This document shows positions 1-64,000 of a DNA stretch of 64,000 nt, piece by piece. Under the pieces are notes generated by a model. It saw nothing but the letters and a program-made list of their open reading frames with translations, made no database searches and had not been told where the DNA came from. The first letter of the stretch is position 1, and every line of letters begins with the position of its first letter. The position numbers were made by a program, and so were the translations under genes. The stretch is from an uncultured Planctomycetaceae bacterium (GTDB taxonomy: Bacteria > Planctomycetota > Planctomycetia > Planctomycetales > Planctomycetaceae), in assembly GCA_963815195.1 (NCBI GenBank), contig CAWFGE010000024.1, positions 65,540 through 129,539 on the forward strand. Reading direction: 5' to 3'.

Positions 1-317
1 TTGAGCGAACTGCGGCGGGTTGTGATGGGATCCAGCCAGCCGATTGCGAATCAGGGGGTGCCGGTTTGAGTTGCCGCGGCGGCATTGCCGATATTTGGAC
101 ACGCCAAACGTGGCTCCCTAATTTCCTATGCGCAGAGAAGCTCGCGTCCAGCCCCGGTGTTTTTCAACTTTTTCGGATTTTCTCCGAATTGGTGGGGGGC
201 GATGCCGCACGGGATTCCCGGCATCTCGATCTCGCGAGGTGGGAACAATCCCGACCGGTGCCGAAGCGGACGCGGTGTGTCGGCCGCCAAGCAAAGCGTG
301 TTGCTTGAGCGCGTGCC

Positions 318-3300
318 CTAATCCTTGGGTTGGTCTGGTCCGGCGGCGTTCTTGAGCACCGCCTCGGCCTCGCGGCGGAGGACCTGGCACCACAGCCAAT
401 ACCACCATTCGCCCTTGCCGGGGATAAATTCGTCCGTCGAGTCGAACCGTTTGGCAATCTCCTCGAGGGCGACCTGATACTCCGCGCTGGCCTTCTCGGG
501 CTGGCCTAACCGCTGGTAGGCCATGCTGAGGAAAAAGCGAATTCCGACCCGGTCCCACACATCCGGCTGGGCCTTACGCATCCACTCGACGGCGGCCTCG
601 AATCGGCCGGCCCGGTACTCGGCCATTCCCTTCGTCAAGACCATGGTCGGGTAATGAGGGTGTGACTGCGTTCCGACGAGGCAGCGGTCGGCTAGCCGCA
701 GCAACTCCTTGGGATCTCCCCCTTCTTCCGACAGGAGGAGGCCCCAGAACAGAATATCCGCCACTACCAGCGAGTCGGATTCGCTGTAGCGTTCAAGTAA
801 CAACCCGGCATTCCGCTTATAGGTCACGCGGTCGTTCAGATACAGGGGCAGCGGGGCGATGCGATAGAAATAGACCCGGTCGCCCTGACCTATGGCGAAG
901 TAGCCATCGAAGGGGGGTGCCGCCTGTTCCCAGCGCCCCTGTTTGGCGAAAGCCTGGCCAACCTGGAGAAGGATCAAAGGATCCGACACCAACCCCGGGG
1001 CCCGGGCCAGATCGGCCTTTGCCTCGTTCAGCGGGTTGGCGCGGGCGTTTAGCATACCGCGAACGGCATGCTCCTCCTCTGTGGCCAGTTCGGCGCCTTC
1101 GAGTTGCTTGAGATGGAAAGCAAAGGCCGCGGTCTTCTTCGGGTCGCCCGCGTACAGTTTCGCCAATCTCAGGTGAGTGGCGATCGCGTGGCGGTCGGCC
1201 ATTTGTAATCGAGCGGCCCGGTCCCGATCGGCTTCATTCTCCACCGACCACAGAGCGATCACTGAGAACTGATCATGGCAGATGGCCCCGAGCCGTTGTC
1301 CATCGGAGCTAAAGCGAACCCGCGGGTTAAACCGGCGCGAATCGGGAAACAAGTGCTTACGCCCCAGTAGGGTGAGCAGTTCATGACCCGAGGCGACATC
1401 GAGCAATTTGACTTGCAGCTGGCTGGCAATGGCGAGCCGATTTCCCTCGGGGCTGAATGCCAGGTCCCTGGCCGCTTCGGGTCCGTCGCGGCTGACCTTT
1501 GGTTGCGCCGCCGACATGTCCCAGATCAGGACCGTCCGCGCAGAGCCGGCCGCCGCCAGACGTGCGCCATCCGCGCTGAAGCCCAGGGCCTGGAACGGCT
1601 CGTCCTCACCTTGGATGGCAGGGGAACCCGTGAACTCGCCCGCGACCTTCGTGCTGCCCACGTCGTAAACGCGCACGACGGGCCTGGACCAAGGGGCTTG
1701 CGCTTTTGCCCTGGGCATGATGAGCCGGCCAGCAATGGCGAGTTGGCTCCCATCCGGGCTCAACGCCAGTCGCGTCACGATGAGATTCGCTTCGTCGATT
1801 TGGAACAGCGGCCGGCCCTCGGCCGCGTCCCAGACCTTAACTTCCGCGTGCCCGGGCGTGTCAGGGGTGGGTTGCCCTGCAGTCGCAATGTGCGTCCCGC
1901 CTGCGTTAATGGTCACAAACCGTAAGTCCTGCCGGTGCCCCTTGAGGACGGACCGCTCCCGGCCGGTTGCCGCCTCCCAACACTTGGCGATTTTGGGATC
2001 GTCCCGGCTGATCCCGGCGAGCCAACGACCCTCGGCGTCCAGGCAAGCGGGCTCAGCGGGCGACTGCCATTGATCCGTCAGAGCGACGGCCGACCGGGAA
2101 CGCCACATTGTCTGGGAGTCGCAGTCGAAGGAGTGGACCTTTCCCCCACGGCTAACGGCGATGAGCCGCCTCCCCTCGTCGGCGAAGGCGATGGCCTCAG
2201 GGTGATCCACCGGGCTGGTGTCGATCAGGCCGTGCTCTGTGTCCTGGCTCAGGCCCCAGACCTTGACAGTCCCATCGAGACTCCCCGACGCCAGGCGCTG
2301 CCCGTCCGCGCTGAACGCCAGGCTCAACACCTGGCCACGATGCCCCCGATACTCGCGGAGTTCGTCACCATCGGGCACGGGCCAGATCCGCACGACTCCG
2401 TCCGTGGACGCGGCGGCCAACTGGTCTCCGGCGGGGCTGAAGGCGCCGGCGGCGAATCCCTGCGCCTCCCCGAGTGTCTTCAGCACTTTCCCGGACGCGG
2501 CGTCCCATAACACCACGCCGCCCACGTGCCAGGTCGCCACGTAACGCCCATCGGAACTCCAATCAACGCCGTTCGCGATCACCGTACTCCGGTCCAGCGC
2601 CAGCGTCTCGACGCCCCGCTCCAGATCCCAGATTTTGACTCGCCCCCACCCCCAATTCCGATAACTGGCGGCGAGGCGGAGGCCATCGGGACTGAAGACC
2701 ACTCCTGTTGTCGAATATTCGGGATCCATCGGCAGCGTCGTGCGCGGGACGAGTTGACCGTCGGATGGCGGGGGCACGTCGCAGATATCGATTTTGCCGA
2801 GCGACCCAGCGACCAGAACTTTGCTGTCGGGGCTGAAGGCCACGCTGGTCACGCCGAGTCCCCAGGTCCCGCTGAGGAGACTTCGCCCCGGCAGGACCCC
2901 CAGCAAGTCCCCGGAGGCGGCGTCCCACAGCCGCGCCGTGCCGTCCTGGCTACCCGATGCCAGAAACTGGCTATCGGGGCTGAAGGCGACAGCCGTGATC
3001 ACGTTTTTGTGGCCGCGGAGGGTGCGCAACCGCGAACCGCTGGCGGCATCCCACAGAATGACCTCGCCGGGCTCGATGCCCGTTTCTCCTTCGGACCTCC
3101 AGGATGGATTGCCGCCGCCGGCCGTGGCGAGCAACCTGCCGTCAGGGCTGTAGGCGAGGGCATAGACCCAGTTCGCGTGTCCCCCGAGCGTCATGAGGTC
3201 GCCGTGACAGAGCTGCTTGAGGAATCGCCACTCCCAGCCGCGGCGCCCCTCAGGGCAGCGGTTGAGGATGTCCTCGGTGTCGGTGACGTTGTTGCCGCGG

Positions 3301-4955
3301 TACTTGAGTTGAGCGCGAACGATGTTGCTGCTATATAAGGCTGCCGCCGTTCGCTCCTCGGACGCTTTGGCCTCATCTCGAGCCGATTCCGCGTCCCGAC
3401 GCTGCGCGTGCTCGTCGTTCCGTGCAATTTCTGCCAACCGCCACTGCCAGAACACGCCCGCGAACCCAATCAGGATCACCAGCACAATCCCCGCCAGCAG
3501 ACTCGCTGGCAGCGGGTTGCGGTGGCACCAGCGCCAGAACTTCTCCACTTCGCTGACGCAACGCGCCTGGATGGGGCGGTCTTCCACGTAGCGTTTCAGG
3601 TCCTCCGCCAGATCGGCCGCCGTCTGGTAGCGGTGGCTCGGGTCCCGGGCCACCGCTTTGAGAACCACCGTCTCTAGGTCTAGCGGGATTGCTGGATTCA
3701 GCTTCCGAAGTTTTACGGGTTCATCGTGCATCATCTGCTTGACGAGCTTGTTCCGGTCCGATTCGCGAAAGGCCGGTTGCAAAGCGAGCAACTCATACAG
3801 CGTCAGGCCGAGGCTGTACACGTCGCTGCGGGCATCTCCCTGGCCGTTGAAGCGCTCGGGCGCCATGTACCGCAGTGTTCCGAGCACATCGCCGGTCTGG
3901 GTCAGGTTGTCTCCCTCGCCGGTCCACGCCAGGCCAAAGTCGGCGATCCACAGGTTGCCGTACACATCCAACAACAGATTGGCCGGCTTGACGTCCCGGT
4001 GCAGGATGCCCTGCTGGTGGGCGTATTCCAGCCCCGCCGCCGCCTGCATGCCGATCCGCGCGACGCTGTGCCAATAGACCTGTTGGGGTTTCGTTCCGGC
4101 CTGGCTCGCAGCCACCCGTTGCAGCGAGGAATTGGACAGCGAGAACGTATCGGAAAGTCGGCCCCTTTTCGCCTCGGCCGAAGAATTTCCACCTGGATCG
4201 TGCTCCTCGCCTTCCTGTCCGGCGTCTCCGATTTTCGTATCGTTCCCGGCAAGCGAGACGGCGGACGAGCCGGCCGGATCGCATTTCGTGACTGGACGCA
4301 GAAACCGGCCCGACAACAGCGACTCGGCCGCGACAGCCGCAGAGCCATCCCGCGGCGCGACGTCCCGTTCGTCCTTCGCTCTCTGGCGGGTCTGCGAGGC
4401 CTCTCCATACCGGCGTTCAACCAGTTCCTCGAGTACTTCATCGAGTCCCAGTCCCGGGATGTACTGCATGACGTAGTAGTGAAGGGCTCCCTCCTCGCCG
4501 ACCCCGAAAACGGGAACGATATTCGTATGGTGCAGGCTCCCGGCCGCTTTCGCCTCGCGGTGGAACCGCTTGAGTTGCCGGTGGTCTCGAAACCGTGATT
4601 GCAACAAGACCTTGAGGGCGACGTGTCGGCTCAAAGAGAGCTGCTCAGCCTCGTAAACAACCCCCATCCCGCCTCGGCCGATCTCCCGCAAAATACGGTA
4701 ATCGCCCAATTGTCGCGGGTGTTGAAGAGCGTGGTCGGGCGGAATGTCCGCCGGATCCCACTCCCCCGTGTCGCTGTGGGGAGCGATCTTCTCCATCACC
4801 ACCAAGGCGGGAAAAAGCTCCCGAATTTCCGCGGCATGCTGCGGACAACGGCGGATGTACTCGCTTAGCTGAGGTTCTTCGCCGCGCCGGTAGCGTTCGA
4901 CGAACTCCTCCGCCAACCTCTCGACTGTTTCGCGTCGCGGTTTGGAGCTTTCCAC
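318..4955 (-). CDS. Hanks-type Ser/Thr protein kinase with one TM helix, WD40 repeats and C-terminal TPR-like region
   Basis: GRGGMGVVY, VALK, HRDVKPANLL, DFGLA, GTLRYMAPE, DVYSLG motifs; TM LLAGIVLVILIGFAGVFWQW; repeated GH...AFSPDG...WD units. Confidence 0.95.
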   Translation of the reverse strand: MESSKPRRETVERLAEEFVERYRRGEEPQLSEYIRRCPQHAAEIRELFPALVVMEKIAPHSDTGEWDPADIPPDHALQHPRQLGDYRILREIGRGGMGVVYEAEQLSLSRHVALKVLLQSRFRDHRQLKRFHREAKAAGSLHHTNIVPVFGVGEEGALHYYVMQYIPGLGLDEVLEELVERRYGEASQTRQRAKDERDVAPRDGSAAVAAESLLSGRFLRPVTKCDPAGSSAVSLAGNDTKIGDAGQEGEEHDPGGNSSAEAKRGRLSDTFSLSNSSLQRVAASQAGTKPQQVYWHSVARIGMQAAAGLEYAHQQGILHRDVKPANLLLDVYGNLWIADFGLAWTGEGDNLTQTGDVLGTLRYMAPERFNGQGDARSDVYSLGLTLYELLALQPAFRESDRNKLVKQMMHDEPVKLRKLNPAIPLDLETVVLKAVARDPSHRYQTAADLAEDLKRYVEDRPIQARCVSEVEKFWRWCHRNPLPASLLAGIVLVILIGFAGVFWQWRLAEIARNDEHAQRRDAESARDEAKASEERTAAALYSSNIVRAQLKYRGNNVTDTEDILNRCPEGRRGWEWRFLKQLCHGDLMTLGGHANWVYALAYSPDGRLLATAGGGNPSWRSEGETGIEPGEVILWDAASGSRLRTLRGHKNVITAVAFSPDSQFLASGSQDGTARLWDAASGDLLGVLPGRSLLSGTWGLGVTSVAFSPDSKVLVAGSLGKIDICDVPPPSDGQLVPRTTLPMDPEYSTTGVVFSPDGLRLAASYRNWGWGRVKIWDLERGVETLALDRSTVIANGVDWSSDGRYVATWHVGGVVLWDAASGKVLKTLGEAQGFAAGAFSPAGDQLAAASTDGVVRIWPVPDGDELREYRGHRGQVLSLAFSADGQRLASGSLDGTVKVWGLSQDTEHGLIDTSPVDHPEAIAFADEGRRLIAVSRGGKVHSFDCDSQTMWRSRSAVALTDQWQSPAEPACLDAEGRWLAGISRDDPKIAKCWEAATGRERSVLKGHRQDLRFVTINAGGTHIATAGQPTPDTPGHAEVKVWDAAEGRPLFQIDEANLIVTRLALSPDGSQLAIAGRLIMPRAKAQAPWSRPVVRVYDVGSTKVAGEFTGSPAIQGEDEPFQALGFSADGARLAAAGSARTVLIWDMSAAQPKVSRDGPEAARDLAFSPEGNRLAIASQLQVKLLDVASGHELLTLLGRKHLFPDSRRFNPRVRFSSDGQRLGAICHDQFSVIALWSVENEADRDRAARLQMADRHAIATHLRLAKLYAGDPKKTAAFAFHLKQLEGAELATEEEHAVRGMLNARANPLNEAKADLARAPGLVSDPLILLQVGQAFAKQGRWEQAAPPFDGYFAIGQGDRVYFYRIAPLPLYLNDRVTYKRNAGLLLERYSESDSLVVADILFWGLLLSEEGGDPKELLRLADRCLVGTQSHPHYPTMVLTKGMAEYRAGRFEAAVEWMRKAQPDVWDRVGIRFFLSMAYQRLGQPEKASAEYQVALEEIAKRFDSTDEFIPGKGEWWYWLWCQVLRREAEAVLKNAAGPDQPKD

Positions 4956-5106
4956 AGGCCAGCCCGTTGCAAAGGTGACGATTGGTTGCGGCGAAAGTGG
5001 GGAAAAACCCTACGTTACCATGCACCGTTCGCATTGGCCATCAAAATCCGTTTCGGAAATCAGAAAACAACCGTCAGCTCGGAACGGCCCACGGCATGGG
5101 CCGCCT

Positions 5107-5739
5107 TCACGAGTCAAACAAGCCAGGGATTCTGCGAAACTCATCGTGGAGGCGTTTGAGCGCCCGCAAATAGCGGCTGCTGGCGGTCGATTCGCTGATT
5201 TCCAGGGTCTGCGCGGCCTCGATGTTTTTCAACTGCTCGAAATGACGCAAGGCCAAAATCTCCCGGTCGAGCGGGTCCATGCTGTTCAATACGTCCTGGA
5301 CCCGGATCCGTATCTCCGCCTTAACGGCCGCCTCCGAAGGGGACGTCAGTTGTCCCAACAGATGGGCGGCCAGCGACGCGGTACTGGCGGAGGGCAGCGC
5401 CCCGCGGTGCAGTGACACCTCCAGTGCGGCATCCCGCATCTGGGCGCCCAGGTGCCGGCGGTGTGCATCAATGATTTTCTCCCCAGTCAGGTGCCGCAGC
5501 CACAGAAAAAAGGGCAACGGTCGATCGCGGAGGTAATCGCCTAGCCGTTTCGCCGCTTCCAGGTACGCATCCTGAACAATGTCGGAATCGTCCACTCGCC
5601 CCTGAAGTCGGCGACTGAGCCGCAGCCGCACCATCCGCTTGATCCGCTTGCGGTAGCGACACAGCAGCCCATCCACCGCGTCCGCATCGTGATCGGCGGC
5701 ACGTTCCAGCAGTCTTTCGATTTCGTCGGCGTCGTTCAT
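5107..5739 (-). CDS. ECF sigma-70 factor, planctomycete kinase-associated type
   Basis: Region 2 (RVDDSDIVQDAY...FFLWLR..IIDAHRRHLGAQMRD) and region 4 (DREILALRHFEQL...AAQTLEISESTASSRYLRALKRL); directly upstream of the kinase. Confidence 0.92.
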   Translation of the reverse strand: MNDADEIERLLERAADHDADAVDGLLCRYRKRIKRMVRLRLSRRLQGRVDDSDIVQDAYLEAAKRLGDYLRDRPLPFFLWLRHLTGEKIIDAHRRHLGAQMRDAALEVSLHRGALPSASTASLAAHLLGQLTSPSEAAVKAEIRIRVQDVLNSMDPLDREILALRHFEQLKNIEAAQTLEISESTASSRYLRALKRLHDEFRRIPGLFDS

Positions 5740-6193
5740 CGGAAAGTCGATCTCCTACTAGATTATGCGCAGACCGACTTCGCTCTAGCTCACAAATTCT
5801 CCAGATTTCAATCCTTCTCCCTGAATTGGCTTCCCTGCGAGGTTGTCAACCGTTCATTACGCGCCATCTCCATTTGACGTAAGAGGCATCTTCGGCAATC
5901 TGGTTCCCAATAAATGGATGATGCCGCTCCCGGATCCGTTTGGCGCAGCGGTTGGAAAACCCGAAGCGGTTTCGAGTTCCGCCCAGCCGCAGGCAGTCAA
6001 GGACACCTCTGAAGCAGAGTCGGCATTTTGACGACAAGAACACTTGGCGGGCCGGCGAGCCATCCCAAGGCCAAAGCACGCCCGTCGAACGAACCGAATC
6101 GGGGGTAACAACCCTTTACCTCCCGTTCTCGACGTCGGATTTTGTAAACGTGGCAAGAACACCCGGCGCATAACCGTCGCTCTTTGCGGACGG

Positions 6194-7435
6194 TCAATCT
6201 GTTTGCAGGATGCCGGTTCCATTCGGTGTGTCGGACGGAAGCGGATTCGGGGCGGCTCGATCCGCTCTTGGGTGGTGAGGATGCCTTGATTGCGGCAAAA
6301 ACGCGGTCTTGTAATCCCACCCGCTGGCTTGGATTGGTTCTCGACCATCTTCGGCGGATGGGGGTGACTGTTTGGGCACAGCCATCGGTTTCGTGGGGTT
6401 AATCATTACCTCCACGGGGAGGCCCACCACGAGTTGGCGGGCATCTTTTAGCTCGATCACGACTTCTCGTGTGCGGACATCCAGCATCTCATTGGGTTTA
6501 TGGGTCCGATATTGCTTTTGATCCAGCAGGGGAGCGCAAAACACGACTTTTCCTGAAAAGGTTTTGTCACCGAGACCATCCACTTTCACTTGGGCCGAAT
6601 CGCCGAGCGTCACATTCAAGGCATGCAGTTCCTCGACGTAGGTCCGCACCCGAATCGTGTCGAGATTGGCCAGGATCAAAACCGGTTCCGGGTCCGTGTC
6701 GGTCACCATCTCGCCGGTTTGCTTTAAGACATGCAGGATGGTCCCATCAATGGGCGAGACCAGGCGGGTTTGGTTCAGCATAGCTTGGGCGTGCTGCAAG
6801 TTCGCGCTCGCCACCTCAACTTGTTTGGAGGCGACTTCCAGATCATCGTTGCGAGCGGGGGCTTCCACTTCGGCGGCGAGGGCTTGTTGTTCGCTGAGCC
6901 GGGCTTTCGCCGTCTCCAAGGCATAAAACGCCTCGCTCCACTCCGAATCGGCAGCGGCGCGTTTGTCAAACAGGCGTTTAATCCGGAGCGCCTGATCTTC
7001 CAATCGCTTCACTTCCGCTTCCGCAACCAGAACTTTTGCCTGAGCGACTCGGCGGGTCTCCAGGCGGGCGGCGTTGACCAGTCTTGTGCGTTGGGTCATT
7101 GCCAGGGCAAGGTCGGCCTCGGCTTGGATCACTCGCTGCGTGAGAATGTCCGACGCCAGGTTCGCAATCAACTGCCCGCTCTGGATGCGGTCTCCTTCGC
7201 GGACGGATAAGCTCTCCAGCCGGCCGGGAATCTCGAAGCGGAGTTCGATGGTTTCAGTGGCCCCCTCGACAAAACCCGTGGCGTGGATGGTATCGGACGA
7301 CATACCGGTTGCAGAAACAGTCCGCGTGGGCAAGGAATGGGACTCGGGTTGCGGAATCATTGCCGCAATTTCAGCCTGATACTTCCAACCGACGGCACCC
7401 GCCGCAATCACGAATATCAAAATGAACCATTTCAT
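6194..7435 (-). CDS. HlyD/DevB-like periplasmic adaptor of an ABC exporter
   Basis: N-terminal TM, lipoyl half-motifs (GRLESLSVREGDRIQSGQ; SPIDGTIL) flanking a coiled coil; 4-bp overlap with the ATPase gene; low-complexity tail may be a frameshift extension. Confidence 0.9.
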   Translation of the reverse strand: MKWFILIFVIAAGAVGWKYQAEIAAMIPQPESHSLPTRTVSATGMSSDTIHATGFVEGATETIELRFEIPGRLESLSVREGDRIQSGQLIANLASDILTQRVIQAEADLALAMTQRTRLVNAARLETRRVAQAKVLVAEAEVKRLEDQALRIKRLFDKRAAADSEWSEAFYALETAKARLSEQQALAAEVEAPARNDDLEVASKQVEVASANLQHAQAMLNQTRLVSPIDGTILHVLKQTGEMVTDTDPEPVLILANLDTIRVRTYVEELHALNVTLGDSAQVKVDGLGDKTFSGKVVFCAPLLDQKQYRTHKPNEMLDVRTREVVIELKDARQLVVGLPVEVMINPTKPMAVPKQSPPSAEDGREPIQASGWDYKTAFLPQSRHPHHPRADRAAPNPLPSDTPNGTGILQTD

Positions 7436-8199
7436 GGTGACACCTTCTGCAGAGTTTGCGGTTCCCTGACACGGTTCGCGGCTTGCGTCTCGGCCAGTTC
7501 AAGACGGCTTGGCCGCGGTCCCTCCGCGGGGACGAGAAGTCCTTCTTTCATGGTGAGTATGCGATCGGCCATGGGGTAGATTCGCGAATCATGCGTGACC
7601 ACGAGGACGGTTTTGCCCATTTCCGCGCACAGCGTCTTGAGGAGGGTCATCGCGGTTTGGCCGGACTCCGAATCCAGGGAGGCGGTGGGCTCATCCGCGA
7701 GAATTAGCTCTGGGCTGCCAACTAAGGCGCGAGCCAAGGCCACACGCTGTCGTTGCCCCATGCTGAGTTGCGAGATCTGATAGTTGGCGCGGTCGGCCAG
7801 GCCCACGGCGTCAAGGATCTTAAGCGACTCGCGTTTGCTGGCCCTGCCGGATCGCCCCAACAACCGCAGAGTGACTTGGACGTTTTCCCAGGCATTGAGG
7901 CCGGCGAACAAGTGAAATCGTTGGAAGACGAAGCCCAGATTTTCCCGGCGGAATCGCGATTGATTCTTGGGCTTGAGCCGCGAGACATCCTGCCCGAGCA
8001 GTTCCAGATGACCGCTGTCGGGGGAGAGAATGCACCCCAGAATGGAGAGCAGCGTGGTCTTGCCGCTGCCGGAGGGGCCCACCAGGAACACGCATTCCCC
8101 GCGTTCAATCGTGAGATTGACATCCCGCAAGACCGGGGTGACGGTGGACCCGTTGCGATAGGACTTTCGAAGATGAGATGCCTGGGCGATTACTGTCAT
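7432..8199 (-). CDS. ABC transporter ATP-binding protein (DevA/LolD/MacB-like)
   Basis: Walker A GPSGSGKT, signature LSMGQRQRVA, Walker B ILADEPT, H-loop VVTHD. Confidence 0.96.
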   Translation of the reverse strand: MTVIAQASHLRKSYRNGSTVTPVLRDVNLTIERGECVFLVGPSGSGKTTLLSILGCILSPDSGHLELLGQDVSRLKPKNQSRFRRENLGFVFQRFHLFAGLNAWENVQVTLRLLGRSGRASKRESLKILDAVGLADRANYQISQLSMGQRQRVALARALVGSPELILADEPTASLDSESGQTAMTLLKTLCAEMGKTVLVVTHDSRIYPMADRILTMKEGLLVPAEGPRPSRLELAETQAANRVREPQTLQKVSP

Positions 8200-8205
8200 T
8201 GTTCG

Positions 8206-9327
8206 CTATCCCTGTAAGACCATCATCGGGTCCACTTTTCGAATTCGCCGCAGGGGCAGCATGGCTCCCAAAAAGCAAATGCAAAACACCAACAGGATTC
8301 CCCCGATCATCAACGCCGGCGGTATTTCAATGGGGGCCAAGGTGACGTTCCATGTTCGCCGAATTGCCAAAACCAATCCGGTCCCCAACAGGGAACCGAT
8401 CGTCGCCACGGTCAGCGCTTGAATGAAGACCACTTGCGAAATGCTGCCGTGCTCTGCCCCCATCGCGCGGAGGGTGGCGTAATCAGAAAGGTGATCTAAT
8501 GCCAGGGCGTATAAGCTTTGCCCGACCATCACCAATCCGACGAGCAACCCCATCAACGTGGAGGCCCCAAAACTGATGCCAATTCCCGTGCGCTTCATCC
8601 AATAATCTTTCGAGATGCCGCGAAACTGATCGGCCGTGTAAACATCCAAATCGGGGAGTTGCCGGCGGATATGCTCCGCGAGTTGGGGAATGTCGACATT
8701 GTCGGCCGCCTTCACCAGGAAATAGTGGCAGTAACCGTCAGGCACTCGCGAATACTGCCGGGCTGAGTCGAGATTGGTGAAAACGATAGGGGTCGTCATG
8801 AAGCCCAACATCCCATCGGTCTTAGCGGCGACCTTTGCCCGGAGGCCGTTGATTTCAATGACATCTCCCAGGTCGGCATTCCCCAGCTTTCGGCGGTCTT
8901 GCTCGTCGATGCTGATTCGGTCTGCTGCCACAAGATCCTCTGCCGAACCTGCGATGAAGTTTGGGGCACCGAGCCATGTCCCCGAATCACAGCCGATGAC
9001 CCAGACATCCTCGTAGCCCCCATTGGGGAGCGTGGCCGTGCCCTTCCCCACGATGTAGGGATCGGCTTGTTGAACTCCCGAAAGCCCTTTGATTCGCGAG
9101 AGTTGCGTGATGTGGATTTCTTTGGGGAGATCCACATTTTCCACCAGGCGATGCCCAATCCACAGATCGGCATCCGCCACGTTGATTAACAGGCTGGCGC
9201 GATCCATTAGTCCAAAGTACAACCCGCCCTGGACGTTGACGAGCACTAATGAAAACACGACCCCAATCACCGCCACCAACAGCTTGCCGCGATCGGAGAA
9301 TAATGTTTTGAAGGCGAAACGGCTCAT
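8206..9327 (-). CDS. ABC transporter permease, FtsX/DevC-like
   Basis: TM1, large periplasmic domain, three C-terminal TMs, DYATLRAMGA and KVDP motifs; ATG at 9327 overlaps the upstream TGA (ATGA coupling). Confidence 0.9.
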   Translation of the reverse strand: MSRFAFKTLFSDRGKLLVAVIGVVFSLVLVNVQGGLYFGLMDRASLLINVADADLWIGHRLVENVDLPKEIHITQLSRIKGLSGVQQADPYIVGKGTATLPNGGYEDVWVIGCDSGTWLGAPNFIAGSAEDLVAADRISIDEQDRRKLGNADLGDVIEINGLRAKVAAKTDGMLGFMTTPIVFTNLDSARQYSRVPDGYCHYFLVKAADNVDIPQLAEHIRRQLPDLDVYTADQFRGISKDYWMKRTGIGISFGASTLMGLLVGLVMVGQSLYALALDHLSDYATLRAMGAEHGSISQVVFIQALTVATIGSLLGTGLVLAIRRTWNVTLAPIEIPPALMIGGILLVFCICFLGAMLPLRRIRKVDPMMVLQG

Positions 9328-11175
9328 TGTTTGAATTCCCAGTCCATCCGGCCCCGCGCAAATACTGGAATCTTTGGAGGCGTTGTACAACAAGCATGGA
9401 CCTCGCTGATCCGCAGACGGGGCAACGGGGCCACCTCATAAGTTGGCGCGTCGGAGGACATAAAAGGAGTAAACGGAGGAATCTCTTCGCACGGAATGCG
9501 AAGCTCGATTACGCCGGGGCGATCGGCTTGCTCAAGGTATTCCCGCAAGCTGCTGCTCAATTGATCGATGGTGCCCGCCGACCCGACCCATAACTGATCG
9601 GACGCCCCCAGGCCACGGGCCATGTCCGCGATGGAAACAGCGGGATATTGCGAACCTTCGATGCGGCCTTTGAAGTAAAGCTGTTGCCGCGTGACGCACA
9701 TGCCATGCATGCCGTTGTTGAAAACCACAAAGAGGATCGGCAACTGGTAATGAACGGCGGTGTTGACCTCGGTGCCCAGCATCAGGAAGGCACCATCGCC
9801 GCAGAAGACCATGGTTCGAGAGTCGGGGGCCGACCCCATCTGGGCACCGACGGCGGCCGGAATAGCGTAGCCCATTCCGCCCATTCCCAAGGCGATCGTG
9901 GTGCTGACGGCACGAGGTATTCGCAGGTAATGCAGTGCCGCCGCCGCGCAGTTGCCCGCGTCGAACACGACGCGGCCCGTCTCTGGCAGATAATCTTGAA
10001 GCACCTCCAGCGCCTCGCTTTGCCGCAGGTCATCGGGCAGGCCTTTCGCCAAGCGCGCAAAACGCTTTGGGGCCAGTTCAGGCGCCATCCGCGCCGCGTA
10101 CCGTCGGATGGGGACTGGGGGACAGTTTTTAAGGGCCGGGACGATTCGATCGCAGAGTTGATTCAACTTTGAAAAGACAATTCCTTCATCCGCCTCAATC
10201 ACAATCGCGGGCGTGGCGACCCGCAGCACACGCCCCATTTCGACGTTCACAACGGCCAGGCGAGTCTGGCTTTAGCGCCTCTTGGATGGGCTGGGTCGTC
10301 ATCACATCGAAATCCGTTCCCACCGCGACAATGAAATCGGCTTCCTCTCTGAGAAAGCGATGCGCCGACGGCTCGCCGGCCACGCCCACCATGCCGATGT
10401 ACAACGGGTCGTCGTTGGGAAACGAATTCTTGCTCGAAAGAGTCGTGGCCACGCGCACGCCCAGGCGATGCGCAACGTCGTGGACCGCGCCAGGATTCGT
10501 GCAACGATCCACGCCGCTGCCCAAAAGCAGTACCGGGGCATGGGCGTCTCGAATCGCGGCGAACAGATCGCCGACTTCTTCGACCGAGACATCGCGCGGA
10601 CAGATAAAGTCCGCCACTCGGTCCGGCAGCCAGGCGGGTCGTGGTCCCACTTCGCAGTCAAAGAGATCGCGGGGGATCATCAATACCGACGGTCCAGGTC
10701 GGCCGTTTAAGGAGTCGGAGACGGCCGATTTCAGGCATGGCCAGAATTGGTCCGAGTCGCTGATGGTCGCCCGATACTTGGTGATGGCCGACCACAGCCT
10801 GTCCGCGTTGACCGTGCGGCCGATGCCCGACGAGTCTTGAAAGGCACCTCGTCCGTGCAGTTTGGTCGGCGGCTGGCCGACGAGGGCCAACACGGGAATC
10901 GACTCGGCGAATGATTCCGCGATGCCAACCGCCAGGTTCATCATCCCGCCGCCTGACGTGGCGCAGCAAACGCCCAGCGTGCGATGTGTCCGCGACCGGC
11001 AATCGGCCATGAACGCCGCGCCGATCTCCGATTTGGCGCATACGGTCTGGAATCTTCCGCGGCCGAGCCGATGGACCGCATCGTAAACGTGTTCGATGTT
11101 CGCACCACCCACGCCGAAGACATATTCCAAGTTCCAGTCACGCAGCGTTGAAACGAGGGCATCCGCCAGTTTCAT
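9324..11175 (-). CDS. Thiamine-diphosphate-dependent enzyme (acetolactate synthase/acyloin synthase-like), split by one frameshift near 10250
   Basis: N-part: FGVGGAN, catalytic Glu in KSEIGAAFMA, TSGGGMMN, GRPGPSVL; C-part: ThDP motif GDGAFLM...VVFNNG; ORFs 10195-11181 and 9324-10250 are collinear. Confidence 0.9.
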
Positions 11176-11253
11176 CGTCAAAACTCCTTCATGAGGCTTC
11201 TCTCGGTCGAGAGTTGGTTTCCCGAAAACGTCATCAATCCTTGCCTTCGAGAG

Positions 11254-12261
11254 TCACGCGCGACGTCGGTTCCAGTGGATGACGGCGGCCGCAGCCAAGT
11301 CTCCGGCATGGGCGAATCCGCCCAGAACCAGGTGACTGTCACGCTGCAACTGCCCGGTGTCGACGGCTTCTTCCAGGCAGATCGGCAGAGCCGCGCCAAA
11401 CAGATTTCCGTGCCGCTCAAAGGTTGAAACGTGCCTTTCCGCGGGCAGCTCGATCGCTTCGCGCCAGTTTCGCAGGAAGATGCGGTTGGGCTGATTTGTG
11501 ATGAGCGTTCCGATCTGGTTGGTCGGCAGCTCGGCTTGCCGGCACGCTTCCCGGATGGCCTCGGGAACGATGCGATTGGCTCGGCCCATGATGTGGGCCA
11601 GCTTGGCCTCAGTGAAATCGACGTACGTGCAAGAAAGACTTGGCTCCCACCACTGGCTGTGGTCGTCGCGAACCACAGCCATGTCCCCGGCATACTCGCA
11701 ATAGTTTCGTTGAACGATTGCCTTGACCGGTGATTCCTCCGAAGCCACCACCCAGGCCACGCCGCAGCCATCGCCAGGAATCCGCGCCTGTTTCAGCTTG
11801 CGGGTCTCTTCTTGCGCGAAAAGACGGCCGGCGGCGTTCTGCACGTTGCATAGCAACGCCGTCTTCACGCCGTGGCAGGTCATCAACATCTGCGCCTGGG
11901 CCAGCATCTGAATAAACGAAACGCAGCCGCCGTTGTGCAGATCAATGATCCAGTCCGGGCGACAACCCAGCGCCCGGCCGACCTCGGCCCCAGAGCCCGT
12001 GAAGGGCTGGTCCGGGGTGGTGACGTTGGTAATCAAAATCTCGACGTCGCGTTTCAGGTCGATATTCAGGCGATCGGCCAGCTTGCGCGAGGCCTGGACG
12101 ATCATCGCCGCGCAGGTCTCATCCCTCGCGACGTGATGTCGTTGTTTCACGCCGCGAAACAGAGGATGCGTTTGTTCCTCCCCAGGCTGCATGAAGAATG
12201 AGTTGTCGACGACTTGCCGCGGCAGGTAACTGGCCGCGCCGACCAGGCTGATCGTTTTCAT
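11254..12261 (-). CDS. 3-oxoacyl-ACP synthase III (FabH)-like condensing enzyme with atypical active site
   Basis: Start MKTISLVGAASYLP (ATG 12261 overlaps the SRPBCC stop); DLHNGGCVSF (Cys), GDGCG, NQPN in place of HQAN, HGNLFGAA. Confidence 0.88.
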   Translation of the reverse strand: MKTISLVGAASYLPRQVVDNSFFMQPGEEQTHPLFRGVKQRHHVARDETCAAMIVQASRKLADRLNIDLKRDVEILITNVTTPDQPFTGSGAEVGRALGCRPDWIIDLHNGGCVSFIQMLAQAQMLMTCHGVKTALLCNVQNAAGRLFAQEETRKLKQARIPGDGCGVAWVVASEESPVKAIVQRNYCEYAGDMAVVRDDHSQWWEPSLSCTYVDFTEAKLAHIMGRANRIVPEAIREACRQAELPTNQIGTLITNQPNRIFLRNWREAIELPAERHVSTFERHGNLFGAALPICLEEAVDTGQLQRDSHLVLGGFAHAGDLAAAAVIHWNRRRA

Positions 12262-12899
12262 GGCCGGCCTCCCATCGTCATGGGCAACCCCTGGGCATGC
12301 CGGTATTCGAGAATGTGCTTGAGGTTCTCCAGCTCGATCCTGTGCCCGGCGTAGAAGAAGGGCCACATGTCCCCCACCCAGACCTTGCGGCCGGCCGGGG
12401 CCAGTTCGGGAAACGGATTGTTGTCGTAGAAGGGGTGCCGGCAGTTCGCCCAAAACACGACACAACCGGGCCGACCCAAGACCAGGGATGCGGGCACGAT
12501 CCGCATCAGGTAGATCATCCACAGGTGCGTGCCCTGGTCCCAGGCACAGTGATAATCGACCGTCATGGCCTCCCGGTTGGAGGTCACTTTGGTGTAGATC
12601 TTCGTGGCACCACCGATGCGGTCCGTGGCGATGACCATCCCGTCTTCCGACATCTCCGTGAAGTCGCGGAGACTGTAGGTCCACTCCTGCAGGGTATAGA
12701 CATCCGCCAGGTAGTCGAACGCGTTCTCCGGAGGGCAGTTCACGTATTCCTGGATCGCGCAATAATCGCCATAGACTTCGTCATGGGGGTAGACCGAGTG
12801 GGTCATTTCCATCGCCAAGCTGGTCAATCGATCCTTTGTGCAATTCTCGATTCGGTGGACGCCAGGCAACCGATCCAGGTCGTGTAGTACGGCCGTCAT
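12258..12899 (-). CDS. SRPBCC/START-fold (cyclase-like) protein
   Basis: About 213 aa; YVNCPPENAFDYLAD..TLQEW at the N-terminus and GHRIELENLKHILE C-terminal helix typical of SRPBCC; GGAG RBS before ATG 12899. Confidence 0.7.
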   Translation of the reverse strand: MTAVLHDLDRLPGVHRIENCTKDRLTSLAMEMTHSVYPHDEVYGDYCAIQEYVNCPPENAFDYLADVYTLQEWTYSLRDFTEMSEDGMVIATDRIGGATKIYTKVTSNREAMTVDYHCAWDQGTHLWMIYLMRIVPASLVLGRPGCVVFWANCRHPFYDNNPFPELAPAGRKVWVGDMWPFFYAGHRIELENLKHILEYRHAQGLPMTMGGRP

Positions 12900-13550
12900 G
12901 TCAAGCTCCGTTGCGTGAGTGATGCGAAACAGTAGGGATTTGGCAAACTCGCCGGCAAAAAAACGCCTGCGTTCTGGATCTGGGACCGGTATGCTCAATC
13001 GGCTGAGTAGCGATCATTTGATCTCCGCTCGCCGTGGAGTCGCGTTGCTTCCCACACGAGATAGATTGCACTCCACTCGGCAAACAGGACAAATTTGAGT
13101 CGCATTTTTGGGGCCGCAATGGGGACCGAGCGGTGTACGCCACAGTCGATCCAACACCCCTGTGATGTTGAGAGATCCCTCGCAATTGGGGCTAGGACTC
13201 ACTTTACGAGTTGACAACGAGCTCTCTTGGCAAGCGGGTTGGAATCGGAAATCCCAGATCCGCCTCGGCTCCAAACACACCATGTCGCGTGAAGACGTGA
13301 TTCGTCAGCTCGTGCGGCGGCTTGTTCCAACCCCCGTTCGTTTTCCGGGACTTGGGCGTTTAGTTCGAGGGCCTCTGGCCCTTTGATTCGAATGATTGGC
13401 AGATTCGCGGGCCGCGGCGCATGCGCAGGGATTTGTATTCCCCGCGATCCACAGTCGCCAAATCCCACACAAATTTCATGGCTGATCGGGATCCGCATCT
13501 CAGAGAATGAATTTTGTGCCATGAGCGGATTGAATTCCGCCAGTATTTGG

Positions 13551-13764
13551 GTTTCAATGACTGTTGGTGTGCATTCGGCTACCCGCAAACCTGGAGGGCC
13601 TGATGACGGGTGCGGAAGGTCAGGGAACATCTCAATCTTCGCGCAATCAGCGCATCGAGGCCATCCGAGCGGATTTTGAAAAAGCTTGGACAGGCGCGCA
13701 GAGTTTGCAGATTGAGGAACTGCTCGCCGTGGCTCCCGAAGCTGAACGGGGCGATCTTCTTCGG
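13551..13764 (+). repeat. Copy 1 of a ~210-bp dispersed repeat (leader and first ~54 codons of the kinase gene)
   Basis: Near-identical to 50244-50456 by direct reading. Confidence 0.92.
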
Positions 13765-15828
13765 GCACTCGTTCGGACCGAAATCCTCTTGAGACAACGA
13801 GACGGGATTCTTTGGCAGAAGTCGGAATACCAGAATCGGTTTCCGGGTTTTCGAGAGGAAATTGACTGCCTTTTCCATGAACTTGGCACCTCCTCAACCG
13901 TCTTCCATTCGCTGTCCCTGTCCAGCACGATCGAAGGCGGGTCCGCGTCATCAGTTGCCGATGACCTGTTTCCCAATGTGGGTCGGTATCAGATCAAGTC
14001 CGTCTTGGGACGGGGCAGTTTCGGCCGCGTGTTTCTCGCGCACGACGATGAGTTGGGCCGGAACGTGGCCGTCAAGATTCCCCACAAGCACTTGATCGCG
14101 ACGCAAGCGGATATCGATCTCTACATGGCCGAGGCCCGGATCCTGGCCAGCTTGGATCATCCGGGCATTGTTCCCGTTTACGACGTCGGCCGGACGGACG
14201 ATGGGCTTTGCTATGTGGTCTCCAAATTCATCGAAGGCGAATCTCTTGCCGAGCGGATGGGAAAGGTGCGATTTCCCTTCGAGCAATCCGCCGAGCTGGT
14301 CGGGGCCATCTCCCAGGCACTGCATTACGCGCATTCGAAGGGACTGGTCCATCGTGACGTCAAGCCGGCGAATATCCTGCTCGATCAAAACGATTGTCCC
14401 TATGTCGCCGACTTCGGGCTCGCCCTCCAAGAAGCGGATTGGACGCCGGCGGTCCAGGTTGTGGGAACCCCCTCTTACATGAGCCCGGAACAGGCGCGGG
14501 GGGAAGGCCACATGGTGGATGGGCGGGCCGACATTTTCAGTCTTTGCATCATTTTCTATGAACTCCTTGCCGGCAGGCGGCCGTTTTTGGGATCGAACCG
14601 CAGCGACTTACTGGCGATGATCCAAAAGCAGGAGGCCCGCCCGCCGAGGCAAGTCGACGATTCGATTCCTCCCGAACTGGAACGTATCTGCCTAAAAGGG
14701 CTTCAACAGCGGGTTTCCGACCGCTATTCCACGGCCCTGGACCTGTCCCGAGATTTGCAGGACTGGCTGACGGAATGCCAAACAGCCCCGATCGAAAAAC
14801 GCCCCGCTGCGCCATCCAATCCAAAAATCGACGCGCCCGCGCCGGCCCCAAAGATCGTCCCGAAGGGGCTTCGATCGTTTGATCTTCAGGATGCCGAGTT
14901 CTTTTTGGAACTTTTGCCGGGACCGCGGGACCGCTACGGGATTCCGGATTCCATCCGGTTTTGGAAAACCGCCATCGAAGAGACGGATACGGACCGGACG
15001 TTTCGGGTCGGGCTCCTATACGGGCCGAGCGGGTGCGGCAAGTCCTCCTTCATGAAGGCGGGGCTACAGCCCTTGCTGTCCGCGGCCGTGCTGTCGATTC
15101 CTGGTTTTCGTGAGCCGATCAACTCGTTTACGCATTTGATTGCTGCCATCATCTTTCTGGGGCTTGCGATCGTTCTGCTTCGGCGAAGTCAGGGACATGC
15201 TGGGCGAAAGTTTGCCTTGGGCATCTTCGGTTGTTCCAGCGTGCTGTTGCTTTCGACGAGCGGCATCTATCACATGCTCTGGCCGGGAAACGACCGGGAC
15301 CTCATGGAGCGGATGGACGTGGCCGCAATCTTTATTCTCATTGCCGGCACGTTCACGCCCGCCTATGCCATTTTATATCGAGGGCTCGTCCGTTTTTGTC
15401 TGCTCTCGCTGATCTGGGGAACGGCGATTTTCGGGATTGCGCTGCGAATGATGTTCTATGCGTCCCTTTCGGGGTGGGCGGGGACAATAGTCTTTCTGAT
15501 CTTTGGATGGATTGGCGCCATTTCCGCGGTCAATCTCTGGAAACGATATTCCTTCACCTTCATTCGGCCTTTGGTTTGGGGCGGATTGGCCTACACCTGC
15601 GGCGCACTGCTCTTGGAGTTTCATTGGCCCACGCTGATCCCCCGAGTCCTCGGTCCCCACGAACTTTGGCATTTCGCGGTGCTGATCGGACTTAGCTTCC
15701 ATTGGCAATTTGTCTGGCAATTCGCCAACGGGCCGCCCGAGCTTGTTTTCTACGACGGCGTCCCTCGGGCGTCCCATTCTCCCCCGATGGCCCTCTCGAA
15801 GGAAACGGCTTCTGAGTCCCTTCCGTGA
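13603..15828 (+). CDS. Ser/Thr kinase fused in frame, via a truncated P-loop segment, to a hemolysin III (PAQR) membrane domain
   Basis: Kinase motifs GRGSFGRV, HRDVKPANIL, DFGLA, GTPSYMSPE; Walker A GPSGCGKS; then REPINSFTH, SGIYH, DVAAIFILIAGTFTP, GGLAYTCGA, HELWH with about 7 TMs; GGAGG RBS before ATG 13603. Confidence 0.88.
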   Translation: MTGAEGQGTSQSSRNQRIEAIRADFEKAWTGAQSLQIEELLAVAPEAERGDLLRALVRTEILLRQRDGILWQKSEYQNRFPGFREEIDCLFHELGTSSTVFHSLSLSSTIEGGSASSVADDLFPNVGRYQIKSVLGRGSFGRVFLAHDDELGRNVAVKIPHKHLIATQADIDLYMAEARILASLDHPGIVPVYDVGRTDDGLCYVVSKFIEGESLAERMGKVRFPFEQSAELVGAISQALHYAHSKGLVHRDVKPANILLDQNDCPYVADFGLALQEADWTPAVQVVGTPSYMSPEQARGEGHMVDGRADIFSLCIIFYELLAGRRPFLGSNRSDLLAMIQKQEARPPRQVDDSIPPELERICLKGLQQRVSDRYSTALDLSRDLQDWLTECQTAPIEKRPAAPSNPKIDAPAPAPKIVPKGLRSFDLQDAEFFLELLPGPRDRYGIPDSIRFWKTAIEETDTDRTFRVGLLYGPSGCGKSSFMKAGLQPLLSAAVLSIPGFREPINSFTHLIAAIIFLGLAIVLLRRSQGHAGRKFALGIFGCSSVLLLSTSGIYHMLWPGNDRDLMERMDVAAIFILIAGTFTPAYAILYRGLVRFCLLSLIWGTAIFGIALRMMFYASLSGWAGTIVFLIFGWIGAISAVNLWKRYSFTFIRPLVWGGLAYTCGALLLEFHWPTLIPRVLGPHELWHFAVLIGLSFHWQFVWQFANGPPELVFYDGVPRASHSPPMALSKETASESLP

Positions 15829-16333
15829 ATCGGTCCGGGCTTGTCCCGTACGATCTTGTTCAGAATTTGCTTCGCCTGGTCGTCTTCATTTTGCCGGCGA
15901 AGGAACTTCATCAATCTCAAGAGCGGCAAGGCGTCGACCGGGGCCGCGGTCCGGCAGAGGTTGGCTTGATGCAGTTCCGTTTCGCTTAACGCGACAGCAT
16001 CGGGACCCGCGAGCGGGAGCAAAATCTCTCCGCCCGGAGTTCCCAACCGAAACAAAGCCAGCGCAGGGCCGCCCGTCGCCGAAGAGCATCCGGAGATCCG
16101 CGGGGGCAGTTTCCCTTTCGCATCCAGACTGCTCCGTGTCGCGTCGATCGTTTTTGAAGATCGGCAAATTGACTATCGATGCCAGCCACAGAGTTCCGCC
16201 GATCAGCCGCCGGGTTGCCAGCCCGGCGGCTGTTGATAGGGTTCAAATTGTCAAAGAGCAATTGGGGCACGCGATCGTGCTCGACCGGCGACGCAATAAG
16301 ACCGGGAAAACATGATGCGGCGACTCTTCCAAC

Positions 16334-17476
16334 TTACGCATCGCAAAAGTACGCCGTCGGTTGGCTGTGTTGACGCAAATGTCGAGGGGGACCTCGGCCA
16401 CTCTGCCGATGCCTCCTGAGATGTTTGCAGCGGCGGATGGGTATCAAGGGGCGATTTCTTCGCCTTCTGGGATGCCTCCTCCTTGCTGGGTGGCCCGGGA
16501 CTTCGCCGGTTTCGGCGGCTTTTTGGACTTTTGCGACTCGTGCTGCATCAAATGCAAAAGGCGGTCGACCTGCCGGGCAAATTTCAACTCGATTTCCATC
16601 GCGCCGCCGACTTTTTGGAACCGCTCGAGGGAGAGTTCCCCGGCGGCGAGGTGATTTTGAATTGCCTGGTCCAACTGAGCGATGACCAGCATCATGCTGC
16701 CGGTCGTCGCACCGAGACTCGCATCGAACGGGTCCGCGGCCTGGAGCGCCTGATCCAGACATTCGAGGGCGCGATTCACCCGTTGTTCGTGCCGGTTGGG
16801 CGGCGTCTCGGGAGTCGAGTCGCGGACCGCTTGCCGAGGCACGGCTTCCGGCCGGTCCGGGGGCTTGGCCGGTGAACGGTTCTGTGCGTTCGCCTTGTCG
16901 CGCGATGCGTGTTGGGTCATCGGTGGTCTCCTGTTGAGGAACACGAGAAATAGGGCCGTCTTGGCCGACGGCGGGAAGGACTTCGCTTTGTGGAGGGTTT
17001 CTGTTGGCGTGCGACGTTCCGGACCGGCGGATCGCATAGCCGTGATAGTGATAGCCCCGCATCCCGAGGATCGGTGCGAGGAGGCGTTTCGTCTCCCGCA
17101 GGACGCCCCGGGCCGCCCGTTCTTGTTCGGCGAGTCGGCGCTCCGTCCGGCGGACCTTCTGCAATTCGGCCAACTCGTTTTGCGCCTGGTGGGCGGTCGC
17201 GAGATCCGCGCCGAGATAGCGGACGACCTGCCGGCCCCCGCGACGAAACCGCAGCTTATAATACCGCGTTCCGCCAACCCGGATGTCGGCGGACACGAAT
17301 CCCTGCCGGGTGAGGGCCTGCCACTCCGCCTCCGTCAGCCGCAACCGTGCAAGGACGGGAAATTGTCCGCGCTGTTTTTCATGGGCGGCGGTTAAGCCGA
17401 ATCCGGCAGGCGCGGGAGAGGCGGCGCGGAGATGGAGATCGGTTGCGGGGCAAAAGGCTGGGAAATCTGCTGGCAT
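16334..17476 (-). CDS. Hypothetical basic, possibly nucleic-acid-binding protein; true 3' end probably near 16950
   Basis: YYKLRFRRGGRQVVRYLG followed by a coiled coil and GYHYHGYAIRR; the rest of the ORF overlaps the next gene and looks non-coding. Confidence 0.5.
   Translation of the reverse strand: MPADFPAFCPATDLHLRAASPAPAGFGLTAAHEKQRGQFPVLARLRLTEAEWQALTRQGFVSADIRVGGTRYYKLRFRRGGRQVVRYLGADLATAHQAQNELAELQKVRRTERRLAEQERAARGVLRETKRLLAPILGMRGYHYHGYAIRRSGTSHANRNPPQSEVLPAVGQDGPISRVPQQETTDDPTRIARQGERTEPFTGQAPGPAGSRASASGPRLDSRDAAQPARTTGESRPRMSGSGAPGRGPVRCESRCDDRQHDAGHRSVGPGNSKSPRRRGTLPRAVPKSRRRDGNRVEICPAGRPPFAFDAARVAKVQKAAETGEVPGHPARRRHPRRRRNRPLIPIRRCKHLRRHRQSGRGPPRHLRQHSQPTAYFCDA
16444..16920 (-). 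CDS. Hypothetical helical protein
   Basis: AGGAG RBS before ATG 16920 (MTQHASRD); amphipathic helical core; shares an 'S/ADP(F/L)' helical segment with the C-terminus of 17392-18831. Confidence 0.6.
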   Translation of the reverse strand: MTQHASRDKANAQNRSPAKPPDRPEAVPRQAVRDSTPETPPNRHEQRVNRALECLDQALQAADPFDASLGATTGSMMLVIAQLDQAIQNHLAAGELSLERFQKVGGAMEIELKFARQVDRLLHLMQHESQKSKKPPKPAKSRATQQGGGIPEGEEIAP

Positions 17477-18831
17477 TGGCGGATCTCTTTGATGACTTGA
17501 AGGAGACGATCGGCGAGGCCGAACAGATGCTTTGTGTCCTTTTCGGGCGGCGATTCCATCCGCGCGAGTCCCCTCGCTTTCAGTTCCTGCTGGCGCCTCT
17601 CGGCCATCCGCGCCATGTCGAGCTGGAACTCTTGGCTGACATCGGCCAAGCACAACAGCAGGATTTGTTCGAGGGGGTCCGAGCTTGCCAGGGCCGACTC
17701 GCGGATTGGCTGGAGGACTTGCTGGTTGAGATAGCGCACGATACTGTCCCAGGCCCGCTGCTTCTCTTCGCGCCCCAGACGCCATAAGGATCCGGAAGCG
17801 GAGTCGACCTCGAGAAACCGGGCCAGGGCCGCGGGATAACTGGCGGGCAACTGGGGCCGCGGAGGCGGTTCTTGGGCAAAGTCCTGGATCGTGTCCTGCA
17901 TCCCCGTGGCTGCACCCCGGAGCGCCTCCCGAAACAGAGGGCCACTTTGCCGGCGGGCGAGGAAGTTGAGTTGCGCTAACGTTTCGTCTGTCGGACTCCA
18001 GAGACCGAGTTCGCACAATTCCAGATCCAAAAAACGCTGGAACTCGTGCAGGCAATCGCTGACCGGCTTGAGCGGTCGGGGAATCGCGCACGTGAGCGTC
18101 GATGGCAGCCAGGCTACAAACGTGAGCCGTACGCTCTCGACCACCGGCGTGCGGGGACCATCCGGCGCGGGCTGTCGAAAGGGATCGCGTCTCACTTGGG
18201 GAGAAGAGGGAATTGGGGTCCCAACCGGTCGAGAACTGCGGCGAGGCGACAGGAACCCCGGAGGCGCCGGGAGCCCCGGAGGCGCCGGCATCGGATCGGC
18301 GATTTCACGCAGTGGCGGCATCTCAAACCACTTTCGAAATCGCTCCACTTCGCTCAGCGGCAAGTCGGCGAGTCCCGTTCCCAAGGTCGCCGATAAGCCG
18401 CACGCCCGCAGCAAGAGGACGTCTTCTATGTCAAACGCTACGAACAGATCCTCGCTTTGGTTCAGGCCGACCTGAGTGAAGCGATCGTCCAGGATCGCAA
18501 AGACGGGAATGACCCGTCGCGAGACGCAGCCGGCTTGCGTCAGTATCTCATAGGGGCGAGAGGTCGCGACGTCCAAAAGCGCGAGAAATCGGTGGGCCGT
18601 GAGCGCGGGGGCCACCTGCAGGCGCCCGTCGGTCGTCTCCTCCAGAACCCCGCTGGCCAACAAGTCTTCGCGGGAAAACCTCTTGCTGAGGCTTGTCGAT
18701 ACCGCATCGGGTTCGGCGGGCGCCTCGAAGACGTTCTCGTCCGGAACGAGACATCCCAAGAGCGGATCGCTTGACCGCGCGCACGAATCCAGAAAAACTT
18801 CCAGAACGTCAGCGGGCGAATTGTTTGGCAT
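17392..18831 (-). CDS. Hypothetical protein with degenerate DnaG/TOPRIM-like N-terminal region
   Basis: GGAGG RBS before ATG 18831; FSREDLLASGVL and LFVAFDIEDVLLLRACGLSATLGTGL resemble DnaG segments but the catalytic EG is absent. Confidence 0.5.
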   Translation of the reverse strand: MPNNSPADVLEVFLDSCARSSDPLLGCLVPDENVFEAPAEPDAVSTSLSKRFSREDLLASGVLEETTDGRLQVAPALTAHRFLALLDVATSRPYEILTQAGCVSRRVIPVFAILDDRFTQVGLNQSEDLFVAFDIEDVLLLRACGLSATLGTGLADLPLSEVERFRKWFEMPPLREIADPMPAPPGLPAPPGFLSPRRSSRPVGTPIPSSPQVRRDPFRQPAPDGPRTPVVESVRLTFVAWLPSTLTCAIPRPLKPVSDCLHEFQRFLDLELCELGLWSPTDETLAQLNFLARRQSGPLFREALRGAATGMQDTIQDFAQEPPPRPQLPASYPAALARFLEVDSASGSLWRLGREEKQRAWDSIVRYLNQQVLQPIRESALASSDPLEQILLLCLADVSQEFQLDMARMAERRQQELKARGLARMESPPEKDTKHLFGLADRLLQVIKEIRQCQQISQPFAPQPISISAPPLPRLPDSA

Positions 18832-19107
18832 ATCGAACCTCCAGCTCCATTCTGGCACCGTGGAGCGGGAGTTCGAGCGGACTTTGGGTGGAGTTCCAAA
18901 AAAAACGGGTTCGGCGGGCTGTGCTTGCGAGCGCGGTGCTGCGCCAAAGCCGCGGCATTTTGTCATGCCGATGAATGAGATTTCAATGTTCGCGCCGAGT
19001 TCGGCGGCCCGGCAAATCGGCCAATTGCCAATGACCGCCGGGTGCGGCGGGCCGTTTCTGCCTTGGCGACCGGGATCTGCCGCGGAACACGGGGAGATTG
19101 GAGGGCG

Positions 19108-19710
19108 TTAGGAACCGGCAGTTTGCCATCGAACCTTCGTTCCACCCCCTTGCTGGCCAAATCGGATGTCGGCGAGTCCCTCATTGAGGGATCTCAAAGT
19201 GTCGCGCAGCTTATCTCGATCAAAGCCCCGGGGAGCGGGAATCTGCGGGGGCCAACCCGCCGTTTCGAAGGCGTCCAAAATGATCTCGACATTGGAGCGG
19301 GTTTGATGCATTTTGACCGTGCGGATCACGTGGCCGCGAAAGCGAATCTGTCCTGCGACTCGGTCCCATTGCGGGCGATTTCCGAGTGGAAGCGACGCAT
19401 GACCGCCAAGGACTTCGGCAAGCCGCGCCGCCCGGTGATCGGCAATCAAGTGAAGCCGCCGAGCCAGATCGACGGCAGCCAACTCGAGCGTCTCCATTCG
19501 TTGCAGGTGTCGCCAGAGTCGGATCGTTCCTCCGTGGCTTTGCCAAGCCGTGGGAAGATCATCGCCCAGCTCAATCTGTTGATCGCGGGTCAAGAGGGTA
19601 TTCCACATCTCCGCGGCCGCGGTGTTGTTATTGACGCGCTGGACGCATTCCTTGAGCCAGCTCATAAGCGGTTCACCCAGGTTTTGAACCACTTCTTGGG
19701 ATTGAGACAT
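19108..19710 (-). CDS. Hypothetical protein with probable C-terminal winged-helix-like domain
   Basis: WDRVAGQIRFRG...ILDAFETAGWP...LRDTLRSLNEGL..IRF...W pattern resembling OmpR-type wHTH; AGG upstream of ATG. Confidence 0.6.
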   Translation of the reverse strand: MSQSQEVVQNLGEPLMSWLKECVQRVNNNTAAAEMWNTLLTRDQQIELGDDLPTAWQSHGGTIRLWRHLQRMETLELAAVDLARRLHLIADHRAARLAEVLGGHASLPLGNRPQWDRVAGQIRFRGHVIRTVKMHQTRSNVEIILDAFETAGWPPQIPAPRGFDRDKLRDTLRSLNEGLADIRFGQQGGGTKVRWQTAGS

Positions 19711-19883
19711 GCGGCGCCTCGCTGCAGGGGGTGGAAGATATGCCGGGGCTTATATCCGCTCCAAAAAATCGATCCCTCCACTTTCGGGATCCCTGTCGCC
19801 ACCGTCAAGTCAATGCCAAGGCACGAACTTCCCACCGGTTTGGGAACATGCAGGAACAGACCGCCGCCGATTCGCTCTCGATT

Positions 19884-19925
19884 ACGAAGGCCTTCGTTGA
19901 CATTCGACGAAGGACTTCGTATGTT
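19884..19925 (+). promoter_or_regulatory. Sigma70 promoter TTGACA-N17-TATGTT overlapped by two palindromes ACGAAGG(C/A)CTTCGT; probable BlaI-family operators
   Basis: ACGAAGGCCTTCGT at 19884-19897 (perfect), ACGAAGGACTTCGT at 19907-19920, -35 at 19897-19902, -10 at 19920-19925. Confidence 0.8.
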
Positions 19926-19952
19926 GGTGGAAAGCTTTGATTGAGGAACTCG

Positions 19953-20342
19953 ATGGCGAAATCATCCAAACGAAATCCGACCGATGCCGAGTTGGAGATC
20001 CTCGGCGTGCTTTGGGAGCGCGGCCCTTCCACGGTCCGGCAGGTTCACGAGGTGTTGGAGCCCGCGCGGGGCGTGGGTTATACCACCGTCCTCAAACTGA
20101 TGCAGATCATGTTCGAGAAAGACCTTCTGGACCGCGATGAATCCGATCGCTCGCACATCTACCGGGCCAAACCTCGACGCGATGCGATGCAAAGGCGGCT
20201 CGTCAAAGATCTCGTCAACCGCGTGTTCGGCGGTTCGACGGAAAAGCTCGTCATGCAGGCCCTCTCCACGAAGAAAACGACCCCTGAAGAAATCGCCGAG
20301 ATCCGCCGCTTGCTCGATGCGCTGGAAGGAGAGTCCCAATGA
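19953..20342 (+). CDS. blaI: BlaI/MecI/CopY family transcriptional repressor
   Basis: PTDAELEILGVLWERGPSTVRQVHE...YTTVLKLMQIMFEK...FGGS; 4-bp overlap with the M56 gene. Confidence 0.93.
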   Translation: MAKSSKRNPTDAELEILGVLWERGPSTVRQVHEVLEPARGVGYTTVLKLMQIMFEKDLLDRDESDRSHIYRAKPRRDAMQRRLVKDLVNRVFGGSTEKLVMQALSTKKTTPEEIAEIRRLLDALEGESQ

Positions 20343-23300
20343 ACTTCGTTTCGCAATGGCTCGGACAGCCTGGGACGGAAACGCTGGGTTGGACCTTGCT
20401 GCATTTCTTGTGGCAGGGCGGTTTGGTCGCGGCGTTATTGGCTCTTATTTTGCGGTGCCTGCGGTCCGCCTCGGCCAATTCGCGGTATCTGGCCGCTTTG
20501 GCGGCGCTCGTTCTGTCGGCTTTATTGCCGGTGGGAACCGCGGTTTGGATTGCCCAGGGGGCTGACGATTCTCAAGTCGCAGATTCGTTCCCCGCCGGAA
20601 CGAGGCAAGTCGAAGTCGCGGAGGATTCACCCGCCGATGTCACGTTGGCACGGAATCGAGAACCTGTTCGCGAACCGAAAAATCCCTCAACGGCCGATGG
20701 TCAAAGTCGTGTCGCTCGGAAAGAAAACGGGCAAGGCGTCGCGGCCGCTCCGGTTTCACGTCGCATCAATCCGAAGTCCCAGGAGGATTCCGAAGAACCA
20801 GCGAGGGGATCGGCTTCGTGGGGAACCTCGTTCGTGGAGTGGCTTCGCCCGCGGCTGCCCTGGCTGGTTGGAATCTGGCTCATCGGCGTCTTCATAATTT
20901 CCCTCCGGTTGGCGTTCGCTTGGATTGGCGTGCAGCGGCTCCGGCGGGTGGGCCTCGTCGCGGCTTCACCGGACATTTCCGATCGGCTGGCCCCGCTTTG
21001 TCGGCGGCTGGGAATCCGGCGTTCGGTGCGGCTCTTCGGTTCGCCGTTTGTGGACGTCCCCACCGTCATCGGCTGGTGGCGGCCGGTGATCCTGTTTCCA
21101 ATCTCCGCTTTCACGGGCCTCGCGCCCGCGCAATGGGAATCCCTTCTGGCCCACGAACTGGCCCACATCCGCCGCTGGGATTATGCGGTCAATCTGTTGC
21201 AGATCGGGGTCGAGACCTTCCTGTTTTATCACCCGGCGGTGTGGTGGATTTCCCGCCAGGTCCGGGCCGAGCGGGAGCATTGCTGCGACGACCTGGCGGC
21301 TTCGGTCACCGGCGATAAAGTCGCCTATGTGAAGGCGCTGCTTGAGATGGCGGAACGTCACGTCCAGAGAAACCACATCGCTTTGGCGGCAGGAGACGGG
21401 GATTTGCTGAAGCGGGCCAAACGCTTATTGGCAAAAAACTCCACCGGCCCCGGCGGCCGATTCGCATCGGCGGGCGGCGTGCTGCCGGCGGCCCTCATTG
21501 TGGGATTGCTATCGATGGGGATTCTCAACGCCGCCTGGCCGAAAGCGGAACCCGATCCAAAACCGGCCGCAAAATCCGAAGAACGTGCCGATGAGATCGA
21601 TTTCAAAAACCTCACGCCGGAAAGGATCGCAAAGGAAGTCGAAGCGGCGATGGGGCGGTTTTCCCGCGTGAGGTATGCGGCCAACTTTACCGAAACGCGA
21701 AACGCAAACTCCTACCTCAAAGAGGGTGTGCTGCCCGTGAGCGGAACTGGGAAATGGGAGTTTGTGACCGACGGCAGACGCTGGCGGGCCAAGCAGGAGG
21801 GATTTACGGTCAACCTCGGAGAAGCCGGCGCGATTCCCACGCAGAACACGAGCGGGTTTGACGGCGAAGAGTTCTATCAGCGGGAACGCGGGCAGTTTGT
21901 GCTCGGCGAGGATCCCAGGACCAATGATCTCTTGAAGCCGCGGACGGTGTTTTGGCGGGGGGCCCGAACGGTGGAGTGGTTTCTGGCCGCGTTAAAATCC
22001 TGGAACGCCCGGATCGATCGCGAAGTCACCATCGACGGCAAGAAGCGCGTCGTGATTCTGTCAGAACCCGGGCGGCCCAAGCCCGGCGAGGAACCAAAAG
22101 AGGGCTCCCAAGACACCCGCTGGCAATACGAGATCACCCTCTCGCCTGCGCAGTCCTGGCTCCCGCTCAAAACGATCGTCCGCAGGAACGGAAAACTCTA
22201 TGCCGAGGAATCGATCGGGAAGCTCGCACAAACCGCGGCCGGCGTGTGGTATCCCGAGGCGATCTCACAAAAACAGCACTTCCAACCGGACCCGCTGATT
22301 TCCCGCACGATCGAAATCACGCGGCTGGAACTTGCGCCCGCGTTTTCTTCCCGGGCGTTTCAATATGCCTTGCCCATTGGCGAAGACATTGTGGATTATT
22401 CCAGCGGCCGCACCTGGCATCACGATCCCTGGTGGCCCGAAATGGAACCTTGGCTTTTGTCGAAGCTCGATTGGCCCCGGCCTGCGCTTCACGTGCTGGG
22501 CGACATGAAAAGTCACGTCAGCGAAAACACCGACGGGCAAACCGCTCCGCCGATCTACGCAGAGAAATGGCTCGGCAAGAAGCCAAACGCCTGGCCGAGG
22601 GAGGACGGGAAAATCCGCGTGCTGGCGTTTATCGGCGGCTGGGCGATCGATCCCACGCCCCGCTGGAACGCGGCTCTCAGGGAACTCGAAAAACGCTACG
22701 GCGGCGATGGGCTCGAAGTCATCGGGATCGCCACCGCCACCGCGGACCCGGAATTGGTGGAACGGGCTTACCGCGTCTTGAAACCAGGTTTTCCGTGGGC
22801 GATCGATTCCAAAAACGAAGGCGAAGGCAACGCGTTCGGCCGGACGTTTGACGCCTATCACCTCAGGCATTACGCGGGCGTGCTTCTCGTGGATTCCCAC
22901 GGGAAAATCAGCACGCTGGAATCGGTCAGCGTTCCCAAGGGTTCCCCGCTAAGTCCGCTCGAATTCGCGATTCGCCGGGCGCTCGGCAAAGACGTGGCAA
23001 ACTATCAGCCTCCCGCCGACCGGCTCAGCGATGAAGACATCAAACAGATCGACGCCGAGTGGAAGCGCCGCCGAAACGCGGTCGAGGGCCGCGGGAAAAT
23101 CACAGGCCAAATCCGCATCGATGCCGAGGGCCGCGAGCATTTCGGCGAGCGGGCCCTCACAAAAACCCTGCCGGAGGTCGCCGTGCGGCTCCGCGCGGTG
23201 CCGCAAATGAAAATGCTCCATTCGGACACGCCGGGCGGCTGGACGAATTTGATGGATTATCGCCATGCCATCGAAGAGGACTTCAAGGCCAAAGAAACCG

Positions 23301-23776
23301 TGGCATTAAAAGACCTTCGCAAAGGCAGTTATCAGATCACGATTCGCCCGGATGGACTCGCCGCCCGGGACGTGGTCGTTTCGCTGCTGTCGGATGACGA
23401 TGAGAAGGAGTTCCATCTCGATTTTCATCAAGGCGACACGATCACCGGCCGCGTGGTGGGGACGGATGGCAAGCCGATTGGCGGGGCCACGGTGAAAGCC
23501 CCGCGCCGCCACTTCGATGCCAAAAACCTCCGCAGTTACACCACCAGCCATCTGCCGGACGACGCGGTCACGAATGCCCAAGGCCAATTCACTTTGAAAG
23601 GCCTCTTCGTGGGGGCGTTTGATCTGGAGGTCGTCGCTTCAGGCTACGAGAAGCGAACGATCCAACACGTGCCGGCCGGCAAACAAGCGGTGAAGATCGT
23701 GCTGCAAAAACCCGGTGAAGCCAATGTGACGATGCGGGAGGCGAGACAGACGGAAGTTTTACCGACACCCAATTGA
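20339..23776 (+). CDS. BlaR1-like M56 metallopeptidase/sensor with large extracytoplasmic region (thioredoxin-like and carboxypeptidase-regulatory-like domains)
   Basis: LGWTLLHFLWQG, HELAHIRRWD, FYHPAVWW, EREHCCDD; C-terminal ITGRVVGTDGKPIGGATV. Confidence 0.92.
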   Translation: MNFVSQWLGQPGTETLGWTLLHFLWQGGLVAALLALILRCLRSASANSRYLAALAALVLSALLPVGTAVWIAQGADDSQVADSFPAGTRQVEVAEDSPADVTLARNREPVREPKNPSTADGQSRVARKENGQGVAAAPVSRRINPKSQEDSEEPARGSASWGTSFVEWLRPRLPWLVGIWLIGVFIISLRLAFAWIGVQRLRRVGLVAASPDISDRLAPLCRRLGIRRSVRLFGSPFVDVPTVIGWWRPVILFPISAFTGLAPAQWESLLAHELAHIRRWDYAVNLLQIGVETFLFYHPAVWWISRQVRAEREHCCDDLAASVTGDKVAYVKALLEMAERHVQRNHIALAAGDGDLLKRAKRLLAKNSTGPGGRFASAGGVLPAALIVGLLSMGILNAAWPKAEPDPKPAAKSEERADEIDFKNLTPERIAKEVEAAMGRFSRVRYAANFTETRNANSYLKEGVLPVSGTGKWEFVTDGRRWRAKQEGFTVNLGEAGAIPTQNTSGFDGEEFYQRERGQFVLGEDPRTNDLLKPRTVFWRGARTVEWFLAALKSWNARIDREVTIDGKKRVVILSEPGRPKPGEEPKEGSQDTRWQYEITLSPAQSWLPLKTIVRRNGKLYAEESIGKLAQTAAGVWYPEAISQKQHFQPDPLISRTIEITRLELAPAFSSRAFQYALPIGEDIVDYSSGRTWHHDPWWPEMEPWLLSKLDWPRPALHVLGDMKSHVSENTDGQTAPPIYAEKWLGKKPNAWPREDGKIRVLAFIGGWAIDPTPRWNAALRELEKRYGGDGLEVIGIATATADPELVERAYRVLKPGFPWAIDSKNEGEGNAFGRTFDAYHLRHYAGVLLVDSHGKISTLESVSVPKGSPLSPLEFAIRRALGKDVANYQPPADRLSDEDIKQIDAEWKRRRNAVEGRGKITGQIRIDAEGREHFGERALTKTLPEVAVRLRAVPQMKMLHSDTPGGWTNLMDYRHAIEEDFKAKETVALKDLRKGSYQITIRPDGLAARDVVVSLLSDDDEKEFHLDFHQGDTITGRVVGTDGKPIGGATVKAPRRHFDAKNLRSYTTSHLPDDAVTNAQGQFTLKGLFVGAFDLEVVASGYEKRTIQHVPAGKQAVKIVLQKPGEANVTMREARQTEVLPTPN

Positions 23777-23890
23777 CCGGCGACTAACAGAATCCTCCAA
23801 CGACTCTTCCTCCGGCTCGCAGCGGGTCCGCTGCGAAAGATGGCAAAAAAATGGGTTTGGTAAGCCATCTTGGCACGCCCTTCGGGCTCC

Positions 23891-26800
23891 TCACGGAACG
23901 ATCTCTTTCAGGTCGAAGCGAACGCCTTTGTGGAAACCGACGCCGGGCGGTGCGGGGCCGGCTTGCCCGGTGAGGTTCGCCGTCTGCGTAATGCGATCGG
24001 TCGTTTGGATCAGGCCCAGATTGCCTTCGCGGGTAACAAACAGGAACGCCCCGTCCGCATTCGGCACGTATTGTTGCGATTTCTCGTCGTAATGCATCAA
24101 GAGTTCGCCGACCGGCCGGCCTTCGGGAAGCTTGCCGGCGCCGATCAGGTTGTCGAGATTCCGCGCGTCCCGCGGGCTGATCTCCTTGACCTTCATGCCC
24201 AGTGCCCGCAGCACGTAGGTTTCGGTCCCGTCCGGTGAGCGATGCGTGATGCACATCAAATCGACGCCGCGCTCGGACGCCCAATCGTCGAGTTGCTTTT
24301 CCTTGCGAGACTCCGCATCTCTGGGGATTTCGCTGGGCCAGTGGGGCTGATAGCCGGTGTCGAGATCGTAAAAGTAATCCACAGATTGGCCCTTCTCGGT
24401 CGGCGGAGAGAGCACCGCCCCGCTCATGCCATCGCCGATGCGGGCCGACTTCCCGATTCCGTTGGGAGCGGGAGGCAACGGCTTCTCCGCGAGTTTCAGG
24501 TCGACCTTCTGGTACGCCTTATCCTTGGTGAAGTTTTGCCAGTTCGCTTCCCACCACGTCTGCCAGCGATTTGCCTGTTTTTCAAAAATGCGGCGCTGGA
24601 GAATTTGCCGGCGCGGGTCTTCGCTCAAAAACAAGAAGAAGAGTTCGGCATCCGCAAAATCCTGCCCCGCCAGCTTGTGCAGTGCGCCGAAGATTTCCCG
24701 TAAGGGTCTTCCGAAGCTGAAGTACGTGCCGCGTTTTCGTTTGTCCAAATCGTGAGTCTGCATGAACTCGGTGAGATCCTTGTCGCCGACAATCAACCCG
24801 TAATCGCTGCTGGCCGGCAAAAGCGTCTTGGGGATCGACCGGATCAATGCCGGCACCGCCCGCGGATCGCCAATGGCCCGCAAGGCAAAGCCCAGACGCC
24901 TGAGCATTCCGCTCTCGGTCGTTCGATCCAGCTCCGCGCAGAGTTGGGGCGTGGCATCGGCCCCGACGGCGACCAATTCCCGCATCAGCGAGCACCACAA
25001 CTCGGTCTCATCCACGGTGTGATTGAGCTTGCGGAATTCGAGCAGAATCTGCGCGGTGCGTTCCGTCGGTTTCGCCGACAACTCCTCGACGAGCTTTTGT
25101 GCCGCCTTGAGTTTTTCCTCGGGAGAGTCCGGAGGCGTGATCAGCATGTTGTAGGCGGTGGTCTCGCCGGCCTTCACCACGACCGGGGGTTCTTTTTTGG
25201 TGGTCCAAACCATGCGTTCGCCGCGGATGTTGAGGAGATACGGAAAATTCTCTCCCGGGGCCGCACGCAGGACAAATCCGCCTTTGTCATCGGCCTCGGT
25301 CAACATCGCTTGTCCCTTGGGTTGAGACGGCCCGAACAAACCCAGCCGGATCGGCTCCCCGTTTTCGGAAACGGAAACCGACTGCCCCGTGGCCGTGTTG
25401 ACGATGCGGCCCGAGATGAATCCGCCGGCAATCAACTTGAGGGCCGGCAATTCGATCTTCTCGCCCGCGAGGCATTCGATATCCGTGACCGCCACGCAGA
25501 CGCGATCCTGCGACTCGGCCTGAAAGTTGTAACGCCCTTCCGGCACGACCAGGCGAAATCGCCCCATTTTGTCCGTGGCGGCGAATTCCTTGCCCCATTC
25601 GTCCAGTCGATGAGCAATGATCGTCGCTCCCGCGGCGGGTTGCCCCGTCACTTCATCGGTGACGACGCCCGTCACGGAGCAGCCAATCGGCAAGGTCACC
25701 GTCAGATCGGCCGGCAGCGACTTTGCCTTGACCGATGTTGGCGGATAATCCCGATGCCGCACGGCCAGGTTGACGGGCACGGGCTTTCCGCTGGGCCATT
25801 TGTAAACTCCAATATTCTCCAGCTTAAAGCGGCCGTTGGCATCCGTGGTTGTCGAGTTCAGGCCCGGCACCGGCCGGTTAATGACAAAGTGCGGCAGGAC
25901 CGCCGCCCCTGCCACCGGCCGGCCATTCGCATCAACCACTTGGCCGGAAACCGTGGACGTTTCGCGCGTCATCTGGATTTCGACAACTTCCTTCCCCTCA
26001 CGAGTGTGCATAAAGGTGATTCCGATCGGCCGGTTTTCGGCGAAGCCGACGACCTCGTATTTCAGATAATCGGAGCGGTCTCCCGTTCGCGGCGGCACGA
26101 GACCTGTGAACGTGTAGCGGCCGGCGGCGTCCGTCCGCGTTTTTGCGATTTCTTTTGGCGGAGAAGTTCGCCCGGCCACGCGATACAGTCGCACGGAGAT
26201 TCCCGCCAACGGGGACTTATCCGCATTCTCCACGCAGCGTCCGCTCACCGTGTAGGTGTTGGCTTTGGGTTCCGCGTGCTTTTCCGGCGGGGCGTCTTTC
26301 GGTGCTTTTCCTTCGACGCCGGGCATCGCATCCGTCAGTCCCAACATCGCCAAGCCGATCAGCAAGCCGGCCGCGATCGGTGCGCGGAGCGTCCTTCCCG
26401 GAGGCGATCCGACGAGTCGCGTGATCCGCTTTTTCAGCCGGCGGGCGGAGGACAGAAAACCGACCAGCCCCGGCACGATCGCCGAGGGTGTCAGACTCGC
26501 CGCCAGTTCAACGATGGTGGCGGCATAGGCGGATCGATCGGGCGCGCCGAGCGAATCGCAGGCCAGGTCGTCGCAGGCCGCTTCCCGCTCGGCCTGCATT
26601 TCGCGGACGGTCCACCAGACAACCGGATTGAACCAGTGCAAAGTCCTTGCGGCCAACAGCAGCCAATTCGTCCACAAATCGCGGCGGACGAGGTGGGCGA
26701 GTTCGTGCGCCAACACATGGCTGAGCCGTTCGGTGGATGATCCCGTCACCACCGACTCCGGCAGGACGATTTTGGGCCTCCACGTGCCTGCCGTGAAAGG

Positions 26801-27454
26801 ACTGAGGCACTCGGGCGTCACGAGCAATTGGGGAGGCCGATTTAGTCCGATCCGCCGGCAAGAGGTTTTCAGAAGTTCGAGGAGCGAGGGATCCCTCACC
26901 GGTCGGCAAGCCGAGAGACGCCGGCGCAAAATGACGACATTTGCCAAAAGCCTCAAACTCAAGATCATAGATCCCGCGAGCCAAAAGGCCGTCAGGATTC
27001 GCGAAATCAAAACGCGGTCGAATCCAGGATCCGTCGGCGGCGCGGACGCGATTGCGGTTTGGGAAGGCCTGTGCGGCACGCCTGCGGGAACAGGGTCTTG
27101 CGCTTTGAAAGGCACAAAGACCGGGGCGGGAGTTTCCGGCGGTTTCCTGCCGGTCTCGTCGGCGTGAAACTCAACCGGAGTCCTCTGCGGATCGACTTCG
27201 GTTTGAGCGATTGGCGCGCCATCGGGTTCCTGATGCGGAATCCCACTCGCCAGGTTGAACGCGCTCCAGGGACTGGCCGGCGTCGCCACAAACAGCAAGC
27301 GAGCGATCACGAGGCCCCAGATCCAGAACCGCCAGCGGGGCGACAATCGCTCGCCCAAACAGCGGAGCAGCAGAAAAACCGGAACGGCCAAGGCCGCCGA
27401 TTGCCAGGAAGCACGCCAGATGGCCGGTCCCATTGTATCGAGCAGCGCGATCAT
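23891..27454 (-). CDS. BlaR1-like M56 metallopeptidase/sensor with several carboxypeptidase-regulatory-like repeats and a HEAT-like repeat
   Basis: HELAHLVRRD, HWFNPVVWW, EREAACDD; repeated SGxVVDxxGxPVAGA units; ALRAIGDPRAVPALI; ATG 27454 overlaps the blaI stop. Confidence 0.92.
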   Translation of the reverse strand: MIALLDTMGPAIWRASWQSAALAVPVFLLLRCLGERLSPRWRFWIWGLVIARLLFVATPASPWSAFNLASGIPHQEPDGAPIAQTEVDPQRTPVEFHADETGRKPPETPAPVFVPFKAQDPVPAGVPHRPSQTAIASAPPTDPGFDRVLISRILTAFWLAGSMILSLRLLANVVILRRRLSACRPVRDPSLLELLKTSCRRIGLNRPPQLLVTPECLSPFTAGTWRPKIVLPESVVTGSSTERLSHVLAHELAHLVRRDLWTNWLLLAARTLHWFNPVVWWTVREMQAEREAACDDLACDSLGAPDRSAYAATIVELAASLTPSAIVPGLVGFLSSARRLKKRITRLVGSPPGRTLRAPIAAGLLIGLAMLGLTDAMPGVEGKAPKDAPPEKHAEPKANTYTVSGRCVENADKSPLAGISVRLYRVAGRTSPPKEIAKTRTDAAGRYTFTGLVPPRTGDRSDYLKYEVVGFAENRPIGITFMHTREGKEVVEIQMTRETSTVSGQVVDANGRPVAGAAVLPHFVINRPVPGLNSTTTDANGRFKLENIGVYKWPSGKPVPVNLAVRHRDYPPTSVKAKSLPADLTVTLPIGCSVTGVVTDEVTGQPAAGATIIAHRLDEWGKEFAATDKMGRFRLVVPEGRYNFQAESQDRVCVAVTDIECLAGEKIELPALKLIAGGFISGRIVNTATGQSVSVSENGEPIRLGLFGPSQPKGQAMLTEADDKGGFVLRAAPGENFPYLLNIRGERMVWTTKKEPPVVVKAGETTAYNMLITPPDSPEEKLKAAQKLVEELSAKPTERTAQILLEFRKLNHTVDETELWCSLMRELVAVGADATPQLCAELDRTTESGMLRRLGFALRAIGDPRAVPALIRSIPKTLLPASSDYGLIVGDKDLTEFMQTHDLDKRKRGTYFSFGRPLREIFGALHKLAGQDFADAELFFLFLSEDPRRQILQRRIFEKQANRWQTWWEANWQNFTKDKAYQKVDLKLAEKPLPPAPNGIGKSARIGDGMSGAVLSPPTEKGQSVDYFYDLDTGYQPHWPSEIPRDAESRKEKQLDDWASERGVDLMCITHRSPDGTETYVLRALGMKVKEISPRDARNLDNLIGAGKLPEGRPVGELLMHYDEKSQQYVPNADGAFLFVTREGNLGLIQTTDRITQTANLTGQAGPAPPGVGFHKGVRFDLKEIVP

Positions 27455-27843
27455 TTCTTTTTCCTCCGGGAGTTCTTTTTCTGGGCGAGCAATTGGCGAA
27501 GTTGTTCGATCTCTTCGGAATCCAAGGGCGACTCGGCGACGAAGTGCGCGAGCAGCGCGACAGCGTCTCCGCCGAAGGCCTTCTCCAGAAACGACCGGCC
27601 CTCCTGGCGGACGCATTGCTGGCGGGAGACGGCGGCTCGATAGATATACCGCGTGCCGTCCACCTCGTAGTTCAAAGCCCCTTTTTGGACGAGCCGCGCC
27701 AGGAGCGTGCGGATCGTGCTTTGGCTCCAATCGTGCGTCGCGCGCAATTCCTTAATGACATCGGCCGCCGTACACGAACCGACGGCCCAGACGGGCTCCA
27801 TCACATCCCATTCCGCATCCGAAATCTGCAAACCCCGCGACAT
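27451..27843 (-). CDS. blaI: BlaI/MecI/CopY family transcriptional repressor
   Basis: ISDAEWDVMEPVW...WSQSTIRTLLARLVQKGAL...YIYRAAVS...FGGD. Confidence 0.95.
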   Translation of the reverse strand: MSRGLQISDAEWDVMEPVWAVGSCTAADVIKELRATHDWSQSTIRTLLARLVQKGALNYEVDGTRYIYRAAVSRQQCVRQEGRSFLEKAFGGDAVALLAHFVAESPLDSEEIEQLRQLLAQKKNSRRKKK

Positions 27844-27859
27844 GGCGTTTTCTCCTCTG

Positions 27860-27905
27860 GCTACAACTGTAGCTAAGTCTAACTACACTTGTGGCTAATC
27901 GTCAA
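27860..27905 (-). promoter_or_regulatory. BlaI/CopY-type operators TACA-NN-TGTA overlapping promoter TTGACG-N18-TAGACT
   Basis: GCTACAACTGTAGC at 27860-27873 and CTACACTTGTGG at 27883-27894; -35 at 27905-27900, -10 at 27881-27876. Confidence 0.82.
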
Positions 27906-28039
27906 GAGGAAAAACCGCCGATGTCGAGAGCGGCAAGCCGATTGCCACACGCGTCGGAATCTTTTCCGTCACGGTCAAGGCCCTTGCGCAACGGGCCGAC
28001 GGGCGCTGGGAGCATAGAGGTATAGAGCCCAAACGCGGC

Positions 28040-29109
28040 TCAGCTGGCCGGCTCGCTTTTCCGATCGGTTTTGGGCCCCATGCGATACAGCCGCACGAAG
28101 CCGTCGGCGTGGGCCACGGCCAATTGGGTTTTGTCGGGAAGCAGATCGAGCCCGCGGGCGGCGCTTTTCAGCTTGACGGTGTGAAACGGGATTTCGTCTT
28201 CGGGCTTTGTGAACCAGAGTTCGCCCTTGCCGCTGCGGTCGGCAATCGCGGCGATGAGGAGATCGTCCGGATGAAACCGCACGCCCCAGGCGATGCCTTT
28301 GAGGTTCGCGTCCGACGATTTCACTTGCCGGCGAATTTTGCCCGTGCCCCAGTCGAACACCACGACGATCGGATCCTGGATCCCGGCGAAGGAGTTGACG
28401 ACGTTCGTGATGCCCGCGCTCGCCCATTGGCTGCCGTCGGCCTGGAATGCGAGGTCGCGGGCTCCGCCCATGTCGGCGGCGAATTTTTTGTCGTAGCCCG
28501 TCATCACACTCGCATCAATGCTCTTGGTCCGCCGGCCGGATTTCAGATCCCAGACGTGAATCTGCCCCATCAGGTCCTGCGAAATCAGATGCTCTCCCTG
28601 GGGATGAAAATCGACCCCATACACGTGCCGATCGTGCCCCGCGAATTCGTGGAGCAGTTTCCCATCCGCCAGGTTCCAGACTCTCACGAAGAGATCGTTT
28701 CCGCAGGTGGCGAGCTTTTCGCCGTCCGGGCTGACGCGAACAAACCGCGCGGAGCCTTGATGCGCCTGAATCGTGCGGAGCGGTTGGGCGACGGCGTCCG
28801 AGTTCGACGTGTCCCAAATGCGGATTTCTCCGCCCCAGCAGGCCGTCAGCATCCGCCGGCCGTCCGGCGTGAAATCGATCGAGCGAACCCAGCTTTTGTG
28901 GCCTTTGAGGGGGTTTGCCGTTTGCCGTCCGCGAGGTTCCAGATCTGCACATCGAGGTCTTCCGCGCCCGCGGCTACGAACCGGCCCGCCGGATCCGCGC
29001 GGAGCGTGGTCAGCGGCACCTCATGCTTGAACTCGCGGGTCGGATGCGTCGCTTTGGGATCGATCACGGGGATTTTCGCTGCGATCGCTGGCGGACTTTG
29101 CGGATTCAT
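28040..29109 (-). CDS. WD40-repeat protein, frameshifted near 28915
   Basis: AHQGSARFVRVSPDG, GHDRHVYGVDFHPQG, VRVWN, IHVWD; pieces 28846-29109 and 28040-28852. Confidence 0.85.
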
Positions 29110-30370
29110 GTCAACAACTCCTTGATCGGCCCGGCCGAGGGATCGCCGATCGGAATCGACCGTCCGGGCAGGTCGTGATCGGCCAGGGAATCCAAGCCCA
29201 CCGCCTGCAAGCAGGTGTGGAACAAATGCCGGGCGTCCACTTCGCGCTCGGCGACGGCGGTGCCCGTCTCGTTGGTTTTGCCGATGACCGCGCCGGGCTT
29301 TATGCCACAGCCTCCCAAGACGACCGACCACGCCGTCCCCCAGTGGTCGCGGCCGTAGCGGACGTTGATTTTCGGGGTGCGGCCGAACTCCGAATGAATC
29401 AAAACCAATGTGCTTTCCAAGAGGCCCCGATCCATCAAGTCATCCAGCAACATCGAAAAGGGTCTGTCGAACTCGCCCAGTTGCTCCAGATGAAAATTAA
29501 AATTCTCCGCGTGCGAATCGTAGCCGTGGTGGGTGACTTTGACGCAGGTCACATCGTGTTCCAACAGCGTACGGGCCAGCAAGCAGTAGCGGCCGAAGTC
29601 GTGCTTTCCGTACCGCTCGAGGTCTTTGTTCGAAGCAGCGCCCTCGAAGAGCGCCTTCTGTTTCATGAGTTGGATCGCCTGTTGATGGGACGCATCGTAG
29701 GCTTCGGCGAGCGCTTTGGATCGCCCCTGGGTAAACCGCTGATTGAACAGCGTCCGCAGTTGATCGCGGCGCGTCGCGATCGAGGTGTCGAGCGATTCCG
29801 GCGTGGCGAGATTGGTGGGGGGCTTCACGCCTTCGAGGTTGAGTTGGCCGTATTTCGCGCCAGGAACGCCGACCCGCCGCCCACGTCCTTGAGGCCGCGC
29901 GTCGAGATGTTGACGTAGCCCGGGAGTTCGGCCGTCGGCGCGGAGAGATATTTCGAGGCGACCGCTCCCAAATAGGGATACTCGCCGACCCGCCGGCCCT
30001 TTTCCATAAACTGCCGGCCTTGTTCGTGGTCGTTGATCTTGATGTTGACGCTCCGCACGATCGAAAGCCAATGCATGCGGCGGGCGGTGTGAGGCAGCAA
30101 CTCGGAAATGTGAATGCCCGGAACCGAAGTCGAGATCGCTTGGAACGGCCCGCCGTGCACAGTGCCCGGCTTCGGATCCCAGGACTCCAACTGGCTCACC
30201 CCGCCTTGCAGGAAAACTTGCAGAATCCGTCGTTGCCGGCGTTTGAGTTCCTGAGCCTGGCCGGAATTGCCCAGAAGGCCCAGGCCGACCGCCCCCGCGG
30301 CCGTTCCCGCCAGGAACTGCCGTCGTGCCACCACATGCTCGATCGGCTGGCATCCTCGGTTTCGTCGCAT
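29106..30370 (-). CDS. DUF1501 family protein with Tat-like leader, frameshifted near 29860
   Basis: RRQFLAG, FLQGGVSQLESWDPKP, YDSH, SEFGRTPKIN..GRDHW, GCGIKPGAVIGKT. Confidence 0.92.
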
Positions 30371-30416
30371 GCTGTGCCTTCGCTTTCTGATCGCTTTGGG
30401 ACCTTGTTTGCGAGCC

Positions 30417-31553
30417 CTAATGATTAAACCGAAACTCGGTCGAGCATAACGCCGCCCACACGAGCTGCCGAATGGCCGTCGCGCGGTCGGTTTGATTGTC
30501 TTCCAAAAACTGTGTGATCTGCTGGACCTCCTCGGCTTCCGGCGGCCGGGAGAAGACCGAAAGACAAAACTCCTCGGCCAGCCGCGGACCTTCCAATCCC
30601 TCGAGACGAGCCGTCAAGTTCTGCCCGCTCGGGGCGAGCCAGCTTTGCAATAAGGGACTGTTTCGCAGAAACAACGCCTGATTCGCCGAGGCATTGAACT
30701 GGGAAGTTTGCACGCCTTGAACGCCGAAAAGGCCGGCGAACGTGTTGACATGGCCTTTCAATGCGCCATCTAAGGCTTCTTCCTGCCAAACGGGATCGTC
30801 CACGGGCGGGGAGCCATCCTTGGAAATCTTTTGAGCCTGGGCTTTGAGGTTTTCGAGCGTGTGAGCCGTCAGGCCCGTCGCCTGCATCATGGACCACGCG
30901 AGTTGCTCGGGAGTCAGCGGTTTAAGCAAGGCCACCGCGAAGCGGTCCTCGTTCCCGGCCTGGCGTTCCCCCCGGGATTGGCTGCTCCGCTGATAGGTTT
31001 TGGTCAACGCCAACTCCCGCAACAGAAATCGCAGATCGTACCCGTGCTCGTGAAAGCTGTCGGCCAAGAGTTTGAGTAACTCGGGATGGGAAGGCGGGTT
31101 GGCCGCGTGCCACATGTCGACGGGCTCCACGAAGCCGCGGCCCATCATCAGGGCCCACATCCGGTTGGCGATATTTTGCCGAAACGCCGCGTTCGCGGGA
31201 TCGAGCATCTCCTCGGCCAATTTCAACCGCCGGCTGTAAATCGGCACGCCCCGCTGTTTCTTATCCGGTTTGATGTAATAAGGATCGCCCGCCACGGCCG
31301 GGTCCGGAATCGCCGGCCGGTCCAAAAGCCGCGGAGGGGTTTCTCCAGATTCGTTGGTAAACACCGACGTGAATTTCACCAGGCCCTCGGCCTTTTCGCC
31401 GATGGAGGCCTGTTTGGTCTTGGGATCGGTGAACAGGGAAGCGCGGTGCAGAAAGGCGGAGAGCCCGTAGTAGTGGCGCTGCAAATAGTCTCCGATGAGC
31501 GGATGGTCGTGGCATTGGGCGCATTGCAGATCCCGCCCCAAAAAGATCCGCCC
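30417..31553 (-). pseudogene. DUF1549/DUF1553 planctomycete protein lacking its N-terminal part
   Basis: RIFLGRDLQCAQCHDHP, NIANRMWALMMGRGFVEPVD, PSHPELL..LA, WAALCSTEFRFNH; homology begins abruptly ~80 bp from the neighbouring stop codon. Confidence 0.75.
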
Positions 31554-31635
31554 ATCCGGGAATCCCCGGCTGAAAAGACGACATAGATCAATTCGCCTGG
31601 CCCAGAGGGGAATGGCGGCGGCGGGCAGGGCGTGA

Positions 31636-33958
31636 TCAGGATTTTCTTCGTTTGCGGCGTTTGCGGCCGCGCGGTGACGCGGATTTTTTTGGGGCGGATG
31701 GTTCCGGCGGTGAGATTTGGTAGGAATCGGACGGGGTGATTCCCAGCTCTTTCAGGAGGCGCTTCACATCCCCCAATCGGCCCGGTTGGACCAGAAACCA
31801 ATCCGGGGGGATGTGGCCGGCGATCAGCGGGCGAAAGGCCGGGCTGGTCGAGATCGCATCGCGGGCCTCCGTGCGGGTGACTTGAAGCAAGGGGACCTCG
31901 CCCACAAAGGCCGAGATCCGCCCGGTCCAACTTCTGAGAGCCGTCTCCAATAGCGGCGGCGTGGTGTGGGTCAGGTGCGCACCAGCCAGCTCAGCATGTG
32001 GTCGGCGGAGAGGCCTCGGCTCTTGGCGGCCGCGACGGACCGCTGCGTAACGTGCCAACCCTGTTTGTTTTTTCGGCCAGCTGCGCCAGGCGGGCTTGAG
32101 ACACGCTGTCGCGGCCTTTTGTGTCCAAATCGCCGAGTTCGCTGACGGTCCAAACTTTGGCGAGCGCGGCGGCGTGATCTTGGATCGTCCAATTCGCGAA
32201 GGCTTTCGCAGCGGCGGCGGGCGCGAGTTTTGGCAGGAGAAAAAACGACTCCCCCAACTTGCGGCCGGCGTGCCCCTGGGGCAGATCGGTCCCGGGCGGA
32301 GCCGTCGCCAAACTGATGTTGGTCCGCAGAATCAGCGACTCGCGTTTGCCCGCCCATTGCCGAATCAACTTCGCGACATTGTCGGGAAGGGGCGTTTGAC
32401 TTTGCTCGGCCAAAAACGATTGAATCTCTTCCGCAGAAAGCCCCGATTCCAAGCCGCGATAAACGCTTTCCCGGCTCAGGGCAAACGTCTGCACCAAACC
32501 GCCCGCGGAGTTTCGCTCGGCAAAGCGGGAGAGCGTATAGATCTGCCGGGCGTCGGCGTCCTTGAGATAGGCGATGACTTCGTTGTTGGGCTGCACGGTC
32601 AGGAAAGGCGTCTGCGGGCCCTGCTCGGGGATGTCGATGTCCGGAGCCCCAAACACCAGCCGGCCCAATTCCGTCAAGCGAAAGCACAGCCCGCCGGCTT
32701 CGTCGTCGGCGCGCCCGCGTTCGATGAGGCCGAGCGCCCACAACGTCACCCACAAGGCATTGGCCGCCCACTGGCCCTCGAGGCCGAGCCAAAACGCCAC
32801 CCGGCGTTCGTCCCCATCGAGTTTGTCTTTGTTCCAGAGCCGGGAAAACTCCGGCTGCCATGCATAGCTGCTCCAGTAGAAATCGATCTCATCCGTTCGG
32901 GTCACGTGCCAGAGATCGGCGAGAAATGTTTCCAGGTCGAGCCAATCGTTGTCCGTATGGGCGACGCACGATAGCGCCCACATCAAAAGTTCCCGCGCTT
33001 TCCAAAGCCGTCCCGGTTCGATGCGATCGCCGTTATAACCGCTCGAGCGGCCGGGGACCAGGCCGACGCCGTCCTGCCAAAGCGGGCTTCGCATCCAGGC
33101 CCGGACCCACTCTCGGGCCTGAACGGCGCTCGGCTCCTCGAACAGTCTCTGCAGGCGGGGCAGGTCGACCTGGCTGGATTCGAGGTCCAAGCATTCCAAT
33201 TCGAGCAAGAGTTCGTAATACAGGCATTCCCAATCGGGCGGAACCAGGGGTTGTTCCTGAGAACGGTCGGAAATCTGGTTGACTTATGCAGCCGGTTTTG
33301 ACTGGCTTTGGACAGGCGGCCGTTCTTGAGGGTTTTCCAATTTCCCATCGCCTGGAGCGACTCGGCGACTTGCCAGAGTTCCAGCGCCACCTCCGCCGAG
33401 TTGCGAAAGCCCTCGCTTTGAGCACAGGGCGGCTTGGCGGAGGATTTCCACGCCACCACAGGCGCCGGCGGAAGATGCCCATGCAGTTCGGGATGCAAGC
33501 TCAATTGGGGATAGGGCGCGCGATACGACCAGGACTGATAGCCGCCGAAATAACCGCTGGGAAAAACGAGGAGCAGCTTATCCTGGAGACTCGAGACCTT
33601 TTCGTTTCGCGCGAGAGGAGTACCGGGAGTATCGGGAGTCCGCTTCGTCCGGTTCACTCAAGCCCCGCGCTTCGAGTTCCACCGCGAGGAGCGCCCCGGA
33701 AACCGTGGGTCCGAATCGGCTGTAGATCCCCAAAATCGTCCGTTCCGCCGAGGGCAATTTGCGCACCGCCTCCCGCACGGTTTCCGGTTCGCGAAACACT
33801 TCGATCAGGGCGGCGAGACATTCGGCCTTGCGCAATTTCGCCGCGTCCTTGCCCACCCAAAACCGGGCCAATTTTTTTAGCTGATCCGCGCCGCAACGCT
33901 CCAAGTGAATTTCCGTCGGAATTTCCCGGCAGAGCACCGATGCCAGCTTCACTTCCAT
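31636..33958 (-). CDS. Large helicase-associated (XPB N-terminal/Helicase_C_3-like) domain protein, split into four ORFs
   Basis: FLTVQPNNEVIAY...LSRFAE...FALSRESVYRGLESGLSAEEIQSFLAEQSQTPLPDNV..IRQW; second copy WHVTQRSVAAAKSRGLSADHMLSWL...PPLLETALRSW. Confidence 0.75.
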
Positions 33959-34245
33959 TCTCCTTCCAAGCGCTTCGGCGTGTGGCCTCCCGCGAGCAGG
34001 GCGTCTTCCAAGGCTTTGGCTTGTCCCGGGTCCACAACCGCCGCGGTGTCCGAGAGCCGCGCCAACAGAAACCGGCGGATTTTCGGATCGGCCGCCAGTT
34101 CCGCCAACTGGCTGATCTCGGCCACTTCCAACACCGCCGCGCTCAGATGAATCTCCGGCTGCTCCGAACTCAAAAGCGGCAACAGCTCATCCAGCGTTCC
34201 GCGAGCTTTGGCTTCGGGAGATTTGGCTACGCGCTTTCGTCCCAT
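33949..34245 (-). CDS. Small hypothetical protein resembling the C-terminal subdomain of helicase-associated proteins
   Basis: AAVLEVAE...LAADPKIRRFLLARLSDTAAVVDP...LLAGGHTP; overlaps both neighbours. Confidence 0.65.
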   Translation of the reverse strand: MGRKRVAKSPEAKARGTLDELLPLLSSEQPEIHLSAAVLEVAEISQLAELAADPKIRRFLLARLSDTAAVVDPGQAKALEDALLAGGHTPKRLEGEWK

Positions 34246-35932
34246 CGCACTTGACCTGACTCCAAATCGTGGATTTTGTATTGATACCCCTGTTCCGTCA
34301 AAAACAGTTGCCGGTTGAGGGCAAACTCCTGCTCGACGGTGTCCCGGCTGACCAGCGTGTAAAACGTGGCCTGGTTCGCGCCCGGCTTCGGGCGGAGAAT
34401 TCGCCCAGCCGCTGGGCCTCTTCCTGCCGGGATCCATACGTTCCCGAGATTTGAACGGCCACCGAGGCGTCCGGCAAGTCCACCGCGAAATTGGCGACTT
34501 TCGACACCGCCAAATGCTTGAGCGTGCCTTCCCGAAACTGCTGGAACAACTCGTCCCGGCGGCCCTGCCTGGTGGAACCGGTGAGCACGGGGATCTCGAG
34601 CTCCTGGGCCAGCTCGCGAAGCTGCTCCACATACATCCCGATGATCAACACCTGGTCGTCGGCGTGCCGCCTCAAGAGTTCCCGCACCACATCCGACTTG
34701 GCGGGGTTCTCCGAAGCCAGGCGGAACTTTTGCCGCTTGGGTGTGACGGCGTAATCCATCCGCAGTTCCTCAGGCAGCGGCAGGCGGATTTCGTGGCAGA
34801 CCGCCTCGGCGATAAAGCCTTGATGCTCGAGCACCTTCCAGGGCACGTCCACTTTTTTGGGGCCGATCAAGGCGAACACATCGTCCTCGCGGCCGTCTTC
34901 GCGAACCAGGGTCGCGGTGAGGCCCAATCGCCGGCGGGCCTGGAGACCCGCGGTCGCCTGGAACACCGGAGCCGGGAGGAGATGCACCTCGTCATAGATG
35001 ATGAGCCCCCAATTGCGGCCGTCGAACAAATGCAGATGCTCGAACTCGCCCTCCCGGCTGGCGCGCCAGGTGAGAACATTATAAGTCGCCACGGTCACGG
35101 GGCGGATGTCCTTCGTTCGCCCGCTGTACTCGGCGATGTCGTCTTCCGCCAGGTCGGTCTTGTCGAGAATCTCCGCAATCCATTGCCGGGTCGAGGTGAG
35201 GTTGGTCGTGAGGATCAACGTCGAAGCCTGGACTTCCGCCATGCACGCCAAGCCCACGATGGTTTTGCCCGCCCCGCAGGGCAGCACAATCACCCCGGAC
35301 CCGCCGCGGTCCGTTCCGCCCGCGTAGAAGATCTCCGCCGCCTCCTCTTGGTAGTCCCGCAGACGAAACGGGACGCCGCCCGGGGTGGAATCCTTCAGCG
35401 AAATCGGCATCGGTTCGCCGGGCACATAACCGGCCAGGTCCTCCACCGGCCAGCCGACTTTGATCAGAACCTGCTTGAGCCGTCCCCGCTTGAGCGCATC
35501 GACCGCAAACTCGCTGGGCGAGAGCCGCGCTCCCAACATCTGGGCCACTTCGCTTTGCCGAGAAAGTTCTTCCGCAAGCGGCCGGTCGCCCAGGACGAGC
35601 CGCAACCCGTGGTTCGGATCGCGGACCAGTTGCACTTTGCCGAAACGGGCGGCGTAGTCGCCGATCTCCGACTCGACATGCTGCGGCACATCGTATTTGG
35701 CCAGATCGTGGAGGGTCTCCACGATCTCCCCCGCCGACATCCCCGCCGCACAGGCATTCCAGATCGAAAGCGGCGTGATGCGGTAGGTGTGGACGTACTC
35801 GGGCGATTTGACCAACTCCGCAAACCGGGCCAAGGCGTCGCGGGCCTCCCCATAGCGGGGGCTTTGAACTTCGACCAGAACGGTAAAGTCGCTCTGAATA
35901 ATGAGCGGGTTTTCCAAAGACGACATAGGCAC
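34227..35932 (-). CDS. xpb: Bacterial XPB (Ssl2/Rad25) DNA helicase, frameshift near 34400
   Basis: NPLIIQSDFTVLVEV, KSPEYVHTYRITPLSIWNA, LPCGAGKT, DEVH, LGLTATLVREDG, GSRQEEAQRLG then in the shifted frame ILRPK...FLTEQGYQY. Confidence 0.95.
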
Positions 35933-36043
35933 GGGAGAGAGATTGGAAGGAACGTCGGGGGGACCCTAACCGCGGCGAGAAAAATGCATCCTCGTCAAAA
36001 CGATTTGACCTGGAAACCCAATTCCCGGCAGCGCGCGATGAAA

Positions 36044-37238
36044 TTATACGGATCGGAAGCTGCTCTTGATCAGCAGATAGCCCGGGGGCGGCTTGGTTTC
36101 GAGGTAGTTTTTGAGGCGGGGATGGGATCGGATCGCCTCCAGCACCTCGGCGTTTTCCGGCTGGAGAATGGCACTGCAGCCTTGAATCCGCACGGTGCCG
36201 GTGGCCAGCTTGGATTTACCCTTCAAAAAGTGCTCCACCGTGTCCGGCCAGGGCGCAAGATCGGCCAGCACCTCCTGGAGTTCGTCCGCCGCGGAGGTTT
36301 CCGAGGGGAGAATCGTCATCTGTTTTTTGTTGAGCTGAAACTCGAGCACCCGGTCGATCCGGCGGACTTTGCAATAGCGAAACAAGGGCACCAGCTTGTC
36401 CGGCCCCCAATCCGCCCCCACCAGAATCGACCGGTCCGCCTGCACCTGGAAATCCTTCACCAGCGGCGCCGGCTTTCGCTTCTTCGGCTTTTCGATGCCG
36501 AGCATCAGGCGGGCGACCTGATTTAAGTAAATCCATTTGGGCTTCTTGGCATCATCCACGTAAGCCCAGTAGCACAGATAGAGTGCGTCCAACATCGCCT
36601 CGCGGCCTTTTTCATCCAGCCAACGCTCCCAATCCGAAATCTCATCCTCCGCCAAGGCTTCCCCCAAGTCTTTGGCGAGGCGTTTGAGATCCTGTTTCGG
36701 AAGCTGGCTGAAGTCGTAGAGCACTTGCCCGAAGGATTTTTCTTCCACAGCCAGCCCCTCGAACGCCTTAGCAAAGAGCATCAGAAAAACGTCCAAGCGC
36801 GAGTTTTTACTGAGCGTGGGCCGCGAGCCTTTGTAGCCTGTTAAATCCTCCATCAAAGTCACAAACGCCGTGCGGCTCGCCTCACCGAGTCCCGCCAGAT
36901 CCCGGTTCCAAAAGGCCTCCGCGCATTCTCCCGGTACGTAATTGCCTCGGTATCGAGCGGGTTTCAGGATCTTGCCCGCCACGAAAAACCGGCCCGTTTG
37001 CTCGAAGAGGTACGGGTTGAAATTCGCCTCTTTACACAGCCGATACGCATCCGTCATGTTCGGATTGCCATCTGATTTTCGCTTTCACACGTCCCGAAAG
37101 CAGCATCGCCGCCACCGCCCGCTGCCAGTATTCGGTATAGGGAACCCGGGGCTCGTCCTCGGTCGATTCGGAAACCAGATCCTTGACGAGTTTCGTGGAT
37201 TGCTGTTTGACAAACTGCTTAATGGATTGGGGAATCAT
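36044..37238 (-). CDS. Hypothetical protein with C-terminal helicase-associated-like region, frameshift near 37070
   Basis: ORFs 37032-37238 and 36044-37057; FQVQADRSILVG...LVPLFRYCKVRRIDRVLEFQL resembles Helicase_C_3; first gene of the xpb run. Confidence 0.6.
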
Positions 37239-37666
37239 TTTTGACCCGGAGAAAATCGCTGTGTCTGGGGTGTCCTTCGCCGCCCCGCGTGATCATGGCA
37301 AAGCTCGGGGCGTCTTTCAATGCCTGACGGCGCGGAGACCGAGCCGATCGGCCCGGTGCATTGTTTTTTGAGCGCCGCCCATTTCTTGGGAGGCAGCGTG
37401 GAAATTTCGACCGAGACGTTGTAGAGTTCGCTGCCGTTGACGATGGCTTCGATCAGGCCTTTCCCGATCTCCAGATGGCAGACCGAGCCGTTTCTGACGA
37501 GAACGCCGAAGGCGGGGGCTGTTGCCTGACGAAGTTTCCCGATTTATGCGAAAATGCCATCTGTTCCCGTGGGAAACCGAGCGCCGGAGCGTCGCGGACT
37601 GCGGAAGGGTCGGCTTCGCGGGGGGTTCCGGGAAGGCGGTTTGTTGTCATGTGAAATGGAGTCTCC

Positions 37667-40600
37667 ATGTCTCAAGCAACTTTGATCAAGAAATATAACG
37701 CACTCGACAGCTCGTCCAAGGGTATGCTGCAAACGCTGGCTTTGTTGGATGTCCCCTTGCGCCGCACGGATATGGGACGTCTCGTGAAAGACGCGGGCGC
37801 GACCGACGCGAAGGGAAAAAAGATCACCCAGAAAGCCGTCAGCCAATCGATCGACAAACTGCTGAAGGCCGAGATGCTGGTTTCGCCCTGGCATGGGAAT
37901 TATGACATCAATCCCGAAATCCAGGACTGGGCCATTCAGGACTCGATCCGCACGGGGGCGTTTTCCGAGCTGTGCGCGGGCGTGGAGAAACAGATCTCCG
38001 ACCGCTATTACTACTACAGTTCCGGGAATGGGGTGGAACGGCAGTTGCGGATTGCGTTTTACAAAGGCGACGTGGAGCAGGTTCGCTCGCTTCTGGGCCG
38101 GCGGAACCTGGCCGATTATGTGCGGGTGCTCAATCCGTTCGACCGGCGCCTTTTCGACAACTTGAATCCCGCTTCAGAAATTGTTCTTGATCGAAGCGGT
38201 GCCGTCGGTGATTTACAAACCCGACGGGAAAGCGGATCGGGACCTGGCGGCGGCGTTCGACGACTGGATGGCGAAAGACGCCTCGCCGGAGAGCCAGCTT
38301 CTGGCGGCGAGCCTGGACCTGGCCCTCGCGCGGGGCGACATTCCGGCGATTGAGCGGCTGGACGAAGACACGGGCGCAAACTGCCCGAGGTGGCCGGTTG
38401 CCTGGCGCGTTTGCGCGGCGACTTCGAGCAGGCCGAAGCGAATTTCGCGTCCGTTCTGACGGCGGCCAAGCGGAAGAGCAAGCTGGGAGCGGCGGGGCAT
38501 TTGCCGGCGATTTTCGAAATGCTGCTCCTGCTGAAAGTCGGCACGCCCGCGGCTTTGGCGAAGGCGGGAACCCTTGCCAATTCCGCGACCAAAGGTCAGA
38601 ACCGGTTCTATCAGTACGAGGTCGCCGTGGTCAGGGAGGCCATCCGCTTTCGCGAGTCCCCTTCGTCCCCCGCCCGGCTGGCCGCAGGTTTGGACGAACT
38701 CGCCAGGTTTCCGCTCGAGACGCTCCTCGCCGGCTACCTCGCGCAGTGGTTTTTGACGGAGGAGGACTCGAACTTCCACGTGAAGAACCTCACTCAGTCG
38801 GCGTCGGCGTTCGAGTCGGTGGGTCTGGATTGGCTCGCCGCCGAGGCGTATGCCCTCGCCGGGCGGTCGCCGTTGAAGACCGCGGCCGATCAGGCTCAAA
38901 AGAGCGGGGAGATTCACGCGCGATTGAAGACAGCGAGCCTCGCGGATCTCATCGAGCCGGAGCCCCTCTGGCAGCAGTCGCTCGCGGCGATTGCCCGGCT
39001 GGCCGAGGGGGACGCGCCCGCGTCCGCAGCGGCGGAAACAAGCGAACGGCTGATCTGGGAATGGGATCCGCGGCATGGCAGCATTCATCTCGAGCCCTAC
39101 CAGCAAAAACGCACGTCGAGCGGCTGGACCAAGGGCCGCAAAGTCTCGCTGGCCCGGCTTTATGCCGGGTATAACGAACCGGATTTCGCTTTTGTCACGG
39201 ACGAGGACCGGGCGATTTGCCGCTCTTTGGAGATGCACTCCGAACGGAACTACTACGGCTATTCGGAAACTTACGTTGACTTTCAGGATCTGCGCGCGGC
39301 GCGGGCTCTCGTGGGGCACCCGCGGATTTTTCCCGCGGGGGATCGGGAGAATCCGTTCGAGATCGTCGAGCAGTCGCCGAAGCTTACCATCGTCGAGGAC
39401 GACACAAAGCACATCCGCGTGTCGCTCGATCCCTCGCCCAAGCGAAACGACGAAGCCTTCCGCGTGGTCAAGGACGGGCCCCACCGCGTGGCGATCGTGT
39501 TTTTCAGTGATCGGCATATGAAGCTGCACCAGATTCTGGGCGGGGAACTCAAAGTGCCCGCCAAGGCGGCCGCGCAGGTCGTCCAGGCGATCCAGCCGGT
39601 CACGTCGCTGGTCACGGTGCAATCGGAGATCGGGGGCGAGGGCCTTGCCGGGGAACGCGTCGATGCCGACGCCCGGCCGCACGTGCATTTGCTGCCCTAT
39701 CAAAGCGGGCTGCGGATCGAGTTCTTCATCCGGCCGTTCGGCGAAGCGGGCCCATTTTGCCGGCCGGGACAGGGCGGGGCGAACGTGTTCGCCAACATCG
39801 ACGGCCGGGCCCTGACCGCGCGGCGGGATCTGGCCGAGGAACAGAAGCGTCTCGACGAGTTGATCGCGGCCTGCCCGGACATCGCCGCCCGGCTGGAGCA
39901 GGGCGAATCGATCTACTTCCCCACGCCGATTGAGGCCCTGGAGGCGCTGCTTCAATTGGAGGACCTGTTCGCCAAGGACCGGATCGTGATGCATTGGCCG
40001 CAAGGCCGAACGTTGAACCTGGCCGGCCGGGCGGCGGCGAAGCAGTTCCGGCTGCAAATTCGCAAGGACCGCGACTGGTTCGCCGCGTCGGGCGACCTGA
40101 AAGTGGACCCGTCGCTGTCGCTCGATCTCATGCAGTTGATCGATCTCGTCGAGGCGAGCCCCGGGCGGTTCGTCCAGCTCGATGACGGGCGGTTCCTCGC
40201 CCTCACCGAGCAGCTCCGCGACCGGATCGAGGAACTCGCCGCGTACGGTGATCGGCGGGGCAAACAGAACAAGCTGCGGTTTCCCCCGCGCGGGCCATCG
40301 CGCTCGAAGACTTGGGGGACTCGGTCACCCTCAAAGCGGACAAGACCTGGAAGGACTGGATCGGCCGGCTGCACAAGGCGTCGGAAGTCGAGCCGGAAGT
40401 GCCCTCGACGCTCCAGACCGAACTCCGCGACTATCAGCAGGAAGGCTTTTCGTGGCTGGCCCGGCTGGCGGCGTGGGGCATGGGCGGATGCCTCGCCGAC
40501 GACATGGGGCTCGGGAAAACCATCCAGGCGCTCGCCCTGCTTTTGGACCGCGCCGCCGGCGGCCCGGCGCTCGTTGTCGCTCCGACCTCCGTGGCTTTCA

Positions 40601-41787
40601 ACTGGAAGAACGAAGTCCTGCAATTTGCTCCAACGTTAAATGCCCATCTCTTCGGAGAGGAAGACCGGGCCGAGGTCATCAAGAACCTGGGCCCGCGGGA
40701 TCTCGTGATTTGCAGCTACGGGCTCTTGCACACCGAGTCCAAACGGCTCCAAGCGCAAGCCTGGCACACGGTGGTCCTCGACGAAGCCCAGGCGATCAAG
40801 AACATGGCCACGCTCCGCTCGCAGGCCGCCAAGCGACTGACTGCCGACTTCCGGCTGATCATGACCGGCACGCCTTTGGAAAATCATCTGGGCGAGTTGT
40901 GGAACCTGTTCGAATTCATCAACCCCGGGCTGTTGGGCTCGCTCGAAAAATTTCAGCAGCGGTTCGCCGGTCCGATCGAACGCGACGGCTCGCGCGAAGC
41001 GCGTCGGCGGCTGAAAAAGCTGATTCAGCCGTTTCTCCTCCGCCGGACCAAGTCGCAGGTGCTCACGGAACTGCCCTCGCGCACCGAAGTCACGCTGACG
41101 GTCGAACTCAGCGACGAAGAGGCGGCGCTTTACGAAGCCTTCCGGCAGCGGGCGCTCAAGAAATTCGCCGGCGCCGGCGACGCCAGGTCGCAGCATCTGC
41201 AGATCCTCGCCGAGATCATGAAATTGCGGCGGGCCTGCTGCCATCCCCGGCTCGTGCTCGGCGACTCGGAGATTCGCGGATCGAAGCTGGCGTTGTTCTC
41301 GGAGACCTTGGACGAGATTCTCGATAACCATCACAAGGTGCTCGTCTTCAGCCAGTTTGTCGACCACCTGGCGATTCTCCGCGAGGAACTGGACCGCAAA
41401 GGCGTCTCCTACCAGTATCTCGACGGCAGCACGCCCGCCCGCCAGCGGAAGCAGCGCGTGGAAGCCTTCCAGGCGGGCGAAGGCGACGTGTTTCTGATCA
41501 GCCTCAAAGCCGGCGGCCTGGGCCTCAACCTGACGGCGGCCGACTATGTGATCCACATGGACCCCTGGTGGAACCCGGCCGTCGAGGACCAGGCCTCCGA
41601 CCGCGCCCACCGCCTGGGCCAACAGCGGCCGGTGACGATTTACCGCTTCATCACGAAAGGCACGATCGAGGAACGCATCACAAAGCTCCACGCCAGCAAA
41701 CGCGACCTGGCCGACAGCCTCCTGGAAGGCGCCGACGTCACCGGCAAACTCTCCGCGGACGAATTGCTCAAACTCATCCGCGAATAA
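37667..41787 (+). CDS. SNF2/SWI2-family helicase, split into four ORFs by frameshifts
   Basis: LRDYQQEGFSWL, CLADDMGLGKT, DEAQAIKN, TGTPLENHLGELW, FSQF, SLKAGGLGLNLTAAD, DPWWNPAVEDQASDRAHRLGQ. Confidence 0.95.
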
Positions 41788-41791
41788 CCGC
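41736..41791 (+). repeat. Left copy of a 56-bp direct repeat (3' end of the SNF2 gene)
   Basis: cgtcaccggcaaactctccgcggacgaattgctcaaactcatccgcgaataaccgc; 52/56 identical to 50886-50941. Confidence 0.93.
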
Positions 41792-41857
41792 CGACTGAGC
41801 GGATCCGGCCAGTTCGCGGGAAGTCGCATCGGGCGACTTTGTGACCAAATACCAACA

Positions 41858-42928
41858 CTACCAAAGCCCGTGGACGCCGAAGAACGGGGCCAATGTGAAT
41901 CCGTGCTTTTGCGCCATCGCCCAGATTTCCTCGATTCGCTCGGGAACGATGTTTCCGCGGCCTTGGGAAAACGGCTCGTAGCGGCCCTCGAGTGCCAAGA
42001 GTCCCGCTTCCAGCATGCAGCCGTGCACAATGTTCGGTTGGGGGAAACCGTAGTAGGTCAACCGCAGGTCGGGTCCGGACAGAATTTCGCCCCGAACACA
42101 GCCCAGGCCGCCGAAGAACAACCGCCGACTTGACGGCGCGGAGGTTCCCGCGGCGATGTTTCTGGGATAAGCCGCATCGCAGATCAAGGCGTCCGCCTTG
42201 AAATCCGAGAGGGGAAGTTCTGGCCCCGGCAGACTCGCCGCGGCAAGGACGATGTCCCCCATCGGCAGGAACGCGCGGAGATCGGTGGAGCACTCGACGG
42301 CCGCCGGGCTGCGTTTCAGTTCCGCGGCCAGGATTTCCAAACGAGCCGGGTTTCGCGCGACGAGAAGCAATCGGCCCGCCGTCTGTGCCAAATACCGAGC
42401 GCAGCCGCTCCCAACATCGCCGGTCGCTCCCACAATCAATACGCTGGACCGGCTGAGATCCCGGCCCGTCCGACGAGCGGCCGCTTCGAGGCCCTTGACA
42501 ATTAAGGCGGCCGTCAGCGTGTTGCCTGTGGTGAGCGCGGTCTTCACTCCATCGAGCGAGACGTTCTCCGATTCGAGCGCGATCGAGGTGAATCCGCCCA
42601 GAGCCGCGATCCCTGCCCCTTCCCTCTCGGCGGCGGCCACAGCGGAGCGGGTCTTCTCGACGATCGTTTTGAAAGACCGTGCCGCGAGCTGATCCGGCGT
42701 GATGAAGGTTTCGATATAGGCCCCGCGCGCTTCGTGGCCCAGACGCGATTGAATCTTGAACCGCGACACCGTCCGCGGGGGAATCCACGAAACGAATCTC
42801 GTCCACCTCGGAATCCGGCACCGCGGGGAGATGCGGGCGCGAAGTTCGCGGAGCAGGCGCGCGAGCTTCCCGCCGCAATCGACGTGGCCGATCATGGCGA
42901 AATCTACACGGGCAGATTGGCGATCCAT
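41858..42928 (-). CDS. aar: Long-chain acyl-ACP reductase (aldehyde-forming, AAR)-like protein; start uncertain (42928 or 42895)
   Basis: FAMIGH, ALGGFTSI, TTGNTLTA, GATGDVGS, DAAYPRN, HGCMLEAGLLALEG...FSQGRGNI...KHGF match cyanobacterial AAR motifs including the catalytic Cys. Confidence 0.88.
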   Translation of the reverse strand: MDRQSARVDFAMIGHVDCGGKLARLLRELRARISPRCRIPRWTRFVSWIPPRTVSRFKIQSRLGHEARGAYIETFITPDQLAARSFKTIVEKTRSAVAAAEREGAGIAALGGFTSIALESENVSLDGVKTALTTGNTLTAALIVKGLEAAARRTGRDLSRSSVLIVGATGDVGSGCARYLAQTAGRLLLVARNPARLEILAAELKRSPAAVECSTDLRAFLPMGDIVLAAASLPGPELPLSDFKADALICDAAYPRNIAAGTSAPSSRRLFFGGLGCVRGEILSGPDLRLTYYGFPQPNIVHGCMLEAGLLALEGRYEPFSQGRGNIVPERIEEIWAMAQKHGFTLAPFFGVHGLW

Positions 42929-43644
42929 TGGAGCGTCTCTTCCCCCGGGAGTCCCAAACGGTCCAACGTCTGCAAATAGAAATTCAAAGCCCGCCCGCGA
43001 ACCGCCCCGATCTCCAGATGCACATGGCCCAGGGAATGTTTGACGCATTCGCCGCTGCACAATCCGCAATGCCCGTGGGGATCCTCGCGGGCCACCATCT
43101 CGGCGAGCACCGTCATCACGGCGAGATGCACCTCGTGGACTTTCCGCGTGAAGGCGGCGGGATCCTTGAGGTGTTCCGCTTCCAGAAAGGCAATCACGTG
43201 TTCCAGGTGGCCTTTTTCTTCCTCGGCAATCGCCCGGAAGACCCGGGCCAAACCGGCGGGGGCGGCGTCGGCGACCGTTTCATAGATCGAGACCGCGAAC
43301 GACTCCAGCATGAGTTCCTGAATCAACAGACAGGCCGTGAGGTCGCCCCGGTCCACGTAATCCAGAAACGCCTCGCGGATCCGCCGCCAGTACGGCGCCG
43401 CAAGATCGACCACCACGTCCACGCCCAGGTCGTCGGCGGCTTTCTGAAACGCGAGCGCATGGGTCTTTTCGCTCTCGGCGTGCTCGACCGCTTCCACCTT
43501 TTCCTCGACGGTCTCGACCAAAGCGACCAGCGAGGCGAAATTCTGCATGCCGACGACTTCCCCCGTGACGGCCTGCGAAAGGATGTCGGCATAGACGCTC
43601 CGCTGCTCTCGGGTCAATTGGTCCTGGGATTCTGAGAAGGGCAT
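42904..43644 (-). CDS. ado: Aldehyde-deformylating oxygenase (fatty aldehyde decarbonylase, ADO)-like ferritin-fold di-iron protein
   Basis: Ligand pattern GEVVG / ESEKTH / LESFA / EEKGH plus the ADO-typical ACLLIQELMLESFAVSIY; GGAG RBS before ATG 43644; directly upstream of aar. Confidence 0.88.
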   Translation of the reverse strand: MPFSESQDQLTREQRSVYADILSQAVTGEVVGMQNFASLVALVETVEEKVEAVEHAESEKTHALAFQKAADDLGVDVVVDLAAPYWRRIREAFLDYVDRGDLTACLLIQELMLESFAVSIYETVADAAPAGLARVFRAIAEEEKGHLEHVIAFLEAEHLKDPAAFTRKVHEVHLAVMTVLAEMVAREDPHGHCGLCSGECVKHSLGHVHLEIGAVRGRALNFYLQTLDRLGLPGEETLQWIANLPV

Positions 43645-43687
43645 GATCGACTCCGTCTGGGGGAACCGGCCGAGACCGGGCGCGGGT

Positions 43688-46069
43688 TCATTCGCCCTTG
43701 AGGGAAAAAAACGTGTAATGAAATCCCGAATCATCCATGATGGCATACCCGCCCGAAGGCGTGAAGAAGCGTTTGATGGCGTCGAACTCCGGCAGTTTTC
43801 TGCCGTCGAGCGCTTGAGTCAGTCCGGCGAACAGAGTGGTCGTGAATTTCCCCTCGAGGATTCCGGGGAGCCGGCCCGTTTTCAGCGCCTGGAACAACAG
43901 CCGCTTATGCTCCGGGGTGTGGAAAGAGATCAAGCTGCACTCGGCGGGGAAATGTGCGGCCACGCGTTGGAAGTCCGGGCTCTCGGCCAATCCCGGCCCC
44001 TCGTGATTCAGGACTTTCTCCAAAAGCTCCACATGCGTCGCCAGAAACACATGCGTGTCCGTAACGGTGAAAGCGACTTGGCCCACAGGCACCGGCTGAT
44101 CGGGGCCGAGGCGTTTTTCCAACTGGCCGCCATAGTCCCTCAGAATGATCGTCTTCCCGCCGGGCGTTTTGCGCTTCGTCGTGATCGGACTCGCCTTTTC
44201 CGTTGCCTGGAGGAGCAACAATTGCAGCGTCTTAACGGACGTGTCGCCTCCTGGGATGTGTCGACGTTCCCAGGCCAGGAGCATCCGCGGGACGGCAAAA
44301 CCCCGGCTTTCCGTGAGATCGGTGACGATCGTCAGCCTCTCGCCCAGGGCATCCAGGGAACTCAACTCCGGCAAGTGTCTTAAAAGCGCAATCAATTCCC
44401 GCGTCTGCGTGTGCTTCCAGCGGAAGGTGCAATAACTGGTGATGTCCGCGGGGACCCACGGTTCCGGCTGCAAAGGCCCCGGCGGAAAATCGAGATAGTG
44501 GAACAATGCCGGCCGGTGCGTCGTGTGGACGACCACGTGGCCTACCGTGTCAAATTGATCCTGTGCGATCGAAAAAGAGAATCCGCCACCTTGAAAAAGC
44601 TGCGCTCCCAAAAAGCCATCCGCGAGGTTGAACTGGGGATTCGAATACTTGGCTTTCAGGAACTTCCACAGTTGCGCGAGGTCGATAAAAATCTCGAAAT
44701 CCCCCGCACCGCCAGTCGACTTACGAAACTCCTTAAGCCGCGGATTGTCCGCCAAAAACGCTGCGGGCGGCTTCTCCAGCCAGGTGTGGAGTTTCTCGGC
44801 CTCGTCGGGATTCTCCGCACCAAATAGCACGTGATTGTCCGTAATCGCCAGATGCATCTGGTCCGCGGCGCCGGTTCGATCAACGTCCTTAAGCATCCGA
44901 GAGATGCGGGCCCGGCTGCCGGGGATGTCGGAAAGAAAATACCACACCGGCTTCATTTCGCGAAGTTGCTTCTCAGCATCCCTCTCAGCATCCAATTCCT
45001 TCCGCGTCCGAGCCTTTTTTCGTTTGCCTTTGGAACCAGCCGTTTCTGCGAGCGCCTGCCAGTCCGGGAGGCCCAGGCCGATGCTAATTTGGCCGGTGTG
45101 GGCGGCGCAGAGATTGACCAGATCGACGCCGGTCTGCTGCCGGAGTTCCGCGCGGCCCGTTTGGCTGGACTCCAAGAACTGCGAAACATAGGGCTGCATG
45201 GCCGGGTCCTGGCAGAGTTGGACGCCCCGCAGTTCATTCAGGCGTTCTTTGAACTCTCCGTAGCGGCTGACGTTGACGAACAAAACCACGCTCTCGGGCA
45301 GGGAGTGCTCAAAGGGCGGCGCCTCTTTTTGCATCTCAAAGCTCAGCACCGGCCGCTCTCCCGGTTTTGGATGCACAAGCGCCGCGGATTGTTTGAAGCC
45401 GGGACGGTCGGCGAGCACTTTCACCCAGTCCTCGCCGTTCGGGCGCATCGCGAACAGCCAGGCTCTGCCGTCCGGCAACGTCAGCATGTGCCCGGCGCCT
45501 TGAACGTGAAATGTCATCTCCGGCACGCTGCCCTCAATGGCAAACACCGCCCACTCGATGGTTTCCGGCTCGCCCGCGGCGTTCGCCGGATTCGGGGCAA
45601 GCTCCATTTTCGAGACGACCTGGCCCGCGTGCAGAAAATTGACCGTCGCGCCGCCGGCCATTCCCGGTTCCGGTTCGTGGAGCAGGATTTTCGTCTTCCC
45701 CTCGGGATCCTTTTGAAGTGTCGCCGGGCCTGCCACGCGGAGTTCAACCCCTTCAGGCAGGAGGCCGACGTTATGGATTTCGACGACCGGAGGAAGTTTC
45801 GGTTTCGGTTTCGGTTTCGGCTCGGGCTCCCGTGGGGGTCCGTCTTTTGGTTCGAGGACGGCCGTCGTTTCTTCCGCCGAGGTTTTCCGGGTCGGTTCGG
45901 GATTCTCGGGATGTTTTGCTGCCGCGGTATCGGGCGGACTTTCCGCGGAGGGTGTCTCGGACCAGGTCTTTGCCAAGTACAAGCCGCCGATCGCCAGGCA
46001 CAGAGCGACCTGGATCACCAGGATCCGGGGAAGCCAAACCGTGAGTCGCTCTGAGAATCTTTTTTGCAT
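43688..46069 (-). CDS. Membrane-anchored exported hypothetical protein, possibly DUF3352-like
   Basis: N-terminal TM, Pro/Lys linker, LPESVVLFVNVS, LADNPRLKEF, PEPWVPADITSY, LPEFDAIKRFFTPSGGY. Confidence 0.7.
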   Translation of the reverse strand: MQKRFSERLTVWLPRILVIQVALCLAIGGLYLAKTWSETPSAESPPDTAAAKHPENPEPTRKTSAEETTAVLEPKDGPPREPEPKPKPKPKLPPVVEIHNVGLLPEGVELRVAGPATLQKDPEGKTKILLHEPEPGMAGGATVNFLHAGQVVSKMELAPNPANAAGEPETIEWAVFAIEGSVPEMTFHVQGAGHMLTLPDGRAWLFAMRPNGEDWVKVLADRPGFKQSAALVHPKPGERPVLSFEMQKEAPPFEHSLPESVVLFVNVSRYGEFKERLNELRGVQLCQDPAMQPYVSQFLESSQTGRAELRQQTGVDLVNLCAAHTGQISIGLGLPDWQALAETAGSKGKRKKARTRKELDAERDAEKQLREMKPVWYFLSDIPGSRARISRMLKDVDRTGAADQMHLAITDNHVLFGAENPDEAEKLHTWLEKPPAAFLADNPRLKEFRKSTGGAGDFEIFIDLAQLWKFLKAKYSNPQFNLADGFLGAQLFQGGGFSFSIAQDQFDTVGHVVVHTTHRPALFHYLDFPPGPLQPEPWVPADITSYCTFRWKHTQTRELIALLRHLPELSSLDALGERLTIVTDLTESRGFAVPRMLLAWERRHIPGGDTSVKTLQLLLLQATEKASPITTKRKTPGGKTIILRDYGGQLEKRLGPDQPVPVGQVAFTVTDTHVFLATHVELLEKVLNHEGPGLAESPDFQRVAAHFPAECSLISFHTPEHKRLLFQALKTGRLPGILEGKFTTTLFAGLTQALDGRKLPEFDAIKRFFTPSGGYAIMDDSGFHYTFFSLKGE

Positions 46070-46240
46070 CGATCCCGCAGTTCCCCGACGTTGGAAAGAT
46101 CATTGACAGGATGGGGTATCCTGCGACAGGCAATTGACACTCGGAAACGGGTGGGTTATCGGTGGTTTTGAGAAAGGCCGCCTCGCGGACGCCAAAGGGC
46201 GGCTTCGGGGCATATCCATTGTTACAGCAATCTCAGTTCA

Positions 46241-46830
46241 ATGCCACTCTTTCAGCGAAGCGTTTTCCCCGTTACAGCTTGTCGCGCTGCTCCTGATCGC
46301 GGCGACGCTGGCTTCGTTTCTTTGGGCGAGTTTGTGGTACTTCCGCCAAGATCGCGGGTGGAATTCGCGGAAATTCATCTACAAGATTTCCATCTATGTG
46401 TGCATGGGCCTCAACGCCGGGCTGGTGCTGTTTTTCCCGCGGTTCGCGTTCTGGAGCCTGCTCGGCGGCAGCGTGCTCTTGGCGATCTCCCTCGGTCTGT
46501 TCTGGGGGGCGGTCGCCGCTCATCGCGGATCGAGGCCGAAGTTCGCCTTCGACAAGGCCGAGGCGGCACAGCTCGCAGCCGGCGGTCCCTTACCGCTTCG
46601 TTCGCCATCCTTTTTACGTCTCGTTTCTGTTCGCCTCGGCCGCGGGAGCCCTGATTGCAGGCTGGGCCGAACTGCTCCTCACGACCATCTGGCTGGCCTG
46701 GTTCTACGTTCGCGCGGCCAAGACAGAAGAGGCGTTCCTGCTCTCGGGCAAAGCGGGCGAGGAATACCGCCGCTATTGCGAGCACACCGGTCGTTTTCTT
46801 CCGCGGCTCCCGAGCCGGCCGCGCAAGTAG
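46241..46830 (+). CDS. ICMT/PEMT-family membrane methyltransferase, frameshifted
   Basis: Several TMs, GPYRFVRHPFY (across the shift), EEAFL..GEEYRRYCEHTGRFLPRL. Confidence 0.82.
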
Positions 46831-47644
46831 AAGACGGGACTCCAAGGCGCGACTTCTGAACATGTACAAAACACAGATTTCACGCCGGGGCTCGATTCCG
46901 ACACAAACGTCACACGAGATTCGGCCCACGAGCGCGAGAGAAACCCCAGGGCGCAAGTTCGCGACCCGGGTGCGCGAGTTCGCGACCCAGGGGCAGCGAA
47001 AGGAGCCGGCCCCGAGCCGGTCATAGGTTGTCTCAGGTTCTTAGCACTCCTGTCCGCGTGCCGCGGACGACGGTTTCGAGGTTCGGATTGGTGGTGAGGG
47101 CCTCCATGAATTTCGGGTCGGCCGACCCGCCGAGCCGTTTATCGACTCAGTCCGATGTCTTTTTCTTCGAAGAACGCTTCGTGGATTTCCGCGGGGCGGG
47201 CGGCGGAGCGTTTGGTGGATTGTCGGGGGCGGCGGCGCGGACGGGGGGAGCATGTCGATTCCGAAAATGTCCGACAGGTCTTCGCTACGCAGCAAACTCG
47301 CCCTCATCGCGCGAGGCCAGAGAAATCGACAAACGCCCCGAAGGAGTGAGAACCAATTCCATTTCGTTTGCGTTCCCACATCCTGATCGCTGAAGTCTTC
47401 CCCGCCAAAATATCGCGAACAGGCCCGCCCCTTCAACAGAGAGCCGTGGAACCGAACACCAACGCCGCCTTCGCTGGGAAAAATCCACGCCTGAGACGGA
47501 GAGACGTTAGTTAAAGAAAAGGATCATCTCGAGGGGCAAGACTGCTTGACAGCGGAAACCTCAGGCCGGCATGATTCACGGATCGAAGGGTCCAAGTTCC
47601 ACATCACAACGGTTTACTTTGTCGTTTTGAATTACGGCGATGCA

Positions 47645-49717
47645 ATGAACCCCAGCCCGCGAATCTTCATCTCCGCGACGAGTGCGGAATTCAAAACGGC
47701 AAGACAGAAGGTGGCGAACGTCTTGCACTTTCTGGGGTACGAGGCAGATCTGCAAGAAATCTTCGGTACCGAGCCCGGCGACCTTCGCCAAATGCTTCGG
47801 CAAAAGATCGACAATTGTGACGGCCTCATTCAAATCGTTGGCTTGGGGTATGGTGCAGAACCGCCCACACTTGATCCCGAGTTCGGGCGAGTTTCCTACA
47901 CACAATTTGAGCTTCTTTATGCTCGCCAACAGAATAAGAAGACTTGGCTGATTTTTGCCACCGAAGAATCCTACCGTGATACGCCAATCGATGCGCTCGA
48001 CTTGCCGCTCGATCGAACGCACGACACGCCCGACCGTCACCAGGCCAAGCGGCGGGATCTTCAATCTGCATTTCGCAGCCAACTTGCCAATGATGAACAT
48101 CTTAAATGGACGTACTCGAATGATGCCGAACTGGAAAATCTGGTCCTCAGGCTTCGCAGCGATTCCGAAGAACTTCGAAAAGAATTCCGCTCCTGGCAAG
48201 GGAGCGTTCTGGAAGGATTCCAGGATCTACATCGGCAAATCGATGCATCAAACCACCGTTCCTGGTTTTTTCGGATTACCACGCTTGTCCTTCTGATCTG
48301 CGTCGTGGTTTGGGTTACCCGTCACACCGCGCGTCAGACGGAGGAACGCGCTCAGCCCATCGCCGACAGGGCGAAAACGGTCGATTTGGACCTTGGGATT
48401 CCTCCAAAGGAGAGCCAAAAACAAACCGCGGAACGAAAGCCCCTGTTGAGCTATCCATTCCAAGTCGAGTATTCCGCATCGAAAGCCAATGGTGTGCTGA
48501 ATATCTCTCCCAAATCTCCTTACTTTGATGCATTAGAATCGGGTGACGTGATTCCAACGGTCGGAAGGGCTCCTTATTTTGAGTGGGCTTATCCTCGACT
48601 CTCTGCCAAGGTGCATAATGCCGCGGAAAATGACTGCTACATTACGGAGGCCGTGATCAACGTAAAATCGAGCCGGATCAACCACGATCCCCTATTCGTT
48701 GCCCAGTCCCGGGGTGGAGGTTACGTCTCGATTATCAATGAAGGATGGGGTCCGCCCCTTCTTAATGAGGAGGGGACACTTGAGGCGACATTGGAATTGG
48801 GTGACAATCACGGAGGATTCATTGAAAGACAGGTCGCCCTGGACGAATTCTTTACGATTGATTGCTCGAAGTGCTTAACGCAGAAAGACCTGAGATTGGC
48901 CCGGAATCAGCCCGAGGGGCGACCATTTAAGGCCTCCATCCATTACTCCACTCCCTCAGGAAAAACGAAGACCTTTCGTTGCGAGGGGATGGTCGATTTC
49001 TCTCCGCCGCCTGCGCCCTACTTTCCACCAACGCGCGAACCATACGACGTTTTCTTACCCGCCGGGAAAGAGGGATTCCAAACCATCGTTCCCCTTTCTC
49101 AAGTGATCCCCGCTGGCGGCGTCGATCACTTCGAAATCCGAATTGCTACTGACAAATCCGCACAATTTGAGCTTCAGATTCAGTTTAAGGATGTTTCGGG
49201 CAACATCATTGCGGATCGGCAAGTTGCCTTAACTACATTCATCGCCCCATCCGGAAAGGTGCGCGGGACTGTGCCGCCTCGCAAACGAGTGAGACTCGGA
49301 GAGCCAAAAACCCTCGAGAAAATGCAAGTGACTTTGGTCAATGTGGCACTGGCCAACAAGGACCCTTTCACGGAGGTCATGCATGCGTTCGTTGAGGTGA
49401 AGAATCGGGGGGACAGCGAACTTCTATGGCAACTGGATGACATGGAGGAAAAGACCGCCTCGCCTCGCTTCTTGCAAATGACAGATGTCGCACTCAACGT
49501 GTGTAACGAGAACGGTGAGTACGGTGTGCCCATTCCCGCGCGTCCCGACGAGCCCTGGGAGTGTCGAATTCCAGCCGGACAGTCAAATCGCCTGGTCTTT
49601 GAATTCAGTGGGTTTCCGTCGGATTTGGGCGATTTTTTCATCTCCATGAAATTGCGCGGTCGCTCCTCGTTTGACGAAGCGGCATTTCGAGCATCCTTCC
49701 CTCCAACTCCAAAATGA
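47645..49717 (+). CDS. DUF4062-domain protein with a single TM and an unrecognised beta-rich C-terminal region
   Basis: RIFISATSAEFKTARQ...IDNCDGLIQIVGLGYGAEP...SYTQFELLYARQQNK; TM FFRITTLVLLICVVVWV. Confidence 0.82.
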   Translation: MNPSPRIFISATSAEFKTARQKVANVLHFLGYEADLQEIFGTEPGDLRQMLRQKIDNCDGLIQIVGLGYGAEPPTLDPEFGRVSYTQFELLYARQQNKKTWLIFATEESYRDTPIDALDLPLDRTHDTPDRHQAKRRDLQSAFRSQLANDEHLKWTYSNDAELENLVLRLRSDSEELRKEFRSWQGSVLEGFQDLHRQIDASNHRSWFFRITTLVLLICVVVWVTRHTARQTEERAQPIADRAKTVDLDLGIPPKESQKQTAERKPLLSYPFQVEYSASKANGVLNISPKSPYFDALESGDVIPTVGRAPYFEWAYPRLSAKVHNAAENDCYITEAVINVKSSRINHDPLFVAQSRGGGYVSIINEGWGPPLLNEEGTLEATLELGDNHGGFIERQVALDEFFTIDCSKCLTQKDLRLARNQPEGRPFKASIHYSTPSGKTKTFRCEGMVDFSPPPAPYFPPTREPYDVFLPAGKEGFQTIVPLSQVIPAGGVDHFEIRIATDKSAQFELQIQFKDVSGNIIADRQVALTTFIAPSGKVRGTVPPRKRVRLGEPKTLEKMQVTLVNVALANKDPFTEVMHAFVEVKNRGDSELLWQLDDMEEKTASPRFLQMTDVALNVCNENGEYGVPIPARPDEPWECRIPAGQSNRLVFEFSGFPSDLGDFFISMKLRGRSSFDEAAFRASFPPTPK

Positions 49718-49780
49718 CAGCCAGCTTTTCGTCCGACCGCGAATGGACCGCGTAAGCTCCGTCTCTCGACGGAGTTTTTC

Positions 49781-50007
49781 GTCGAGGCACTTTCGGAAGC
49801 CCAGCGGGCGATCCTCAACAACCGCGGCCGGCTGACGAAACGCCGGCAGGAACTGGCGATGACTTTGGCCCGCCGGGGAACCCGCGGCCTCGCCCTCCCA
49901 CGCCAAAGCCGATCCGCATCGCCCCGAAAGCGCCGAAGACACCCCAGCGGGAACTCGCCCACCCTGGCTACTGGGCGGCGTTTGCGCTCTCGGGAAACTG
50001 GCGGTAA
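49781..50007 (+). pseudogene. C-terminal remnant of a CHAT (caspase-like) domain gene
   Basis: EALSEAQRAIL followed, after a shift, by HPGYWAAFALSGNWR-stop, the typical CHAT C-terminal motif. Confidence 0.72.
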
Positions 50008-50243
50008 TCGCGTTTCGCGTTGGTTATCGGGAACGCACGCCGTGAGATTATTGCCCCCTGGTGAAACTGAAAGACGAGGAAACCATGGGGGCTGGAGCAT
50101 CGGCTGCGTCGCTTTGCCGCTTCGAAGGATTGGCGGGTTATGCCGGGGTAGGAAGACGATCCGATTGAGGCGGGCCCGGGCCGCTTCGGGCGGATCATTC
50201 CCGGCGTCCGAGGTTTCAAGGTTTGCATTCTGTCGGAGTTTGC

Positions 50244-50456
50244 GTTTCAATAGCTGTTGGTGTCCATTCGGCTACCCGCGAACCTGGAGGGCCTAGATGA
50301 CGGGGGCGGAAGGTCAGGAAACATCTCAATCTTCGCGCAATCAGCGAATCGAGGCGATCCGAGCGGATTTTGAAAAAGCTTGGACAGGCGCAGAGTTTGC
50401 AGATTGAGGAACTGCTCGCCGTGGCTCCCGACGCTGAACGGGGCGATCTTCTTCGG
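50244..50456 (+). pseudogene. Copy 2 of the ~210-bp repeat: truncated, frameshifted 5' fragment of the kinase gene at 13603
   Basis: ggagggcctagatgacgggggcggaagg...ggcgatcttcttcgg aligns to 13551-13764; 2-bp deletion in gcgcgc. Confidence 0.88.
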
Positions 50457-50885
50457 TGGCCCGTCCCACTTGGGGCTGCCCGTCCCCTGTTTGAAACCGG
50501 GCGCGATGGCACACAAGTGGTCATTAGTATGCGTTTGGTGGCGATTGGGGATCGGAAGTTTTCCAACGCTCGATCAGAATTCCGCTGGAGAATGCCATTA
50601 GGTGACATGCGTCGTGTTCGGCGACAAATTCAACTTGTGTTTCGCGTTCCGAAAAAGCAACGGGCATTCGAAAACGGCGCGAATCGAACTCGAAAGGCAC
50701 CGATATTTCGGAATCCTCGGAACCCATTTGTCGCAGAAGGCAATTGAGAGTTACAGTTTCGCGAGGAATTTCCCTAGTGGACTTTTTGACGCTTCATGTG
50801 ATAATCGTTCAAAAACCTATCGATTCCTTTTCCTTGATTTTGGCTGTTTGCTCTTGATGCTGTGGAACTCAACACCACTTGATGC

Positions 50886-50941
50886 CGTCACTGGCAAACT
50901 CTCGGCGGACGACTTGCTCAAACTCATCCGCGAATAGCCGC
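50886..50941 (+). repeat. Right copy of the 56-bp direct repeat (orphan SNF2 3' end, VTGKLSADDLLKLIRE-stop)
   Basis: cgtcactggcaaactctcggcggacgacttgctcaaactcatccgcgaatagccgc. Confidence 0.93.
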
Positions 50942-51196
50942 GCTCGCTCCGCGGAAAAGGAGTCGCCCGCCGCGGACGGTCGCCGTGTGTTTCGGGGTAC
51001 CATTGACAGGTGATTTTCGCCTTTTACAAAATACGGAAACGCCGGTCCACGGGGCGGAGAGGTGTTCTTTTTCTTTGTGGGACCGTTTTTTCATGCCTGG
51101 ACTGAGAGAAATTGGCTCACCAGAGCCAATTCCGGTTGACACGACGTTTGCGGGCCTTAGGTTATCCGATATGGGTTTGATGAGTATTTATCCAGG

Positions 51197-54100
51197 TTGC
51201 CCTTGATGTCGTCCCCGATCCCTCTCCAAACGTCGAACCGCTCCGATCCGCTCGTGGCTCTCCCCGAACTGGACGAGACCCATGAGGAGAGATCCTCGCC
51301 GTGGATTATTCGATTCAATCTGACCTTTTTGTTCATTTGGCTGGGAATTTGGGCGGTTTTTGCGGTCGGGGTGCATCATCTGCACGAATACCAGATGCGG
51401 CGGCTGGCGGACACTTTACTGACTCGCGCGGAAGAGGCCCGCAAGACCGGGGATCTCCAGGAGACCTCGAAGTACATTAGCGAATATCTCGCGCTCCGGC
51501 CCGACGACTCGGAGCAGATCCACGAGTTGGCGTTGATCCGGATCGACGAGGCCAAGACCGTCCGCGAAAAAATCGCCGCCTACTTGATGTGCGAAGGAAT
51601 CTTGAGGCGGGAGCCGCGGCGGGAGGACATTCGCCGCAAAACGGTCGATCTCGCGCTGGGCGGGGGCCGGTTTTCCGAGGCGATCAGGCACTTGGATTAC
51701 CTCATTCGAAAGAACCCGGAGGATGTGGAACTGCGTCGCCTTCACGGGTTTTGTTGCGAAAAGCTCGGCCAGTACGAAAAGGCGGAGCAAGACTATGAAT
51801 TGGTGATTCAGCAGTTCCCGCACGATTTGGGGCTTTACATACGGTTGGGGAACATTCTGCGCGACGACTTGGATCAAGGTTCCGCGGCGGATTTCCTCAT
51901 CGATAAGATGGTGTCGAACAACAGCCAATCCTACGAGGCCCGCCTGGCCCGCGCCCGCCACCTGCGAGAACGCAAATTCGCCAAAGAGGCAGCGATCGAC
52001 GTAGAAACGGCCTACCAAATGGCCCCAAACGAACCGGAAGTGCTCGTGGCGGTCAGCGAAATTCTGGCCGATCAGCGGGGGCATTCCAGCGGGGGGCTGC
52101 GGTTTGATCTCCAAGATGTCCAATCGCGGATTGCGGAGCAATTGGACAAAAAGGCGGGCGATGTGCCGCTGATTCAAGCCTGGGCGCAATTGGAAACCCT
52201 CAAAGGGCGTCCGGATTTGGCGGCCGCGCGGGTGGAACAAGCCCTTCACGAGAAGCCCGGCGATCTCCAACTCCGGTCTCTGATGGCGGACCTGTTGATT
52301 TCGCAGGGCGAAATGGGAAAAGCCAAAGACGAAGTGCTGAGGCTGCGGGAACAAGGAGCCGATGCGGAGCTTCTCAAACTGTTCCAGGCCCGCCTGAGCA
52401 TGTTGGAAGGGAACTGGCATGCCGCCGTCCAAACGCTTCAATCCATTCAAGTCACCGTCCGGGGCCGCTCGAATTTGCGGAATACGGTGAATTTGTGTTT
52501 GGGCACGTGTTACCAAAAAATCGGGCACCACTATCGTGAACTGACGGCGTATCAACGGGCCGTGGATGGCGACCCGCTTTCCGGCAGCGCGCGAATCGGG
52601 TACGCCGCAGCGCTTGAGAAGACGGGGCAGTTGGAAGAAGCACTTTTTCATTACCGCCAAGTCAAGGAATGGCCTGGAGTGTCCATTGCGATTGCCCGGC
52701 TGGAGAGCCTGCGCAATCTCCAATTAGCCGAAGACGAGCGGGATTGGAAGCAGGTGGAAGTCGATTTGAACGCGGCCGCGGGCGATCCAGGCAATCTCGT
52801 CAGCGTGCTCCTGCTCCGGGCGGACATGATGCTCTCCCGGAAAGATTTTGAGGAAGCCAAAAACATTCTGGAGAGCGGAATCCGCCGTCATCCGCGAGAC
52901 GCCTCGCTTCCTGTGGCGTTGGCGTCCGTGGCTCGTCAAGAAGGCGACAGCGCGGAGGCGCTGCGGATTCTGGACGAGGCCGAACGCCGGATGGGGCTCG
53001 TCCCGCAACTGTTTTTGGGGCGGATTGAATACTTCGCGTTTCTCGGGGGCATTGCGGGACGGGCTGGGCTTTTGGAGTTGGCCAAGCGCCGCGATCGGTA
53101 CTTCCGGACGCCTCTCGAACAATTCCAGGCCCTCCGCGATTTGGCTGCGGGCCACGAACAAATGGGCGATTTGGCAAACGCCCAGCGGTTGTGGCAAGAA
53201 ATCTCGGAAGCTAGTCCAAACGATCTGGGGGCACACCGCCGGTTGTTGCAATTCGCGCTGGAAATGCAGGCCGACGCGGAGATTCGCCAGGAAATCGCCG
53301 AACTCAAACGGCTGGAAGGCGACGGCGGCGTCTATTGGCGTTTGGGCGAAGCAATGCGGCTGATGATCCAAGCCCGCAAAGGCAGCTTGGTGTCTTTAAG
53401 AGACGTTCGGGATTTGCTGGACGACGTGGAGCGCGAGATGAACCGCTCCTCGGCCTTGGGGATCGCCCGCGCGGAACTCGCGGAACTCGAGGGCAATCCC
53501 AATGCGGCCATCGAGCAATATCACGCGGCGATCGTGTATGGGAATCGATCGCCCGCCGTGATTCTGCGGCTGGTCACGTTGCTTAAGCAGCAACGCAGGT
53601 ACCACGAAATCCAAGACATCCTCGATCGCACCCAGCAGGTGGCTACGGGAACCCTGCAACTCTTGGCGGCGGAGGCTTCGCTTCAGACCGACAACGTGCC
53701 GTCGGCTTTGGAGCACATTCGCCAATTTTTGGTTTCCAGTCGCGGGAACTATCTGAATCAGTTGCGTTTGGGGCAGTTGGAACTCCTGCAAGGCAAGGAG
53801 GAAGAGGCCGGGCGAAATTTCCGGCAGGCGATGGAAATGGAGCCGACCCGTCCCGAACCGTGGGTCTTTCTGGTGAGCTTTCTCAGCCAAACGGAGCAGA
53901 AGGAACAGGTCTTAAAAGCCATCGAACAGATGCGGGACGCGGTCTCGCCGGAAGACGTCACTTTAACATTGGCTCAGTGTTACGAAGCCTGCGGCCGTTT
54001 GCCCGAGGCGGCCAAAAACTTTCAAAAGGCGTTTGAGGAAGATCCGGGAAACCCCAACACGCTGGCCAGCGTCGCTAACTTTTATGTGCGCCAAGGGGCG

Positions 54101-55577
54101 GCCGGTCAGGCGATGCCGTTGTTGCGAAAGCTGCTGGATTCCAAATTGAACACGCCGCCCGCCATGAAGTGGAGCGCCCGCCGGTCCTTGGCTTTGGGGC
54201 TTGCCTCACAGCAGCCGGCCAGTTATGTGCGGTTCCAGGAGGCATTGGATTTGATCGAAGACAACCTGGAGGCGACCCGAAAACTGTCGTCCCGCGCGGA
54301 GGGCGCGACGGAGGATCTTTTGATCAAGGCCCAACTGCTCGCCTCCCGATCGGAACTGCGTTCCAAACGCCAGGCGATCGTGATTTTGCAATCGCTCGAT
54401 CAGCAAAATCGCATTGGGCCGGCCGAGCAGTTCCAGCTACTACAATTGTACGTTGGAGTCGATCGCTGGATGGAGGCCCGCTCGCTGATAACCTCCTTGC
54501 TGCGCATGCGCAGCGACAATGTGGATTATCTCGTGTTTGGTTTGAGAGCCATGTTTTCGCACGGGGAGTTTTCGGGGCTGGGGCAGTATTATCTGGAAAA
54601 ACTGGTACAGAAAGAGCCTCATTCGCTCAGGTGTCTCGATCTCCAGGCCCGGGCACTGATTGCGGCGAACAACATCCCCAATGCGAAGGAACGGCTCAAG
54701 GAGCACCTGCAATCCAAATCCGAGGACCAACATTACGACGTTTACTTGGTCGCGATCGCGACCTTGTTCGCGGATCTCTCGGAGGAACTGGAACGCGTGG
54801 GACGCACGCGGTCAGCGCGACTTCGCAGCGGAAGCGGAGTCGCTGTTTCAGCAATCCGTCAAGCGTTCCCCCGCTGGGACCTTGGCCTATGTGCGGTTTC
54901 TCCGTCAGCAGCGGCGGATCGACGAAGCGTTCAAGATCTGTGGAACCGCCTGGAATGCCGTCCCCGCCGTCGAAGTCGCCAAAGCCTTTGTGGAACTGGC
55001 CCGGACCCGGCAGCTGGATCGCCCCCAAATCGAACAAACGCAGCGGCAACTGGAAATCGCGATTCAAAACAGTAAAGAACCGGGCCGACTTCTCTTGGAA
55101 CTGGCGAATCTCGCCAATATCGCGGGAGATTATTCGGCTGCCGAAAAACATTACCGGCGATCGCTGGAGTTGATTCCGGACAATCCCGCCGCCTTGAACG
55201 AATTGGCCTTAGTTTTGGCCGTAAAAGACAAAGACCTCCCGGAGGCGCTTCAACTCATCGACCGGGCGATGGCGATGGCCGGCCCCTTACCCACGCTTCT
55301 GGACACACGCGCCACGGTCTACATCGCTCAGAAACGCTACCAGGACGCCATCGGCGACCTCAAGGAGGCGCTGGCCGATGGTCCCGGCCCGGAAATGCAG
55401 TTCCATTTGGCGGTGGCCTATCGAGCGCGGGGAGAGACCCAAACCGCGCGGCGGGCGTGGGAAGCGGCCAAACGAGACGGACTAGGGCCCCAGAATCTCA
55501 TGCTTCCCGAACGGCGACAGTACGAAGAAATGCAAGGCCTTTACAGTTCTTCGCCATCGCGCAAGCCCGGAACCTGA
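51197..55577 (+). CDS. Very large membrane-anchored TPR protein (reminiscent of PEP-CTERM system PrsT), frameshift near 54810
   Basis: N-terminal TM, continuous TPR helices, C-terminal NPAALNELALVL...LLDTRATVY...FHLAVAY. Confidence 0.88.
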
Positions 55578-55690
55578 AAATTTTCTCACTAATTCTTCAA
55601 AAAATGGAATTTTCCCAGTTGCGATCGGCCGGGGATCTTGTTGAAATGTGCAAGGTAGGTATTTTGATTAGGTCAATTACATTAACCTCC

Positions 55691-56646
55691 ATGAGGTTTT
55701 CCCCGATGCGTACCGGTCTTGTTTTTATTGGGATTGTTTTTGCCACGGCAAACATTTCCCAGGCGGGAAGCCAGCTTCTCGACTTCACCCAGTCTGGAAC
55801 TCTGTATTATCAAGGGGCTGAGGGAAAGTTGACGGGCACGACCGGCGGAGAAGCGGTTTTTCGGATCCCGACGATGACGCAAGCAGTCGGCACTGGCGTG
55901 ATCGACTCTTTCTTGCGCCTCCAGGCCAATCCTGCCAGCGGAACCGCCAGCCCGGAAATGGCATTCAATACGGACGCCCGTGACGTTGTTTTTAAGAATG
56001 GAACGGTTACTGACGCAAAGACTGACCCTAACTTCACCCGATCGATCACGTTGGGGGAGATTCCGGTGGTCAATATCGGCGGCACCGATTATCGAGAGTT
56101 TGCATTAGACATCAACGAACCCTCGGCCGACACGAAAAGCACCTTATCGTTGAACGAATTGCAATTCTTCGTGGATACTACCGCCAGCGCGGATTCCAAG
56201 AACTACGCGAACAATTACCACTTGAGTTCACCTGATAATCGAACGCTGGAAACCCAAAATGGGACGATCCTTAATCCTGTGTTCGATTTAGGCACAATGG
56301 GCACCGGATCGGCAAATACGGTGCTCCTAGATTACAATTTGATCGGTGGGGGCAGCGGACAAATGTTTGACTTGCTCGTGTATATCCCGGACGCCGATTT
56401 TGACGGTTTTTCCAACAACGATCATGTCATCCTCTACAATATCCTGGGAGCCTCAAACGGTAACAAGGCGGATCCCTACGATGCCCAAGGCGGGTTTGAA
56501 GAGTGGGCCGTTTTCCAAAGCAGCAGCGAGGGGCCGACTCCGGGGCCTTCGGTCGATTCCCGAACCGTCTTCGACATTACTTTCGCTAGTCGGGTCTCGG
56601 CCTTGTGTTCGCGGTCCGTTTCCGAAAACGGGCGGCTGCCGCCTGA
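55691..56646 (+). CDS. PEP-CTERM sorting-domain surface protein
   Basis: Signal peptide; GTGVIDSFLRLQ, EFALDINEP, GGFEEW; tail IPEPSSTLLSLVG-LGLVFAVRFRKRAAAA-stop recovered across two frameshifts. Confidence 0.85.
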
Positions 56647-57208
56647 AAGGGTCGATTCACTGGGTCCTTGCGATCGATCTCCAAGAACCACTTCTGGAAA
56701 CGAAAACCGTGTTCCGGAAGTGGTTGATTTATTCTGGACCCTTGGTTTCCCCTGCTTGAAGGATTGTTCCATCACCCAATCCTCACAATTAGGCGATCCC
56801 CGGAAAATTGGGAAATGTTTGGGGGGAATCCGCAAATGGTTGAATCCAGCCGGAAGACTCGGAATAATATCCATTTGTTGAGAAAGCAAAACGGGATCCC
56901 TCCCACAGACCTGCCCATCCGTGAGCGAGCTTTGTTTGGATTTGCATTGCTGCCATGACCAAACATCTTTTCATGACCGAGGTGGCCCGGATCGCCCAAA
57001 GTCAGCGTGCTCTGACCAAGCCGCAAGACTCGGCCCGGCCGAATCTGCCCAAGGTTTCGTTTGGTTGGTGTTGTTTCAGGGCCGCGTCTAAAAACTCTTC
57101 CCGGCTTTTCCAGTTAACGAAAGCGTGCAGTCACTCCGATTGGGCAGCGCGAGGGCTGGAAATCTCTCGAATATAGTTGCAAATTGGACAAACTGACCAG
57201 GATACGCC

Positions 57209-60200
57209 ATGTCAAAGCGTCGAAAACCCGCCGGAAAAATCCCGTCGCCTCAAGCCGCCGAGTCGCCGCAGGCCGATGACCCGAGCGCGGTGATCATCAA
57301 GCGGGTCAACACCCGGTTTATCGTGATTGCGCTTGGACTTTTTGCGGGGTTCGGGGTTGGAGTGCATCTTCTGCACGGCGTCCAAGTCGAAGGCAATGCC
57401 GGGACATTGAAGACACGCGCGGAAGCCGCGGAGGCTGAGGGCAAATACCCAGAAGCCGTCGCCTTGCTCCGCCAGTATCTCAATTTTCGCGAAAACGATT
57501 ACGACGTCCAGTTGCATTCGTTGCGCCTGCGGGACGGTTTGGCGACCAGCTACGAGGCCCGCGCGCAAATCCTCTTGGGATATGAGGAGCTCCTGCGCCG
57601 CGATCCCAGCCGGCCGGACGAACCCGAGATTCGTCAAGGACATCGCCGCCCTCGCCATGAATGTCCGAGAATTCGGCGTGGCCCACCGCCATCTCGAAGC
57701 GTTGCTGGACGATGGAGAATTCCGCGAGAAGCACCGCCGAGGAACTTCCGGAACTCACGTATCAATGGGGGCTGTGCTATCAGGCGGAGGGCCGGATCAA
57801 GGACGCGTATGAAAAATACGTGAGCGCATTGGAACTCCAGTCCAAACCGGTCGCACCAATACAGGTATTATCTGCCGTTGGCCGCTTTGTTTGCGGAAAA
57901 ATATCACGACCTCCCGCACCGCGACGAGTTCGGCGGACAACGCGGCGACATTGCGCCAAAAAAATTGCAGCGTTATTGCCCCTGAAAAACGCAGTCCCCA
58001 ACAACAGGCGGATCCGACAAGAGCGAACGGCGATCATTGAAAGACAGAAGATCCGAATTTCGAGGGGCAGGCCGCGGCGGATCAGATTTTGAGTTGGATG
58101 ATCGAAAACGTCCGGGAGTCCGAAGACGCTCCGGCTGAAACCTCAAGAAAGGCCCCGAACGGCCAAGGCCGTTTTGGCCCGAGCGGATTTTCGAGTCAGA
58201 CAACGGCGGTACGACGAGGCCCGAACAGACGTGGAACAGGCCCGGTCGCTCGCGGCCCCGGATCCCCAACTACTGCGGTTTTCGGCGGAATTGGCCCTCG
58301 AGCAGGCTCGACAATTGCGATTTCTGGGAAAGCAGTCCGGGTATTTCGAGTCGATTCGATTGGCCCGCCGGGATGCCGAAGCGGGGCGCTCTCTCAAACC
58401 GCACGATCCGCGGTTTCACCTTCTCCAATCACGAATCGAAACCGAAGCCCGCGAAGGCCTCTTGTTGACGCCTGCGGTCGCCGAAAAACCGGGGAAGAAA
58501 CAACCGCAATTTCCGGCGGGAATGAAGGACTTTTACAAACAGCAGCAGTGGATACACTTTCAAAATGCGGAAAAGGCCCTCCGCGGCGGCCTCGATGCGG
58601 TCTCCCAGTCCGAAGAGGACTTGAAAGATCAGAAACCGACGCGGATGAGCCAGCGGATGAGGGACACCGATCCGTCCCTCAATCGCTTTCAAGTCGCAAA
58701 CCTAGGTATTGAGCTTCGCTGGTCGCTGGCGGACACGCTGATCTCCGAGTATGAACTCGCGGTGGAAGGCCTCACCGACGCGGGTCGGAAACAGGAATCG
58801 CTCAAATCGCTTCAGAACAATGTCAACGAGCAGATGGATGCATTGAAAAAAGCCGGGGCCTCGACGGGGGTATTGGACTTCTTGAAAGGCCGGCTGGCCA
58901 TGGCGGAGGAGAATTGGAAGGATGCCGCCTGGACACTCGAGCTAACCCGGGGGCGACTCATTGGGCCGAACGGAAATGCTTCATCGGATCGATCTGCTGC
59001 TCGATGAATGCTATACCCGCATGGGAAACCCCGATCAGCGATTGCAAGTGGCCCTCCGCGCGTGCGAGAGACTCCCAAATGGCTCCCGGCGCAATTGTCG
59101 CTGCCGTTTTTGTTCCAAGCGGCCAATCGCACGGACGAGGCCATCAAGGCCTTTGGTTATTTAGACTATCTAAAAGTGGTTCCGGAAATGGCCCTGGCCC
59201 AGGCGCGCTCTGCAGATGCGGAAGGAACTCCTCTACAAATCCGCCGAAGACCGCAACTGGAAAGCGATCTATGACGCGACTGGATGACGCGGACTCGCAA
59301 TCCATCGAGGCGAAAATTCTGCGGGCCGAAGTCAACAGCCTGGAAGCCGAGCAACTTGCAGACCAAGGAAAACAAACAGAGTCTCTTGAAAAATACAATG
59401 TCGCGGAGAAACTGTTGAACGACGCTCTCAAGGCCTCTCCCCAAAGCCCCGAAGTGCGGTCCGCCCGCGCCATGTTGGAACTGAAGCTCCCCTTCCCGGA
59501 GCATCGAACCGCCGCGGACCGTATCCGCGCCGCCGAGAAGATCCTGGAGCAGGCCCATCAGGAAATCGGCGATCATCTTACGCTGCGTTTGGCCGCGGCA
59601 CGGGTTGCCCGGCTGCTCCCGGTCGCCGATTCCTTGTCTGTTTTATCCGATTTGGAAAAGCCTGCCTTGTCGCCCGACGAGCAAGCCGAGTTGCTCGAGG
59701 GGCTGGGGCAGGCTTATGACTTCCTGGCAAGCCGCACGTCCGACGCGGAGCAAAAACAAACCGCCCAAGACCGAGCGATGGCCGCGTTCAAACAGGCCGC
59801 TGAATTGCAGCCCCAGAACATCGCCAGGCAAATCGCCTTGGTGGAGTTCGCCATTCGATTGGAAGTCCCGGCCGCCATCGATGCCGCCATTGCCCGCGTG
59901 GAGAAGCTGGAAGGCCCGAATGGTCCGAACGGCAATTATTTGAAAGCCCAAAAGCTGTTGGCGAAGGTCGAAGAACCCGGAAGCGTCTTCCGAAAATGCC
60001 AAACTCAGCGTGAAAGACCGGCAAGCTCTGAATCAAGCCCGTGAGTTGCTGCTTCAGGCGAAGAAAGACCGGATGCTTTGGGCCGTGCTGCCCCGGACAT
60101 TGGGGAACGTGGAATGGCTGCTCGGAGATCGGGCGACCGCCGCCGACCACTATGCGGAGGCTTTTGAGTTGGGCGACCGGTCAGGGACAATGGTTGACCG

Positions 60201-62408
60201 GTTGCTCGATTACTACTGCGCTTCATCAAAAGGCCAGAGAAGCCGATGAAGTGCTGCAGCGAGTCTCGGTCGATAGGCCCCTTCTGCTCACGGAGGGACT
60301 CGCGGAAACGTACAGCGCGATGCAGGATCGTTCGGAAGATGAGTTCTTGATCTTTCTCAGCCTTTGGAGGTCATCACGAGGACTTCGAGGTAAGGATGTT
60401 CTTGACCCCTTGAAGCAAGCTTGCAATTTGGCCCCCGCCAAATCCGCACCCCTGGTTCCATCTTGTGAATGCCTATGTTCGCGAGGGCAATCTGAAAGAG
60501 GCGAAAGACGCGATTGAACGGGCCCAAAAGAACATCAAACCGGCACAGAATGCCCGTCCCTATGAGAAAGCGCTGATTTTGGCAGTCTGCTATGAATTGG
60601 TCGGCGATCGAGCCCAGGCCGAGCGCCAATACCGCGAGGCGCTCAAAGTCGCCGGCGACGACTCCCAAGGATGATCGCTGAATTGCAGAGCCAATTGATT
60701 AGATTCTATCTCCGCTCCCCCAAAACGGATCCCGAGCAACAAAAGGCCGACTACAAAACGGCCCACCAGTTGATGGATGAGTTACTCGATGCCCCCAGCA
60801 CTCCTCAAAGAATTCGCCAAAATCTGCTGTCGCACCAAAGCCCTGCTGATGGCCAACGGCGGAACCTACGCCGATACGGAACTCGCCCTCGAGTTTCTGA
60901 AGCAGAACGCCGCCAAGGACAAGGTTTCTGCCGAGGATCTCCGCACCGAAGCCAAAATCCTGCTCGCCCGCAACCGTTACCAGGACCGCCTGGCCGTGAT
61001 CAAAATCCTGGAAACTCTGGCGGATCAAAATGAACTGAAACTCGACGAGCAATTCCTCTTGGCCCGGACCTACGAAAAGACGAAACAATGGCCCTTGGCC
61101 AAGCTTCAATATCAACAAATCGTGAAGTCCACTCGGGATGCCGCTGTCCTTGCCAGATACACCTACAGCTTGATCGCTCACGAGGAATTGGAGGAGGCGA
61201 AACCCTGGCTCGATCAGCTCAAGCAAACGCAAAAAGACTCCTTTGGAATCACGTTGTTGGATGCGTCGTTTCAACATGCCAGCGGTGACGTTGATGCCGC
61301 AGTCCGTCTGGTCCAACAGGGAATCGACAATTTGGCGGATGTGGATTCTCCGATCAGGCCGTCGCCGATCTGGTCGTCGCGGGCAAGCTGGAAGAAGCTG
61401 TGGAATCATTGGAAACCCAGGCTCGGGCGAAAGACGACCGGGAATCGCTCTGCGGCCCTTGGGAAAGTTCGTCATCTGCTGGCCGGATGGCAACGCCACT
61501 CAAGCGGCGGAAACACTCACACGGCAATTGACCGCTTCGAACCTGCAATTTGGCATTCGTGTTTTTCAGCTAAAGGCCGCCATAGGACTGTTGGATGATT
61601 GGGGGCAACTCGGACCGGCCGAGGCCATCATCCGTCAAATGCTCGACATATCTCAGCGACCAGAAGATGTCTTAATGCTTGTTTCCTATGTCGCTCGCCA
61701 GGGCCGAATTGAGGAAGCCTTGGAATTGTGCGAACAGGCGTGGGAAGCTTGCCCGGCGGAAAGCGTGGGGGGCATCTGCGTGGGGGTTGTCCGCACGGGA
61801 AAAGCTTCCAAAACGCAGATCGACGTCGACGGAATCCCAATTGCAAGCCGCAATAAATACGCAATCCGGAATCCATAGCGTTGCAGATTCATTTGGCAGA
61901 CTTGCGGGATTTTCAAGGCCGATATGACGAAGCCCAGCAAATCTATGAAAAGGTTCTCTTGAAGAAACCCGAACCACTCACTGCCCTCAACAACTCGCAT
62001 GGTTGATGGCTGTGGGCGGTCAAAACTCCAAGGCTGGCCGTCCAATACATTGACTTCGCCGTCAATCAGGGCGACAAGTTGGTGGGTCCGATACCTGAGC
62101 TTTTGGATACACGTGCGATTGTGTATTTGAGGGCGGGAAAGACTCTCGCCGCCCTTGTCACATGAAGAAATGCCATAGCGGTCGCTTCTGAACCTGCCCC
62201 GATGCTGTACTTTCATTTGGCAGAAGCGTATTTGGCGAACGGCGAGACCGCCGAGGCGAAAGTCGCATTCGAAAAGGCCAAATCCCTGAAAGCTGAAGAT
62301 TTCCACCCCTTGGAACGTCAAAGCTTTAAACGAGTGGCGAAAAACGCTGAGCGGCCCCTGAGAGAGTTTTTTGAGAAATTTGCTAAAATAGGAAAACAAC
62401 GCTTGTAA
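57209..62408 (+). CDS. Second very large membrane-anchored TPR protein, heavily frameshifted
   Basis: N-terminus paralogous to 51197 (R.N..F...GVH.LH..Q...A..L..RAE); successive TPR-like ORF pieces; C-terminal LLDTRAIVY and YFHLAEAY. Confidence 0.75.
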
Positions 62409-62489
62409 ATGGGGTATTGCCTTGGGTACATTGGTACGTGTCCAGGAATTGATTCACTGATCTGTTTTGTTGCGTTACCATAGACAATT

Positions 62490-62924
62490 ATGGGCTTCAG
62501 GGTTCACAACTTACTCCTCGCTTTTGGCTGCGGAATTGCTTTTTGGGCTTTTTCCTGCACCGCCAAGGCGGGATTTGTTGTGAATTGCCTCGGTTCGGTG
62601 ACGAGCGAAACATCGCTCCCCGTGGGTGTGGGTGAAGCGTCGGGCAGCGGCGATGAAAGCCGGCGGCTTCGCAACAACTTTGGGAGAATATCACCCAAGT
62701 GGCATTTTTCGCGACGCTCAGAAGTGCCGGAAGTATGGCTGCTCCGTCGGTCTCGGTCTCACCTGGTACGGACCCCGCCCAGTTTGCTCCTTTCGCCGTC
62801 CCTCGACCGATGGCCGGTCAATTCGCATATCGGCTTGCTCCCCAACATGACGCATATCATCCGGTAAATCAAATCGCGAATCTTCCGCCCTCCTCGAAGC
62901 GAAGTGACCCGACCACTTTTTTAA
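62490..62924 (+). CDS. Small exported protein ending near an RIFRPPR motif (frameshifted; exact stop uncertain)
   Basis: Signal peptide ...AFSCTAKA; Ser/Pro-rich middle in a second frame; TCG CGA ATC TTC CGC CCT CCT CGA at 62874-62897. Confidence 0.55.
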
Positions 62925-62967
62925 TTGTCTCGGTTTGTTCACAAATGTTTCTTGGAGATTTTTTAAT

Positions 62968-63912
62968 ATGAAAATGCACAAGTTTCTTGTGTTGGCGTGT
63001 GTTTTGGCGGTGACGCCCCTTTCCAATGCTTTTGGTGGCTTCACATCTCCTCGCTTCCTGGGAATGAGGTCAACAGGGCTCAGGATGTGGATGCGGAAGC
63101 CGTCATCAAAGCAAATCCGAATGGTGATCCAAACCATCTAGAAACGGGGGATTTGGTTTTCGGTGTATTGAAGATCGACACGCTCTGGGCACCCCCGGGG
63201 CTCAATACCATTAGCCTAAATACTGGGCCTGATACATTCACAGGCGTCTTTCTCGCCCAGGTCGTTGGAACCCCGACATCCACTTCAGTGAGTTTCGGGC
63301 GGTCTCGCAAACGCTGTGGGACGCCGTGTTGCCAGTATTGGCATTCCATTGCTCACCCCGATGAAATCCGCTGATGGCACCATCATCTTTGCTTACGATG
63401 GCATTAACTACAACGATGCATCGATCAATACGGGATCAGCCGGAGATGCTGTGACATCCTTTATTAGCGGTGCGAATCTCCTGTGGGAGTTTGGATTCAC
63501 CGGCACGGGTGGTGCTGCTGGAACCAACAAATTCTTCACTGCAACCGATTCGGGTGGCGGTGCAAATGTAATCCAAGTTCCGCCCAGTGTTAATGAGGAT
63601 ATCAAAAACCGATTTGCGATGAACGTTACGGCCTATCACGCAGGTCCGCAGTTGTTACAGCACAATTACCTCGGGGATGTCGCTGGCAATTGAAGTTTCA
63701 CTGGACCTGGACGTGGACCAACGGACATTCAAGCTTCAGGTGGTTTTAACACTGGACAGCCTAATGATATTGGCGTGGAATCCAATACAACGTTTTATAT
63801 CAAACCAGTGCCGGAACCAACCAGCATTTTGCTGTTTGGCTTGGGTGTCTCAGTGTTGGGTGGATACGGCGATCGTCGTCGTAAGAGCCGGAACAATCAC
63901 GTTTCGGCCTAA
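62968..63912 (+). CDS. PEP-CTERM sorting-domain surface protein, frameshifted
   Basis: GGAG RBS, signal peptide MKMHKFLVLACVLAVTPLSNAFG, Gly/Thr/Asn-rich body, tail VPEPTSILLFGLGVSVLGGYGDRRRK. Confidence 0.88.
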
Positions 63913-63944
63913 ACACGCGGCAATTGGACCAAAACAATAGGGCG

Positions 63945-63980
63945 AGCCCTTCAGATGTATTCATCTGAAGGGCTTTCTTG
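63945..63980 (+). terminator. Probable intrinsic terminator
   Basis: 13-bp perfect stem AGCCCTTCAGATG / CATCTGAAGGGCT, 4-nt loop, T-rich tail, 32 bp after the PEP-CTERM stop. Confidence 0.8.
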
Positions 63981-64000
63981 TGTTCACAATCGCTTTTGGG

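Follow-up and report, generated by a model that had tools for sequence, protein, structure and literature searches.

A planctomycete gene pair related to cyanobacterial ADO and AAR, with alk(a/e)ne as a candidate product

Could a heterotrophic planctomycete make hydrocarbons with a pair of enzymes known from cyanobacteria? The AAR/ADO route is treated as a cyanobacterial speciality in reviews and surveys (e.g. PMC3903477; PMC6361979), and metagenome surveys take K14331 matches as alkane production (PMC10176705; PMC13170169). The window analysed here, a stretch of 64,000 nucleotides from an uncultured soil member of the Planctomycetaceae, carries relatives of both genes. An initial annotation had reported intact, adjacent and co-oriented ado and aar homologues; both ORFs are present on the minus strand and are true homologues, at the coordinates below.

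41858..42928, minus strand: AAR-like acyl-thioester reductase (P0121), 356 aa; TIGR04058 (below cut-off), PDB 6jzq match
42017-42019, minus strand: catalytic C304 of the AAR-like protein
42404-42430, minus strand: nucleotide loop G167ATGDVGSG of the AAR-like protein
42904..43644, minus strand: ADO-like ferritin-fold di-iron protein (P0001), 246 aa; PF11266, structure model, ligands
43039..43083, minus strand: subfamily-specific Cys loop DPHGHCGLCSGECVK, residues 188-202, between helix 6 and helix 7; 81 loci compared
43688..46069, minus strand: 793-aa membrane-anchored protein (P0241), co-inherited with the pair in Planctomycetaceae
46314..46824, plus strand: divergently oriented PEMT/ICMT-like membrane methyltransferase gene; tblastn with L002 and L003 orthologues

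Conservation and pairing of the two proteins

We placed the start of the ADO-like gene at 43644, in preference to an alternative upstream ATG at 43746, because homologues are 246-247 aa long. The protein scores 57.7 bits on Pfam PF11266 (Ald_deCOase), above the gathering cut-off of 28, over profile positions 7-148 of 218 only. On TIGR04059, the equivalog for cyanobacterial ADO (EC 4.1.99.5), it reaches 58.3 bits over positions 6-150 of 220 only and falls below the cut-off of 222.65; on this profile P0350 and P0385, which represent true cyanobacterial ADO (cADO), score 389 and 199 bits. Its AF2 model (pLDDT 94) carries the ADO fold over the whole chain: the best 26 Foldseek matches are all ADO structures (E ~1e-8, TMt 0.85-0.91), and the eight-helix ferritin-like fold is common to it and cADO (PDB 2OC5, 4RC5, 6JZU chain B; TMq 0.80 / TMt 0.88 over ~235 columns). 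Identity to the solved ADOs is only 18-20%, and the sequence match of the family profile to PDB ADOs stops at about position 172, leaving the last ~75 positions, the C-terminal third, unmatched. The six di-iron ligands that had been noted earlier are all present (E29, E59, H62, E114, E143, H146; E/E/H/E/E/H) and unchanged in 81/81 loci; in alignment they coincide with the ligand positions of solved cADO, at the same spacing, with zero indels across ligands 2 to 6.

The AAR-like protein keeps G167-ATGDVGSG-C176 and C304, so that the Rossmann motif and catalytic Cys of the initial annotation likewise stand; both are unchanged in 28/28 aligned homologues, and GxTGDxG occurs in 77 of the 78 AAR-like ORFs that adjoin ADO-like genes. 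Apart from its N-terminal 40 residues, it aligns end to end with cyanobacterial AAR (PDB 6JZQ; E 2e-42, residues 40-345 against 28-335), sharing the GATGDxG NADPH loop, and C304 coincides with the catalytic Cys of that structure; in SeAAR this Cys is C294 (PMC7089970). On TIGR04058, the cyanobacterial AAR equivalog (EC 1.2.1.80), its match covers positions 34-335 of the 339 in the profile and, at 160.8 bits, fails the cut-off of 449.7. Neither the 6JZQ match nor that of the ADO-like protein to PF11266 can be put down to chance. An AAR-like thioester-reductase fold outside cyanobacteria is found in the N-terminal reductase domain of PigE of the prodigiosin pathway (NF053554, 1.7e-29; PDB 4PPM, 8e-17), but PigE is fused to an aminotransferase, has no di-iron partner and is matched much less well than cyanobacterial AAR. 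We dropped assignment to shikimate dehydrogenases or SDRs, whose local Rossmann-fold matches reach at most 36 bits against 161 for AAR; neither protein is best matched by another ferritin-like or shikimate-dehydrogenase-like family.

Pairing of the two genes is close to strict. The ATG of the AAR-like gene overlaps the ADO-like stop by 25 nt, an overlap repeated in 38/81 related loci (longest-ORF calls), and an AAR-like gene (E<=1e-20) adjoins the ADO-like gene in 78/81, with the same orientation in 77 of these 78; of the three loci lacking a match, one lies at a contig end and the other two have a truncated and a fragmented ORF, respectively. The gene of cADO, too, lies directly upstream of an AAR-type gene. 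The two proteins are also predicted to bind one another, with an ipSAE of 0.65 against 0.00 for the best of three controls, a mark reached by 116/157 solved complexes and 2/215 mismatched pairs (rough counts, from home-made alignments). Complex runs share at least 74% of contacts, with partner pLDDT of at least 86. In the predicted interface, ADO helices 213-243 contact AAR residues 26-56, 99, 102 and 284-285, where subfamily-invariant AAR-like residues such as P50 and R52 sit; this broadly matches the face that ADO helix 7 and the AAR N-terminal domain form in the solved cyanobacterial complex (PMC7089970; PDB 6JZU). In that complex, as described, the basic R73-H91 helix of AAR binds acidic ADO helix 7 (PMC7089970); this helix has a minor share of the interface predicted here, whose AAR segments coincide only partly with R73-H91 and R118 (PMC7089970). 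The prediction backs binding, although its score may mirror only likeness to the solved complex.

A further departure from cADO is a loop of about 15-20 residues (CxxCxxxC-x-K) that is deleted in both cADO representatives, P0350 and P0385. Its CxxCxxxC and K202 are present in 81/81 loci, and position 188 is Asp in 63/81 and Cys in 16/81; with Cys193, Cys196 and Cys200 this position gives the pattern C/D-x4-C-x2-C-x3-C. Plant-type [2Fe-2S] ferredoxins start with C-x4-C-x2-C, which the loop pattern resembles. From sequence we propose that the loop is an extra metal or redox site. The concept has a parallel in rubrerythrin (PF02915), a di-iron four-helix bundle that relays electrons through a Cys-ligated iron site of its own, and PF02915 gives a weak match (32.9 bits, 48 residues, 147-194 of a 280-aa ORF). 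The rubrerythrin C-terminal rubredoxin Cys4 domain (CxxC...CxxC) is, however, absent from the window protein, whose Cys loop is internal and of another pattern and whose nearest folds are ADO, not rubrerythrin.

Distribution and genomic setting

The ADO-like/AAR-like clade was found in 166 species-level genomes of heterotrophs in eight phyla, with Tamlana haliotis, Lutimonas vermicola and a Robiginitalea sp. as cultured carriers of the pair. Within Planctomycetota the pair is very rare, occurring in 3/398 genomes of its own family and 0/400 others of the phylum. We built an ADO tree from 30 full-length representatives of the 145 found, with groups fixed beforehand from motifs and family scores. 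The window subfamily has a support of 100/99 and the cADO clade 100/100, on a stem of 1.84; on this sequence tree the ADO-like proteins form a well-supported clade distinct from cADO, as the initial annotation had supposed, and we dropped recent transfer from cyanobacteria given these separate clades. Whether such homologues were already catalogued had been left undecided; they are, as JGI and NCBI automatic annotation names these proteins fatty aldehyde decarbonylase and acyl-ACP reductase. The literature that we searched, with few subscription journals, yielded neither a biochemical characterisation of the subfamily nor data on its expression or product. What we add is the Cys loop in every member, the operon setting, the rarity in Planctomycetota and the accompanying 793-aa protein.

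In other phyla the pair commonly sits in a larger operon, with a 350-aa GNAT protein in 50/81 loci, a DUF3419 (BtaA-like) protein in 46/81 and a fatty-acid desaturase in 15/81. The order GNAT-ADO-AAR-DUF3419(-desaturase) is kept across Bacteroidota, Gemmatimonadota, Acidobacteriota, Verrucomicrobiota, Pseudomonadota and Ignavibacteriota. Acidobacterial loci link the pair with a GntR regulator and an ABC transporter, which is consistent with a product leaving the cell. Fusions to ArsM-like methyltransferases occur in other branches of the clan.

The planctomycete setting is different in content. In the source genome (94.6% complete) we found neither a DUF3419 gene nor members of this GNAT family, using a search whose positive control, genome G041, gave 3e-71 and 2e-141; the pair likewise occurs without GNAT or DUF3419 genes in a Myxococcaceae genome (G044). 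Because it stands alone in these two genomes, the pair is self-sufficient.

Its companion in the window is the 793-aa protein, with 43 nt between the stop of that upstream gene and the ADO-like start. It comprises an N-terminal membrane anchor, a disordered Pro/Lys/Glu linker, a beta-sandwich region and an alpha/beta region that is distantly DUF3352-like. It has zero Pfam or NCBIfam matches, and in the Atlas it drew scores of 0.82 only, to DUF3352 and DUF2138. Its AF2 model is weak (pLDDT 60), and the best Foldseek match, the lipid-binding lipoprotein TP0453 (E 6e-4, TMt 0.41), is a lead only. Orthologues (43-62% identity) number just 4 in 5.8 billion proteins; in loci L002 and L003 one lies immediately upstream of ADO, and same-genus genomes without the pair hold only a 23-28% identical paralogue. 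The protein is lineage-specific and travels with the pair in Planctomycetota. Beyond it, the PEMT/ICMT-like gene is split over two frames in the window (tblastn; +3 at 46314-46589, +1 at 46522-46824), scores 26.6 bits on PEMT and 23.4 on ICMT in Pfam, and is syntenic with the module in Schlesneria MAGs; a functional link to the pair is uncertain. Between 41.0 and 47.5 kb, a promoter scan returned 0 promoter-like sites, and 14 terminator-like sites were counted against 8.9 (sd 2.9) in shuffled sequence, no clear excess.

Candidate reactions

We read the pair as a translationally coupled acyl-thioester reductase and a di-iron oxygenase that consumes the aldehyde, the likeliest product being an alk(a/e)ne, and put the probability of this reading at roughly 45%. 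We infer the following course. Cys304 of the AAR-like protein would take up a long-chain acyl-ACP or acyl-CoA, and reduction of the thioester by NAD(P)H would yield a fatty aldehyde, which would be handed directly to the ADO-like protein bound at the AAR-like N-terminal domain. The ADO-like protein would oxidise the aldehyde using O2 and external electrons, the likeliest outcome being removal of C1 to give a Cn-1 alk(a/e)ne and formate, as in cyanobacteria. The Asp/Cys-Cys-Cys-Cys loop may hold a metal or iron-sulfur centre and relay electrons to the di-iron site, and in Planctomycetaceae the 793-aa protein may have an extracytoplasmic role in handling the hydrophobic product. This reading is supported by the cADO fold, the invariant ligands with cADO-like spacing, the AAR match, the near-universal pairing, the gene overlap and the predicted complex. 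Against an alkane count the low identity to cADO, failure of both equivalog cut-offs, the unmatched C-terminal third, the operon partners, the ArsM-like fusions and the precedent of BioE, a cADO-like di-iron enzyme of ~20% identity that cleaves acyl-CoA/ACP to pimeloyl thioesters (PMC12704756). Since BioE chemistry differs, the reaction cannot be read off from fold and ligands (PMC12704756). The proposal of alkane production in the initial annotation is unsupported: the equivalog failures, the C-terminal third with its Cys loop, the GNAT/DUF3419 operons and BioE chemistry (PMC12704756) all weigh on it.

A more ambitious version, which we think unlikely, would give the heterotroph clan a self-contained alkane pathway, in which an ADO with its own iron-sulfur or Cys-ligated iron centre feeds the di-iron site and photosynthetic ferredoxin is unneeded. 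At least eight phyla, rare soil planctomycetes among them, would then be an unrecognised biogenic source of alkanes, and in Planctomycetaceae the 793-aa protein, as a membrane-anchored lipid-binding protein, would put the hydrocarbon in the envelope.

A plausible competitor, which we rate somewhat below the alk(a/e)ne reading, keeps the coupled pair and does away with the free alkane. The aldehyde or chain would be oxidised to a functionalised product (such as an n-1 alcohol or aldehyde, or a chain that has been hydroxylated or desaturated), which would serve as building block of a specialised polar or amino lipid, finished in other phyla by the GNAT acyltransferase, the BtaA-like SAM-dependent transferase DUF3419 and the desaturase, and in planctomycetes by other enzymes or the 793-aa protein. 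The conserved operon order and partner counts given above argue for it: it is hard to see what GNAT, DUF3419 and desaturase would do with an inert alkane, and since the pair lies in such operons in 50/81 loci its product may not be a plain alkane. So do the subfamily's own C-terminal third and Cys loop, the methyltransferase fusions of sister branches, and BioE as precedent for cADO-like enzymes diversified in reaction (PMC12704756). The source genome speaks against it, for with DUF3419 and this GNAT family both missing there the pair must have a use without them; known lipids do not fit, and in its active site the ADO-like protein matches cADO in both ligands and ligand spacing.

Much less probable is that the ADO-like protein is of BioE type and oxidatively cleaves long acyl-CoA/ACP, for example to a pimeloyl thioester for biotin, with the AAR-like protein unrelated or accessory. 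BioE, a ferritin-like di-iron oxygenase of Weeksellaceae, is non-cyanobacterial, acts on long acyl chains and shows the fold recruited outside alkane synthesis; it is described as most similar to cADO, with six analogous ligands (PMC12704756), and the window protein is as distant from cADO as BioE is. Yet BioE works alone on acyl-CoA/ACP (PMC12704756), whereas the window protein has an AAR partner, as do its relatives in 78/81 loci. The published ligand numbering and description set the two apart: the third and fourth ligands are 69 residues apart in EmBioE (E26, E53, H56, E125, E155, H158; PMC12704756) and 52 in the window protein (H62 to E114), whose alignment with cADO is free of indels across this stretch. 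BioE also adjoins bioF/D and a MocR regulator (PMC12704756), while the Pfam families of bioF/D/B/A and the MocR-type BioL regulator were absent among the ORFs scanned from 23.9 to 60 kb of the window. Further PF11266 matches were not found in 250 other genomes of the Flavobacteriales (GTDB), presumably the order holding the BioE-bearing Weeksellaceae, a family of unconfirmed presence in this sample.

The locus itself appears sound. The source genome is a planctomycete, as first annotated: it falls in the same GTDB family as MAGs that NCBI labels Schlesneria, and the window encodes DUF1501, PSD1 and PSCyt2 families. Composition of the three-gene region is native to the genome, with a tetranucleotide distance at the 49th percentile of 2203 4-kb genome windows and a GC of 0.60-0.63 against 0.597 genome-wide. 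DNA comparison with three same-genus genomes gave short 67-82% matches (<=131 bits), mostly in an SNF2 helicase region, and insertion borders were not located. A soil metagenome run (X1, 27% of words), the sole holder of the locus among the runs searched, gave contigs of 172-343 nt at a depth of 2-4, none of which crosses a gene border by at least 31 nt; matches in runs X2 and X3 are confined to conserved helicase motifs, and none of the sequencing runs searched was an RNA run carrying the locus. That the locus is chimeric through misassembly, comes from a contaminant contig or is a decaying, functionless remnant is scarcely credible: the pair is missing from the 3 same-genus genomes and 394/397 other family genomes, and two adjoining genes appear frameshifted, but both ORFs are intact with all conserved residues kept, composition is native, estimated contamination is just 2.8%, the order PEMT-like / large protein / ADO / AAR recurs in two independently assembled Planctomycetaceae MAGs, and the window ADO clusters with the ADOs of those MAGs (SH-aLRT 98).

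Implications for the heterotroph clade

Metagenome surveys of the kind cited above would score the heterotroph clade as "ADO", its chemistry being only predicted. The question is directly testable, since cultured carriers exist in Tamlana haliotis, Lutimonas vermicola and Robiginitalea sp. If an alkane is made, the clade would be a non-phototrophic alkane source in soils and sediments, and biotechnology would gain an ADO that may have its electron relay built in. If none is made, KO- or Pfam-based gene counts for the hydrocarbon cycle would be inflated, and a new lipid pathway would await discovery.

A gene pair related to cyanobacterial ADO and AAR

Two overlapping genes of the window, lying exactly where the initial annotation had placed them, encode relatives of cyanobacterial aldehyde-deformylating oxygenase (ADO) and acyl-ACP reductase (AAR), each present as one copy in the genome:

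42904-43644, minus strand: ADO-like gene, 246 aa
41858-42928, minus strand: AAR-like gene, 356 aa

Starting from a farther ATG, at 43746, would lengthen the ADO-like protein by 34 residues; we favor the shorter start, at which 27 aligned homologues begin, most of them 246-247 aa long. The AAR-like ATG lies 25 nt inside the 3' end of the ADO-like gene, and because plain longest-ORF calls give an identical overlap in 38 of 81 related loci (the window plus the best 80 of 166 species-level genomes with an ADO-like relative), the arrangement points to translational coupling. The residues on which the annotation had relied are also present. The six di-iron ligands of the ADO-like protein (E29, E59, H62, E114, E143 and H146) match the ligand positions of solved cyanobacterial ADOs, ligands 2-6 without an indel in the PDB alignment, and the AAR-like protein has the Rossmann loop (G167-ATGDVGSG) and C304, which aligns to the catalytic Cys of PDB 6JZQ (C294 in PMC7089970).

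Family profiles bore out this assignment in part: the ADO-like protein passed Pfam PF11266 (57.7 bits, cut-off 28, across profile positions 7-148 of 218 only), but both proteins failed the NCBIfam equivalog cut-offs (58.3 bits against 222.65 for TIGR04059, and 160.8 bits against 449.7 for TIGR04058). Against the PDB, the AAR-like protein aligned end-to-end with cyanobacterial AAR (E 2e-42); the ADO-like protein matched ADO chains at E ~1e-12 over residues 13-157 only, and similarity of a 28-member family profile to PDB ADOs ended at about position 172. An AlphaFold2 model of the ADO-like protein (pLDDT 94) nevertheless superposed on ADO structures over ~235 columns (Foldseek; TMq 0.80, TMt 0.85-0.91, identity 18-20%), and its top 26 Foldseek matches were all ADO chains. 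The predicted fold and active-site scaffold thus belong to ADO, in a sequence far outside the curated cyanobacterial family.

The subfamily also has a distinctive cysteine loop. All 81 loci keep the six ligands together with C105, H149, H173, K202 and a CxxCxxxC motif (C193, C196, C200) in the loop that links helix 6 to helix 7; 63 loci have Asp and 16 have Cys at position 188. The two cyanobacterial ADO representatives, in contrast, have a deletion in this loop and no Cys, while variants of the loop, such as C-x4-C-x2-C-x6-C, occur in other non-cyanobacterial branches. A cluster of three or four Cys/Asp in a 13-residue stretch, presumably next to the di-iron center, suggests a putative added metal or iron-sulfur site. 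Rubrerythrin, with its electron relay, is the model for a role that the loop could play by analogy.

Partnership and phylogeny

An AAR-like neighbor was found in 78 of the 81 loci (BLASTP with the window AAR-like protein, E<=1e-20), 77 of them sharing the strand of the ADO-like gene; in the other three loci the contig ends 13 nt past the ADO gene, the AAR ORF is truncated, or the AAR region is in three pieces. Complex prediction for the two window proteins scored 0.65, versus 0.00 for the best of three controls, with contact agreement between runs of at least 74% and partner pLDDT of at least 86; as a rough benchmark only, with our own alignments used, 116 of 157 solved complexes and 2 of 215 mismatched pairs attain that mark. 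On the ADO side the predicted interface comprises residues 213-243, which form the C-terminal helices specific to the subfamily; on the AAR side it comprises residues 26-56, 99, 102 and 284-285. In the cyanobacterial structure (PMC7089970), the N-terminal domain of AAR (R73-H91, R118) is where ADO helix 7 docks, and Y23/Y26 mark the opening of the acyl tunnel; the faces are similar, whereas the AAR segments partly differ. The prediction supports binding, although a pass denotes likeness rather than proof, because a similar complex has already been solved.

A word-indexed protein search returned 210 ADO-like relatives at E<=0.001, the best 120 of which are 53-82% identical, and 2019 AAR-like relatives at the same threshold. 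Several of the former carry the JGI name "fatty aldehyde decarbonylase" or the NCBI name "long-chain fatty aldehyde decarbonylase", and some of the latter are labeled "fatty aldehyde-generating acyl-ACP reductase"; the family is already auto-annotated in public databases, which tempers its novelty. When one genome per species was scanned, ADO-like relatives turned up in 166 species, the best 80 of which carry eight phylum labels (Planctomycetota, Ignavibacteriota, Acidobacteriota, Gemmatimonadota, Bacteroidota, Myxococcota, Verrucomicrobiota and Pseudomonadota) and include the cultured Tamlana haliotis, Lutimonas vermicola and Robiginitalea sp.

An exhaustive phmmer search across 1.84 billion cluster representatives gave only 145 matches at E<=0.001, 21 of them at E<=1e-30. 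From the 145 we took 30 full-length unbroken representatives, leaving out fragments and frameshift-like rows, and set groups beforehand from motifs and family scores. The tree resolved five well-supported groups: the window subfamily (100/99), a sister "Cys4" group (98/98), true cyanobacterial ADO (100/100, stem length 1.84, with homologue P0350 at 389 bits on TIGR04059), a distant CxxCxxxC group (100/100), and one that includes ArsM-like methyltransferase fusions (98/92). As the tree splits the window subfamily from true cyanobacterial ADO, the separate clade proposed by the initial annotation, as opposed to a recent transfer, is upheld.

The fusions (P0274, P0322 and P0324; 561-605 aa) join an N-terminal ArsM-like class I SAM methyltransferase to a C-terminal ADO-like di-iron domain and group with unfused relatives in their own clade. 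Another homologue, P0304 (538 aa), has an AAR-like segment (residues 389-517) downstream of ADO-like stretches; it is a true ADO-AAR fusion or else the two overlapping genes merged by a frameshift.

Gene neighborhoods and the likely product

Clustering all ORFs of at least 90 aa from the 81 loci, and scanning cluster representatives with Pfam, revealed three neighborhood types:

Type 1: GNAT (~350 aa) - ADO - AAR - DUF3419 (PF11899, BtaA family), at times then fatty-acid desaturase; Bacteroidota, Gemmatimonadota, some Acidobacteriota, Verrucomicrobiota, Pseudomonadota, Ignavibacteriota
Type 2: GntR - ABC transporter - (DUF4386, DinB) - ADO - AAR, at times then PadR; Acidobacteriaceae, Thermoanaerobaculia
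Type 3: ADO - AAR alone; Planctomycetota, Myxococcota

Among type 1 genes, GNAT occurs in 50 of the 81 loci, DUF3419 in 46 and the desaturase in 15. The GNAT - ADO-like - AAR-like - DUF3419 - desaturase operon, seen at 4888-9864 of a relative locus (L028) and in 49 further loci across six phyla, looks like an undescribed lipid pathway.

Our leading reading of the product is an alkane or alkene plus formate, at a probability of roughly 0.45. The initial annotation's interpretation is supported in part; its suggestion of alkane production is the unsupported part, given the failed equivalog cut-offs and the type 1 operons. These operons weigh most against a plain alkane, for it is hard to see what an acyltransferase and a SAM-dependent transferase would do with an inert hydrocarbon; a functionalized lipid precursor would suit them better and is a serious, somewhat less probable, alternative. 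Against it, the type 3 pair lacks both partners, and neither DUF3419 nor this GNAT family was found in the window's genome (94.6% complete; positive control genome 3e-71 and 2e-141), which on gene content indicates that the pair can work without them. DUF3419 genes (BtaA-like, 392 bits) do occur in two Schlesneria metagenome-assembled genomes (MAGs) that carry the pair, on contigs other than that of the pair (G042:C258:23503-24663 and G043:C752:20-1180).

Precedents counsel caution. Two hydrocarbon-gene surveys report a "fatty aldehyde decarbonylase" on a Flavobacteriaceae contig and take K14331 as alkane potential, without biochemistry (PMC10176705, PMC13170169). BioE of Weeksellaceae, described in 2025, is a di-iron enzyme resembling cyanobacterial ADO at ~20% identity that cleaves C14-C18 acyl-CoA/ACP to a pimeloyl thioester (PMC12704756), and by analogy warns against inferring "alkane" from homology. 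BioE-like chemistry is itself unlikely here, because the AAR partner is near-universal, no bio genes occur among the ORFs scanned (23.9-60 kb of the window), and 52 residues separate ligands 3 and 4, with no indel relative to cyanobacterial ADO, versus 69 in the ligand numbering quoted from PMC12704756.

A probable rare acquisition in planctomycetes

The window is the final 64 kb of a 129.5-kb contig in a genome of 8.87 Mb (25 contigs, estimated contamination 2.8%). The nearest pair-bearing genomes are the two MAGs, labeled Schlesneria sp. by NCBI, at 71% and 68% identity; both share its GTDB family, and the window ADO-like protein joins them in the family tree (SH-aLRT 98). The gene occurs in 3 of 398 genomes of this family (2 of 92 genera), in none of three other same-genus genomes, and in none of 400 further genomes drawn from across the phylum (E<=1e-20). 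A fourth family hit (E 1e-4) is not a member of the ADO-like family.

Upstream of the pair lie:

43688-46069, minus strand: gene for a 793-aa protein, directly upstream and ending 43 nt short of the ADO start
46314-46824, plus strand: divergent PEMT/ICMT-like membrane methyltransferase, syntenic in the Schlesneria MAGs

The 793-aa protein has orthologues in the same position in both MAGs (46-47% identity over ~700 aa; 48-49% in a whole-genome search), while the three same-genus genomes without the pair have just a 23-28% identical paralogue (~580 aa). Only four orthologues (43-62% identity) were found among 5.8 billion proteins, and we infer that three share contigs (15458, 15083 and 6684 nt) with the closest ADO and AAR matches. 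This co-inheritance suggests that the protein belongs to the module. An N-terminal membrane anchor and a disordered Pro/Lys/Glu linker precede a beta-sandwich region (a PEGA domain in orthologues) and an alpha/beta region, whose distant paralogues touch DUF3352. The model is weak (pLDDT 60), and its best fold match, a lead only, is TP0453 (E 6e-4, TMt 0.41), a lipid-binding lipoprotein; speculatively, the protein might handle a hydrophobic product outside the cytoplasm.

The methyltransferase gene is split (frame +3, 46314-46589; frame +1, 46522-46824) and its orthologues at the MAG loci (L002, L003) are intact, at 207 and 210 aa; a soil-run contig has a 1-nt deletion at 46252, and the split points to a pseudogene or to an indel error. 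Elsewhere in the window, a 749-aa ORF with a low-complexity tail and no Pfam match (38390-41787, plus strand) overlaps, by 328 nt in a different frame, a 491-aa SNF2/Helicase_C ORF starting at 40312, and the two may be a single long SNF2-family gene broken by a frameshift. Two Helicase_C_3 ORFs, one also ERCC3/RAD25/XPB and ResIII, adjoin it (31991-35932, minus strand), in what may be a helicase-rich repair or defense cluster. At 29106-31541 (minus strand) lie genes of the DUF1501, PSD1 (DUF1553) and PSCyt2 (DUF1549) families, whose PS- prefix we take to mean planctomycete-specific; the PSD1 ORF opens with just the last 32 positions of PSCyt2 and may be truncated or frameshifted. A 723-aa protein at 47546-49717 (plus strand) has an N-terminal DUF4062, a transmembrane stretch and a large, unassigned C-terminal region.

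That the locus is an artifact or dead is highly improbable, as the three-gene region is ordinary for its genome (tetranucleotide distance at the 49th percentile of 2203 4-kb windows; GC 0.60-0.63 vs 0.597 genome-wide). This composition, together with rarity and single copy, leads us to read the region as an old, rare acquisition, now compositionally native, and not a chimera.

Judged from sequence, the pair probably couples a reductase of acyl thioesters to a di-iron oxygenase that consumes the aldehyde, and it belongs to a clade of heterotrophs marked by an additional Cys loop; among planctomycetes it is rare and goes with a membrane protein specific to the lineage.
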